Shown here: positions 1-64,000 of the stretch, in pieces
Numbering within the stretch: the stretch's first letter is position 1
Layout of the letters: the number at the start of each line of letters is the position of its first letter
DNA from: Microthyrium microscopicum
Taxonomy: Eukaryota
Direction of reading: 5' to 3'
Assembly (NCBI GenBank): GCA_010405405.1
Contig: MU004234.1
Coordinates: 2,639,697 to 2,703,696, forward strand
Length of the DNA: 64,000 nucleotides
The notes under the pieces: generated by a model
The model's input: the letters and a program-made list of their open reading frames with translations, nothing else
Database searches by the model: none
What the model was told of the DNA's origin: nothing
Made by a program: the position numbers and the translations under genes

Positions 1-240
1 TCGGTACGTGGTCAAAGCTTTCGGGCCGAGTGCAGCTTCACACTACCGCCGCTGCAACCTCATGCCTCTTTCCTTCCGAACGTCTGAATGTTCGCTGAAT
101 CTCTGAGATCGCGCCTGTCATAAATTCCCATCCACGAGAATATCCTCACCGAATCATCTCCTCCACCTAGCGCTGTTCGCCGTGCTCGTTGGATTCCTCT
201 TCTCACAACACCATCCTGTGGGAAACTCTCCACCGCCAAA

Positions 241-1191
241 ATGCCGGACGTAAGTTCGCGACGCGACATGACCCCATATTTAGGAACTTCCAGCTAATTT
301 CCCCCAAAGATCAAAGTCAAGGTCAAGATCGTGACCAACCAGTCCATCAAGTACATGCCATCCCCTTCTCATGCGCACGAATCACATACTTACATCCTTG
401 CAGTCCCGATGCAGACTCCACAGCCGAATTCCCTATGCGCAATTGGAATATTGAAGTGCATCCGATCGATGACAAGAAGGAGACTATTAGTAGTCAGCTA
501 TTCGAGAAGGTGACCTTCGATCTCCACCCGTCGTTCGAGAAGCGCGCCAAGCAAGGTACATACACTGCCTTGACGTTGAACTAAATGGTGGTGGCTAATA
601 CATTGTGTATAGTGAAGAAGGAATTCCCATATCGTATAGAAGAAGAAGGATGGGGTGAATTCGAAATGCTCGTGACGTTCACACCACTCGGCAAAAGTCC
701 TGATATTTCGATCCCACATGATCTCAACTTCGCAAAGAATCACTACGAAGTGGAGAAGGAGCTCGTAGGTACCCTGGGAGGAGACGATGGCAAATAAATA
801 CTGACAATGTGGAAAGGTATTCAAGAATCCAAAGGCAGATTTCTTGCGCGCACTTGAGGAGGCTGGTGTGGGCAAGAAAGGCGATGCTAAGAAGCGTAGT
901 CGCAAGGAGAAGACTGTAGGTTCTCCCCAGACTTGTTACAGTATTCTTTAGCAAAAGTGCCTCTAACCATACTATTTGCAGGTTGATCTCGAGAAGCTGG
1001 CCGACCTTATGATGAAGCTTGGAGAAGATGATCTTCTACACGTCATCCAACTCATCCACGACAAGAAAGAATCGACAACCTATACGAAAAACAGCCCAGA
1101 CCAGGGCGAATATGAAGTCGATCTCTACACACTCCCAGATGGACTCGTCAAGGAGCTGTGGGAATTCGTGCTGGAAAAGGCCAAATCATGA
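241..1191 (+). CDS. TAF14: YEATS-domain transcription/chromatin factor Taf14 (YEATS plus C-terminal ET domain), ~220 aa, 6 exons
   Basis: Exons 241-249, 310-350, 404-555, 613-764, 817-915 and 982-1191 join via GT..AG introns into 663 nt in frame. YEATS motifs FPMRNWNI, KVTFDLHPSF, PYRIEEEGWGEF; ET domain VDLEKLAD...YEVDLYTLPDGLVKELWEF. Confidence 0.92.
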
Positions 1192-2930
1192 TCTTTACAT
1201 GTACATCAGAAACACGAATTGACAGCTAAGTTCCAGTCTTGGGAATGCGTTTGGCGCAGGTTTGGACTTGTTCAATGACTGGACAGCTAGGGCCATTCCT
1301 TCGAACGGGTACAAATATAGAACGCCTTGTCTTGGATGGACCCAGGAAGATGATCTTGTTGTCGCTGTTGCAGTGACGATCTAATGTATTGAATACAGTT
1401 CTTAGGAATGAAAACTAATGATTTTCATGACAATGTTTGATACATATATGACTGCAAAGTCATCTCTTAAGAATGGTGGAGTACTGTAGGCAACAACTGG
1501 AAGCTCGATTTTGTTAGACTTCATTGCCATGATCGTAGGACATTCTAGTGCTGGAGTTTTGAATTCTGCCAGCTCTTGGAGACGTATTGATTTGCATAGA
1601 AATTCCGAAGTTTCCTGATCATTAAATGTCTGAAAATTGATCTTTCCATTCGTCGACTTGCGCTACCTGGCATTACCAATCGAAGGGAAGCAGAATGGTA
1701 TTCTAAAAGCGCTATATTCCAATTCCCGTCAAGGACAACACCAGGCATATTTAGTCACTTTGCTGGTTCGATTATACCAGCTATTTTCAAACGTATTTGC
1801 GATTGCTCTGAGTGCACATATATAAGTCTCTTCCATATACAGTTTTCACAACCGTCAATTATGCAACAGACTTGACTCTGTACCTACTTGACAGACTCGG
1901 TATATGTTGCCCTGCCGTTGTGGCGAAGAGACTGCAAATAGAATGCTTGGATCACATCATCCAAGAACTGACAGACCAGGCGAGTGGCGAATGAAAGGGA
2001 AGATTTGTTGGGTGAATACCGTGAACGGTGGGTTGGCAGGGCTTCGAATATATTACTTTGACATCAGCAGCGATTTTCTGACCACACTGAATTGCAGATG
2101 ATGAACCAAAATTGGTTCTGAGGGCTCAGCTCCCTGCTAGCGATAAAATGGTGATTACATGATTAGATCGGGAGAGCAGAAAGCACTATCTCATGGGGGT
2201 AAAGAGACCTGGTACATGTATTTCTTCTTGGTGTGACAATGATTCAGGAGGCTGTATGGTGGTTGAATGGGCATTTTCATGACGTTAGAAAGGCAGGCGC
2301 GAGAACAGGCCACGCCAAAGATGCTAGTCGTTCTTGCAGTTCTGGACTTGGCCAGTAAGTAGCATTGGGCTAGCTTAGTCTCCTAGCTGGAAAATAAGCC
2401 TGGGAACTTGCAGGTTGCAGGGATCATGGCCGTCAAGCAGCGAACCACAAGCTAGGATCAAAGCCCAAAGCAGGTGCATTTCACCTCCATCTCCAAACTT
2501 GGCAGGCACGACCCACCTGAATAAGATCCGATCGACTCCGCTGAGCGCTCCTGCCATTCATCTGTCCAGTGTCCACCCTCGCGGTATTCTTCAAGACTAT
2601 TCAACACCAACACTATTTCCAGCTTCCAACCTCTGCTATATGCTCCGCGTGCGCTCGTTCATCTATTGCTATTACACGTCGCCAGCATCTGATCGCTTAT
2701 GCTGTTCATGACTCGCTTCTGTAGCAATGCCGCCCGCTAACATAACCAACCCCCTCGCCATGTCCGGACCATAATATCTCACTGGACAATTACTTTCGTT
2801 GTGGTACTGCTGCTGCAAACACAACTTCAGTGGTGCGCGTAACACACCCCTCGCCACACGACTAGTCATTATCAAAAAGTAGTCACATCATATACCTCGT
2901 GGACCCCACCAACATCGACGCTCTGCGACC

Positions 2931-4584
2931 ATGTTTTTCAGCAGTAATCCCAATGTCTTCAAAACACCTAATAAGTGCATCTTGGACAATGGAACGTCTA
3001 TCTACTACCAATCTGAGGCTCTTGACTGTAGCTGTCTGGCGCCCATCAGAGCCGATCCGGACTTTGCTGGCGCTGCCGTCATAACCTCATTCCTCTTCAT
3101 TGGCTGGCTTACCATCGCTGTGGCTGCTGTACCAACAGGACGTTCACTATGGATAACCTGGCTACGGACAACTGGTCCTTGGAGGCTATGGAAGTGGCTG
3201 GTAGAAATTGTCCAGTTCGAACCCAACGATCCATGGCAGCGTAGGACCAGTATCATTGGCTTTCCGGCGCGAGCAGGCAAGAGTGATGAAATCAGGAGAA
3301 TCGACCATCATCGAGACTCTAGCATAACCAATGTCAACGACTCCGAGAGCAGTGATTCTGGCAGCGAGTCTAAGCAACCGCTGCCTTCATCACGGCGGTA
3401 CATCAACCTGGATCCTGAGCCAGCATATTGTACATTTTCTCGTCGAATTGTGCTACAGCTGTGCGACCTGCAGATCATCATGGGAATCGCAACCCTTGTA
3501 AGTATTTCTCTACCTATGAGCGTCTCAGTGGATTGGTAAACAGCTTAACTGACACATACAGGTATCTGCGCTTGCTCAGTACGATAGACTAACCTTTTAC
3601 CATGCCCAATTCGCTGAACAATTCTGGTGGGTAACACTGGACTCTTTCTGGATCAGCCGCATCGACTACAGCCAAAACACACCCGAAATGAATACCTGGC
3701 GCGCTCACCTAAGGCGAACAGCCATCTGGGTCAGCGTCGCCCTCTCAGTCGTCGTCCAATCAATCGTGACATATCGCGAACATTCCCTATGGGATGCCAC
3801 AATACCCGGGCGCTGCTACCAAGCAGATGGCCCAGGCACAGGTTTTGGTCAAAACCTCTTCTGGCTCGCTGGTACCGCCATCTACTTCGTGGTCATGACA
3901 TTCAGCATGACGCGGAAATCTCGCGCGTGGTTCGATAGCAACATCAATGCGAAAATCGAACCATCTATCCAGACTATGTATCGCTGGGTTGTCGAAAGCA
4001 AATCCAAAACAACCACCTACAAACTCTCCTCCGCCGGTACCTCACCGCTAAAACGCTACCCCACCCTCTTATTTCTCTACGCAAAAGTCGCATCCTACAG
4101 CCTCGCATACGCAACCTGGTGGATTTTCGTGCTCTTCATATCAATCTGGTGCGCCGGCAACTCCGCCGCCGCAGTCGAACTCGTCGTTTACAGCATCTTC
4201 GCTGGCTTCCTCACCTGGTGGATCCTATTCCTGAAAATCCAGAACCGTCCTCTCATCCGCGGAGACGAAGATCGCATGACATATGCGCAAACTCTCTCCC
4301 TATTTCTATTCATCCTCTGCGCCTTCCAAGCGCTCGACGTATGGGTCGGCGTCAAGCGTGATGAACGACGCGCCCTCAGACATGGGAAGCGGCCAGTTGA
4401 TGAAGAACACACAGTAGCGCCTGAGTTGGCCGTGGACTTTGCGAGTCCAGAGGTACGCGATCGAATGGATGGAACTATGCCAGATAATACACTGTCCCCG
4501 CGCACAGTATCGCCGACTAATGCGGTTCCGGGAGGTGAGCGCGATCTGCAAGAGGGGGGAGACAGCATCAAGGATAGGTCGTAG
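2931..4584 (+). CDS. Uncharacterised multi-pass membrane protein (fungal ADPD.AG.GV type), ~529 aa; true 5' end uncertain
   Basis: ORF 2931-3497 joins 3562-4584 through intron 3498-3561 (GTAAGT...CTGAC...TACAG). Motifs ADPDFAGAAVITSF and LCDLQIIMGIATL, with several hydrophobic helices. Confidence 0.75.
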
Positions 4585-5311
4585 GATGATTTGAAACGGT
4601 TGATTTTGTCGAGCGACTTTTCTGCATGGCCGGAGTTGTTTTCTTGACGCATAAAATAATGGCTTTGATACCCCGTTAGAATCACCTAGAGCGAAGTAGA
4701 TAAAATACATATTGTTAATCTTATGCTTATAATCATTCGAATTATGCAGAACCAACATGTAAGTATTCTTGTTTTTCTGAGCATATGTGAAGCTCAAAGC
4801 GCCTCCTATTAAATTAATGCTAACAAAAATGTCTATGTATTGCCAATTGTGCCAATAGATTGGCTGGCTGATGCTAAGGGTAGTCGCAAATGTAAACGGC
4901 AAGGTTTTCTAAAATCCATTGCATTCTCCCAAGTACTCCGAGACGCTATGCAGTAGAAAAGGAATTGGAAGATATAGACACTGAAAAGTCAAAAGGGTGG
5001 AGGAAGTCCCGATCGCCAAACTGTTGTGGTGGAGTATGCAAAGAAATTGGATGCTTCGGGCGGAAGGAGAGTTGAGGGAAGATTTGGGCTGTCTCTCTGG
5101 TAGCTGCAGTACGTTGGGGATTGGACTGGTAGAGATCTAAACGATTGTCTTGTTGGGAGGCGTAGAGGTTGGGAGCCTCTGAGTCCTGGATGAATGTGAA
5201 AGGGAGTGGTTCCTCTTCAGGCGGACTAGGGATGGAAGAGAACATTGCGATCTCCTTGAAGCACTGCAGCGGTTGTTGCTGAGAAGCCTCATACGGTACA
5301 ACTCGGAGGTT

Positions 5312-7330
5312 CTATCCCCGAGAAACGGTATGTTGCATCGACAACGGCCACTGATGCGGTTGATTGGAATTCGGCCATGCATCGCGGTGCATATATGGCA
5401 CATGGCCCATATGTCGCTCGTTTAGTGGCTGGCCAAGAGAATGGTACTGCAAGTGGTCCAAGCCTGCTAATCGAGGGGCATTATAGATGGAAGTTGGCGC
5501 TCGCGGTGGCACCAACAAGGTCTTGACTTGGCGAACTGGACGATATGGGGATTGTCGCGCGCCCAAGTAGAAAGATGGCGAAGAAGAGTGATGTGGGTTT
5601 GCGCTCACTGGGGATGAGGTACCCGAAATTGGATATGGGCTAAGCTGTCGATTGGGATCCATAGCAACCATGGCCGAGTTCGGCATGCATGTGGTCTGCA
5701 TAGATGGAATCATAGAAGATCCGGACTGCGAAACTGGCATGTGCTGTGTTTGAATTGGTGGGTAAACTAGCGACATGGCACGGGAATTTGGTAATGGCAA
5801 TCCTGCGATGTTGCTCTGGTTTGGAATTGTGGACGGTATTGTCAAGCTTGGTAGTGTCAGTCTATTCGCGGTGGAGTTTGATGTTAGTGGTGGAAGGCTC
5901 GCGGCGGATTGATGAGATGACAGTGGACTTGGATAGTCAATGTGTTGCCGTTTCGCTGGATGTTCTGACATAGTATCATCGTAATACCGCTTTCTACTTG
6001 GAGTAGCAAAGCTCAGTTCTGGTAGTGAGCCAATTGGTGAAATCGCTGAAGATGATAGTTGAGGTAGAAGGACCGGAGTATGAGTCTGAGAAAATCCGGC
6101 GCCCATAAATCCCATACCGTTCGAACCGTACACATCCATGGAGCCTCCTCGTACTGGAGACGGACCAGGGGCCAAATAGGAAAGTCTTATGGCAGCTTCC
6201 TGCTGCTTGATGAAAGAGTTGATTGCAGTTCCAAACCGGCCGAGTTTGGCATGCCATTCCAACCACATGCCTTCGCTGGTGAAAAGGCTGAATTTCATAT
6301 TGCTCAGAAACTCCACTTCCATGGTATGTACTTCGTTGACTGGAATTCCAGAAACCTCAGCCCAAGTTTTGTTGGTGTATGTGTTGTCATCAAGAACTAA
6401 AACAAGTCAGAATAGAACTCGAGAATGGAAGATATTCATCCCGTACATTTGTTACCTAACATCAGTGCAACTGTGACCAAACGAAACTCGCTACCGCGGT
6501 TACCTACGACACCAGGATTGATCTTTTTGAGCCGGTAGATGAAAAGGAGGGCCAAAATGATCACGTTCTTGGCCACCTGAGTCGTGTTAAGCAATCCGGT
6601 TAACCACTTTCGAAAATCATCTGCTGGTATGGTTTTGGAAGACAACGAAACTGGCGAAGTAATCTTCGGATTCGAATTCTCGATATGGTCTAGTGTCGAG
6701 CCCCGATCGAACCAGAATAGACAAGCAACCTGTCATCAGGTTAGCAAACGTTTCATGAAGATTATATTTAAAGCTTACTTCTGCCGCTACTTCTGATAGA
6801 TCTTTCTGAGGTAGCTCAATGGTCTTGGGAATACTCAAAGTTGAGCTAGACTTGGTCGATCGAGTTGGTGATGGTTGTGAGTCCGTATCAGCTTGAGTCG
6901 TATGCGTTTTTTGAGAATCTACACTTTGGTGGCGGATTTGATGTGAGCTGGACTGATTTGAGTATGCCGAGTAGTAAGACGGATCGGTTGAGCCAGCATA
7001 TCCAGTATAAGTGGCATTATATCTTGAACCAAGCGCAGGCAAAGGCGCCAGGCCAGCTGACGAATGTGAGCTGTGGTTAAATTCAGCTCCTTCGAATCCA
7101 AAATTGCTCCTCATATCTCCAGGCAGCGCCAGAGGCGCCGTTCTTGATGGTATCGGCAACATTGGAGCTGGAGACGTGTAACTCGACAATCTAGGCCACG
7201 ACTCTGGCAATTGACTCCTGTCAACTTTTCCTAGCTTCTCTTGCAGCGGCCAGGACTGCTCCAGAGATGTATGGGCTGAAGTGGTGGCATGGGGCATCTC
7301 AAACTGGGAGGTATGTGCAACACCCAACAT
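5312..7330 (-). CDS. Pho85-type cyclin (Clg1/Pcl-like), ~639 aa, 3 exons
   Basis: Exons 7330-6779, 6729-6447 and 6396-5312 total 1920 nt in frame. Cyclin box FRKWLTGLLNTTQVAKNVIILALLFIYRLK...SEFRLVTVALMLGNKFLDDNTYTNKTWAEVSGIPVNEVHTMEVEFL, with S/P-rich tails. Confidence 0.9.
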
Positions 7331-10300
7331 GAAGTGAATGTTGAATGGTTCGAGATGAATAACAATCTCAAGAATAGCGACTGAAGCTTCAATCTAACCA
7401 ATCTATTAGGATATGGCCTGGGCAGTAGTGGTAACGTGAGTATCGTGATATTGGCCGGATGCAGCAGGACCAGGGAGTGTAGCTTCCTTGCTGTCCGGAT
7501 GGGGAAGGTACCGGGGGCTGTTGGAGGAATCGAGAAGGAACGGTGTTTAGTACTGTAGTATGCGGGGAATGGAAGGTGAGATTTTGGTGCAGTGGCCAGA
7601 TCAAGCCAGACTGCTTGAGGGTAATTATTATATACGGTAGCGCTGGTGTTTATCCATTGACCTGGTATGCAAATAAGTTTAGGTCCATTTAAAAAGTGAG
7701 GGCCTACATGGCCAACCGTGGTTTGTATTTGATGCTGCGTACCTTTGTTCCACCGTGAAAACCTTCCAAGATCCAACTAGAAAATGTACACGGCAATTGG
7801 ATATCCTTGGAAAGGATGGTAACTGCACTCGGTGTGCAACCCAGAGTCACCGTGCCAGAACGCGCGATATGGCACCAGCAAGCAAGGAGCTTTGTTGAGC
7901 GGTATGTACAGCAGCAACGGTATGGGACTACGATGACAACAAGGCTCAGGTGCTAGTCCACATCAATCTTGAATAAGGGTAGCCACTACCAGATATTGAT
8001 AAATGTTTGCGTGGAGGGGAATGCAAAAGTGAAGTAGCGGCCCACAGATACTAGTAATGTATTCTCTGAGGTCACTGAGGACATATCAGGGTGAGGAGAG
8101 GCAAGGCGGGTGACGGAAGGTGGCATGGTGGTCAGAGGACACCAGGCTCTTTCGATAAAACATGATTTCAAGGAGTTGCATCGGCATCCGCGTCTACCAT
8201 CAGACGAAGGACCGCAACTGCACAGACGGCCTGGCGGGCGGCAGCGGAAAGCCTGGAAAGCCTGGGGGAGGGGGGAACGGGCACGAGAGTCTGAGAAATG
8301 CCAGATGCCAGACAACGCAAGGATCAGAAAATGGCAGCAATGATGGATCAGAACGAAGCAGAGTGGGAGCTGATGAAAAATCTCGGGCTTGGGCTGCTTG
8401 GGGGCAGGACCGCAGCAAAAACTGCCACGGCCCACGGCAAATCCGCTCAAAGAGTCAAGGGCCCCAACAGATTGAGCGACACGGCGGCGTCAGGGCGTGG
8501 AGCAAAAGGCAAAGGGCCAGACATGCAAAAGCCAACGAGAAGCCAACGAGAGGCTGAAGGCTGAAAACGAAGACCAACTTGTGAGAAGCTAAAGATGATC
8601 AGAAGCACGGGAGCCGACCTTGAATCACTGCGAGGCTGCCACTTGCGCTTCTGTGGAATCTCTGACGAATCACCAACTGCTCCGGCAATTGTCCACATCA
8701 TGTCCACATCATCCTGGGGGCTTTACAGTTTACAGTTTTACAATTTGCACAGTCAAGCAATCTGAGCTGTGAGCAGTGAACACTCAGCAAGCACAACAAG
8801 GCTGGCGACAGGCTCATTCCTCACCAATGTCACCGACGCGCCCAGCTGTGCAGATCAAGGTTTAGGTAGCGGAGCCAATGGTGGCACCAGAATGAAATGA
8901 TAGTCTTTGGTGACCCAGCAGAGTTTAACTTAGAGTACGTTGACCCACACTGCTGAGGTTTGATACAGGCATTTTAGGAAGCAGTAACAGGCCCATAGGC
9001 CCGTCGGCGTTACAGAGACCGCCGTGACTCTTGGGAACAAGAGTGCAGACACTACGACGCAGCGGGTGAGCAGTAGGCAGCCAAGGATATGGCAAAGAAG
9101 AAGAAACAAGCACAGGCCCTGGTATGTCGGGTACATCTGATCCATAATCCATTATTGAAGAGAATTAATGGGGACCACGAGCTGCGGCAAGGCTACGGCA
9201 TTGCTGAAGGCTGCAAAGCCTGCGATATGATGTGGAATAACAGGAATGATATGATGAACGGAAGGGATATGATTTTGGCAAAATATGCAGCTATTATGCC
9301 GTCTACGAATGGGTAAGATTGACTGGTTGAATGGCTCGTCTGGAGCAGACCCAAGCAGGCCTGCCTGCAAAGCCGAAAATGAAGAGGAATCCAGCCCCAT
9401 CCGCGATTGCAGCGTAGTGCAGCGATTACAACGATATACAACGATTGCCGGGCGGTGGTTAATGTTGTTGTACGACAAATCCTGGTTCGTTATGTGTGAG
9501 AACTTACAGTACTCTACCTGTTAGTAGTAGATGTGTCCAACAGATGATGAGGAAGCCATCGGAGACGTCTGGTACAGGGTTGACCATCGCTTGCCAATTA
9601 TGGTTGCTTGCCCAATGCGGCCTAGAAGGCTAGGAAATGGCAAAATGCACAACGGGCGACTGATTATTGGAGAAACACTCCCACAGCACCCTTCTTTTCA
9701 TCGGAAACTTCCACACCACTGTACTGTCTTGCAGTTTCAACTCTTTTTTCATTGTACACCGCTGGCAGCCTTGCCTTGCGGATGGTTACGAACGACTAGC
9801 GTGGCTTTGCCGTGCAATATCTGACCGATAGCTCTCTCACAAACTCACAAGCTCACAAGCTTGCAATAGTCGAAGCGCAGCTGGGGCAAACACCTGGAAG
9901 CCGAGACTACAAATCGACATTACATGAAGAATATACTCTATGATACGATGGGGCTGGGGAAGCTTTAAATTCGGCTTTAGTGGTCACACCTGCGTTGGCT
10001 TGCTTCCCTTGGCTCCAACATTACCGTCGTCAGCCTTCTGAACCAACTCCACCCATTTTGCACTTTGATCCTCCACACGGAAACGTGAAAATAGGGAAAA
10101 GTGTCGACCGTAAGCTATTGCCCTTTTGACCAATCAAACATACGTTTGAGCAAAGCAACCTTAATAAATGCGTCCCAGCCGAGCCTTGTAGCTTACTCCG
10201 GACGTTAGGCCATTTGCCCCTATCCCCCAGCCTGCGAGCCCAGCACATCAAATCAGCACTTGACACCACTTTGAGCGATGAGTAGCGTTACGACATGTAA

Positions 10301-10409
10301 TGCGATAATCATCTCGCGGTTCCAAGGGATTTGCGGCTGCGGTTTGAACCGTTTGATCCATATTTTCTCGAAATAACAGTCATTCGGTCTCGCTCAAACC
10401 CCAATAATA

Positions 10410-10653
10410 CCGTGTTTGTACGTCGAATCCCCCCCCCAGGCTAGTGACTCAGCAAGGGGGCAAATGGGGCTGTTCAGACTTTCGGAAACGGAAAAACATA
10501 GGCAAAAGGGACATCTGGCTCATGAATTGCCCATGAACAGGATCCACATTTGTACGGATGAGGCGTACTTTTTGGGGCGGAGCCCATCAAATTTTGCGAC
10601 GCCACCACCGGTTCAGGTTTAGCCTGGGGGGGGGATTCGACGTACAATTACGG
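10410..10653. mobile_element. MITE (non-autonomous Tc1/mariner/pogo-type), 244 bp
   Basis: 34-bp TIRs at 10410-10443 (CCGTGTTTGTACGTCGAAT-C9-AGGCTA) and 10620-10653 (reverse complement, 2 mismatches). TA at 10408-10409 and 10654-10655. No coding capacity. Confidence 0.88.
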
Positions 10654-12353
10654 TATCAAAAACTAACCCCACTGTCTTGTCTTTGGTGGTATCCGCTCTA
10701 TCCCTGTTCAACTCTAGAGTACAGATGATCCAGCTTCGCTTAAGGTAGTACTTGCTTCAATTTCCTGCGCATTTGTCTATCACAACATCGTGAGCCGTGG
10801 CCTAACGCATTTTGTCTATCAACTGGCAAATAAATGCGGCATCGGCTGATGGTCCCACTTCTAATCTAGTGGAGCAAACTAAGCTTGACGGTTACGTATA
10901 CTGTATCGCCGCTTGACGCGGGAAATGATGTCTAAATCTTTGAGTTGGAAGTTGCAACTGCAGTGCATTTGGGCTGGTCGTTCATGGTCGCAGCCATTTT
11001 CTTCTTCTCGTCCGTTTTATCAACTTACCAAGGATCGACTAGCCTTGCCGTCGGGTCGTGCAAAGATTTATACGTTTGCCTATCGAGTGCTTGCCAGTAA
11101 TTGCCTATCTTTTACGATCAACCAGACGCTGCGTTTTGGTGCATGCAACCGACTCTTCGACCGTGAGGGAAGTATTGGATGGCAAGCACTTTGGTCACAT
11201 TTTGAATATGTCCACCCTTGCTGGCCTCCCTTGAGCTTACCAGCCGTTGTGCAACGAGAATTATTCTTTCCAACCTTGGAAGTTCTACCAAGATCACGAT
11301 ACATCGGAAAACATGCTACAAGTAGTAACCGCAGCCATAAGATAATGGCAACTACCGAGATGGATGGGATGACAAGATCACGTTGCGCTGTTCAAGCAGA
11401 AAAATGAATCATGCATTCTCTGTTGAACAGACTTGGGTTTCGGTCCGATTGCCGCTTATAGGAAGATCATCCATGATTGGATTCAAAAGCCCGCATGTTG
11501 CATGGCGTTGGAGGTTTCGTGCTTGAGCCTGAGGGAATACGTGGAAATTGACTTGGCCGCAAAGTATATCTTTCAGGGAGAAACATGCCTATTATTACGC
11601 TTCCCGGGCATTTACAAAGCACAGAAGTGTTGCGATCCGCAACAGGACCGCTCACAGAAGCTTCACAACTGAAACATGCACAGATGACGGGAGCTGGAGG
11701 ATTTTGCTGGCGGATTTTGCTGTGTTGTTTCGATTTGCAATACTTACCGAGAGAAAGGATTAAGGATCGTAAGTTTTATATCTTATCCTTGACCCTTGAC
11801 CATTCCACGTCATATAATGGCGAAAAATATAGTCTTGCTCTGTCTGGTGTAATGTTTCCCATCATGTACGATATCTACTACTACATGTACCTACCATGAT
11901 ACCATCCACGACGCCTCTACAAGCAAGTAATAGTTCTCTAAACTCCTACCAGACAGAAACTATATCGAATAATGCGATGGTAATTGAAGCAAATCGCCAT
12001 CATGAGTTGCTGTCAGATGTTGTTATTACGTTGACCGTTGGTCCTGCTATCAAGATGTGCCACTATCAAAACGGAGTCACAACTTCAACTTTGGTACACT
12101 AAACCATTATCTACGAGTCAAAGTCTACAGAACAGCTTAGTTAACCAAATAACGATATATCCTCCATCATATTCTCTTACATTCTCTTTCATCCTCTATC
12201 CTTGATCAACTCTCACCATCTTCAACGCTCCTCGTAATTCATCCTTCAATATAAAGTATAACTGGAGATACAAGATGTCCGTGCGAATATAAATAGGATA
12301 TCGCATCTAAACATGGACATTTCTAAATCCTTGCAGAAGATTCGAAGTTCAGA

Positions 12354-13127
12354 ATGGATTTCAGCTCCTTCAAAGCATTACACTCATCGGCCTACGATGC
12401 GCGTGGTACCCATATAACCGGAGAGCTAGTACGTGATATAGAGAATCTCTATACCGAAGATGCGGAGGAATTCTGGCGTTCGAGCCAATTCTTCGTCAAG
12501 GTATGGCACTGCGATTACAATATCCGCGAAAGATTATCAGCCATTCCAGACGACATGTTCAAGTGCCTTACTAGTTTATGTATTGACCTGGGCTTCCACT
12601 GGGTCCCAGTAGGTGGACTAACTCCTGTATACAATCCCCAGCAGGAAATGCTCCTAAAGGATCTTCTGCGTCGAGGAAATGAAAACCTTGTCATCAAGGT
12701 TCTTTGGTACACGACCTTGTTGCTTCAGGTCGATTCAGGTCGAGCGATCAACACTGGACGACCGAAAATTGGGGAGTTTTACTTTTGTGCCAATAATGGA
12801 GAAGAAATTGACGACTTTAAAGACTGGTATAACTCGTGGAAAGAAGGTCATGTCCAGCTCTTTACGAGGATTTCCTGGAGAGATGGATGGCCAGATTGGC
12901 ATTGGGAATGGGAGTATGAAGAGCAGAAGTATGAGCAGTGGGAGAAGATTTTCGCAACTGATAACGTTTCACCATCTGAAATAGACTTCCGATATGACTT
13001 CATATATAAACGAATTGATATTGAAGACGGATTGTCATGGACCGGAACAGAGGAGCAGACAAGTCAGCCTGATGGTAATCTTTTAGTCACAGTCTGGCAG
13101 GGGATATGGAAAAGTATTTGGGGATAG
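12354..13127 (+). CDS. Hypothetical protein, 257 aa, Trp/acidic-rich, no recognised domain
   Basis: Single 774-nt ATG ORF with globular-looking composition in an otherwise gene-poor stretch. Confidence 0.55.
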   Translation: MDFSSFKALHSSAYDARGTHITGELVRDIENLYTEDAEEFWRSSQFFVKVWHCDYNIRERLSAIPDDMFKCLTSLCIDLGFHWVPVGGLTPVYNPQQEMLLKDLLRRGNENLVIKVLWYTTLLLQVDSGRAINTGRPKIGEFYFCANNGEEIDDFKDWYNSWKEGHVQLFTRISWRDGWPDWHWEWEYEEQKYEQWEKIFATDNVSPSEIDFRYDFIYKRIDIEDGLSWTGTEEQTSQPDGNLLVTVWQGIWKSIWG

Positions 13128-14236
13128 TTCAAGACGAGAAGACCTGTAATTTGCCGCAAGAATGCCCTCAAGGGGCTCTCGTTTGACCTCACAAGTTAAG
13201 TACTAGGTACTCACTATGCATATCATTGATGTAGACATATAGTAGGTATATGGCAAATGCCGAAATGAGCATACATGTGTAACCCCATCCGTGCCGAACA
13301 TTTGATACGCTCTATCTAAAGACTCGTGTAAATGCTTCTGCTTCTTAGATATTGAATGTTGCTCCCGAGAGAAGTTCCAGATTTACTCTACTATACTATG
13401 ATCGCCATTATCAATTGATCCTTCACAAGTCTCAATGTCGAAAGTTAGGACACCCTGATTACCATGGAAGAAGTCTATACACGAGCAGCAATATCACTAC
13501 ATCAAAAGAATATTACTCTCGGCGAGATATCTTCTGTCGACATTGATAATTTGATATCGATCGTCGCGACTTGATTGATGTATGGGTCACTTCCATAGTT
13601 CTCCACGTTGACAATATTTCAAGCGGCATCATCCTCTTCTAGGGCAACCCAAATGAGCTCGGAGTTGGGTCTTGAGGAGACAGAAAGAGGTTCATCGTCA
13701 TCGCAGAAGCTCGTTGGCCAGGTAATGGACGAAACAACTAGTAAGTTCAACCGGTGGATAAATTAACTGGCGTGCTCCCATCGAGTTCGATGGCTCCTAC
13801 ATGATACGCTTTGCTTTTGAGTGCTTTATTTCCTATAAAGGGCGTTTGTACTAGTATAGTTTATCGAACGCAATAGAAAATATAGCATCTTCTGTTTAGT
13901 ACCGTTTATGGAAGCCTTTGAAGTTGATGGGGGCACGCCAATTATTTCGTCCACCGGTTGTAATCTCTCATTTACCACGATGTTTTCTCTATGCGAATAC
14001 GCCCTCATATAGGACATTTGCTTGTTGCTTGTTGCTTGTTGCTTGTTGTCGCTATTATCGCGATGGGATATCTTTTACATCAATCATTACGTAGGAGAAG
14101 TGTGGACATCCTTCTTCTGGCATCAGAGATGAAAATGGCCTAAACAACAACGAGCGCTTGTTATATGAATCTTCAGTTGAATATGAACTGAGGGTCTCCG
14201 GCTATAGTACAATGGGTATATTTTTGCAACCTGGAA

Positions 14237-15200
14237 TCACCATATGCGATTATCCTCCGTACTAGCTTTGTCTTTCCTTGACTTGACACCATGCAAACCA
14301 GGAGTCTTGAAGAACAAACTTGGTGTCTCTCCTGGTGGTACCATATAGCTCAGATAGCCTCGATGAGCAGCATTTCGGTAGTATTCCAGATCCTTTCGAC
14401 CCGTTGGGTCTGGAAGCGCATACTGGCTCTCTTTTGGCGCAGACACTAGGTTTGATATAGGGGTAGGTCGGAATAGTCTTGAATGTACAGGATGTGTAAG
14501 GCCTTGTAAGATGTTCTTCATGGCCGGTATTGTGTAAAATCGCGTTGTGATGGTGCCTCCGACTGCTTCGATTGCCTCGATGGCTTGTGTGGAGGCTCGA
14601 GAAACTATGAGGTGAACGGGAGTCTTGAGAACTTCACGACCCTACATCTTCAAGTTAGCCAAGTTCAAGAGCCTCTGTCGTGAACGTACTCTGGCAAGAA
14701 TCTTGACTCCATCTTTTATACTGCTGATGCAGCCAGAACGCATAAGCTCGACAACGGTTATAGGTCGATTTGGATTTATCCTCCCTTGGTCAATCCACGT
14801 CTGTAAGCGATCGAGATTGACTTCTGCCATGTTTTCAGAGTTCCTGGAAAGATAATAAGCAACGATTCACAACAGTTCAAACGACTACTAACCTGTTGAC
14901 AAATCCTTTGATGCCGGCGACTTTCCACTCAGGAGTTTGACCTCCCTGAAAACCAAATGGCACCTTGCCTCTCGCCTTTTGACCTCCATGACCACGTCCT
15001 GATGTTTTTCCCTTTCCCGATCCTGGGCCCCGACCCCGTATTATCTTCTTGTTGATTGAACCTGGATTGTTCCCGAGTGTGTTGATGATGGAGGCATTGC
15101 GAGCGAAGATGAGTGATAGGATCGTGGGTTGAGGCCTCAGAGTATGTCGCGTAGGGGCCGTACCTAGCAGCGAGGCGTTGACGGGTATTCGACAGGGCAT
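14237..15200 (-). CDS. MRPL10: Mitochondrial large ribosomal subunit protein uL15m (YmL10-like), ~288 aa, 3 exons
   Basis: Exons 15200-14893, 14843-14690 and 14641-14237 total 867 nt. Motifs [64 protein letters not shown]-terminus resembles a presequence. Confidence 0.93.
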
Positions 15201-16812
15201 AGTGAGCGAACACGGCCAGGTAATGAGGCCCAAGAAAGTCTTGATATCAAGATCTCATCAATTTGAAGCTTTAGAAAAGTTGGAGACCATCCGAGCCGAG
15301 GAAAAGCCGACCTGACAGGGTAATCCCTGACCAGCGCGACTGAATAAGCGCGCGCAAGTCATTATGGCTGAGGATTATTTGCTATGAAGTGCTTATTATT
15401 AGTTAGCTCTACATTTCCATTCGGTAAGTTCGGGCGATTCGTATTATTTGGGATGTTTGATCGTATAATAGTTGCTGATGAGAATTGAACACCGGGTTAG
15501 GTACAGCTACTCCGTAGAGTACCTTGAGGCCCAGAGTAGATGTATCATGTAGCCCCATGTATGGACGGATATTGTTCTAAACTTAGCAGCTGGTAAAGTG
15601 CTAACAGGTAGGAACTTAGGAAGGTGCTCTCTACCTTGCATAATCATATCTTGATCCTTGTTTTCCAATGTTTTGATTAATCTGTCAGCTTGGTGAACAG
15701 AAAAATGCAAACTCGATTGATTTGTAGGATCCAACTCGGCAGTCTTGGCTGTGATAATCACTAGCAACACAAGATAACGTGTGTATGATACACTCCCAAT
15801 GATCGAGGAAGATGCGGATGCCGGAGCCTAGAAGACGCGCAATTCGCAACTGAAATTGAAATCCAATGCAAGTCGCTTCAGTACGAATACGGTACGTGCA
15901 CTGCCTACCAGGGGCATCCAATCAGGCAGAGTATATTGAGCCTGTCAGCTGTCTTTTATCCTCAGTCAGCAGTGCTTACCTGATGTATGCTGAATGTAGC
16001 AGGATCTAGCTTCTCTAGGCGAGTTTGTTCTTGCTGCCAAGAGCGGCTATGCCCCATTGGATACTATTGCAACACCAATTCAAGCCTCCAATTCTCTGCT
16101 CCATCCTCAATCTCGACTCCAGAAACCTTTCCCAACCTTATCTTCCTTACAACTGCTCTCCTGGACCCTTTTCGCATCCTACAAATCTCCTTCACGCCAA
16201 TTGCTCTCACAATTAGTCGAAAAGTTACGGATCCAGCACCATCGGATCAAATCCTCGGCACCGAGTCCAGAACAACACCAACTGAGGCTTACTGAGAGCA
16301 GACTACGATCTCGAGCCTGGATTGTTTGCATCACCTGAGCCTTGTTCTCTCTTCTGTTGGTCTGAAGGTCCTCTGACTGGATTGTTCCTGCATCTCGCTT
16401 TATGACCGCTGTCAAATTCTCCCAATCCACATCAATCGATCCCGAGATACCAGGAATTGTCCCCGCTGCTTCCACACACTTTGACGCTGCACACCCCCTC
16501 AGGATCAGCTTCCCCGATTAGCTGTGCCCCCCATCGCATCCACACTCCCACGTTCTCCCATCGTCCGGTTGCTGTACTTACTACTCCGCCCTTGTAAACA
16601 CACATACAACTCTCTTTATCCCTACCACATTCCTGCTGTCACCTCAAACTTACCTCTACCAACTCTGCCGGCCCTTTTTCCAGCGTCTCCACGTCCTCGC
16701 CGTCGTCCTGGCGTCTCTTCTCATACAACGGTAGCAGCAATAGCTGCGGGGACTCGCACCACCTCGCGGCTCTGCCTTTCCTCGTGCGTCGCTAAACCCG
16801 TCACGGCGCAAC

Positions 16813-18759
16813 ATGCGTGATAGACCGCGGCAGAAGAGCCGCTTCCTTGGAGTCTTGGTCTTACTCAGGAACCTTATCGCCGCCGCTTTAATATATGGTC
16901 TCGTGTTTGGCATAATACTTTTACTTAAAGCACCAACGAATGGAGTCAAAGGAAAACTTGGTATACCAAGTGAGCTGGACAAGACTGGACCAGCAGACAT
17001 ATTAAGGACGACAAAGTCAGGCGTTCAGGTCAAATTTGCTGCTTCGAGTTCCAGTGTAACGATCAACCCACATGCAAATGTATTCAACAGGCCGACAAGC
17101 TTAGTTGTTGCGCATGATGACTACTTGGGAGCGCGACCTCATGTGGACACCGAGGCGGATCTGGATATCCTGGTGAATGAATGTAGAGGAACTTATGATG
17201 GCATGGAAAAGGTGAAAAATATATTTGGTTGCATGACGTTTCTGGCAGACGGACAGAAGAAATACTTCAAACTACCACTACTAGAGAATCGCGCTAGCCG
17301 CAGAGATCCCAGGAAATCCGAATATCTCAATTCTGATGGACAAGACAACACTGTGGAGCGATACCCTGAGCCCGAGAAAGCTGAGGTATCTTCGAAAGAC
17401 TTTATAGGAACCTGCCCTGGTCCAATAATACCATATCACACATACTGGTCTGGAACTGGAACTTGGAGGTTAGAGATATTCATCAAGAGCTATCTTTACA
17501 CTCAGAATCTCGCCTGTTCTAGACTACATATATGGATAGACGAAGACAGACACCTAACAGCGGTGGACAAGATGATGAACAAGGACCCTTCATTTGCGCG
17601 ATTCCTACCCTTCATTGAGCGTGGAGATGTTCAACTCAAAAGCTGGACATTCCCCTCTCGAATTGCTCTACCCAAGCATGTGGACAATACAGATGGAATG
17701 GGATACTACAAGAACCCCGGCAAACCAAATACCAAAGGGGAAACAATAGTTGCAGATGGCATCGTGGAAGACTCAGATGGTCAACAGTGGCTGATCCTCT
17801 CTCCAAAGCAAATGACATTCCTCCCACAATCAGTCTCGGATGCAGTTCGTTTTGTTGTTCTTCATTTGTATGGAGGAGTGTTTTTCGAAGTTGACGTTCT
17901 CATGCTTCGAGATATGAGACCACTCCTTCTCCCAGCAAAACACAGCTTTGCTGGTCGATGGGCAGCTTATCCACATCCTGGTGATTTCAACACTGCTGTG
18001 ATGAGTCTTACAGCGAATTCGAGTCTTTCGTCATATCTCATTCGAGGAGGTGTGAGGATGGGGCTAAACTTTCATCCTCGCGTGGTTGGACGCATGGCTT
18101 GGAAGGACGGCCGTGACCAGGAACTCCTTATGCTGGAGACCGCCGCGTTTGATCCCCTTTGGACAGAAGCGACTTGGGGCCGTGATGGTCGCTGCACGGT
18201 ACCATGCCTCAAAGACTACTCCGCAGCTTTCAAAGGAAAAGCCAACGTCATCAAAGAAGAATGGGAATCGTATGATGGCCCATCTGCCCAAACCGTTGAT
18301 ATCAACAACCCACCGACAGCTACCAAGGATAACACTGCTAGATCAAAGCGGCGAGATCAGTCTGCCGAGCAAGCCTTCCCACAAGGTCCAGCAGGAGCAC
18401 AAAGAAGGCTACACCGCCGACAAAATCTCAACGCCCCACCAAGTCCTGAAGCAACAAACTCTTTCACAGCGACTTCTGACGAAGAAGCCGAATTACGTAG
18501 AGCTGGAGCGATAGCCGATTATCAACTGGAGGAGGACAAGTTCCCTCCAAACAACAGAACTATGGAAAACTTTTACAAGGGAGCATGGAGCTATCACGTC
18601 CACAACCAATGGCTAAAACACCCAGAACCTTCCTCCTGGCTTGCCATCATTGAGCACGCCCACGACGGCTTCTTTGCTGGACATCGTACGAACATGTACG
18701 GTGAGGTATGGACCGGGCCACAAGTCAATCCTTACAATTACTGGCCCGAATTTGTATGA
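16813..18759 (+). CDS. Type II membrane glycosyltransferase, GT32/DXD sugar-binding-like, 648 aa
   Basis: N-terminal TM anchor; IIPYHTYWSG; SDAVRFVVLHLYGGVFFEVDVLMLRDMRPL resembles the GT32 SD..R...L..YGG.Y.DxD signature; C-terminal GAWSYHVHNQW. Confidence 0.75.
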   Translation: MRDRPRQKSRFLGVLVLLRNLIAAALIYGLVFGIILLLKAPTNGVKGKLGIPSELDKTGPADILRTTKSGVQVKFAASSSSVTINPHANVFNRPTSLVVAHDDYLGARPHVDTEADLDILVNECRGTYDGMEKVKNIFGCMTFLADGQKKYFKLPLLENRASRRDPRKSEYLNSDGQDNTVERYPEPEKAEVSSKDFIGTCPGPIIPYHTYWSGTGTWRLEIFIKSYLYTQNLACSRLHIWIDEDRHLTAVDKMMNKDPSFARFLPFIERGDVQLKSWTFPSRIALPKHVDNTDGMGYYKNPGKPNTKGETIVADGIVEDSDGQQWLILSPKQMTFLPQSVSDAVRFVVLHLYGGVFFEVDVLMLRDMRPLLLPAKHSFAGRWAAYPHPGDFNTAVMSLTANSSLSSYLIRGGVRMGLNFHPRVVGRMAWKDGRDQELLMLETAAFDPLWTEATWGRDGRCTVPCLKDYSAAFKGKANVIKEEWESYDGPSAQTVDINNPPTATKDNTARSKRRDQSAEQAFPQGPAGAQRRLHRRQNLNAPPSPEATNSFTATSDEEAELRRAGAIADYQLEEDKFPPNNRTMENFYKGAWSYHVHNQWLKHPEPSSWLAIIEHAHDGFFAGHRTNMYGEVWTGPQVNPYNYWPEFV

Positions 18760-19629
18760 AGATTCAAGCAAATTTTGCATAAAAGTTCAGCCTCTCACTT
18801 GGATAATCATGTCCAACGTTCATCATCACGTCACGCCGCCATCCACCACACACAACCCTCATCTGCAATCTAACGATCGTGCCTCACGACTCTTGCATGC
18901 GTTGACATGCACGAATTCCTGTCAACGCTGGCGTTCATGTTTTCATTTCATATCTCTTTTCTGGGAAGGAACTTTTCATTAGGCGTTCTCACGGTCGGGG
19001 GGAAAGCGATGTACCAGATCTCGCTAGTCTTGGATCTGATGTGTTTTTTGTACATATACATAACCTTTTTCATACTGTCTATATTCTTGGGAAGCTTTGC
19101 AGCACTGCAGCTTTATTACCATCATTCGCTTATTGTGTATTTTTGACTGGGGCAGTTTCAGCGGGCTTCTCGTGATTTGAGATTCAGCCGTTTTTTATTT
19201 TAGTTTGGAGAGACGAACCTCTCACCCGGGTGGTTCAGACTTTGATGTCTGCTAAGTATTGTTTGGGGAGATGTTGGATGTGTTGAAGAAGGTTAGAGTA
19301 GCTAGCTGACCTTGATTAAATCAATACTTTATAACATCATTGAATTTGGTATTTTTGTGACACCCTATTGACGAAGTTTATTGAAGCTGTAAACTATGGC
19401 TCCATGGAAGTTTCTGTCCATGACCTAAATAGCAAAGAATACATGTGATGATCAGGCTGAGTGGCAAGGCTGAAGTTAGACACTTCATCCATGGATCGCG
19501 AACGGCTTAAATCGGATGTCGCATAAATTCGACACCACACTTTCAACTTTCTCGCTCAAACACAACTTCGCTAAACTCGTGTTTCCCACACGATCTCTGG
19601 GAGCAACCCTTCCTAATTAATCTGGAACT

Positions 19630-21372
19630 ATGGCCGAGATAAATATCCATCCTATCGCTCCGCCAGTTCTCTCAACTCCAGAAACGCATATTTTTGAAGA
19701 ACCTAGCGCACCCACATATCAGACAGCGCGCGAGCCACTTTCGAAGGAAGAAATACATGCTGTGTATGAAATTCAGAGAACATTAAACGAGATTCAGGAG
19801 GGTAAATGGAGACGGATCGCGCTGCAGTTTGAGGATTCGATGTTGCCGGATGCTGGTCGGGTTTATGATATCTTGAAAGCAAAGCTATCACAGACAACGC
19901 CGAACAGCCAGGAAGACCAACCAAACCAACCGAGCCAACCAGACTTGGAAAACCTTTCTATTCAAGAGCAGGGTCAAGATACATTGCAAGAGCTTAGTCT
20001 GTTCGTGTTGGGCGACACATCCTATGGCGCATGCTGCGTGGATGAAATTGCTGCTGAACATGTGGATGCCCAAGTCGTCGTTCACTACGGTCGAGCATGT
20101 CTCTCACCAACAGCTCGACTGCCGGTCATTTATGTGTATACCACAAAGCCTTTGGATTCCGAGACAGTGGTGCAGACGTTCAAAGACACATACGCCGGCC
20201 GCGAGCAGAAGGTCATCATCGTATCTGACTTACCATACTACTCCCATCAAGACACAATTACCATGAAACTAGAACACGAAGGCTATCAAAACGTCTTTGC
20301 CACAAAAGTACTACACAACCCATCATCTCCAATCCCCAACCGGACCATCCCAGAGGAAGCAGATCTCAACGGTAACATACTAAAAGAGTACGACATATTC
20401 CACATTGGCGAACCACCCGCTGCACTCCTCCTAACCCTCTCGTCCCGCGTATACTCAATCCACATCTACACCCCCTCCACCTCCACACCCAACCGCGCGG
20501 CTCTTCGCGCCTCCACTGCCATCGCGCTACGCAAACGCTACGCACTCATAACATCACTCAGCGCCGTAGGCATCTACGGCATCCTCATCAACACGCTGTC
20601 CGTCGCCAACTACCTACCCATGGTCGAGCACGTCAAAGCGCAGATCAGCGCGGCGGGCAAAAAGCACTATACGTTCGTCGTTGGCAAAGTGAATGCAGCG
20701 AAGATTGCAAACTTTGCGGAGATCGGTGGGTGGGTGGTTATTGGATGTTGGGAGAGCAGTTTGGTGGAGAGCAGTGATTTTTATAGACCGTTGATTACGC
20801 CTTTTGAGTTGCGGTTGGCGTTGTTGAGCGATGAGGAGAGGACGTGGACGGGTGCTTGGAGTAGTGATTTCAATGATGTGTTGAGGACTGCGGTACCTGG
20901 CGCCACTGATACTTCCAATGCCAGCACTATCGCTGCTGCCAGGGCCAACGACACAACCAATGCTACAGATATCACATCACAGTCTAGCATAGAAGACGAA
21001 GATCCAGAAGAATCCGCACCCCCAGAATTCGACCTCCGCACCGGCCGCTACATCTCCCACTCACGCCCCATGCGCGCACCACCTGCCCAGTCCGCACAAG
21101 GCAACACGCCCAATGAGGGAGACGAACCAGGCAGCAATTCACTTGTGGCGCGGCGACCTGGTGAAATCGTACAAATTGGCGGAACGGCGTCGCCAGGCGC
21201 AGAGTTTCTGAGGGCACAGAGGACGTGGCAGGGACTAGGGAGTGACTTTGCGACGGATTTCACGACTGGTTCAGGCGGTGGTGCTGGGGAGGATGAAGGG
21301 GCGGTTGTGGAGGAAGGTAGACGGGGAGTTGCGCGTGGGTATGCGGATGGGATGGATGAGAGGCGACGGTAA
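19630..21372 (+). CDS. DPH2: Diphthamide biosynthesis protein 2, 580 aa, intronless
   Basis: Motifs RIALQF, LGDTSYGACCVDEIAAEHVDAQVVVHYGRACLSPT, VVGKVNAAKIANF, PLITPFEL, RTWQGLGSDF, EEGRRGVARGY. Confidence 0.95.
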   Translation: MAEINIHPIAPPVLSTPETHIFEEPSAPTYQTAREPLSKEEIHAVYEIQRTLNEIQEGKWRRIALQFEDSMLPDAGRVYDILKAKLSQTTPNSQEDQPNQPSQPDLENLSIQEQGQDTLQELSLFVLGDTSYGACCVDEIAAEHVDAQVVVHYGRACLSPTARLPVIYVYTTKPLDSETVVQTFKDTYAGREQKVIIVSDLPYYSHQDTITMKLEHEGYQNVFATKVLHNPSSPIPNRTIPEEADLNGNILKEYDIFHIGEPPAALLLTLSSRVYSIHIYTPSTSTPNRAALRASTAIALRKRYALITSLSAVGIYGILINTLSVANYLPMVEHVKAQISAAGKKHYTFVVGKVNAAKIANFAEIGGWVVIGCWESSLVESSDFYRPLITPFELRLALLSDEERTWTGAWSSDFNDVLRTAVPGATDTSNASTIAAARANDTTNATDITSQSSIEDEDPEESAPPEFDLRTGRYISHSRPMRAPPAQSAQGNTPNEGDEPGSNSLVARRPGEIVQIGGTASPGAEFLRAQRTWQGLGSDFATDFTTGSGGGAGEDEGAVVEEGRRGVARGYADGMDERRR

Positions 21373-22059
21373 TGTATTAGGTAGACTTGTTAGTGGGATT
21401 GTGGACTTCAGGGAGGCGAGTAGTAGAATTAAAAGCGCGCATATCCGTTCTTTTGTGGGTGTTTTTGTTAAGGTGTTGTTTGGATCTTTAGACGGCTCCG
21501 AGGGGTTTGCGTCTTTACTTGATGTAGCCATATGGACAAACGGGGTTTAGTTTACTTAAGTAATTGGCTAAGTCAGTATAATGCCGGTAAGTGATTGGAT
21601 TTAGTGTTGTAATTTAGCTGGTTAGGGCGATGTGCTGTCTCTCACAGTCTCTGAGTCTGACTGAGAGTACATACAGTACTCAACCGCCTGATTGCTGACT
21701 CTTGTTCCTGTTTTTTTTACAATTGTTGCCAGACTATTCGCCTCTCAAAACAATTATTCTGTACTAATAACATCCTCAATCATCCAGACTCGCCAGATTC
21801 TAGAGTTGCTGGAGTGGTACAGGGCCTTGCACAGGCAAAACCGCGCTGTGGCCACCATACACCACCACCACCTCACGCCTCTCACTGTTCGCCCTCTCTC
21901 ACAACCGCAGACTCCTTCTCCGCCGCTGCTGAGACTGCTGAACCATTTGTACTACCTGACTTCTGCTCCCTCCTAACCCAACATCCAACACCACCACAAC
22001 CACCCTCCGACCCTCCCCTTTCTGTCCACATACCATTGCCTCTTCCTTCTCCTTGTCGC

Positions 22060-25000
22060 ATGGTTCCATGCTCACTTAAGCGCGAAAACTGTCTCCGAGG
22101 CCGTGAGCTAGCCGACCGTCTCAGTTTCGACCGTTTATTCCCCAATCCGGCCGTCTCTGCAATGTCAACGCCTGCCGGTCCTGAACTGCCTGTTGTGCCA
22201 GGCTCCTCCTCTCAGCCTACTCACGATCTATGGACTGGCTTACCCATTGCACCCTCCCTCCTGGTGGAGAGCATGCTTCTAACCGCTCACGAGGGCACGC
22301 CCCTTGAGAGAGTCCACGCAAATATCGACGAACTGCCCGCTGAAATAGATACAGCTTCACCCTTTGAACGCATTCTATCGACCTACGAACCCATTCTTCA
22401 GACCCTTCTCGCCTTCCTCCCTACAACGTCCATATTCAATCTCTATCATACCTCCCGATTACTTCGAGACTTTCTAAAAGATTATCCGCTTGCCTGGAGA
22501 TCTCTATCATTCCGCCTTCCGCAACTTAACAATAGCCTCACATCTCCTGGCGTAACGTCACCCGATCTAGAAGAATGGCAGACCAAACAATATGCTCTGG
22601 ACTTGGCTGTCAAACGGGTGTTTGTGCCACTTGCCACCCGCCTTACCAGTCTGGATCTCTGCAATACACCAATTGAGGGCTCTATGCTTGTAGGATCTGT
22701 GTTGGAATTGCGAAAGGAGACTCTGCAACATGTTTCGGTTCGTGGCTGCAAACACGTATCACTCAAGTACCACATTGTACCGTTTCTACATCAATGTAAA
22801 ATCGAAATGAGAGCGTGGGGTGATAAGCGCGCCTTTGCGCTCAAGAGTTTGTACACTTATCGCTGTAGACATCATCGTAGGCGGCCGTACCTACCATCCT
22901 CATTGGCCCGTCGAGATTCGGATTCAGAACCCACCCACGATCTCATCGAACTATGTCATCAATTAGGGATATGGACTGACACGGCTTGGTGTCCGACTCC
23001 TGGGCCACGTTGTCATCGCCGAAAGGACTACCACGGGAACAGGGCCGCTCCAGGGACAATGGAAGTTTGGGTACCTTTCGATCGATTATGGCGCTCTGGC
23101 AATCGTATTGGGCCAGCAGAAGAGCATACACAGCGAAGACCATTAGTCGGTAAACTTTGGGAGGAAGGAGAATGTGGCTATGATGGAGAACCGCTCGGTA
23201 CCAAGGATTCAGCCATATTCGCCGGCGAAGGAAAAGATGTGCCTACACATCAACGGAAGAGCCACCTTACCTTTGTGGATAACATCAAATGCGACCAGTG
23301 TGGTGATCGTATATTGGAACGATGCGAAACCTGCAGTATTAGGATGCATTGCATGGGTTGCAGGAAAACATTATGCGCAAGTTGCGCCTTTAACAGACCA
23401 CTCAAGAAGAAGAAGCGAGGATCTATAGCTCAGTCGGACGTTTCAAGTTCACACGATCCCCAATCGTCTAAGAGTCGAAAGAAGGAAAAGAAGGACAAGT
23501 TTTGGTGGGCTCCTGGATCTACACGATCACCGAATATCATGACAGACATATCAGAGGATCCGGACTCTGACGACGACACTAACCATCGAATCATTCCCCC
23601 TAGACCACAACAACATCCCGGCCCGCTCAAGGTCAAGATGCATTGGTGTTGCTTGGAACCACTCTTTTCAGGAGGTGGAGGCGTTGCTTTTGTTGGGCCC
23701 GGTCTTGGTGGACATGGATCAGAACGTATACGCGCAGTACCGTTACAACAAACTAGAGAGTATATGGACCCGGACTTTGCGCCAATCGAGGCTCTCATGG
23801 ACGAGAACTTTCAGCGTTTCGACAATCAAGTCAATTCAAACATGGACATACTCCCCTACCTCCAACAACAAACCCTCGAACTGCAAGCAAAGACATGTCC
23901 ACGTTGTCTGTGCAACTCCTGCTATTCATCTTTTCGATGGAAGGTAGAATGTAAAGCATGCAAACGAGCAATCTGTAAAGAACACGACTTTCGCGCACTC
24001 AAAGTTCGAAAGTGCGGATATCGAGATCTCACCGAAGAACGCGAGTACGTTCGCAACCCACCAAAGCATGCGCGTGATGATCTTGCACGTGAATCAGAGT
24101 GGCCTCGCGATCTACACATACCGGACTTCCAACCTCCTGTCGAGTCGCCTGGCGAAGCTGCCTCTACTACTGACACGGCCAGCGAGGACGAGCGCCGCAC
24201 GCGCCAGTCCGACGATGTCAACGAGAGCCAAGAGTGGTCTGACGCAGGCAGCACAGCTGAAGGGCCTGGCACACGCGATCCCAGCACAACTCCGCGCGCA
24301 ACTCCATCACCTGCTGCGGATCGATCGAGTAGCGTTGCGTCAAGAGCGGCCGAAGTCGTAGGTCTGGCGCAGGCGATTCAGAATATGGATCTTGTGGAAC
24401 GCGCAGAGTTCATCGCGACAGCGAGACCGCCAGTACGAGGCCGCTCGTTCAGTTTGTCGGAATTGACTGTCGTGGGCAAAGGCAAAGGTCGCTTGATCGT
24501 CCAGCCGCCACAGCCAAAGGAACGCCTACTTTTACCGGGCAATGGCAGCCATCCGGTCCAGTGGAAGGGCTGTGGTGCGTATTACTGCCAGGGGTCGCGC
24601 AGTGTGGGTGATACGAGACCGCGTTGCTTTGCGACTGGGAAGGAGTGTAGTGAGTGTGGCGTTTATGTCTGCCAGGTAAGTTCATTTCCTCACACCTCTT
24701 TTGGTGTTCTCCCTCTTCCCCAAGTATCCCATTTCTAATAGCGATTGTGTCTAGCTCTGTCTTCCAAATCAAACTTTATGCGACTGCTCCTTCTGCGAAT
24801 CAAATTACCACTGCCCAACCTGCACCCTCAAACCCGACATCCAGGCCCAATGCACGCACGAAGCGGAACGTCGCGCTGAGGCTGAGCGGTTAGTGCGCGA
24901 ACAGGAAGAGGCGCTGCAGCGCGCCCAGCAGGAACGAGAGGATCGGAAACAGGCAGATGAGATTCTCAATTGGGGATTTGAGTTTTGGGGAACGTTGGCT

Positions 25001-25288
25001 GTCAATGGTTACGTTGAGGCCGATGGATCGGCAGGTCATGTTGGTGTCCTCTCAGAAGAAGACCGAGTCGCTGCTGTCGCCGCCGTCACCGCCATTGTCG
25101 CCAGAGAAGATGAGACTACTGTTCCTAGCGATACGCAAGATGATGGAACTCTTGGAGAAGATGGCGAGACCACACCGCGAGCAAGCATCACCGTAGACGA
25201 AGTAGACATTGGCGCAGAAACAGAAGTCGACGAGCCGGAAGCGGACGAGGAGACCCAAGTAGTCCCCCCTCCTGCCGCCGCAGCCTAG
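22060..25288 (+). CDS. Uncharacterised F-box-like/LRR-like protein with multiple CxxC clusters, ~1049 aa, 2 exons
   Basis: First in-frame ATG at 22060. Exons 22060-24675 and 24755-25288 (GTAAGT...CTAAT...TCTAG). F-box-like PILQTLLAFLPTTSIFNLYHTSRLLR, LRR-like LTSLDLCNT and LQHVSVRGCKHVSL, many CxxC pairs. Confidence 0.8.
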
Positions 25289-26310
25289 TATGGCGTATTT
25301 TTGTTGGAAGATAAAAGTATACTTACGTATTGTTTGGTGGCCGAGAAATCGAACGACATATTGTTATATGCAGAACAGAACAACCAAGAAGCGATGGATG
25401 GTGTATTTGCATAGCAGTCATGCATGGGAAAGCGTGGCGTTTTGGGAAATTTTATCTTTCACTTTTGTTATCACTCACGAACGAAAGAACGTCCTTGTTT
25501 TTTTTTGTTCGGCATTTGGTTTTATTTGCATGGAATGGATGAAATGAAATTGTTTTGTGGTGAATTGGTGGAAGAATTGAGCTGTATTTTGGCGACTTGG
25601 GATTGGGGGATTATTATACTTATATCTCTTGGTTCCATGTAATGCTACAATTCTCTTATTCTTGATTATTAGGTCTTTCTTGCATTGTGCATTGTGCTTT
25701 CAGCGTTGGGAAAAGGCACTCGATCGTGATAGAATGGACAGAAGAAGGACGTGTTCGGTTTCTGGCGAATGCATGAATGGAGTCTGCTTGTTCTATTCTG
25801 TGTGGGAATAGTGTATAGCCAAGTACGACTGAAGATACTTTGATCTTTTCTTAGAGGATAATAGAGCTATTACTACACATCGCTTGCCATTGAGTGTCTA
25901 GCTGTTTACACGGGATGATAGAGATGATGGCGTAGGATCACCATACAGTTATAGGTACTAGTTGCGGTAATGACAGTGTTTTAATTTTATAGCTAGTAGG
26001 TATGTTGTATCAACAGGTCTTTTTGTACGTTCCTAAACAGGTTCCATCGATTCCACAAGCTGTTGCTTCCCTATAACGTCCCATCGACAAAGTCCCATTC
26101 CCTCTGAATCATTCTTCATTGACTAGATCGTAACACTGATCTAGTCCATCGCCCACTGAGCCCCACGACAGTCGAAACCGAAATAATAATAAATAATAGC
26201 TCTTTTTAAAAACGATCCATATAACCCGCTTCATCAACGGAAGCCACGCACACAACCAGGACAACAACCACACTTTTCACCCATCACTTTTGACAACTGA
26301 AGCTGCAATT

Positions 26311-28106
26311 TTAGCACTCAGCAGCAACAGTTCCAAAAATCTTAGTATCAAAACCATAATGCTGCGCATCGGTAAATTGGCACTTGTTATTCGTGCATTG
26401 TTCCAACCACGGACACTGATGGCCTAAGAAGCAGCTCTCCTTGATACATCCAGTGCCGAAAGGACACTTTAGAGCGCGTGCCTTGTGGCGCAAGGTCTTG
26501 CGCATTCCATCGTCAATGGGATCGTGGTCGTATACGCAGTTGTACTTGCCGCAAAAGCCGGTGAGATGTAGATTGTTGCAGAGGTTTGCGCCGGATCTCT
26601 CTCGACGCTTGTTGAATTTCTCAAGTTCGATTTGGTTGGGTGGTTGGAGAGGAATGTCGATGCGTTCTTTGGCGCGGTTGACGGGGATGCCTTTGGGCTT
26701 GGGTGGGGCGGGTTTTACGGATATGTTACCGGGTTGTCTTTCTGGTGGTTGTTAGTACGGCTTTCTTAGAGATTATAGAGAATATGTTTGGGTGCTTGTG
26801 AATATGCTTTTGGAGTATCTTGACAAACATGAATCGTTGTACATAGGAGGGGATGGACGGGAGTATTGTGACTGTTGTCGTGAGAGATCACACGTGAAGA
26901 CTCACCTTGATTTGCAGCCGAAGTGATACCAGCATAAGAATTAGAGTTCGAATTGCTTGGTCGTCGATCACCATTGACTGAAGATTCTTCAGGAGTTGGT
27001 AAGCGAGGAGTCGTAAGAGGGTTAGCAGCGTTGTTAGCAGCCTGAACTGCATGGTTGATCGCGGCTCCATTGGTAGTTTTCCCATTTTTGACAGCCTTGG
27101 GAGTAGTGACAGTATTGACAGCCTGTGGAATAGCAGCAGCGCTGACAGGACTTGGAGAGCCAATTGGCAGCAATTGAGTAAACTGTGGAGAACGAAAGAT
27201 GGGTTTGTCTGGCATTGGTTCAAAGACTTCGCCAAAGTCGACCATTCCGAAGGGAGTATCGCGATATTGGGCTCCAGTATTTTTATGCTTAACAAGAAGA
27301 GTCTTATTTCTTGCGACTGGATCGTGGCGGTACTTGTCCAATTCAGCAACGTAACCATTATCATGGCAACAAGCTAAAAAGATCCTTTCGCAATGAATAT
27401 CATGAGCATAGAATCGATAGGTGTCTGTGATATCATAAGTATATATTGGCCAGCTTTGCAGACATTGAACAAACCTCTAAGCTTGGCATCTGCCCGTTCT
27501 TTTCCATATCCACAGTCGATAAAATGAAACAATGGTTGATGTCCTGGGACGTGTTAGTAAACTCATCCAAAAGAAGTGTCGTCGATAATAGTGATATCAA
27601 CACAATCTCCAGCAGAACTTACCAAAAGACCAAAAAAATTGATCAAACCAATCTCTAGATTTAATCTGCCCAGTTTCAAATAATACTTTAGATAGGCCCA
27701 GCCTATTCGCAAATACATTAACCATGACATCCACATCCGCACCCAACGACACAACATTGTCTTGCAATGCGTTCATCACTTGTCTCCGCAGCGCGCTCGC
27801 CGCCTCTTCACCACCATTCTCATGTGCTGCCTCCAAAAACGAGCTCTTGAATTTGTAACCGTCGCCATCAATGAGGACAACGACAAACTTCTTGCGCTTG
27901 ATGGCTTGGTCAGCTGCCTGGGACATTTCGCGGTAAGTCCGTTTATGTTCGCGCTCTTCGTCTAGATCGGCCATGAGCTGTTTAATTCGGCGGGATTGTT
28001 CGTCATTCTGGGTGACTAGTTGCTCGAGTTTGACTTGGCGGTAATCGTCAAAGCGTCGAAATTGAGCTACTTCTTCGAGGGCGATTATGGGTTCGGATTG
28101 CTCCAT
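26311..28106 (-). CDS. CCCH zinc-finger protein with N-terminal coiled coil and NYN/PIN-like domain, ~500 aa, 4 exons
   Basis: Exons 28106-27623, 27543-27475, 27424-26906 and 26741-26311 total 1503 nt in frame. Motifs VVVLIDGDGY, CGYGKERADAKL, ACCHDNGY; C-terminal fingers CNNLHLTGFCGKYNCVYDH, CPFGTGCIKESCFLGH, CPWLEQCTNNKCQFTDAQH. Confidence 0.85.
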
Positions 28107-28888
28107 GGTTTTAGGGGTGTGGCCTGGTTGCAGGCGAGCTGGTAGGTGTGCGGTCAAGCGAGAAGATGGGCGGTTTCTAGGGAGGCTGAAGTAAAGAATT
28201 CGAACAGGGAAAGAGAGGCACTGGGCAGTGTAGATCAAGGCTACTAGTTGTAGGTGTAAAGAGGTATTTTGGAGTAGTAGATGATAAGCAAAGAAAAAGG
28301 TTGAGGATTGGGGGAATTTTTGGACAAGCTGGAGGTGAGGTTGAAAAGTGGGGCTTGCTATCAGCTTGGGGCTACCCTTTTTAGGTACAGTACTAACTAA
28401 GGTTTGAGGTGCTGAAACGAGTGTAAAATCGATTAATCCGAATTCAATACTCGTAAATTGTAGAAGAATACAAATCAAGGAACGGTGACCTTCGAAGTAA
28501 TACTGACGCAGGATACCAGCAAATCATTTCGTCTCTTCATTGCTAACAAGACCTCAGCCCTACAGTGCCATTGCTTCTTCAAACAAGATAGGGGCTATCG
28601 AAATGAGAGACAACATTGAACGCTGGAAAGACATCGAAGAATAGTATCCAATGGCAAGCATATCGAAGGCACCTGAATGGTCAATTGTTTCATTATCAGA
28701 CAATTCTCGAACAGCCTTCTTATAAGGCATAACACATACACAAACAGCATTTGTAAACAACGCTTCTAAACAATCCTTACCATCCCAGTACTAAAGCCGC
28801 TTCTAAAGGTATCAAGTTTATCATAACGGAATCAACAGTACGAATCCAACAATCATGGCAGTCCACAGCCATGGGAAACCAGCAATCA

Positions 28889-31800
28889 TCAACGCCTACC
28901 ATAAACAGGATGCTCCTCCCGCCTAACCTTCCCAGCCGCATTGCCATCACGAGGTCTCGCAGAGCCATCAGACGCAAAGACTGGCTTGCTTCTATCAAGC
29001 AACACACGAACTGACTCGGCGCCTTGACCAACATGTACGAGACCATCGTATTCGCGGACTTGGTGCTCAGCATCTGGTTTGAAGAGCGCAATGATGTCGG
29101 CCATGTTGAGTTTGGCCATGGATTTGCCTCCTTCCAAGGCTGCCTTTGCTAGTGCGCGTTTGGCTTCTTGCAGTTGGAGAATGCGTTCTTCGACGGTGCC
29201 GGCGATTGTCAGACGGTAGACCGTTACGTCTTTGGTTTGGTTGAGACGATGGACACGATCGATGGCTTGCTCTTCGACGAACTGTAGATGTTAGTAAAAA
29301 TACTGGATATGAATGGGATGGTACGTACGGGATTCCAAAATGGTTCCATAAGAACGACTCGGCTGGCTGCTGTGAGGTTGAGACCCAAGCTGCCACATTT
29401 GAGAGAGCAGAGTAAGACTCGACATCGCTTGTCTTCGCGTAATCTACGTAGACTCTCTTCTCGCATATCGTTCTTCATGCTACCGTCATATCTAGCAAAC
29501 TTGTATCGGCCTTGAAGGAAGGGTTCGATAATGTCCAACATAGACGTAAACTCGGAAAACACAATCACCTTGTGTTCAGGAGTCTCTGTCTTCAGGATAT
29601 TAAGCAAGTGTGTGATCTTTGTCGACGCGGTCAAATTCGCAAAAGGCAAGTGTGGCGAGTTTTCTTCGTCTGAGATTTCCTCCTCGGAGCTCTCATCATC
29701 CTCATCATCCTCATCATCGTCGTCGTCGGTTTGAGAGTCTTCACTGCCTAGCCACTGGCCACCCTTTTCTTCGTCTTCATCATCGGTATGTAACTCTCCG
29801 TCTTGTGCACTCGATTGCTTTGTTTTCGGGACAATCCATTCGCCTTCTGCGCCCTCTTCGTCTTCGTCATCGCTGTCGATGATGCGACGCTGGCGAGCGC
29901 GAGCAGCTCGAAGTTTGGCTCGTTCTTCCTTACGTTCCTTCTTTTTGAGAGACTTCAAAGCTTTCTTGGATTCTTTCTTGACCTTTCCTAGGAGTCTCTC
30001 CATGCCAAGCTCCTCTTGTAGATCTTGTTCGCAATCCTCGCAGCGGAGCTGGCCTTTTGACGTCTCCTCCTTGGTCAAAGCACTCTTGCAAACATCGCAC
30101 TTCTGAGTCTTGACACTGAGTCCTCCCAACATATCAGCAATGTCATCGACATCCTTGTCATCATTCGTTTGCTGGACTTGTGGTGCAATGCCAGTCGCCA
30201 TTGCATCCTTGTCCCGCTCAATCTTTCCTCTCATCAATTGCGGATGGTTGCAGGCCTGGCGAAGTCGCAACAACAGAACGAGCGCGCCCATGTAATTCTG
30301 TTTCTCTCCGCTCATCATTTCCTTGAGACTGTCGTTGGCACGGCTTTCCAAGCGGGCATAGAATGTTCGCTCATGATCGCTGAAATCCGCTGAGATGTTT
30401 TCAATCTTCCGCTCAACGATCTTGAAGCCGTTGGAATTCTTGCCGTCTTCACTTGCCTCTCCAAGGGCGCCCTCTTTCTTCATGACATCCTTGGTTCGTC
30501 GCTTCATGAATGCGGTCAAGAAGACCTGAAGGCGGCGCATCGCAAGAAAACCTCGGCCATTCTTCAATGGTGTTATGATTTGCTGTTTCCAGCTAGTGTA
30601 GTCGCAGTAGGGTTTAATTCGAAGAAATCGTATCAGGCTTTGAAGTTCATCGAGATTGTTCTGCATGGGAGTTCCGGTGAGGCACCATCGGAACGCAGAT
30701 TCTAATGCGTAGCAGGCTTGGGTCATCTTTGCATTGCGATTCTTGATGCTGTGTGCCTCATCTAGAATGATTCGATACCAATTTACTCCGAAGCAACCTG
30801 TTTTTGAGCCCGCAGCGTGTTCAGATGTCAAAGTTTGATATGTGGTTACCACAACATCGTATGACTTTAGTTTGGTTGCTGATTTCGTTCGAGAGGGACC
30901 ATGGTGAACAAGAACTCGAAGAGAATCGCATTTCGTCTCAATTTCGGATTGCCATTGTCGGATGAGGGCCAATGGCGCTACTACCAATGTTGCTCCGGAA
31001 CAGTCGAGCGGAATTCGAGGTTTTCGAGCGCGTGTGTCTTTTCGTTCTTGCTCAATCTCATCGTTGGTTGGTCGGCTATGTAGGATAATGAGAGATAATG
31101 CTTGAATCGTTTTTCCCAAGCCCATATCATCGGCTAGAATTCCGCCATTAGGGATGACCTGTCTACCATTCTTCTTCTCCTTTTTGCCACTTTCTTTATC
31201 TTGCATCCAGGCAACACCTGCAATTTGATGAGGCAATAATTTGACCTTGAGACCGTCAACAACTCCAGTCTCTTCTTCTTCCTCTTCCTCTTCCTTCTCC
31301 TCTTCCTTCTTATCGTTTACGTCGAGAGTCTTGAGCTTGTCGGCCAAACTCTTGGTGGCATCCTTTACAGCTTTGACAACTTTATTGGATCGACGTAGTC
31401 GAGGTTTGAAGTTCTCATCGTCTTCATCATCAAAAGCGCCCTCCAGTAGTCCTTTGATATCCTCACTAGCCTTTTCCGGGTCGACGTACATGAAGGGATC
31501 CTGAGCACCAAATGACGTGTTACGTAGTGCCGCGTCGGGATCGAATCCGTCTTCCGAATCAGAATCATTGGCTGCGTATTGAGAAGCCTGAGGCATGGTA
31601 GGCACACTCGGTCGAACATTAATCGGCTGAAAGCCCCCGCCGCCTAAAGAAGAGAATGTAGGTGCAGGACGTGATGTAAATAATGAAGATGTCGGTCCAG
31701 GTGGCGCGGGTGCAATCCAAGGAGGCGCAACGGTATCACCAGGCATTCTAAACACTGGACGACTTGATTGCGGCGGCGGTCTACCATGTTCCGGTCGCGG

Positions 31801-32241
31801 TGCACCCTTTTTGGGAATGTTGAAGAGGTGCGAGTTCTTCTGATCAGCGAGACTGCTTCGTGGATCGCCTGGCATGCGAAAAGCTGGTTGACTATAGCCA
31901 CCAGTGACTGGCTGCGCTTTTTGTACTTCGGGATTGCGGTTCTCTTGCTCAACAGTGTTTGTAGGCGCCGGAGCGCTTGGGCTCCCGGCCTTTTCCTTCG
32001 CCATCTTGTTGAAATCGAATGGGCTGTTCGCAGCGCTTGCAGGGGAGTCGAAGAGGGATGTAGAGTTTCCAATTGAGGAGTTCGCAGGCGATGGTTTTTG
32101 AAAGCTAAATACTTTGGGCGGGGAGTGACTGATATGATCGAAGAGGTAGTTGTTGTCAAAGAGATTGGAAGGTGTAAAGGTGAAAGCACCCGTCCCAGGT
32201 TTGCGCGGCTTTGCCGAACGAGGCGTCCTGTGATCAGTCAT
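28889..32241 (-). CDS. SNF2-family ATPase (Rad5/16-Ris1-Lodestar-like group), ~1101 aa, 2 exons
   Basis: Exons 32241-29329 and 29281-28889. Motifs LLPHQ, GGILADDMGLGKT, TLVVAP, IILDEAH, RWCLTGTPMQN, LLRLRQACNHP, SLKCGSLGLNLTAASRV, EPFWNPFVEEQAIDRVHR. Confidence 0.93.
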
Positions 32242-32719
32242 GTTAGAATATTCCAAATCAGCGCAAGAATGAAGGGCAGAAGTTACAATAAGCAGTCGGT
32301 AAGCTCAGCTGGTAGAAGAGGAATAAAGGGGTGTTGATTGTAGGAAAGTTGGTTGAAATGAGGTCAGGGATCCAAAGTTCGCGCGCTAACATTGAAAGTC
32401 GAGTCCTCAACTCGAATTTCTGCGGTGGTTGCCTTGCGCTAGCCTAGCCCATGTTGCCACGGAAACAGCTTCCAACGCGACTTTTTTCACGCGACGCGAC
32501 TCGAGCACTTAAAGGACGAATTGAGATTGACTGGCTTGAGCAGTGCTATAAACTAATGTCGGACATGAAATATCAGTGATAGATACTAGGAAGCCAGTCT
32601 ATTATTTTTCAACACCTGTATCATCGCACTGCATCTCAAAATTTTAGAGATAGTAGCGATGAACGGGGTGTTGACAACATTGAAAGTGTAGCATTTTGCA
32701 AATTATAGCTACATTATGC

Positions 32720-34234
32720 TTAAGGCTGAATATCATCCTTTCGTGAATGCTTGAAAATGCTCCCGGTCGTGCTCCGAAACGAAGTTGTACTCCTCGATGA
32801 AGCTGGCCGAGGACCCTTCTTGATCGTGTTCTTGACTGAAAACGCTCTCTTCAATCTCGCTAACCGTGAATCTCGCGCTTGATCCTCCTTGTCTCGTTCG
32901 TCAACGCTCAGTCTGAGAACTTCTTCTTCACTCTCGCCGTCCTCATTGTCCATATCTTCATGCTCTTTGCTATGACTGACTCGCTGTTGGGTCCGGTCTA
33001 GCTCGTTCTGCAATAGATCCGCAATTATTTGCCAGCCAGCAAGGCCAGCATAAGAACCAGAGCCACATTGAGATGCGCTGTTCTGCCAGGGACAATGCGT
33101 ACGATGGAGCATCACCGCGTCAAACCGCATCTCTGGTGACCCATCTGGGCCGGTTAGGCTCGCGTAAAGCCAGAGCCCGACTCGAGCAAAGCACTTTTGA
33201 CATGACGCTATACTGACTCCTCCAACATCTTGGCCTGTCCAGCCGCATAGTGCCATTAGCAATGCCGTTTGATTTATGGCTTTGTTTGCAGATATTTCTT
33301 TCGGTTGAGTGGAGTCGTCTTTCGGGTCGCTGTCTGTGCCGGACTTTGGTTCGGCTTGCTTGGCAACAATACTGGGCGCGAGATGTTTGGCAATACCACC
33401 TATACGGAATATAGGCTGGCTCGGGGTACCCTCTGTTTGTTGTTCCACAACTTGTGCAGGTAGGGAGGAAGGAATTTTCGCAAGGGTTTCGTATCGTTGT
33501 ATAAGTTCGCTTTGCCATTGAGCAGGATCCGAGAATTTGATGCGGTAGATGTCATCTGCGGTGCACAATCAAAGTTAGCAATACTCGCAACAATAGCATC
33601 CGATTTACTGACCTTTGCAGCCTGCCTTTCTCCACAAACAGTCTTCCGAGTGACCATCCGCTAGGAGCGTTTGATACTTTTCCACAAATATGTTTTCCGA
33701 GTCCGCTAGCCACCATTTATCTTCATCATCCTTATTTTCCTTGCTGCTCTTTTCGGTCTCCTTTGTAGGATCTGCACCAAGCTTGACCACTACATGCTTT
33801 CCACACGCCTTGCAGCCAACTTCATCTTTGGCCACGACAGACCACCCTCGTTTAGCCCATTGCACTTCTCCTATTGGGCTTGGCTTTGACGACCAGACTT
33901 TGACATCAGTGAAAGTCTTTAGTCGCTCGAGGAACTGGTCTTGGTTCCAAGGCGCGTAGCTTCCAGCGAACCGCTTTGAGTTGGGAGATGATGAGGCCGA
34001 CTGTTTGCCAGTTTCGAAGGTGGATGAGATCAGGCGAACGCTGGTAGTAGATGATCGTACAGCTCCTGGACGCTGGAAGTTTGACATGGACATACGGGAG
34101 CGCTTAGTATGTCGATCATTTGCTGGTGTTGGTGGGGTGCTATCTTGAGAAAGGTCAGGCTGTGAATGAAGTTTTGAGGAACTGAGGTTGTCTAGCAACT
34201 TGTAGAACTTTCTTTTGCTAGTTGCTAGAGCCAT
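32720..34234 (-). CDS. C3HC zinc-finger / Rsm1-like nuclear mRNA export-surveillance factor (NIPA/Pml39 family), ~485 aa, 2 exons
   Basis: Exons 34234-33613 and 33555-32720. YAPWNQDQFLERLKTF...WAKRGW..C..C...H.EDCLWR, and second module ALCGW...CQKCFARVGLW...H..HCPW. Confidence 0.88.
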
Positions 34235-35220
34235 AGTATCGAGAAATAGAGGATGGGAGGTTGAAGGGTTGTTTGATTGGCCACGAGCCTATTAGCGGCC
34301 AGGGAGAATATATTTTAGGTATCAGCTTTGAAAGGTTATGAGCATAATCAAATTATTGTGTTCATCACAGGTTGATTTGTCGATGAGAAGGGACTCGAAA
34401 CAGTGCTTTGGATGAACCTGGAGAGCTTCTTCCTTTGCTGGAAAACAAATACCGCAGAGAATTTTCAGGATGCAACATTAATTAGCCTCTTTTAGTTTAG
34501 TGCAATAATAATTTTTACTAATTATAGATCGTAGTACTACTCTTTATAATTATATATTGGTTTTATAAAAGGGATAATTATATCCTATAACTAGTATACT
34601 AGATTTAGCAACTTACTTAGCTACGCTAAATTACTAGTAAAAGGGTAATATAGAGAGGAAAGCTATAGAAAAGGCTACTAATAAACTAAAGACTTTATAG
34701 CCTTAATTAAACTATAAACTTAACTATATATATAAAAAATATATATAAATTACTAGTAAAAGAACTTAATTAACTAAAAATAATATAGTAAGGACTAATT
34801 CTAAGGCAAAATCTATTAATAGATGCTAAAAAGGCTAACCTTTAGGTAAGGCAAAGTCGCTTTATTAAATATAAAAAGACTACTAAAGAATTTAGTAATT
34901 AGGATAGTAAGATTAACTACTCTACTCTAAAAAAAAGAGCTTTTAAGATATATAATATTACTATATAGACTAAAATCCTAGGATAGATAATTTATAAATA
35001 TTACGTCCTTTAGCTATATAAAAAGTAAATTCTATATTTACGTCTAAAGCTTAGATACTTTAAAGATCTAGTAACTAGGTAATTATAGTAGTATATAACG
35101 TTTAAGGAAGCAAGTAACTACTTTTTAGTTAATAAATCTATAGTCTCTTATTAGTAAAAAAAGCAAGATAAGGCTAAATTTATTACTAGTAACTAGAAGA
35201 AGATAGAACTTAATATAGAA

Positions 35221-36550
35221 TAAGAATACTTCCTAGACTTAGAATTTATAATCTATTGCTAGTTTATTATTTAGCTTATAGAGAACTAAGAGATTTTATC
35301 TAGCTAGTTCTTTAGAGAGGCTACTTAATAATAGCCTCTAGTATATACTTTCCTTATAGCATCTAGATAGGCTATTCCTTAAAGACCTTACTTTTTAAGA
35401 AGCTAGCTTATAAGGTTTTAAAAACGCTACTAGATTTCTTATTAAAAGATAACCTATATAAGCTAAAACCTTTCTTAAGATTAGAAACAATTTATTAATC
35501 GTTTTATTTCTTTTTATTAGTAATGCTATACTAGGTTAGTTACTCCTATAGGCTATAAAGTAGAGGCATATACCTAAATCCCTACTTATTTTATTATAAA
35601 TAGTAATAAAACTCCTTATATATATAAAACTATACCTAGCTATATCTATTACTTAGTAAGATTAAACAATATGTCTTATACTATTTCTAAAAGCAAACGA
35701 AAGAAATAATTAATAATAGTATATTTAGGAGCCTTTACTAATAAGAAGATAGTTATAAAACTATTAATTATATTCTATAGATTACCTACTAAATATTACG
35801 ATTAAAATAAAGTTATTAAGGGATTTCTTTATAATAAACGCGTTATTATAAAGTTTAATAAAACTACCTAAATAAATTTATTCCTAATTATTCTATAGAT
35901 TAAAGATTAATAGGTTCCTTATATAGATTCTAAGTAGTACTAACTTAAGTAAGAATAATATTACTAATAAGCTTAAGGTAAGGATACTCTTCTTTAAATT
36001 TATTTTTATTCTAACTTATTCTTTAGAACGTAGTATAGGCTTTAATTCTTAAAGTAATAAAGCTTATGCTTTTATTACTACTAAACTTATAAAGTTTAAT
36101 AGTAGTCCTACTAACTAAATTTACTTATTAATATAGTCTATACCTTCTTAGCTAACGTTAAAGGTTATTATTAACTCTATAGTATTTTATATAACTAAAG
36201 AAGTTAAGGCTTACTATTACGCATATAGTATTATTCTTATAGTTATTACCCTTAGACTAATAGCTAAGATTTAACCTTTAGATATTAGCATTAACTAAGT
36301 TATTAAGAAGTACCTTTAGGAATATTAAGACAAAATTACTTTTAAAGCGTATCTAAATAAAGATTTTTATAATCTTATTATAAGCAAAAAATGTATTATC
36401 TTAACTAAAATAGTTACTTACGCGTAGGAAAAGGCTTATACTTAGTAAACTTATTAAAAATATAATATTATAAAGTATTCTTTTACTTATACTAGAATTA
36501 ATATTACTCTAAATAGCTTAGAAGATTATCTTATATTAGTAAAAGGAATA
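35221..36550 (+). pseudogene. RIP-destroyed pogo/DDE_1 transposase (recognisable core: CENP-B-type HTH plus DD35D catalytic domain)
   Basis: Reversing C>T/G>A changes by eye gives FS.GWL.RF.KRY.ISY.K.T..SQNLP (~35390-35475), NSDETP (D at 35605), YDERV.VKFNETAW.N (~35830-35877), VIIDS..FH (D at 36173), VI.PGLTAKIQPLD (D at 36281) and SF..TG....DGSEDHLI.VKG (~36478-36547). A 49-nt GTAAGG..CTAAC..TTAG intron at 35978-36026 restores the frame. Confidence 0.85.
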
Positions 36551-39390
36551 GCTACTAGTAATATTAATTTATTAGATTAGAGATTAATACTACTACTAAG
36601 AAATAATTCTAATAATTTAAATCTTCCTAAGGAGATAAAGATTAAAAAAGAAAAGAGTATTCCTTTATTTTACGCTAACTAGGCTAATAAAGAAGAGGTT
36701 AATAATTACTTAAATTAATAAAAAGAAGAAGCTAATCCTTCTTCTAACTTTAAATCTAACTCTAAGTATATAGAATTAGAGCCTTTATAATATATAGATC
36801 CTTCTATAGTTATAGCTCTAGTTTAGACTCTATTTTAGCCTCTATTTTAGCCTCTATTTTAGACTACTTATCCTTAATCTCTACTTTCGTCTTAGTCTTA
36901 CTCTCTATCTTAGAATTAATATTAGACTATTTATACTTAATCTATTTTTGCTTTTCTAACTTAGTATAAAGCTTAACTAACGGATTAAACTTAAGAAGAG
37001 TAGCACTAACCTATTCTTTAATATTAGAGTTAAGCAAACTTTAACTATTAGAATAGACTTTCTCTCCTTATAAATTACTATCCTTCTATTTAGGTTCTAA
37101 AGAAGAGCCATAGCAAAAAGAAGGATAATTAGTCTTAGAAACCTAATCCTTCTTAGTAATAAAATCCTTAACTAGTAAGTCTTACTAATTAGGTAAAGTT
37201 TAATCTAAATCTTTAGCCTATTACAAAAGTTATTTAGAAGAGAGAACTAAGGGAACCTTATAAAAAGAAGGATCCTTAGGCTATAAAGATGCCTATAATA
37301 AAGAAGTTAATTATAAAGAAGCTTATTCTAAAGAAGTAATTAATAAAAGTAAAGAAATAGATTTTATATACTAATAACTACTACTAAAAGTTAGAGTTCT
37401 CTATACGTTAAGTCTTTTATTTTATCTTTATAAAGTATAAGAATCTTTTTTAGTTATTTATAAAATAACTTATATATTTGCCTTTAAAGCTAGTTTAATT
37501 AGTTACTAATTATATTAGTAAACCTATCTATAGTATATTATATCTCTATTTATAGAAGGAGTTATAGAAAGTAATATACTATCTTAAAATAAACTTTCTT
37601 TATTAGTAGTAGCTCTAAGAACTAAGTAATACTCTTCTTTAACTAAGAAATTATATAAGGAGATATAATTATAGGTTATATCTAGTATATATTATTAATA
37701 AATTATTTTTTTAGTATAGCTAGGTATACCTATAAATAGTACTATAAGATCCTATAGTTTATATTTTATAGTTTAACTACTAGTAAATCTATAAAGAATA
37801 ATAGAAGATAGAGAGGCTAGAAAAGAAAAGAGAAAGAAAGAGCTAAGAAATAAGGTAAAGCTAAAGAGAATAGCTAAAGAGGAATAGCTAAAAAGAAATA
37901 GCTAAAGAGAAGCTAGAAGGAAATAGCTAAAGAAAAGGTAAAGATAGGAAATCTATAAAAGGAAAAGATATCTAGAAGCTATCTAGGATAATAATTAATA
38001 GTAAATCTAGTCTAGAGTATAAAGCTTTAAAAGTTAAAGAAGCATATATAATAATCTAGTATTTAGGAATCTAAGCCTAACCTAAATAGGCTAGTTACTT
38101 TAAGAGAGCTAATTAGTAGTTTAGAAAATCTCTAGGGTTAATAAACTTTACTAGAATCTAACTTTATTTACTATTACTAGTAATAGAGATTAGTTATATA
38201 GTTATTTTTATTAGCTCTCTAACTTACTAAGAACGTAAGAATAATTTAAAGTAAATATAGTATAACTATCTTTAAAGATATAAGTTAGCTTAGGCTATCT
38301 TAGGCTTTTATCTTTCTTTATAAAAACTTATATCTTAGCCTATTATACTAAATAAATTATTATTTAAGAAGAGCTTATTAAATTAATCTTAGAGTTAGTA
38401 AATATCTTAGTATACTTATATATAAGTCTTATCTATTATAGTATCCTTAAGTTAGTATATATTATAAATCCTAAATAAATTAAAGTAATAATTTATACCT
38501 AACTTATAGAAAAGTTTAAAGTAGTAAAGTTTAAGAGTAAAAAGAGATAGAAGTACTTATAGCCTCTAAAGTAATAATTATATAGTATTTATTACTAAGC
38601 TTAATAAAAAGGGCCTTTATATTACTAACTTTTACGTATAAGACCTTAAGATTAGCTTTATTACTACTAATATAAAGTACTATATAGTAGTAATAAATAC
38701 TAAATAGATATACTATTAAAAGACTAGATATTCCCTTTCTCTAAGTATAATACTTTTCTTTTAGAAAGTAGCTTACTTTTATATTAAAACTAGCTTTACT
38801 CTATAGGAAATAAGTTAATAAGAGGCTTACTACTCTCTTACTTAATCTATAAAAGCTTTTATACTAAAGATTAATATATTTACTAATAGGCTAAAAGCTA
38901 TATAGACTAGTTCTCCTAATAATAATAATATACGTTTATTATTTATATATTTTTATTAAAAGGTACTTAATATAGAAAGTATATATCTAGTAACTAATAA
39001 AATAAATAGAAATAGATAATTAAACTATATTTCTTAAAAGATAGGCCGCCCTAATCTTTATTACTATTTTAGTAAAGATAAGCAAGATATTTTTATAGAA
39101 GCTATAAATAACGTCTAGTAACTACTCTAGCTTTAATTTACTATCTTTTATAGTAAATATATATAAATTAGATTAATATACTACCCTATATACTATGCCG
39201 CCCTAATAACGCTTTTTATTTAATTTTAGCTTAGCGTTATATTCTATTAGTCCTTCTTATTTAGAAATATTTACCTATATTTTAATATAAAATAAATATT
39301 ACCTAACGTAAGTAGAAAGGACTAAAATATAATTTATTAAAGTTCTACTTTATAAAATATATAAAGTTTATCTAAAATAAAGTATTTACT

Positions 39391-39482
39391 ATCTAAGTAG
39401 AACTAAACTACTTTAAACTATTTAAGTAGAACTAAACTACTTTAAACTATCTAAGTAGAACTAAACTACTTTAAACTATTTA
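39391..39482 (+). repeat. 29-bp tandem repeat (ATCTAAGTAGAACTAAACTACTTTAAACT), three-plus copies running into the gap
   Basis: Units at 39391-39419, 39420-39448 and 39449-39477, plus a partial fourth unit cut off by Ns. Confidence 0.92.
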
Positions 39483-40047
39483 NNNNNNNNNNNNNNNNNN
39501 NNNNNNNNNNNNNNNNNNNNNNNNNNNNNNNNNNNNNNNNNNNNNNNNNNNNNNNNNNNNNNNNNNNNNNNNNNNNNNNNNNNNNNNNNNNNNNNNNNNN
39601 NNNNNNNNNNNNNNNNNNNNNNNNNNNNNNNNNNNNNNNNNNNNNNNNNNNNNNNNNNNNNNNNNNNNNNNNNNNNNNNNNNNNNNNNNNNNNNNNNNNN
39701 NNNNNNNNNNNNNNNNNNNNNNNNNNNNNNNNNNNNNNNNNNNNNNNNNNNNNNNNNNNNNNNNNNNNNNNNNNNNNNNNNNNNNNNNNNNNNNNNNNNN
39801 NNNNNNNNNNNNNNNNNNNNNNNNNNNNNNNNNNNNNNNNNNNNNNNNNNNNNNNNNNNNNNNNNNNNNNNNNNNNNNNNNNNNNNNNNNNNNNNNNNNN
39901 NNNNNNNNNNNNNNNNNNNNNNNNNNNNNNNNNNNNNNNNNNNNNNNNNNNNNNNNNNNNNNNNNNNNNNNNNNNNNNNNNNNNNNNNNNNNNNNNNNNN
40001 NNNNNNNNNNNNNNNNNNNNNNNNNNNNNNNNNNNNNNNNNNNNNNN
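39483..40047. other. Assembly gap (565 N)
   Basis: Run of N bases. Confidence 1.
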
Positions 40048-40310
40048 AAAATCTAACTTAATAATAAACTATTCTAAACTTAGGTCTAGTTTATAGTAAC
40101 TAGTCTAGCTAATGCTAGATCTAGTAGAAATATATCTAATCTTTAAAAATTTAAGACTTAGTAAATATATCTCTAAACTATAGCTAAGAATAGAATTTAC
40201 TTAAGAATTAACTAGAATTACTATAAGAATTAGTAGGCATAATTACTAATTTTATAGAATCTAAGCTAAATTCTTATCTTTTTTATAAAGTAGCTAAAAA
40301 TATAATCCCC

Positions 40311-41035
40311 TAAAGCCCTTATAGCTTAGGGATTAGCTATAGTGAAACACTAAAATATGCCCCTACTACTATATATTCTACTACAAAGTAGCTTAGGACT
40401 TAAGAGCCTTAAGTCTATAGAGCTAGACTAATCTAGGACTAGCTTTAAATCTAGCCCTTTACATCCAAAGGGCTAGATTATCCTATAGTAGCTACTTAAG
40501 CTATTTGAATCTATAGTATTTAACACGTAATATTAAGATCTAGGAATTACTAGATCTTAATATTGTGATTACGTACCATGTCACGTGATAGTCACGTGCT
40601 AGATTACGTAATCTAGCCCTTTACGTTTAAAGGGCTAGATTATCCCACAGTAGCTACTTGAGCTATTTAAATCTATAGTATTTAATACGTAATATTAAGA
40701 TCTAGGAATTACTAGATCTTAATATTGTAATTACGTACTAGATTACGTGCTAGATTACGTTATCTAACCCTTTATATTTTTAAAGAGCTAGATTATCTTA
40801 TAGTAGCTAAAAATAACGTATTTTTAGATAGTAGCTATTTTAACTACTAATAGCTAATATTAGCTATTAGTAGCTAATATTATAACTAATATTAGGGGGG
40901 CGCCCCTAATCCTCTTTATTAAATAGTTAAAAATACTATTTTTTAAAGCCCTCATAGCTTAGGAATTAGCTGTAGCGAAATACCAAAATGTGCCCCTACC
41001 ACTACATATTCTACCACGAACTAGCTTAGGATTTA
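40311..41035. repeat. Subterminal repeat domain: 92-bp direct repeats flanking ~151-162-bp tandem hairpin-containing units
   Basis: Direct repeats at 40311-40402 and 40944-41035. Tandem units start at 40448, 40610 and 40761 (third partial); the first two each carry 13-bp and 15-bp stem inverted repeats. Confidence 0.88.
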
Positions 41036-43083
41036 ACATGCATTATCTCCATATGTGTTGTCCTCTTTGATTAGCGCCTGTTTGTCTCTTTTGATTAGCG
41101 TTGTCCCCTTCGTTGGTATTGTCCTCTTCGCTTGCAGTACTATAGCTATTTGAGTGTTTAATAGGCTTAATATAAACGCTAAGACAAAGGGGACAATTCG
41201 TAGTAAGCTAGAGCCCCTAAAATTAGCGACCCTATAGTACGCTACACCCCCTAAAATTAGTTAGCGCTATGTAGGGTCCCCTAAAATTAGTAAGTAGTAA
41301 GCACCTGTTTTGGGGTCCCAAAAAGGCTTAATTAATGTTGCATCCTGAAAATTCTCTGCGGTAACAAGATTGAACGGCTTAGGTGGGATGTGAAAGTTGA
41401 GGTTGATCTTTCGGCATGCCGATGATGGCGGCTCGGCAAGATGCCAATCACGTGATCGGGCCCTTCTCGGCTTCAAGCTTTGATCAAGTTGATCTTACTC
41501 CAGATTTCCCGCACTGAGTTCCTCGGAGGACGCGACTCTCCTGCCCTGATTCCCCTGAGCATCTTGATCCTTCGCGAATCGCAAGCAGTTCCCAAGCAAC
41601 CCATTATCACTAAACCCCACGCTGCGACATGGGAATGCTCACTCATATTCGATAGACACTGGCGCATTGTTCGGTCATCCTGTACCTGTCGCGTTGCACA
41701 ATATCAGTCTTGGAATCCTTCGGACCAGGCACTTTTCAACTTCGTGACCTGGACTTGCGTCTTGCTTTCGCGTCATGATAGTCCCCATGTATCTCTTCTT
41801 TTCGGTTGAGTTCGACTTATCGCATCCTACTGCAACTTGGTGTCGAGCTGCTGGTCGTTTGATTGACCCAACGCTCAGTCCGTGCTAGGTGATCGCTACC
41901 CAACACTAACAAGTCCGGCAACTCAAGAAGTCAGATCCTCGCATCTCCGTGCGTAGGGTCACTCAGACGGCCGTTTGAGTTGCGTTTGCCAGACCAGTTT
42001 GAGTCCAGAACGAAGCAGGTGCAACCCAGAGCATGTCACAACAGTCGAGTGGTATAACACGCGACCTCCGTAATCTTATTTTTAGTTCGACTGCCATCTT
42101 CTCCAAGAACATTGGTTAGCTTGGCTTCGAGCCGCATTGGTGCTGTTCCATAACCACTTGCCTCTTTGGGTCTATGCTGCCTACTTATCTCTTTCCGGCC
42201 ACCATTCTTTGCAACCTACCAACGACATGAGAAGTCATTTTCGTTTTTGAAACGTCGAGTATGCAGAACAATTCGACGTTCTGGAAGGACACATTGTTTC
42301 TATTGCAAGGTATGGACAGTAGGTATTGACTGATGTAACCCTAGCACAACTGAAGACCAATGAACACAACTTTTGGCTGAAATACCTGTGTATGATAATT
42401 CTACTAGTGTTGAAGCTCAAATCCCCAACCCAGCGTTAGCTACTCTGTTGACTAGTACAAACGTCACTACGGGTATATCCGAACCAGAGGAGCAAGAAAC
42501 ACAAACGTCCTGCCGTGCCCTGCTCTACACCCCACAGCTTCAGTTGAGAACTCTTGGTTCCTGTTGCCTTCCGGTAACACAGACTTGGTCATCTCACGAT
42601 GAAAAGAAAGATGCCATAGATTTGCACCTAGGTCAAGATTCTTATCGCAATGCGGAAGCTGGTATATGCTTTTTGCACCTATAAGAAAGAAGAGCTGGGA
42701 GTTGAATATGGGGCATGGATCTGTAAAGTCCAACCACCATGACCATTTCCGGGTCGAGGGTATCATTAATTTAAAGCACCCTTTTCAACATGCAAACAAG
42801 GATTACTTATCTCCCGCCCTAACGGTATATGACTTGCCAAATTAAGGATAACTCCGCACCAGCCTGTAGTCAACTGCCCCAGTAGAACCGTTGAGATACA
42901 ACCACAAACTGGGCAATTTTGGCCACATGGCATGGTTTAGGATCTTCTTGTGAGACTATTTGCCTTCCTTGCTTGGGTTTTGCTATCGTCTGAGTGTGCG
43001 GCGTAGCTCGGTCTACAAAAGTACACCTATTCCCACCGTCCCTACCGCATCAATCTGGAGAACGCATCATACACATCGCCACT

Positions 43084-45872
43084 ATGAATCGACATGGAGG
43101 ACCTCAGCCGGATGAGCACGAGGGCGCGGCCCGGTCGACGGCTATTAGTCGAGATGGAGAAACAATACCACAATACACATCGGCCGAGACAGCAGAGCAT
43201 GACATTGCAATGTTCTCCAAGATGCACGCTTGGGATCCTAATGTCCCCAACGACAAGCTCAATGTGCTGGACGCGGCGGTGGAGAAGCATGACACTGACG
43301 CCGAAGAAGCTCTCGATCAAGAGCTAGAAGAAAACTCGCCATATCCTGAAGTTGTGGCAGCCGTGAGCAACACTGATGACACAACAATCGAAGGTGGCAC
43401 GTTTCGAGCCTGGTTCCTAGGACTCTTGTTCGTCACACTCGGCAGTGGTCTGAACATGCTCTTTTCGTTGAGACAACCCAGTATATCCATCGGTGCACTT
43501 GTAGCTCAGCTATGCGTGTATCCTATTGGTGTATTATGGGCTAAAGTGGTGCCCAGTAAAGAGTTTAGCGTTTTTGGTAAAAAGTTCAGTTTCAATCCTG
43601 GCCCGTTCAACAAGAAGGAGCACACCTTGATCGTTGTCATGGCTAATGTCACTTTCAATGGTGGATCCGGTAAGTGATACAACCGTCGTACAATTCAAGC
43701 TCTCGCTAATTAATGTCAGCTTACTCTACATTGACAATCGAGGCACAACGAGGTTTCTACGGACTTGACTGGGGATTTGGATTTGCAATTCTCTTTACTT
43801 TGGCGACACAAATGACAGGCCTGGGTCTTGCTGGTCTCTTCAGAAACTTTTTGGTGTACCCATCATCTATGATCTGGCCCTCGACATTGCCAAATTGCGC
43901 TTTGTTCAATACCCTGCATGATGGCAAGACGGCTATGGACCCGGCTGATACGAATGGCTGGAGAATATCCAGATTCAAATTCTTCACCTGTAAGTGGACC
44001 ATGGTCCGAGCCTATGACATTGCTAACATGAACAGATGTTTTGGTTGGCGGATTCTTTTGGTACTGGTTCCCTGGCTTTATCTGGCAAGGATTGAGTGTA
44101 TTTGCTTGGGTGACTTGGATCAAACCAAACAATGTTATTGTTAATCAAATCTTCGGTGGTACCAGCGGATTCAGCTATGGCGCGCCATTCACGATCTTTA
44201 CTTTGGATTGGACAACGATCAACGGTTATATTGGAAGTCCACTGGTAGTTCCATGGCACGCAATCGCAAATACCAGTAAGACAGAGCTCCTGTGGGTTGA
44301 AACATATCACGTACTAACGTATGCTAGTGATCGGCCTTGTTATTTTCACATGGGTTCTTGCAACTGGCATTAACTATAGTGGAAAGTGGTATTCTGACTA
44401 TCTTCCCGTCTCAGACTCCAACAGGTCCGTAGTGGTCTTACTATACCAAGAGACTTTGCTAACAGCTGTAGTTACGATAACATGGGCCACCGCTATAATG
44501 TCACTAGGATTTTGAAGCCAGACTGGACACTGGATCCAGTCAAGTACAAGACATATTCACCAATCTTCTTATCGACGACATTTGCCCTGCAGTATGGCCT
44601 AAGTTTTGCGTCCATTGTCGCGGTTGTCACCCACACCGCCGCATTCCATGGCAAAGAGATCTGGCAACGATTCCGAAATGTTCGAGCTGAACCCAAAGAT
44701 ATCCATATGAAGCTGATGCAGTCGTACCCTGAGGTACCGCAATGGTGGTTCATCACCATGTTCGTTATCATGCTCGCAATTGGACTGGCAACTGTTCTGC
44801 ATTACCCTCTCCAACTACCATGGTGGGCTTTCTTCGTCTCCATTTTAATGGCCGCCTTCTTCATGGTGCCCATTGGCATGATCCAAGCTATTACTGTAAG
44901 TCAAAGCCGACAATGAATACTGACTGTAGACTAACTCGAGTAGAATATCCCAATTGGTCTCAACGTCATCACCGAATTCGTTGTTGCTTACATGCTTCCT
45001 GGCCGTCCCATGGCCATGATGGCTTTCAAGACTCTTGGTTATATCACTATGGCGCAAGGCATAACGTACGCCCAGGATCAAAAGATGGCAATGTACATGA
45101 AAGTCAAACCGAGGACCATTTTTTGGGGTCAGCTTTGGGCTTCAGTTCTCAGTTCTTTCGTTCAAGTTGGCGTTTTGCTCTGGGCATTCACTAACATCGA
45201 GGGTATCTGCACCAAAGACCAGCCCAACAAGTTCACATGCCCCAACGGCCGAGTATTCTTCAATGCCAGCATCGTATGGGGTGTCATTGGACCAGGAAGA
45301 GTAAGTCCCATCATCTTCAGTCGTCTTTGGAGTTAAGAAGCTAATTTCTTGTAGATGTTCGGTCCTGGTAGTATCTATGAATCACTCCAATGGTTCTGGA
45401 TGATCGGTGCCCTTTGCCCCATCATCATCTGGGTCGTCGCCCGTAAATTCCCCCGCGGACCATGGCGCTATCTTCATTTCCCAATTATCTTCGGTGGTAC
45501 TGGTCAAATTCCTCCGTAAGCTCCACCTACCTCCCAGCCGTCCCCAAAAGTATCATTACTAACGAAACCTACAGTGCTGTACCCATGAACTACCTCATGT
45601 GGGGCATCATCGGCTATATTTTCAACAAGCACATCCGCTCGCGCGCACGTGGCTGGTGGTCCAACTACAACTACATTCTCTCCGCAGCGCTCGATACTGG
45701 TCTAGCTCTGTGCACAATCGTCATTTTCTGCACGCTCACTATGACCAAGACTGAGCCGCCTAGCTGGTGGGGCAATAACGTCGTGAGCACGACGCTGGAT
45801 TCTCAGGGAACGGCGATTCGTAAGGTGCTGCCCGATGGCGAGAAGTTTGGACCCCCGGTCGGGTCTTGGTAG
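43084..45872 (+). CDS. Oligopeptide transporter (OPT family, Isp4/Opt-like), about 7 introns
   Basis: Signature ENSPYPEVVAAVSNTDD, plus TFRAWFLG, FNPGPFNKKEHTLIVVMAN, YPSSMIWP, DIHMKLMQSYPEVPQWW, GLNVITEF, FTCPNGRVFFNASIVWG and YNYILSAALDTG, across GT-AG-separated exons. Confidence 0.95.
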
Positions 45873-46510
45873 TTGGGTGCGGTTGAGATAGTAATTTGTG
45901 TAGTAATTTGAGCTTAATTGAGATGTAGCGAAGCTTGTAATCATTCAATACCCTTTACTCAAGCTGACTTTGCTCGTGCCTTACGCTGTGATATCAGAAG
46001 AATCTAGAAACATTGCTCATGCTGAAGATCAACCTTGAGTGACTATGCTGTTGTGTCTGTGGCAAGTTATAGCAAGGGTAAGAAAATGAGTAATGGAGCA
46101 AGATATATCATGCAACAAGATCTAAAGGTCTTGTCAAGGTCAGAAAACAAAGATAGTCGTTCTCAATATCATCGTTGGTTCCAATGAAGCGGCACAATGG
46201 ACGTATAAGCTTGATTGTCCAATATGATACGAATTGAGCCTTCAAAATCTTCATGTCCGCTTTTCCGCTGATATCCCTAGGTGAGTTGTTTTTACCATAT
46301 CAACATGGTTATCTTTCTCCTTGAAGGATCTTTCTCATGGCCTTGGCTCCGTATTGAGCACCCGCAAGTCAACAAGTATCATCGCTATTCATCACACGGA
46401 CCCGAACAAATGAGTCAGCTAGTGATCTTCCGTGTCCTCTTCCATCAAGATTTCTTCTGTGGTATGGCCCTGCTCGTTACTCTTTTCCGCAGTATCTTTT
46501 TGCGTCATTC

Positions 46511-47088
46511 TCATTCCATAGTGTCGTCTTGATCTGTCTCGTCAAGTCGCTCCTGCATGTTATCTGGGTCCTGATTTTGAAATTCCTCCAGGAGATTCTT
46601 CCCGCGGATGGTAACAAACAAGTCAATCAACTTCTGGCACTTCTGCGTAAACTCTTCCTGAACTGGTCGGCTACGAAGTTGCTGCATTTTGGTGCAATTG
46701 AGGCAGATTTGGAGAATGGAGAAAGCTTGCAGGAATTTGGTCTTCATCTTCTGGTATGTATCGTCTACGTCCTGAAGAAATTCCGTGATCTTTCTGATGG
46801 ACTCTTGTGTCTCCGCTAGAAGCTTTGAATTAGAGCGGCCTATCGTGGTCTGAAAAGAGTTAGTCCTGGCTGATTGATAATTGCTGACAGAAGCGGCCTT
46901 ACAACTCTCTGCTTGAATGTCTCTAAGAACCTCAATGCAGCTCCAGTTGATTCTGAGTCTGACATCATCTCAGATATTGGCCCTCGGGGCTTGATGAACT
47001 CGTCTATGTCCGAAAGGAACTTGCTATCCGCGCTCAGCAGTTGGAGAGCCGCAAGGATCTTTCGACATTCGTGATGTTCGCTGGCCAT
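46511..47088 (-). CDS. Orphan family A, paralogue A1: ~174-aa predicted helical protein, 2 exons
   Basis: Exons 47088-46903 and 46849-46511 with a phase-0 intron (GTAAGG..ACTAAC..TTCAG). Alignable by eye with A2. Confidence 0.7.
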
Positions 47089-47567
47089 TGCTGCGCCGTG
47101 CTTCAATTGTCTGTACTTGTGGTATGGGATTGAATTTCAGGATGCTGAAGGAGTGCTTGTCGTTCTGTAAAGGCGTTGCGGTAGATAACGTTAAAGCTAT
47201 GGGAAGAGTGGAATTTGAGGGAAGCGAGAGAGCTGTCTAGAGTTTTGTGGTCAGAATTGAATTGTCAGTGCTAGTGCGTTGCCTAATGGTACCCGCTTCA
47301 ATGTTGTGATTGAGGCAATGACTGGAGAATTCCGAGGTAGTTACAGTACTCTACGCTTTGAGGTTGGTAAATATGTAGTTGATAGAATTAGGCAAGAATG
47401 AAAATGGGAAAGCAAATGGCAAGAGCGTCTAGTACTCCTGCCAGGTGATCCAGTCTCTCGCTTCTATCTCAAATTTCATCATATCAGCCGGCCTGATATC
47501 AAACTTCACCTAATATGCTGAACGCACAATATCAAAATGTCAAGTTTGGCCCGCTCTGCTGAGCAGG

Positions 47568-48136
47568 CTAATCTTCCATCCTGTTCTGTTCTATTCTGCT
47601 TTCTAGATTCTCGAGCGCATCTTGTAACTCCGGTTTCTGCAGCTCTTCTTGAATGTTTTCTCCACGAAAGCTGGTAAAAAGCTCGGTCATTTGTTGACAC
47701 TTCTCTGTATACTCATCTTGAATGCACTGACTGCGCATACGTTGCAGGTCAGGATTCTCAGCAGATTCTTGTATTGTATGGAACATGCTCAGGAAGATGC
47801 CCTTAAAGGTCTTGTATTCGCTCTCCACCGAAGTCATCATTTCGGTCATCTTTGAAATGTCTTCTTTCTCTGTCTGGGACTGTTCAAGTTAGTCACTTTT
47901 CGTGAGAACCATCCAATGTGTAGGGTTTGTGGACGCACCAGAGCTGAAATATTCCGGTCCAAAAGTCGGAGCATGGCCTCTGCGCTCGCGAAAGTGTCTT
48001 TAGACATGGCAATTGCATCCATCGCGGGCCTCATGCGCTTGAGGGATTCGTCCAATTGGCAAAGAACTCGATGATCGAGACTTAGTTGTCGAAGGACGGC
48101 AGCGATTCGCCGGCATTCCTGTATTTCCCTCGCCAT
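47568..48136 (-). CDS. Orphan family A, paralogue A2: ~169-aa predicted helical protein, 2 exons
   Basis: Exons 48136-47939 and 47879-47568 with a phase-0 intron (GTGCGT..ACTAAC..AACAG). Shares MAxExxECRxIxAxLxxLSxD and RSxxxQxExTxKCQxxxxLFxxxRGxNxxEE with A1. Confidence 0.72.
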
Positions 48137-48574
48137 GAGTACTCCAGGCTTGAACTAAGGTGGTTAAGAAAGTCTGTGTCGGTTGCGTGTTTGTTCTTCG
48201 GTCGGGTGTCAAGTCTTGAGGAGCGGCTAGTGGTTGGTAAGGGCGCGTTGTCAGATATATTTGATGGTCAAAGAATGATGTTAGAGTGAGAGAGGATGTT
48301 AGAATGAGAGAGTACTATAGCAATTAAGCGTGTAGGAAGAGTTTGTGATAGAAGACATTTGAGTTCTCGGTCACCGGTGTATTGGTCTTTCAGTCTATTG
48401 CTCCATGGTACTTGCCTAATATTGAAGCAGCGAGTGGAGCAATTATATGGCCGAAATGGGCAATAACCAAGTAAGAATGTATTATGGCAGGAACTATCCA
48501 AGCAACAACAAACAACACTGTCCAAGATAAATAACAAAAAAGCTCATTCAGTTATTTGATGTCCTTCCTCCAAC

Positions 48575-49792
48575 TCATTCTTGAAGTCTCCACTCGCCCT
48601 GACGACTGATAAGTGTGCCCAGGTCGAGCTCATCGCTGCTTGAATCAATTGTCTCTGCGTCAACCAAGACTCGCCTGCTTGTCTTCAGACTCGGGAGTTC
48701 GTCCCATGCTGGCATTACCTCAAACTCGAACAAAGCGAAATGAGTTATCGTACCGCATAAGTGATTTACGCCTTTCGTGACCCATTCTGCTGCACAATGG
48801 AGCTTTGCCAGGTAGTGATCAGTGAGTTCCAAGTCCTCGATGATCTTTTCAGTCAAAGCGTTGGCCTCTTCCAAGAGCCGCTGAAGTGAATTAGTATCGT
48901 ACTTTCCAAAGATAGGCATAGTTCTTACCTTGTCCCATAGAGCACGAGACTGATTATTGCCCGTGTTTGATCTGTGACGCTTCTGGGAACTAGATGTACT
49001 CGATTGTGCTTGAAGGGCTCGCTTATTTCCTTTGCTAATTTGCCTGAGCTCTTCCCAGGATTTTGATACGATGGTCTGCTTTGCCTTCTTCTCGTTGAGT
49101 GTGCGCTCAAATCCGTCCAGAAGGTTTCGACTCATTCGAGCGCATCGCTCGCGAAGCTCGGGACAATCCATTCGCGCAGCTAGGTTACAAAGGTTACACA
49201 TCTGGTCAACGACTTTAGCTTCCAATTGCTGTAACCGTATTTCATTTCCCACTCCTTAGTTGTATATTTCAGAAGAGGTTCCATATTAGCTTTCAGAGTG
49301 GGATTTGCAATACCGACCTTGTAGTGTTAGTGACTATCGCACTGTTTATACTATTCATCATTGAAACTCACGACACTTTTCTTGAGAACGTCAACCTCGT
49401 CATCTACTGCGGGTATCCCGGCTGGATCCATGTAGTACTCTTTGTCCATCTCTTTGCTGTAAGTCTTGCTCTGTCCGTCTGATCCCTTCAAAGTCACTTC
49501 GTCGCTCTTTATGAATCTGTTGGGATAAGACTGCTCGATGTGTAAACCAGCCATATTTGTCTTGGCAAGGAACTGTTGGAATAGCTGTAGGCTGGCTTGA
49601 ACGATGTCTCGATCCACATATTCTGAATCGGAAGTCTGTGTGGTAGTGAAGCTTGCCTCGTCACTAGACTCTGAAGATGATACAGAAAGGAAGATGTCTT
49701 CGTCAAGAAAGATGACCTTAACATTGGAAGCCTGAGTTCGGAGCTATCAGCCGCTCATAAATTGAAAAGATTCATCAAGAAGGCCTCACCAT
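48575..49792 (-). CDS. Orphan multi-exon hypothetical protein ('C'); exon structure uncertain (possible 4-nt microexon, or pseudogene)
   Basis: ATG-only exon 49792-49790, intron 49789-49732, exon 49731-49372, intron 49371-49318, putative GTCG exon 49317-49314, intron 49313-49255, then ORF to 48575 with a probable in-frame 48-nt intron at 48928-48881. Confidence 0.5.
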
Positions 49793-50496
49793 TACTGTGG
49801 ATGGCTTTCGATATAGGCTGAAGCCCTCTGAAGCTGTGAATACCGAACAGGGGGATGTTCTGGCTCAATTCTGACATAGGCCGAGTTAGTACTCAATTAA
49901 GTTAATTGTGACACGCGGCCAGGGTCAAAAAGCGTTGAACTTACAAATGTAATTGTGATCATGGATGTAGTGGAGATGAAGAAGGATGCAGATGATCAAG
50001 TTTAGCGAAAGAAATATACGAAATCTTCACCAGACAGTGCAAATTCTTCTGCACAACAGATGACTCTCAGTCTTTGATGTACATCCTAGCGTAGAAAGAA
50101 GGCAGTCAAAATCTCTGATCATTTGATTATGAACTCATCAGAGCGGAACGAGAAAGGAGACGACTGCCAGATAGGGTATGTGACTGCAGTGGAATCTTTG
50201 GTCTCTATTGCTCACCACGGTAAGAGAAACACTTTCAACGAAGGCCTTGACGATAATGAAGATTTACTAAAGTAATAGCAGAGGAGCGATGATAGGTAAG
50301 TGATTAACTGAAGGTTATCTTCCTGACATTCACCAGTTTTGCTTGGCCATAAACATAATGAGGCGTACCGCAGGTTTTAGCTATTAATATTGCGAGCATA
50401 TCTACTCCGAAATGTGATACAAAGAGTGATTTAACAACTACAAGTACTCGACGGTCAATTATCTTCCTACATCGTTCGGATATCCATCCATAGTCA

Positions 50497-51695
50497 TCAC
50501 ATCATCTCAGTATCACCGTCGTCCGCTGCAATTGCATCGTCCGTTCCTGCTATAGGACCTGGGAGCGTCCACCCGTTTAGCTCCGAAGCAAGCCACTTGT
50601 CAATGGTCTTTTCGATAGCATGGGCATAACCGACCAGCTTGCAGATGATATCTTTCCAAACATCCCACAATTTTGGCCGGCTGAAAGCTGCGATGCTAAG
50701 TACTTCTACTGGATCAACTGGGACACCGGTATTGTAAGGGGAACTTCCCTTGGAGATCTTGGACATCTTGATATACAGGTATCTGAAGAACTCGGTCTGT
50801 TCTGGCGTTTCATTCCCATGTAATGATGGCCAGATACCATTGGTCTGAAAGCGTTCTTTGATGTAATGAACACAATCAAACACTTCCCGAGCATGACACT
50901 GCTCTACAACCAGAGTCGCAGCCATTGTGTTAGTGTCCCTTTTGACAGTTTGAAGCGCATATTCCACCGCTTGAAGCTCTTTTGAAGAAATTGGGCGGGA
51001 TATTCCTGACTCTGCATTGCTTAGGCTCAATTGTGAGAAGGATATGTCAATCTCGTCTTGGGATCCGAGTGGAGGAAATTGTGACATTTCAAGCTCAAAG
51101 AATTCTGCGGCGGAGGAGATCTGCTGTTGTGCCTCGTTGATATAGTTTTGCAGCTCCATCATGAGGAGCTCGTTGGGGTGAGCCGAAGAGTCAGAGTAGT
51201 AAAGCTCGACGATCGCTCCATATTCCAGGTCGTCCTGTAGGGCAGTTATAGTGCCAGGTGCTTCCTCTTCACTTGAGATCACTGGAACATTGTAATACTG
51301 GTTGAGTACCTTGGGCAAAGGATGGAGCAAGTGAGCGATTGCTTCGAAAAGAAACTCCTGCTGGGCCGCGACTAAGTGCACAACTTTCCAGTGCTCCGTA
51401 GATCGCTTCTGACGTTGGCCGGCCACTGGGCTGGGCTTCGTTGACCTTTTCTGTCGGTACTGCCGAGCAACATGTCGACTCGTCGAATTCTTCCCGCAAT
51501 CTTGCTGAATTAGCTGAGACTTGGATGGTCGAGTATGGATTGGTAGAGTCATCTGAGCCAACTCTTTGTTTTGGCGCACTTTGCGCTGGCGGATAGGCAA
51601 ACTTGTAAGCTCTCTATGATATAGTTAGTATCCCAATATACTGGAGAATAAAGGGGAACTCACGCGAAATGCGATGGCGTCTGCTTTGGTGCCAT
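50497..51695 (-). CDS. Orphan family B, paralogue B1, ~382 aa, 2 exons
   Basis: Exons 51695-51664 and 51613-50497. MAPKQTPSHFAELTSLPIRQRK ... VLSIAAFSRPKLWDVWKD...AIEKTIDKWLA. Confidence 0.82.
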
Positions 51696-52473
51696 AGTGA
51701 CGACGGGGCAGATATATTGTTGTGTGATATAGCTGATGTGATGTTGATATAACAGTGGTTCAGAGCAATTATGGCTGAAGTCTGCGTGGTGGAGCCAAAA
51801 GAGCCCGGTTGACTGAAATTTTCCCAGTTTCTTGGACGCGGAGTAGCGGGATTGTAGTGTGGGAAGAGTAGGTTCTGGACAACAGGAACCTGGGGACGCT
51901 CGGAAGTAAAGGGAGATTCTGAACGACCGGAGTGACCCCCAGCGTCGACTTTAGGTTGTGTTGACTTCACTTCTTTGCACCTCGAATTTGTCGTTGGAAT
52001 AGATCATTCCCGAGATGCCAGTGACCGTCAGAGTAGATAGGCTTGCGTGATCCGGGTATAACTCCTCTACATAGCAACTATGGACAGAATGTCAAGAGAT
52101 TGGATGGGTTTAAGTAATGCCATCAGTGGTATTGGACACACCTTCCGCCTCGAGAAATCTGATTTTTACAATTAAGCTATATCGCTCCAAAACGATCGAA
52201 CTTTTAGCTCTCATCTGCCAATTGTGGGCTAAATGATATGATTCAAGGTATCCTATTCGAGACGAGATGAGCCTTTCTAGGTATAGGAATCTCTCGTTTG
52301 TTAAGATTCTATTTAATGGTCTACTGTGTTGATCAACTCAGCTTAGATACAAACATGCCTGGCTACAAAGAAATACCGTTTCTCTCGCAAGCGACTCCTA
52401 GATTCAATTTTCTCAAACAAAGTAATTTTCTGGCCTGACCAGTATATAACTCCTTTTCAATCGCCCTTATGCC

Positions 52474-53529
52474 CTAGAGCGATGCGAGCCAGCTATCGAC
52501 AAGTTTTTCGACCGCTGCGGCATGATCAATAAGCTTCGTCGCCGTCTCTCGCCAAAGCCTCCACAATTTCGGACGGTTGAACGCCGCAACCGCCAGAAGC
52601 TCCAGAGAGCGAGCTCGAGGACCGCTGAAAGGAGAGTCCGCGTTGGATAGGTTGACATATATAAACTTCAATAGATCAGCCGCGAGCCTACTCTCTGTCT
52701 CATCCGGCGTTTCGTCATCCAGGGGTGCCGAGACTGCACTGTTATCGAACTGTTCTTCGATAGACAATGCGGAACGCAATGCTTCAAGTAGCTGGCACTT
52801 TTCAGCAGCCAATGTGGTGGAACTGACGACAATGTCCTTTTTCAGATCTCTTAGGGTATGTTCTACAGCCAGGCGCTCTTGCAAAGGCAATGGCTGGTAA
52901 ACCGTCTCGTTGACACTCAACTTATTGAAGATGATATGCAAATCATCCTCGCTTCCTGGAACCAGAAAAGGAAGGACTTGTGGAAGCTTAGTATACAACG
53001 TAGTAAGCTTGACTTGAAATGATTCTGCTGCGATGGGAATATGCTTTTCAGCTTTGGCAACACAGTCTGGCAAATTCTCCATGATACAACTACGAATTGA
53101 CGAGGAAGAACTTCGGGGCACTGTTGACAGCCCAAATAATGATCGCTCAACCCTGATCGCCTGGTTGTTTTGATAATGGTTCCACATGTCCGGTAAGGGG
53201 ACATGCATGTCAGCGATGGTTTCTAACAATATCTGCTGCTGAGCTGCCACAAAGGCCACGAATGATCCGTGGTCGGAACGTTTTGGTCGCTTTGGTATTG
53301 AGAGTCTAGTCGACTTCTTCGGCTTTTGGGTCTTCTTGATCATTCGTTCATCTTTTCGGGAGTGTGTTGGAAGAACCGACGGAGTTATCTCTTGTTGTTG
53401 CCGGGTCTTTCTCTGCCGGATCGGCAGGTTGGTGAGGTTTCTGTTTAGAATCAGCATTATAGTAAGACGGATTAACAAGAGGGTAATGAAGACTTACGCG
53501 AAAGGCTTTGGAGATTGTCGAGGCGCCAT
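52474..53529 (-). CDS. Orphan family B, paralogue B2, ~332 aa, 2 exons
   Basis: Exons 53529-53498 and 53440-52474. MAPRQSPKPFANLTNLPIRQRK ... LLAVAAFNRPKLWRLWRE...AVEKLVDSWLA. Confidence 0.82.
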
Positions 53530-54118
53530 TCTGGAGGAGTGCAATTGGCAAGCTCGAGATTGTAATTGTGCTAATAAAGTTGGAATAAAACAATGCAAGT
53601 ACGCGTGGAACGGGAAGGTTCGGCGCAACTGTCCTGAAAAGCTTAGATGTAGCGTTTGGGAGTGTGGTGATGGTAAGATTAATGTTTGAACAATCCAAAG
53701 GCGCATTGTATATATGGGGAGTCTTCGAACATCTAGAGTAAGTTCTTGCGCCTGCTATGGTGTCAAGTGACCGTGTCAAGTTCACTTTTACGCACCTCGA
53801 AGCGTGAGGTGAAAGATCGGATTCTTTAGGTGCCATCATACCTTGTAAGCCTAGATATCTCGTAGGTAAAATTTGGTAAGCAATGCATCTCTTCTGCAAT
53901 TTGATGATAGGAGGTCAAGAAAATAAGATAATGGGAGATTATAGAAACCAGGAATCAAGGGAATGACAAAGGATAATATAAGGAACCTGGGAAAATGAGA
54001 CATCTAGAACAACAGACTGGCCGCTCCATTGCAGCCAACAAAATGCTGTGTAATAGAGTTGAGTATCCTTTCTGAAAACCTCCTGTTCGAAAATTAGGCC
54101 CTTAGCAACCTACATCAT

Positions 54119-55471
54119 TCAGATGAAATCTTTCGACTCCCTCTGTGGAGTTTGTTTTATACCTATATCATATCTCTTGCCCAATTCATGCTTAGCGGTA
54201 TGCGTTTTCGAGCCCCAAAGCGATTGTCCTTTTGCCTCCAAAGCAAGCCATTGCCTGAACGACTTTTCCACAATAGCAGCCTTCTCATCAAGCTCAATAG
54301 TCATCTCTCCCCACCGCTTCCATAGTGCTGGCCGGCTAAAGGCCGCAAGCATGACCATGTCTTTTATGGGGAGAGGCGCACCTGGGCGATGAACTGCATG
54401 CAGCTGGGCCATCTTGGTGTTTACCCATCGTTCAAACCCAGCAAAGGCTCTAATGCTTATCTCTTCTGGGCTTTCAACCTTTAGAGGGATCCAACTATTG
54501 CTGAGCTTGAATCCCCATTGGAGGATCTGCATAGACTGCAAGACGTCTTCGACATTGCTTTTCTCCAGGTCCAGCTTTTGGTGTACTAGTCGAGCTTCTG
54601 TATACATCTTCGCCAGAACCGGATTCGTAGCGAGACGATCGTGAAAAGCCATTTCCTCTGTTACAATCGTCATCCAATTCATGAAGCTTATATCCGAGAG
54701 AATATTAGTGACTTCATTCTCCTCTTTGTCAACGAACGATAAGACATTCGGTAGTGTATTTGAGATTCTTGTAAGCGTAGATCGGAGAGATCCTCGCGCA
54801 GTAAGTAAGCGTTTATTCGCTGAGCTAATCTGGTTCTGGAAATCTTCCTTGAAGCGATCATGCTTTGAAGTGTTAGAGTCCATATGATATCGTTGGAGAA
54901 TATCTTGAAGCAGTCAGTAAATTCATCTTGTTATCTTTTGCTGACACATACTGTCCAAGTCTTCCTCAAATGGTACTGCCGCGAGGTTTGGGTATAGCGC
55001 ACAAATTTCGTTCAACGACGCGAGCATCTCTTTAGTGTTCTGCGAAATGATCTTGCGCTGTATACCTGCCATTGCTATATAAGCCTCATGGTCTCGAAGG
55101 CTCTTAGGAGCTGATAGATCTGACTCGACAATCGAGATGTTGGTTGGATGACTCGAACTTTTGCCATAGCGTAAACGAAAAACCATGCTCTTGCTTTGGT
55201 GAGTTGAACGAGGCGGCTTCTCTGAGAGACTTGCATGATGATCCGGCCCTTTGCCTTGGCGTAATGGTAGAGCTATGCTCTTGTTCTGATGATTAGGAAC
55301 GGCCTTCTTCTCGTGACCTCGGAAAGGCAGCGTCATTTCCTTGTGTTGATCAATTTTGCGCTGTCGGATAGGAAGATTCATGAGGTTGCTGTGCTTAAAT
55401 TAGCATAGCATATGGATAGGCCCTGGTGTTACTACTCACGTGAACGGTGTTTCTGTCTTCTTGACTGCCAT
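54119..55471 (-). CDS. Orphan family B, paralogue B3, ~417 aa, 3 exons
   Basis: Exons 55471-55440, 55388-54952 and 54903-54119 total 1254 nt in frame. MAVKKTETPFTNLMNLPIRQRK ... MVMLAAFSRPALWKRWGE...IVEKSFRQWLA. Confidence 0.82.
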
Positions 55472-55937
55472 GGTGATAAAACCACTGGGCTATCTCAAAA
55501 TAGGGGTTTGGTTTATGATGTTTGAAACGGAGAGAGCAGTAGAGGCGTGCGCAGAACCTGGGGATGCGATGAGCTGTAGCGCAGGAGTAGATAGGAGAAA
55601 GGTTGAGAGAACTGGGAGGCGTGTTAAGGTTAAGAGAAGCCTTCGAACTTGCGAAGTGACTAGTCTAGATGTTGACCTCTATACCATTTTCAGGCATGTG
55701 CACCTCAAAAGCTGCTAGATGAAGGCACCTACCAAATGCCAGTCACTTTGAGAACAGGAGCGCTTGGTAGTCTAGAATAGAGAATCTTGCCCACCAAATA
55801 AGAGTAGAAACTCTACTGCAGAGATCAGATCATGTCCTTCATGGCGTCGTGCATATATATACTAACTACAACGAACTTCGAACTTTGCAAGCTTCGATTC
55901 AGACCTGCCATCCTGTATTGATGGCTGAGTGAGCCCA

Positions 55938-57250
55938 TCATATATCTATATCCATGTTCTCGTCTTCCATCATGTCACCGTCACTGTTGTCTCTATTCTT
56001 AGAGATCGAGCGTCCTTTTGCCGTATGGGTAATCCACATGTCAAGAGCTTTCTCGACAACACAAGCCTGCTCAGATAGCTCTTTCGTTGAGTCAGCCCAG
56101 AGTTCCCAGAGTCGGAGCTGGCCATATGCTGCGATGGTAAGGAGTAGCATCGGATCAGCTGGGGAAGAATCGTCAAGCGTGAGTAGACAAGTGGCTTTCA
56201 ATGAGAGTGACTTCAGGATTTCGCTCTGAACTCTGCGCTTGGTTTGCTCGGGCTCTTCATCCCACAGAGGAACACGGATAGCGTTGGTTTCGAATTGTTG
56301 GCTGACCGATTTGACGGTCTGCAATATATTTTCCACTTTGATATGTTCCGAGCGAAACAACTGCGAAAACCAGCTGAACGAGATCTTCAATTGCTGTAGC
56401 TTTTGACGTAATTCGGGAGCGTCTGAAGGATCTGAAGTCGATGCCTCCGCTTCTGAGACCAGTGGTGCCGTGATTCCTTCCGTGAAGGCCATGCGTTGTA
56501 AAAACTCGTGAAGATTGTCTGCGTTGAGGGAAGCAGCAGTCTTTTTTTCTGTCAAGTCCAGGCTCTGGAAGTCCTTGAGCAGATCTTCTGTAGCATGAGT
56601 CTTCAGCAGCGGAATCTCTTGGTAAAGTGTTATGATATAGGCCTGCGCTAGCATTGCGTTGAACGCAACTCGCTTGGTTTGAGATTTGACAAACGTGTCC
56701 AGGTTGTTCTGTCGCTCGTGGGGAAGGGGCGATGTAGATCCAGCATAGAATTCATCCAAGATATCTGTTATTAGTCAGTGCATAGCTTGTAGGTTACTTT
56801 GGGGCAGCAAATACTTTGCTCGTATAAGGCGGTCTCTTCTCTACCAGCCATAGCTAAAGATAGCTTCTCCCCAGTGGTAAGCATAGAAACGCTGTTATAG
56901 TGCTCGAAGACGCAGCGCAAAGGGATAAGCATCTTGGCGACGGTCGCTGATACAACCCTATGTTGAATATCTACCATGGTCATCACTGGCCATGGCCCCC
57001 GTCGTGGTGGACCTCGTCGGATCAGGGGAAGTCGTGATGGCTTGGAACCGTTGTCTACGATAGACAGGAATTTGCCCTTGCTGATTACGCGAGTCTTATT
57101 GGCTCCTGAATTGAACGAGGCACCCATTTTGCTGAGACACCCAGAGTTGGGCTTGCGGTCTTGGGGGGCTGTTTTTTGGCTAACGCGAAGTTAGCATGCT
57201 GCTAGATAACCAGCACGAGGCAATACCACGACTTACTTTGGAGGGAGCAT
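55938..57250 (-). CDS. Orphan family B, paralogue B4 (most divergent), ~401 aa, 3 exons
   Basis: Exons 57250-57237, 57179-56815 and 56764-55938 total 1206 nt in frame. PLWDEEPEQT ... LLTIAAYGQLRLWELWAD...VVEKALDMWI; same intron phases as B3. Confidence 0.78.
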
Positions 57251-58401
57251 AGGTAGATGCGTGAGAGAAGGAGTAATCTGATGCGCGTATACCCAAAGCG
57301 GGAGATTAATGTTGAGGGCGTATGTTGCGTGAAGTTGACCAAGATAGCGAATGCTGTAGTGGGTAAGGAGTGGATTGCGTGTTGTGAGATGTTGGAAGAG
57401 CTTTGAACTTGGGAAGAAGTCCTTCGAGTCTGTTGCAGTGACTTTGCAGGTGCCGAATCGTTCACTCCCCTGATGGCCACCTCAAAGCACCCAGCCTAGG
57501 ACTCTCCCGCCTATCAGTCACTGCAAGCCCAGGAGGCATCAGGCTGCCTTTCTGGTCTGGAAATTTCACCCGAACTTCTAGTGGCCAGATTTTGTATCTA
57601 CTTCATGAATCTCGGCCAGATGGAGAAACGATGACTGCATATCAGTGGAAGGATACGACAGCTACATACCTAATTTCCATCTATCGGAGGTCCACTTGCA
57701 CGAAGCAGAGGCACCGAATCGCTCGATATATGACGTTCTAAGCTAAGAAAAGGACATAGTACTTCCTGAGTAGCCATAATTAACGCTGCATATGGACACG
57801 AAGAAGGATTGAAATGTGGGTTCAAGGTGAAGTTGCGAAGCTGGGTTTGTTTACTTTTGTACACTCAGCCTATGAGGAGTCACTAGGTAGGTATATAGAG
57901 ACAATAGAGGGACACTTCATTTTAAAGCGATGAGATTTGGAAAAATTATCCAATAGGATAAAAACAGAGTATACATGTCTGCTGTATGTGATGGTGGTAC
58001 TCTGATAGTAGTGAGGGGAGCAAGCCCCTTATTTTGCCATCCTGCTGGTTTGTTTACGCCTTTAAGGGGTGGCAATCAAGACAGCTTGCGCAACTTCCAC
58101 CGATTGCTTGACCAGCGCGCATAAAAGCAGGCAGTCTTTACCAGGGAAGGAGATACAGCATATATCATCGAAGAACAAGAAAATATGTTAAGAAGAATTG
58201 TAAATTGATGGGTGTGATGTTGGGTGCAAAGTGGGTGCAAAGTGGATCCAAGAACAATGGCTTTTTGCTCATCCGCGTCTAGCCGAAAGGGGCTTTTTGG
58301 AGAGACGTCAGATGGTCCAACTCCAACAACAGTTCTCTCCCCAGATCAACTCTCATTGTCTTTACCACTTTCGGATATCATGACAATAAATCAATAGTAC
58401 A

Positions 58402-59840
58402 ATGTCCTTACGCCCAGCCACCAAGCGTTTTCTCCCGTCTCCCAGAATCCTCACCACATCCCTCAACACCACCCACCACTCCCCTAGACACCACAAACAA
58501 AGCATACGATGGAGTTCAGTATCCCAAGCACCAGGCTCAGACCGGTACGAAGCTTCTCCCTCTCAAACTCACCAATCTAACGTCTTCCCAGAGTCCACTT
58601 CCCCGGCGCAGTAAACTCCAAATTCACACCCACCCTCTCCTTCACAAACCCCTCCACCCTCCCCGCAATGCCCACCTACCGCACCATCGACGCCGACGGT
58701 CTCCTAATCGACTCCTCCCGCCCACCAATATCCGTACCCGATGATATAGTCTTGAAGATGTACACCGACATGTTAACAGTCTCCATCCTCGACCCTATAA
58801 TGTACCAAGCGCAACGCCAAGGCCGCCTATCCTTCTATATGGTCTCCTCCGGCGAAGAAGGCATCGCCGTCGGTTCCGCGTCAGCCCTCACAGCATCCGA
58901 CGTCGTCTTTGCACAATACCGTGAAGCTGGAGTATTTCAGGCGCGGGGCTTTAGTTTGGATGATTTTATGAATCAACTTTTCGCGAATCGCCTGGACGTT
59001 GGTAGGGGGCGGAATATGCCGGTACATTATGGGAGTAAGAGTTTAAATATGCATACTATCAGTTCCCCATTGGCGACGCAGATTCCGCAGGCGGCGGGCG
59101 CGGCGTATGCGCTCAAGTTGCAGCATTTGCAGAATCCGGAGAGTGTGGAGCGCGCGTGCGTGGCGTGTTATTTTGGCGAGGGCGCAGCGTCGGAGGGGGA
59201 TTTTCATGCGGCGTTGAACATGGCGGCGACGAGAGCTTGTCCGGTGGTTTTTGTGTGTAGGAATAATGGGTATGCGATTAGTACGCCGACGCTCGAGCAG
59301 TATCGGGGTGATGGGATTGCGAGTCGTGGGGTTGGGTATGGCATCCATACGATAAGAGTGGATGGGAACGATGTGTTTGCTGTGCGCGAGGTTATGCAGA
59401 GGGCAAGAGAGTTGGCGCTTGAAGGCGATATGCAGCCTGTGCTGGTGGAGGCGATGAGTTATCGCGTGAGTCATCATAGTACGAGCGATGATAGTAGCAA
59501 GTATCGGCCGAGTGGGGAAGTTGAGGCATGGAAGAGGAGGGATAATCCAATTACGAGGCTGAGGAAGTGGATGGAGAATAAGGGTCTGTGGAGCGCGGAG
59601 AAGGAGGAGCAGGCGCAGAAGGAGATTAAGAATGCTGTTATGGCGGCTTTTAATAAAGCGGAAAAGGAGAAGAGGCCAGAGTTGAGGGCGATGTTTGAGG
59701 ATGTTTATGAGGAGGTTACTGAAGAGCAAGAGGAACAGATTGAGCAGTTGAAGGATGTCATTCGACGGTATCCTGGTGAATATGATGTGGAGCAGTTTGA
59801 GGGTGGGCTTGAAGGACTAGATAAAGCTCGATCACGATAG
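58402..59840 (+). CDS. Branched-chain 2-oxo acid (2-oxoisovalerate) dehydrogenase E1 alpha subunit, mitochondrial, ~463 aa
   Basis: Exons 58402-58544 and 58592-59840. AQRQGRLSFYM, TPP motif GEGAASEGDFH...CRNNGYAIST, phosphorylation loop YRVSHHSTSDDS; presequence-like N-terminus. Confidence 0.95.
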
Positions 59841-60181
59841 ACTTGATCCTAGGGGACAACTCTCGATCCATGTGGTGGTCATTTAGATATATTTGGTCTC
59901 TTATAGTTGGCTTACAACATTGTGTATCAGCTAGCGAAGCATAGATATCCCATGAACCCAAATAATGAGAAGCAAAAGCATACTACCATGTCGCACTACG
60001 CAAACGTATGTGAAATCGAATGATAGACGGTATTGAAACATTGATTCAACATGAGCTTTCTACTACATCAAGTCATACCTCATCAAGATAGTCATCCATC
60101 CGGCCTGCTACACGCTGCTCGCAAGCCCAACGTCAATGCCGCATCTTTTCACATAACAGACTTTTCAAATACAGCAGAGAT

Positions 60182-61218
<1,037 letters not shown>

Positions 61219-61778
61219 TCAGGAGTGAAGATCTAGAGCTTGAATATCAGTGGTGGTAGTTGTGATGGAGGAAGGAGAAAGATTGTTTGGTGGGGGAAAA
61301 CAATGAGGGAAAAGAAGCTGCGGGAGCTCTGGGGCCAGGGATTTGAGAGCTTACCTGCAAGGACTGTGGGACTAGATATTGAACAGCGGAGATATATCAA
61401 ACGGATGGTCAACTGATTACACAAGAATTCTTCGAGTTTGCAAGTTGGCGGTGAAAACAATAGAAAATGGCGCAGTTTGAGGGAGAGATCAAGATGTAGA
61501 GAATGGTGACGGTGGAGGAGTGGTGGGGGGTTGACAATTGCCCCACACCTGAAACACTCCATGGACACACAATACATGTGTAAACACCTTGACAAACATC
61601 ATCTACATCTTTGCATGGCATCAGGATCAAAGATATTGATTCTAGAATGTTTCGTAATTCAATGCTGCTACCTATTGCAACCTCCTAGGTACTTGGCCTG
61701 TTCCCAACTCCATGCGATGCTGCGGTAATACAATTGTATACAAAATCTAGTATCCAAACAGTTTCCTTCATCATCTTT

Positions 61779-64000
61779 CTAGCGACCTCGAGCCATTGCC
61801 AGAACTTCGAATCCAAGGTCATTCAGAGTCCGCTGGTCATCTAAACCCCAAGATATTGTTGATCCTTCTGCAATAAGAGCTTTCAATCGCTCTACGATGC
61901 TCGTAGGTGTAGCAATAACCCGCTGGCTACCCTCAGCCTGATCAACCGCACCAGTTTCATCAGGTAGTACCGTCTCATCAGCCATAGGCGCCACCGCCAT
62001 AGCCTTGCCGTCCATAATCTTCTGCCGCTTCTGAGGAGAACTATCCTGTGAAGCCGACTTTCGAGTCAATCGCTCCTTTGACGAACTATCATACGAACTT
62101 TCCCGACTAGCCAACAGCTTGGCAGAGGGTGTTCGCAGACGAGGCTGCTGTGTATCCAATTGTTGTTCCTCAGAGTCCTGAATTAACGATAGCTCGATAG
62201 ATGGCACTGAGGCTCCTGTCTCCGGTATGATGGTTTTGGGAACAACGGCTTCTGGGACTGCATTTGTAACAGGTGGTTCTGGTGTAATATCAGACATGCT
62301 ATGTCGGTTTGATGGCTGGCGTTTTCGTGGACGGCCGGGACCGCGCTTCGTCTGAGTCGATTGGCTTGCTGATGTAGAAGACGTGAGGGATTGCTGCGAT
62401 CTGTCTGTCCCAGTTGTAGCCGAGCCTTCGAAAGATGAGTTGATTTGTGTTTCTGGTGGACCATTTGGAAAGGCGTCATCGAGTGTAGTGATAGTTTTGA
62501 GGAGGACTTGTGTAGGCAGAGAGTTGTGTAATTCCGGTATAGTTGTTTGTCGAGTGGCAACAGGTCCGTTGATTACTTCAACAACAACTGGCCGCTGTGG
62601 AGAGGATTGGCTTGCTAATAATTCTGCCACAAGTTGCGAACTAGGCAAATCATCAGAAGACAGAGCGGATGGACTCTGGTTGCCATTGTTGCCCATCTCG
62701 ATATCCAGAGGCTCTGCTTCAGCAAGACTTGGTACAACGGTAGCCTTGTCTTCAATCTCATTGACAGCAGAAGTCATCTCGACATCTTGGATATCCTCAG
62801 GGACTGTGGGCTGCTGCTGAAGTGAACCGGATGCAATTGACTGAAACAAATCCGACTCGTCATCCAATTCCGAGCCTATCGACAGTGGCACTTCCTTCTC
62901 CGCTGCTTTTTCTGGTGGACTCGAAGGTATTTGTAGACCTCGTGGACTCTTCGTTGTGCTGGAGCTGCGATGTTGTCGACGAGTCACACTGGCTGCAATC
63001 GGCGAACTTGGTACATCATCATCCACCCCATCATGCACCGGTCCAATTTCAGGTGTAGCTGGATGTAGCATTTCCCCGTCATCAGATTCCGAATCGCTAC
63101 TAACAACGACAACATCCGAGTTGATCACCAGCGGTGTCGAAGGTTGAATGTCTCTGAACATGGCCTCGGAATCCGCCTTTTGGCGCTCAGCAACTTCTTT
63201 TTGGTGCTCGGTCAGATTCTGAGTCTCATCGGCGCGCATAGGTGAGGAGGATGGAATCGGCTCAAATTGTATCTGCGAGTCTTCATGGCGAAATTTCCGG
63301 CGAGGAGTTAAATTTGGCTGCGGTGAGACCATCTTCTTTGTTGTTTGCTTGGGCATTGGCGATAGGCGATTGTGATTCCGAGCTGGCCCCAAGGGCCGAA
63401 CTGCGATGGGGCTTTGGGAGTGCTGCGAACCATAGTCGCTAAAAGTTATCAGCGTCCGTGGAGTCGTAGCGGTTTCCGTTTCCTCCGTGATAAAAGCAGC
63501 TGGCAAGTGAACATCACTAATGGTTCGCAAGCGTTTGGCAGCCTTGATCAACGACGACGGGAAGCTTATATTGAGGTTACGTGTTGATGAGAGTTCGACG
63601 ATATCGTTCCAGAGCAGAACAGACACGTTAGCAATTGACTCGCGTGGACTGTTCAGGCCGGCGAGTACAAGACGCTCCACACTCTCAAGCCAATCTGGTG
63701 AGGGGCTCGTAGCCTGAAAATCTGTACGGTATTTCTCCGTAATATCCTGCCAGAGCGATAGTATCGAGCCCAGAACGCGACTGCCGTCAGGTAGCTTACT
63801 AGCATCTTTGATATTGCGCTTTTCATCGAGGAGCAGACACGCAAATCCATCTTGAGCAAATCGTACTAGAGCGTGGAACGACCGAGCAGAACGCGCAATA
63901 TGGCGTCGAATCGCCTCAAGAAATTTCGAGTACGCGACAACCATGTCGCTGGAGAGGCCTATGTGTGCATAACCATAGAGTAATGCGGCATCAACCAGGC
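61779..64000 (-). CDS. RIF1: Rif1 telomere/replication-timing regulator, 3' part (frame stays open to the window edge)
   Basis: End of a HEAT-like region (LVLAGLNSPRESIANVSVLLWN), the motif RRKFRHEDSQIQFEPIPSSSP...QNLTEHQKEVAERQK that I recognise from Pezizomycotina Rif1, a long disordered region, and a short C-terminal helical domain. Confidence 0.8.
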   Translation of the reverse strand, partial: LVDAALLYGYAHIGLSSDMVVAYSKFLEAIRRHIARSARSFHALVRFAQDGFACLLLDEKRNIKDASKLPDGSRVLGSILSLWQDITEKYRTDFQATSPSPDWLESVERLVLAGLNSPRESIANVSVLLWNDIVELSSTRNLNISFPSSLIKAAKRLRTISDVHLPAAFITEETETATTPRTLITFSDYGSQHSQSPIAVRPLGPARNHNRLSPMPKQTTKKMVSPQPNLTPRRKFRHEDSQIQFEPIPSSSPMRADETQNLTEHQKEVAERQKADSEAMFRDIQPSTPLVINSDVVVVSSDSESDDGEMLHPATPEIGPVHDGVDDDVPSSPIAASVTRRQHRSSSTTKSPRGLQIPSSPPEKAAEKEVPLSIGSELDDESDLFQSIASGSLQQQPTVPEDIQDVEMTSAVNEIEDKATVVPSLAEAEPLDIEMGNNGNQSPSALSSDDLPSSQLVAELLASQSSPQRPVVVEVINGPVATRQTTIPELHNSLPTQVLLKTITTLDDAFPNGPPETQINSSFEGSATTGTDRSQQSLTSSTSASQSTQTKRGPGRPRKRQPSNRHSMSDITPEPPVTNAVPEAVVPKTIIPETGASVPSIELSLIQDSEEQQLDTQQPRLRTPSAKLLASRESSYDSSSKERLTRKSASQDSSPQKRQKIMDGKAMAVAPMADETVLPDETGAVDQAEGSQRVIATPTSIVERLKALIAEGSTISWGLDDQRTLNDLGFEVLAMARGR

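Follow-up and report, generated by a model that had tools for sequence, protein, structure and literature searches.

Seven adjacent genes of three apparently lineage-restricted families, and a promoter module common to one of them, in Microthyrium microscopicum

In the genome of the fly-speck fungus Microthyrium microscopicum, an OPT transporter gene and the gene for BCKDH E1-alpha are separated by seven intron-bearing genes, all on the minus strand and lying in the order B4-B3-B2-B1-C-A2-A1. This arrangement raises the question of what kind of genes these are, and whether they form a unit. We analysed a stretch of 64,000 nucleotides that contains them (hereafter the window), in which the island runs from 46511 (final base of the A1 stop codon) to 57250 (where the B4 ATG starts). 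A preliminary description had reported seven co-oriented minus-strand genes of normal GC content between the two flanking genes, and on both points we agree: all seven are present (Table 1), and the GC content of the island (0.46) is close to that of its flanks (0.48 and 0.50). Further copies of the A, B or C genes were not found elsewhere in the window with tblastn, and the island is not bordered by terminal direct or inverted repeats of the kind that mark mobile elements. No tRNA or Rfam family was found, and short tandem repeats number only three.

Table 1. Coordinates of the island genes, their exons and upstream features, and the flanking genes (positions are those of the window)
Feature	Position	Strand	Description
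OPT flank	42994-45872	+	PF03169 on four ORFs
A1	46511-46849 + 46903-47088	-	174 aa, 2 exons, 53-nt intron; acidic (pI 5.0), hydrophilic
A2	47568-47879 + 47939-48136	-	169 aa, 2 exons, 59-nt intron; A1 paralogue
C	48575-49962	-	338 aa, five exons, annotated model P0003; internal splicing predicted
C exons	49945-49962, ~49369-49731, ~49237-49314, 48929-49180, 48575-48880	-	mapped from P0003
B1	50497-51613 + 51664-51695	-	382 aa, 2 exons, identical to P0001
B1 promoter module	51853..52022	-	core TTCGAGGTG at 51978-51986, 283-291 nt upstream of ATG
B2	52474-53440 + 53498-53529	-	332 aa, 2 exons, identical to P0002
B2 promoter module	53648..53840	-	core TTCGAGGTG at 53793-53801, 264-272 nt upstream of ATG
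B3	54119-55471	-	417 aa, three exons, length equals P0004
B3 promoter module	55575..55743	-	core TTTGAGGTG at 55701-55709, 230-238 nt upstream of ATG
B4 coding region	55938-57250	-	401 aa, three exons, length equals P0005
B4 transcribed leader	57251..58216	-	966 nt upstream of start codon, RNA contig 55838-58216
B4 promoter module	57355..57522	-	core TTTGAGGTG at 57478-57486, 228-236 nt upstream of ATG
BCKDH flank	58581-59840		E1_dh PF00676, E 6e-91

Our preferred reading, to which we assign a probability of roughly 70%, is that the island comprises seven genuine native protein-coding genes from three families, each taxonomically restricted and none related to another, and that it is an ordinary lineage-restricted cluster. 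Such clusters are common in fungal genomes, so that, without a phenotype, the island is a well-characterised example of them and no surprise. Literature on orphan or lineage-specific tandem genes in Dothideomycetes offers general parallels only, and the accessible parts of the literature on M. microscopicum consist of taxonomic, survey or unrelated works, none of them dealing with this locus. The clusters of lineage-specific genes (LSGs) of Neurospora crassa resemble the island in that, according to the accessible portion of the source, they too are aggregated and transcribed, have no outside homologues and carry few or no domains (PMC10684091). The island goes beyond what that portion of the source describes in its clear tandem paralogy and its common, retained promoter module.

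Sequence comparison within the island bears out the earlier suggestion of two tandemly expanded families. A1 and A2 are 32% identical over 174 columns (blastp E 1.7e-22), and pairs of B proteins are 22-33% identical (E 1e-11 to 5e-52), similarities that lie far beyond chance and point to paralogy within each family. C, a singleton, appears unrelated to either: its best blastp match to A or B has an E-value of 0.12, and hhalign probabilities for A-B, A-C and B-C are all 0.2% or less. Nor is there an internal repeat inside B (hhalign probability 0.1%). At the DNA level the paralogues are only 42-53% identical, dS either reaches at least 2.8 or is undefined in each of the seven pairs tested, and dN is 0.54-0.87; with synonymous sites saturated or undefined throughout and no orthologue to compare with, dN/dS is uninformative and lends no support to the earlier proposal of a rapidly evolving locus. 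Because synonymous sites are saturated, the B duplications are old. The preliminary description had also seen a tension between these duplicates and an active RIP process. This falls away, since the Neurospora threshold, as given in the accessible part of the source, is at least 80% identity over at least 400 bp (PMC3017866), far above the identity of the present copies. An unrooted tree of the B proteins has the topology (B1,B2),(B3,B4), with 77% bootstrap support for (B3,B4), and this matches both the physical gene order and an intron found only in B3 and B4. The quartet probably arose through successive tandem duplications of a unit that comprised both gene and promoter.

How far these families extend beyond M. 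microscopicum was addressed by database searches of unequal depth: the orphan status of B is based on an exhaustive profile search, and that of A and C on weaker word-index and metagenome scans. An HMMER profile of B run against 1,835,955,588 cluster representatives returned five proteins at E<=1e-3, four of which are B1-B4 themselves and the fifth a repetitive 167-aa protein (E 3.1e-4). A word search with B1 yielded two proteins among 3646 candidates, both from M. microscopicum, and a word-index search with C gave 300 candidates, the only match being C itself. The same kind of search with A1 exon 2 produced no candidates at all, itself included, so A1 is apparently missing from the protein collection. 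Metagenome scans with the A alignment and with C gave 328 and 141 pattern matches, respectively, of which none was confirmed. Searches for described families were equally unproductive, in line with what had been proposed earlier: none of 12 ORF pieces reached the Pfam cut-off, no Pfam family is common to even two of the four B proteins at E<=10, PDB sequence searches gave a best E-value of 0.4 or nothing, and in the ESM Atlas the best feature scores for B1 and C were 0.76 and 0.82 (lead level 0.9) with structural TM scores of at most 0.30.

Going by the matches returned, the databases apparently contain only one genome of the host's order, so that 'restricted' might describe an old family whose members have diverged beyond recognition. 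Under this alternative, the proteins would be ancient fungal helical proteins from an isolated lineage; since helical or disordered sequences change rapidly, their relatives could no longer be recognised, and the island would be an ordinary syntenic block. Every database match is from M. microscopicum, the proteins are predicted to be helical with long disordered tails, and branches among paralogues measure 0.5-1.5 substitutions per site, which shows how quickly sequence signal fades; all of this fits. However, a profile built from four sequences found not even a marginal fungal match among 1.84 billion representatives, and three unrelated families are orphan without exception and lie side by side. 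We therefore consider this explanation unlikely, if still the most serious competitor to a lineage-restricted cluster. The B family itself is a clear case of a protein family without a detectable relative among about 1.8 billion representatives, even though it is old, spliced, transcribed and under constraint.

What the proteins might do can be approached through their composition and predicted structure. None of the seven has a TM-like segment (maximum 19-residue Kyte-Doolittle means 0.73-1.15) and, by a hydropathy heuristic only, the B proteins do not start like the signal peptides of secreted effectors, as the preliminary description had it, since their N-terminal tail is basic and hydrophilic (8-residue mean of at most 0.56-0.91); by the same heuristic only, A1 has a hydrophobic stretch (8-residue mean 2.48), which lies within a predicted helix. 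The B proteins carry a net charge of +12 to +15 over their first 95 residues, and a regular expression finds bipartite-NLS-like strings in two of the four (B1 and B2) and in C. AF2 predicts an all-alpha B2 whose first 72 residues are disordered, and since the confidence of this model is low (mean pLDDT 49.8, pTM 0.39) the predicted bundle fold of B is tentative. Foldseek found no PDB match to this model at E<=1e-3, and VIA-align recovered only generic helical bundles, none standing clear of the others. Among the four-helix-bundle chains so aligned, the best is the designed maquette 6z0c_A (7% identity and rmsd 3.5 over 175 residues; Z 13.8), an up-down bundle with which the low-confidence model would share fold class, not family, given that helical bundles at Z under about 13 may share merely an arrangement. 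A single-sequence AF2 model of C was too poor for searching (pLDDT 41.6), and co-folding of B2 (66-332) with C (150-338) scored 0.01 against a mark of 0.34, which is no evidence either way.

Since the B N-termini are strongly basic and disordered and the body is all-alpha, a nuclear role suggests itself, although we regard nuclear localisation as a conjecture with somewhat less than even odds. B proteins could accordingly be pictured as soluble nuclear proteins with a basic disordered tail and an elongated all-alpha bundle, perhaps acting as lineage-specific adaptors or regulators and not as enzymes. Residues A296, A297, L303, W304, W307, L314, A318, E322, K323 and W328, with 3-4-7 spacings, are invariant in the C-terminal helix, and purifying selection has probably kept this hydrophobic helix-packing pattern despite the old duplications. 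A1 and A2, both acidic and about 170 aa long, and the 338-aa C stand apart as small hydrophilic proteins, tied to B by adjacency and orientation only.

A different role would be protection against stress: the island might encode tandemly expanded proteins like the LEA proteins or the CAHS proteins of tardigrades, which are helical and hydrophilic. The habitat of M. microscopicum, which we take to be exposed leaf surfaces, would suit this role, as would GRAVY values of -0.34 to -0.66, low-confidence helical predictions, and families that are both tandemly expanded and lineage-restricted. Against it, the conserved Trp, Phe and Leu residues at heptad-like spacing suggest a packed core, the N-termini of B are basic and NLS-like, and no LEA-type Pfam family was listed even in relaxed scans. 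On balance we find a stress-protective function quite improbable.

If the genes form a lineage-restricted cluster, are they also expressed together? The preliminary description had proposed a co-regulated locus, and for the B genes our analysis supports this. Each is preceded by a collinear module with the core TTYGAGGTG 228-291 nt before the start codon. In the window this motif occurs seven times against 1.18 expected, a count reached in none of 100 shuffles, and four of the seven sites precede the B genes, one for each and all in sense orientation. Aligning the four upstream regions gives 66 invariant columns, compared with 33.3 +/- 6.7 in shuffled sequences (0/200 reach 66), and this same element, as it stands in B1 and B2 (29 nt, 79% identity), is the island's longest direct repeat. 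Retention of the module in B genes whose synonymous sites are saturated is a new finding; purifying selection has probably kept a collinear promoter module of about 170-190 nt. Given this common, apparently selected module, a single transcription factor most likely drives all four B genes. Together with the helix-packing pattern, the module gives the family an internal clock: synonymous sites are randomised while these features persist, which shows function without recourse to an outgroup. TTYGAGGTG also provides a defined cis-element from which to trace the regulator and to learn under what conditions the genes are expressed. In B2 the RNA contig has its 5' end at 53599, and the core is found about 195 nt farther upstream. 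The B4 module, by comparison, lies inside a long transcribed leader, a misfit with a simple upstream promoter position for that gene.

For the remaining genes, shared regulation with B finds no such support. None of six module blocks is found in matching position upstream of A1, A2 or C, pairwise alignment of the A1 and A2 upstream regions reveals no conserved block and no repeat between them was reported, and scanning the seven upstream regions for k-mers finds no 7- to 10-mer that is widely common. Because A1, A2 and C lack the B module, a single co-regulated unit of seven genes is not shown.

This bears on the proposal that the island is a conflict locus, be it a meiotic driver, a toxin-antidote set or an allorecognition system in which A, B and C interact. 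Spok, wtf and other fungal meiotic drivers are fast-diverging, lineage-restricted and sometimes multi-copy ascomycete genes; Spok is a large protein with kinase-like or nuclease-like catalytic domains, and wtf drivers are multi-pass membrane proteins. Clustered, co-oriented orphan families with highly diverged paralogues are what one might expect of such a locus, which is a fit and not direct evidence. However, no Spok, wtf, HET or NLR features were found in the island. Its proteins have only 169-417 aa and no detected enzymatic domain (kinase and nuclease domains included), in contrast to Spok, and TM segments are absent in all seven, in contrast to wtf. The island's copies sit in one array, not dispersed, and are ancient, not recently turning over. 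HET, NACHT and NB-ARC gave no Pfam match at E<=10, and absence of the B module from A and C argues against a jointly controlled system. A further feature that would fit is that Neurospora lineage-specific clusters, in the accessible part of the source, occur near telomeres and beside HET-domain genes (PMC10684091); around the island, the 26 long ORFs scanned in the window (among those of >=110 aa) include no HET domain at E<=1e-5. We consider a conflict locus very improbable. The same low credence attaches to the more specific idea that the three families make up one nuclear module private to the host's order, for example a killer and antidote or a self/non-self system, in which one transcription factor would control diversified B paralogues that confer specificity, with A and C as accessories.

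Lastly, the reading of a native cluster presupposes that the genes are real. All eight introns in the six A and B models are 48-59 nt long, begin with GT, finish with AG and carry a branch-site-like motif close to their 3' border, so that the canonical introns noted earlier hold up; that of B1 is phase-2 and follows codon 11. Three of these introns are matched exactly by spliced contigs from run X1, the only run listed, whose RNA nature is a guess (it is labelled 'RNA?'). A contig joint at 53440/53498 skips the 57 nt of the B2 intron (53441-53497; CT..AC on the plus strand), and one contig of 2272 nt spans both B4 introns (56765-56814 and 57180-57236) with joints at 56764/56815 and 57179/57237. 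Contig pieces also cover parts of B3 (54513-54821) and A1 (46450-46732), so that at least four of the seven genes are demonstrably transcribed. Run X1 has no contig on 47081-52204 (A2, C and B1), which says nothing about expression there. The artefact explanation, by which the genes would be non-coding frames or decayed pseudogenes, has nothing positive in its favour beyond the predicted status of the middle exons of C, one with a weak donor, and is negligible in the face of RNA contigs spliced exactly at predicted sites, protein-level paralogy that persists at saturated dS, seven intact frames out of seven (six had been counted before) and four independent database gene models equal in length to our B models (4/4; B1 and B2, which were compared, are identical); as regards B2, B4 and the entire B family it is refuted. 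Synonymous codon usage agrees, correlating with that of the window's conserved genes in frame (r 0.50) better than out of frame (0.08 and 0.32). The weak donor in the C model is GGTTAC, at one predicted intron. The B4 leader contains 14 upstream ATGs, each opening a short uORF, and a gap of about 130 nt separates its end from the divergent BCKDH E1-alpha transcript contig, which starts at 58345.

Inspection of the stop-to-stop ORFs and the underlying sequence between 46.5 and 57.3 kb reveals seven intron-bearing genes, all on the minus strand. Six of them were modelled; their introns measure 48-59 nt, have GT..AG ends and carry a branch-site-like motif close to the 3' end, and none of the six translations contains an internal stop. 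The models of B1 and B2 are identical to the database proteins P0001 and P0002, those of B3 and B4 agree in length with P0004 (417 aa) and P0005 (401 aa), both returned by a profile search with the B family, and gene C corresponds to P0003, an annotated protein of 338 aa that maps back onto five exons. The names given to P0001-P0003 assign the window to the dothideomycete Microthyrium microscopicum. The proposed seven-gene island (B4-B3-B2-B1-C-A2-A1 along transcription) is confirmed and sharpened, and its placement between OPT and BCKDH E1-alpha genes is borne out by Pfam matches on both sides.

Features located in and around the island
Feature	Position	Strand	Basis or location
OPT transporter ORFs	42994-45872	+	Pfam scan of long ORFs
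E1_dh ORF (branched-chain keto-acid dehydrogenase E1 type)	58581-59840	+	Pfam scan of long ORFs
RNA-skipped intron of B2	53441-53497	-	X1 contig
RNA-skipped introns of B4	56765-56814, 57180-57236	-	X1 contig
Contig piece on B3	54513-54821		X1 contig
Contig piece on A1, its 3' part	46450-46732		X1 contig
Other three exact TTYGAGGTG	16640, 28403, 60837		outside island

Orphan status was examined with several searches. An HMMER search of 1,835,955,588 cluster representatives with a profile built from B1-B4 returned five proteins at E<=1e-3. B1-B4 themselves account for four (E 1e-89 to 3e-109), and the remaining match, a repetitive sequence of 167 aa at E 3.1e-4, is in our view spurious. Word-index searches found two proteins among 3646 candidates for B1, both from M. 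microscopicum, and P0003 alone for C. Exon 2 of A1 (gene at 46511-47088) gave zero candidates in a 5.8-billion-cluster collection (proteins of 61-196 aa), and since even a self match was lacking, A1 is probably missing from public annotation. Neither the A alignment nor C gave a confirmed match in metagenome scans. In Pfam, none of 12 ORF pieces scored above the curated cut-off, no family at E<=10 was matched by more than one of the four B proteins, and C and the A exons gave nothing; PDB sequence searches yielded E>=0.4 or no match, and the ESM Atlas sub-threshold leads only. None of the profile, Pfam, PDB or ESM Atlas searches gave a described family; as all matches come from one species, the orphan label may partly reflect an isolated lineage. 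Pfam matches at E<=1e-5 were obtained for 12 of 26 long ORFs scanned in the window, and several of these ORFs, as long as 1025 aa, at 2883-8489, 10889-13127, 16744-18759, 21661-24738 and 61779-63998 have none at this cut-off. Genes with no Pfam domain may be frequent in this genome, which would make the island less unusual. A DUF7923 domain extends over two adjoining minus-strand ORFs at 26766-28523 (profile positions 2-94 on one, 116-185 on the other), suggesting a single gene interrupted by an intron.

The preliminary description had counted at least two tandemly expanded families. Two paralogous families are indeed present: A1 and A2 share 32% identity (E 1.7e-22), B1 and B2 33% (E about 1e-51), B3 matches B1 and B2 at 23-26% (E 1e-21 to 1e-26), and B4 matches the other three at 22-28% (E 1e-11 to 1e-19). 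C does not match A or B proteins by blastp (best E 0.12), and profile-profile comparisons of A-B, A-C and B-C give probabilities of at most 0.2%, so the total is three unrelated families, with C separate. Tblastn found no further copies in the window. All four B genes carry a phase-2 intron a few codons in (after codon 11 in B1-B3, codon 4 in B4), and a second intron is common to B3 and B4 but missing from B1 and B2. The unrooted maximum likelihood tree groups (B1,B2) and (B3,B4) with 77% bootstrap support, its branches measuring 0.5-1.5 substitutions per site. Serial tandem duplication of the B genes fits the tree, the intron pattern and the physical order B4-B3-B2-B1 alike. Synonymous sites are saturated (dS at least 2.8 or undefined in all seven paralogue pairs), and DNA identity over aligned codons is 42-53%.

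Aligned to 45800-58600, contigs from X1, a public sequencing run taken as RNA by guess, skip exactly three predicted introns, with ends CT..AC on the plus strand, that is, GT..AG on the gene strand, and we infer that they represent processed RNA. The B4 contig continues upstream to 58216, 966 nt past the start codon (positions 57251-58216); the 14 upstream ATGs on this stretch open nothing but short uORFs. Between its end and the contig of the divergent E1-alpha gene lie about 130 nt. A de Bruijn contig does not resolve transcripts that overlap, and the upstream RNA may be an isoform with an extended leader or a transcript of its own. The interval 57251-58345 may hold a bidirectional promoter, or an upstream non-coding RNA. 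The gap between the two contigs contains a perfect 11-nt tandem repeat (2.3 copies, 58221-58245).

Across the four B upstream regions the alignment has 66 invariant columns, where dinucleotide shuffles give 33.3 +/- 6.7, and none of 200 shuffles matched the observed alignment on any of four measures. The core TTYGAGGTG occurs seven times in the window against 1.18 expected, a count reached in none of 100 shuffles; four of the seven precede the B1-B4 start codons by 228-291 nt, in the sense orientation. The three outside the island, of which the one at 28403 is within the DUF7923 coding ORF, are probably chance occurrences, since about one is expected. Further conserved blocks follow the same order in each B copy, and the island's longest direct repeat (B1/B2, 29 nt, 79% identity) is an element of this module. 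None of A1, A2 and C has the module: in their upstream sequences five of the six blocks are missing altogether, and the only occurrence of the sixth, CRCTACA, is 10 nt ahead of the C start and out of register. An 18-nt unit is present in two copies (94% match, 48277-48312) upstream of A2. Persistence of the module despite saturated synonymous sites indicates selection on a candidate cis-element common to the B genes. This module is a new observation and one useful handle for experiments.

The island genes are constrained, tandemly expanded orphans, expressed in at least four of seven cases, and to this extent the earlier interpretation holds. The common promoter module argues for co-regulation of the B quartet but is lacking in A1, A2 and C. 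The labels 'one co-regulated unit', 'conflict-related' and 'rapidly evolving' are not shown for these genes. Features defining Spok, wtf or HET/NLR were not found in the island proteins. Secretion was judged by a hydropathy heuristic only, by which B proteins start basic and hydrophilic (maximum 8-residue KD 0.56-0.91) and A1 has a hydrophobic stretch (value 2.48) inside a predicted helix. Of the papers listed under the species name, none deals with the locus. The closest described parallel is in Neurospora, where lineage-specific genes also lie in clusters (PMC10684091), and we rate the island as a good if ordinary case of clustered, lineage-restricted genes.

In all four B proteins the first 95 residues are very basic (net charge +12 to +15; K+R about 19%), and the rest of the protein is acidic or neutral; B1-B3 share a conserved N-terminal motif around LPIRQRK, and the C-termini share an amphipathic helix with invariant A, L, W, E and K residues at 3-4-7 spacing. 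A regular expression finds bipartite-NLS-like strings in B1, B2 and C, and no island protein has a TM-like segment. From the basic N-termini, NLS-like strings, lack of TM segments and C-terminal helix, the B proteins would be soluble helical-bundle proteins, possibly nuclear. The AF2 model of B2, from a four-sequence alignment, is all-alpha with residues 1-72 disordered, at low confidence (mean pLDDT 49.8, pTM 0.39); C folded alone reached pLDDT 41.6. With the B2 model as query, Foldseek gave zero matches at E<=1e-3, and VIA-align retrieved up-down helical bundles of a generic sort; its top match, a designed maquette, scored Z 13.8, which VIA-align itself flags as ordinary for helical bundles.

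Intact paralogues in a genome with active RIP had seemed a puzzle. PMC3017866 quotes at least 80% identity over at least 400 bp for Neurospora RIP; the paralogues fall far under this threshold, so nothing further is needed to account for their coexistence with RIP at present. Escape at the birth of the duplicates cannot be read from sequences so diverged. Island indices (TpA/ApT 0.70, (CpA+TpG)/(ApC+GpT) 1.35) resemble the remaining window, whereas the AT-rich block at 34.3-41 kb (GC 0.10-0.33 per kb) is RIP-like over 34300-41000, with values of 1.70 and 0.18, respectively. Inside this block lies an assembly gap (N run, 39483-40047), whose left border is an AT-rich tandem unit of roughly 30 nt.

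Follow-up and report, generated by a model that had tools for sequence, protein, structure and literature searches.

The window analysed here is a 64,000-nt stretch of contig MU004234.1 from the leaf-litter fungus Microthyrium microscopicum. On its minus strand, at 50497-57250, lie four intron-bearing genes (g1-g4), arranged head to tail on the same strand with 1.78-1.94 kb between successive start codons. The reading frames are intact in all four (332-417 codons), and the exon models are as follows:

50497..51695, minus strand: g1, 382 aa (P0001, BT63DRAFT_470346); exons 51664-51695 and 50497-51613; intron 51614-51663 (50 nt, GT..AG)
52474..53529, minus strand: g2, 332 aa (P0002, BT63DRAFT_439654); exons 53498-53529 and 52474-53440; intron 53441-53497 (57 nt)
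54119..55471, minus strand: g3, 417 aa (P0004, KAF2670674.1, BT63DRAFT_413371); exons 55440-55471, 54952-55388 and 54119-54903; introns 55389-55439 and 54904-54951
55938..57250, minus strand: g4, 401 aa (P0003, BT63DRAFT_244888); exons 57237-57250, 56815-57179 and 55938-56764; introns 57180-57236 and 56765-56814

A scripted comparison found the models of g1, g2 and g4 to be the same, letter for letter, as database proteins P0001, P0002 and P0003; the g3 model matches P0004 in a comparison made by eye, without a script. All four are labelled in the database as hypothetical proteins of M. microscopicum. The BT63DRAFT locus tags were not found in any paper and, among the matches listed for literature naming the species, the titles and abstracts hold nothing on these genes. 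Rfam gave no match in 48000-58600.

Splicing was examined with contigs from a public RNA-like run (X1), whose RNA nature is a guess, though its contigs are without introns. Three of the six predicted introns, all in g2 and g4, are skipped exactly in these contigs, and their ends on the minus strand are GT..AG. The g2 intron is absent from its contig (joint 53440->53498), and both g4 introns are missing from one 2272-nt contig with a depth of 32. Exact skipping of this kind indicates that splicing follows the models in g2 and g4 at the least. For g3, contigs cover 54513-54821 and 55205-55361, which are exons only with no joint spanned; no contig lies on g1, which says nothing either way about its expression.

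Upstream of each gene there is a common 9-nt element:

51978..51986, minus strand: TTCGAGGTG, 291 nt before the g1 ATG
53793..53801, minus strand: TTCGAGGTG, 272 nt before the g2 ATG
55701..55709, minus strand: TTTGAGGTG, 238 nt before the g3 ATG
57478..57486, minus strand: TTTGAGGTG, 236 nt before the g4 ATG

The 9-mer has seven matches in the window where 1.18 are expected, and none of 100 shuffles reached seven. Co-regulation of the four genes through this element is possible.

Paralogy, age and constraint

Using BLASTP with a database of just the four proteins, all six pairs were significant (identity 22-33%, E 5e-12 to 1e-56), which, together with the agreement between gene models and database proteins, bears out the initial annotation's description of the locus as four tandem paralogues. 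Over aligned codons the pairwise identity is 20-38%. Synonymous sites are saturated: NG86 dS runs from 1.3 to undefined, and YN00 returned no estimate for five of the six pairs. There are no direct DNA repeats of at least 20 nt in 48000-58600. Judged from their sequences, g1-g4 are ancient tandem duplicates and true paralogues. When a profile of the four proteins was run against the six-frame open reading frames of the window, the six long exon pieces scored and the next candidate had E = 2, so that no further copy was found there; a search for copies elsewhere in the genome, made among its annotated proteins, yielded the four paralogues and no others.

In every pair, nucleotide identity is highest at the second codon position, lower at the first and lowest at the third (0.55, 0.65 and 0.40 at positions 1, 2 and 3 for g1-g2). 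Copies this old (20-38% identity) that still have defined blocks in common point to long-term selection, rather than to a recent or spurious gene call. The proposal that the family has a constrained fold under selection divides into two parts: selection on the coding sequence is supported by the codon-position pattern and the intact frames, but the fold itself did not emerge from structure models that reach pLDDT values of only 49.8 and 59.3.

Conserved blocks and composition

Conservation in the family is strongest in two pieces, a helix block near the N-terminus and the last long helix. The C-terminal pattern AA[FY]....LW..W......L...A..[VI]EK....W[LI], read earlier from the letters, recurs letter for letter in all four proteins, and when the pooled residues were shuffled 20,000 times the pattern never appeared:

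50590..50691, minus strand: g1 C-terminal motif, AAF....LW..W......L...A..IEK....WL, residues 319-352
52486..52587, minus strand: g2 C-terminal motif, residues 296-329
54245..54346, minus strand: g3 C-terminal motif, residues 343-376
56031..56132, minus strand: g4 C-terminal motif, residues 338-371

The other two patterns that had been written down, H..[FY][VI]..V..Q......[IV]..[ML]..PL......Y.N near the N-terminus and F......[PS]L..E.P[ED][EQ] in the middle, did not survive as typed (no literal match for either) because the spacing is one residue off and some positions are less strict. In relaxed form, both blocks are present at aligned positions in all four proteins.

In the four proteins, the last helix has WWILAIIW, WWALAVVW, WWTLAVFW and WWTLAVLW at positions 1, 4, 8, 11, 15, 18, 22 and 25. 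This is a heptad 3-4-3-4 stripe (W-W-x-L-A-V/I-x-W), present in every copy and limited to this one helix.

Each protein begins with a very basic, disordered head of 70-90 residues, as the initial annotation had noticed: in every copy the first 90 residues have a pI of 10.9-11.8, the middle part one of 4.65-6.11, and residues 1-72 of the g2 model have pLDDT < 50. The heptapeptide LPIRQRK is conserved in three of the heads and absent from g4. A classical nuclear localisation signal is K-K/R-x-K/R or a bipartite basic cluster, and a plain pattern match finds simple K/R patterns of this sort in two heads, those of g1 and g2, and none in the head of g3 or g4. By a crude test, the highest mean Kyte-Doolittle hydropathy over a 19-residue span is 1.08-1.15 across the four proteins. 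No signal peptide, membrane segment or catalytic-looking motif was found in any of them.

Searches for relatives and structure models

The motif had been said to fit no known Pfam family, and indeed none of the four full-length proteins or six exon translations reached a Pfam-A gathering cut-off; the best score below cut-off was for SelB-wing_1 (18.6 bits, where 25 are required), with g4 only. A profile of the four spliced proteins, searched against 1.84 billion representative proteins, returned the four paralogues (E <= 1e-89), one further sequence (P0005, E 3e-4) and no characterised family. We rejected P0005 as a relative: it is a repetitive, internally repeated metagenome protein of 167 aa, from a single-member cluster with contigs up to 8.2 kb, that hhalign matches with 43% probability over 43 columns and that has no C-terminal motif. 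Among PDB sequences the best E was 0.41, and neither of the two found at E <= 10 is a ClyA/Hbl-type chain. The 54 pattern matches in metagenome contigs included no relative. Apart from P0005, database searches for family members return the paralogues only, and the profile is a shallow one (4 sequences, Neff 2.3).

The AlphaFold2 models are all-helical and of low confidence (pLDDT 49.8 for full-length g2, and 59.3), and the ESM Atlas's own model reaches 0.43; at such values a fold is not established. Foldseek found no PDB row at E <= 0.001 with either AlphaFold2 model, and this check too yielded no characterised family. ESM Atlas gave no usable match for g1 exon 2; its matches for g2 (best feature score 0.84, TM by query <= 0.29) are leads only. 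With VIA-align, no Z value rises above the background that the tool gives for models made of helices: the best for the domain model was Z 5.7 (rmsd 4.6 Å over 72 residues), and residues ~67-332 of the full g2 model aligned with two designed four-helix bundles, 6z0c_A (Z 13.8, rmsd 3.5 Å over 175 residues) and 9u78_B (Z 12.7, rmsd 2.4 Å over 117 residues), and with 1yo7_B (Z 9.3, rmsd 2.8 Å over 120 residues). The rows that the fold searches bring up are generic helical bundles only. A homodimer prediction for the g1 C-terminal domain gave scores of 0.00 and 0.00 and has no bearing either way.

Taken together, the profile, Pfam, PDB and structure searches support the earlier suggestion of an unrecognised domain. 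The family matches nothing described and is, by sequence, a new domain; as far as public protein libraries and metagenome contigs show, it appears confined to M. microscopicum. The missing relatives may be due in part to how few close relatives of this species have been sequenced.

Interpretation and comparison with known systems

The reading we favour, whose chances we regard as evenly balanced, is that the array encodes an old, selectively kept and lineage-restricted family of soluble intracellular helical proteins. With no catalytic-looking motif and no known domain, the proteins are read as non-enzymatic scaffolds or adaptors. For fold, partners, location and cellular role, we infer a division of labour along the chain. 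The N-terminal helix block and the last helix would pack as the hydrophobic core in a helical bundle or coiled coil of elongated shape; the acidic, all-helical body would bind protein partners, possibly the other paralogues; and the basic head might be a tether to a polyanion (nucleic acid or an acidic membrane) or take part in nuclear import. Since the localisation-like patterns occur in just two of the four heads, nuclear import is weakly based.

Sequence signal fades fast in helical and coiled-coil proteins, and such fading, with a profile of only four sequences and structure models too poor for fold assignment, could hide an origin by rapid divergence from some widespread family already described, for instance one of chromatin, kinetochore or trafficking proteins or of coiled-coil adaptors, an origin that four members are too few to reveal. 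We consider this unlikely, though worth keeping in mind: no Pfam, PDB or representative-library match appeared even at permissive thresholds, and because the paralogues still detect each other at 20-25% identity, equally diverged orthologues should have shown had they been in the library. At the other extreme, the lack of relatives and of any known domain would also suit transcribed but functionless relics. It is hardly credible that relics would keep four intact frames of 332-417 codons beyond synonymous saturation, a codon-position pattern of coding constraint, invariant residues on one face of a helix, and splice sites that are both kept and used.

Two more specific roles can be set against the same evidence. 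The tandem layout, strong divergence and lineage restriction of the copies would fit fast-evolving conflict genes, active in allorecognition, meiotic drive or a toxin-antidote pairing of paralogues, and so would the surroundings: a fifth orphan gene, P0006, adjoins the array on the same strand without being related to it (hhalign probability 0.15-0.25%), and ~10 kb away there is a repeat-like, AT-rich block that includes an assembly gap. The copies, however, are ancient rather than freshly amplified and keep defined conserved blocks, and Pfam searches of the four proteins found no typical fungal incompatibility or drive domain, so we hold this role to be improbable. Membrane- or lipid-active helical bundles, in the manner of apolipoproteins or bacterial multi-component alpha-pore-forming toxins, are suggested by adjacent all-helical paralogues of 330-420 aa whose last helix is amphipathic and Trp-rich. 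ClyA, Hbl, Ahl, Smh, YaxAB and apolipophorin do appear among the weak structure rows, all below meaningful levels: Foldseek rows for toxins and apolipophorin at E 0.69-1.3 and a VIA-align match of AhlB to g2 (Z 9.1, rmsd 4.3 Å over 168 residues), both from a low-confidence model, and language-model neighbours including such chains at scores of 0.77-0.78. Any long helical model would be expected to give such rows. The proteins have neither a secretion signal nor a hydrophobic head (hydropathy peaks at 1.15), PF05791 and PF06109 match none of the four at E <= 0.1, and a very basic disordered head is not known as a feature of those toxins; membrane activity is accordingly a very improbable reading.

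A bolder combination would make the paralogues a lineage-born, multi-part system: a hetero-oligomeric bundle of new fold, acting in genetic conflict or on membranes. We would give this little credence. The conflict in such a case would be of the toxin-antidote, spore-killing or allorecognition type.

Whichever role applies, the array can be compared with three known systems. Natural and designed up-down four-helix bundles (such as 6z0c_A, 9u78_B and 1yo7_B) resemble the family in their alignment with the low-confidence g2 model and in the heptad stripe of the last helix. Their identity to g2 is only 7-14%, however, the model they align with has a pLDDT of 49.8, and the likeness is silent on function.

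The components of bacterial multi-component alpha-pore-forming toxins are encoded by adjacent paralogous genes, a layout paralleled by the four-paralogue array. To the ClyA, Hbl, Nhe, Ahl and Smh toxins (PF06109, PF05791) the likeness extends to similar length, an elongated all-helical shape as predicted by the low-confidence models, and the weak structure rows. ClyA/Hbl-type toxins insert a hydrophobic head or beta-tongue into the membrane, whereas g1-g4 have neither a signal peptide nor a hydrophobic head and start with a basic disordered N-terminus. The genes also differ in their eukaryotic host and spliceosomal introns.

The third comparison is with the species-unique genes of Dothideomycetes, for which Haridas et al. 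(2020, PMC7082219) report ~1,950 unique gene clusters per species, 8.6% of them with a Pfam domain, and a mean of 394 codons for unique genes. Microthyrium is mentioned in the paper, and from this and the locus-tag names we judge the present assembly to come from the same genome project. Like those clusters as there described, g1-g4 have no homologue in other genomes, no Pfam domain and a near-mean size. A taxonomically restricted family expanded in tandem is of a well-known and frequent kind. Because unique clusters without a Pfam domain are common in the class, on the paper's figures, an unrecognised domain is not rare and is of modest interest, and we see no bearing of these genes on any long-standing open question. 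The array is nonetheless a clean, verified orphan case, with four old copies, two of them with spliced transcripts, and sharply defined invariant residues, which makes it a tractable entry point to what long-lived orphan genes do; the family could also be proposed for a new Pfam entry and chosen for structure determination. What sets it apart from the unique clusters, as the paper describes them, is a four-copy tandem array of old copies with defined conserved blocks.

Array organization and protein features

The window is of fungal origin, and its introns are short and spliceosomal. Four genes (g1 to g4) lie head to tail on the minus strand at 50497-57250; databases list their products as hypothetical proteins from the dothideomycete Microthyrium microscopicum. 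The exon models and the database entries (P0001 to P0004) correspond as follows:

Start codon 51695, minus strand: g1, 382 residues, letter-for-letter identical to P0001
Start codon 53529, minus strand: g2, 332 residues, letter-for-letter identical to P0002
Start codon 55471, minus strand: g3, 417 residues, the same as P0004 when compared by eye
Start codon 57250, minus strand: g4, 401 residues, letter-for-letter identical to P0003

Start codons are spaced by 1834, 1942 and 1779 bases. All four genes share a first intron of identical position and phase, following a mini-exon of 32 bases in g1, g2 and g3 and of 14 bases in g4; a second intron occupies one aligned position in g3 and g4 and is absent from g1 and g2.

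The array is flanked by ordinary genes: an OPT transporter gene on the low-coordinate side, with a diphthamide synthase and an SNF2 helicase farther out, and, just beyond g4, a gene for a dehydrogenase E1 component (Pfam E1_dh). Directly downstream of g1 is an orphan (P0006, hypothetical protein BT63DRAFT_454858; 338 aa; 48575-49800, minus strand), for which word-seeded searching turned up no relative and which does not resemble the g1-g4 family. About 10 kb from the array, an AT-rich repeat-like block (34000-41000; GC 16-28% in 2-kb windows), interrupted by a run of Ns (assembly gap) at ~39484-40047, looks like a degraded repeat region. Elsewhere, a pair of neighbouring minus-strand ORFs at 26766-28523 covers Pfam DUF7923, one half each (E 8.5e-15 and 6e-20), and is probably a single gene interrupted by an intron. 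Rfam gave no matches on either strand of 48000-58600.

By BLASTP against a four-sequence database, all six pairs of proteins were significant (22-33% identity; E 5e-12 to 1e-56). Aligned-codon identity was 38% for g1-g2 and 20-30% for the remaining pairs; g1 and g2 are thus nearest to each other, and g4 stands furthest apart. The copies are old, since no direct DNA repeat of at least 20 bases is left. A four-protein profile run against six-frame ORFs found no further copy in the window.

The C-terminal pattern proposed in the initial annotation matched literally in all four proteins and in 0 of 20,000 shuffles. Its N-terminal and middle patterns matched none as typed, because the spacing was off by one residue; relaxed forms matched all four at aligned positions. 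The basic N-terminus that it described is borne out (residues 1-90, pI 10.9-11.8). The middle part has a pI of 4.65-6.11, and the g1 and g4 proteins end in acidic tails. An N-terminal MAP..P..FA.L..LPIRQRK is common to g1-g3 and absent from g4. There is no hydrophobic stretch (maximum 19-residue hydropathy 1.08-1.15), and hence, by this crude test, neither a signal peptide nor a membrane segment. The invariant residues of the last helix occupy positions 1, 4, 8, 11, 15, 18, 22 and 25 (WWILAIIW, WWALAVVW, WWTLAVFW and WWTLAVLW in the four proteins); as read from sequence, this is one 3-4 stripe, like a coiled-coil or helical-bundle core.

Transcription, selection and a shared upstream element

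The sole public run listed (X1, RNA by guess only, in contig form) had six contigs on 50000-58000. At three contig joints an intron is missing precisely: that of g2 (53441-53497) and the two of g4 (57180-57236 and 56765-56814), all bounded by GT..AG when read on the minus strand; contigs without introns must derive from spliced RNA. The g4 contig has 2272 bases at depth 32 and those of g2 and g3 are short at depth 2.6-4.5, depths that are no basis for ranking expression. The spliced g4 contig also extends >960 nt upstream of the ATG (57251-58000 and beyond), in the direction of the E1_dh gene, which is oriented divergently; the extension is a leader of unusual length, or else the assembler has joined two overlapping transcripts.

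Synonymous sites between g1-g4 are saturated. Nucleotide identity nevertheless ranks second > first > third codon position in 6/6 pairs (0.65, 0.55 and 0.40 for g1-g2), and all four reading frames are intact. Selection on the protein, as originally suggested, is upheld: at the sequence level, this combination is a signature of long-term selection on the g1-g4 proteins.

A TTYGAGGTG sequence lies 236-291 bases before the ATG in 4/4 genes:

51978-51986, minus strand: TTYGAGGTG site of g1
53793-53801, minus strand: TTYGAGGTG site of g2
55701-55709, minus strand: TTYGAGGTG site of g3
57478-57486, minus strand: TTYGAGGTG site of g4

The window holds seven matches versus 1.18 expected, a count reached in 0/100 shuffles. 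This hints at a candidate control or promoter element that may have been retained in common. GTGAA-like bases occur within about 10-25 nt after the sites, and the g4 site falls within the stretch covered by the RNA-like contig.

Searches for relatives and folds

No Pfam family reached cut-off for the g1-g4 proteins or exon translations, word-seeded searches of 5.8 billion clusters returned the paralogues only, and PDB sequences gave nothing better than E 0.41. A profile search (255 positions; 1.84 billion representatives) recovered g1-g4 at E <= 1e-89. A 167-residue repetitive metagenome protein (P0005; profile E 3e-4) was not accepted as a relative: its hhalign probability is 43% across 43 columns, and the C-terminal motif is absent from it. 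Among metagenome contigs, 0 of 54 pattern matches were confirmed as relatives, and the locus tags were not found in the literature. By sequence, the domain stands as unrecognised, as first proposed, with no Pfam, PDB-sequence or convincing representative-protein match. Among predicted proteins of public data, the family is lineage-restricted.

The AlphaFold2 model of g2 (four-sequence alignment) is all-helical with residues 1-72 disordered (pLDDT 49.8), and that of the C-terminal 165 residues of g1 is helical (pLDDT 59.3); the Atlas's own g2 model scores 0.43. Foldseek gave no rows at E <= 0.001 with either AlphaFold2 model. VIA-align gave at most Z 5.7 with the domain model (rmsd 4.6 Å over 72 residues). 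With the full model, it gave two designed four-helix bundles (Z 13.8, rmsd 3.5 Å over 175 residues; Z 12.7, rmsd 2.4 Å over 117 residues), values that the tool counts as background for helical models. From the models, an elongated up-down bundle is plausible for the family.

Interpretation

Most likely, g1-g4 are an old family, restricted to one lineage and kept by selection, whose members are soluble intracellular helical proteins that begin with a basic disordered head. Less probably, they could belong, in diverged form, to a known family, a reading to be set beside both the low-confidence models and the lack of outside matches in the Pfam, PDB-sequence and representative-protein searches, or be conflict genes, to be set beside the tandem divergence and the age and block conservation of the copies. 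Membrane-active bundles resembling multi-component bacterial helical toxins would share the predicted helices, and are to be weighed with the hydropathy result; functionless relics, with the intact frames and spliced transcripts.

For the selectively kept family, the proteins have no catalytic motif or known domain and are therefore read as putative scaffolds or adaptors. In such a role, protein contacts would fall to the helical body, and the basic head may bind polyanions or serve nuclear import (NLS-like patterns occur in only 2/4 heads).

According to the Dothideomycetes genome paper (PMC7082219), each species has ~1,950 gene clusters unique to it; these average 394 codons, and a Pfam domain is present in just 8.6%. 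Such clusters being frequent on these figures, the array is one well-documented case of a common phenomenon, set apart by its four old tandem copies and sharply conserved blocks.
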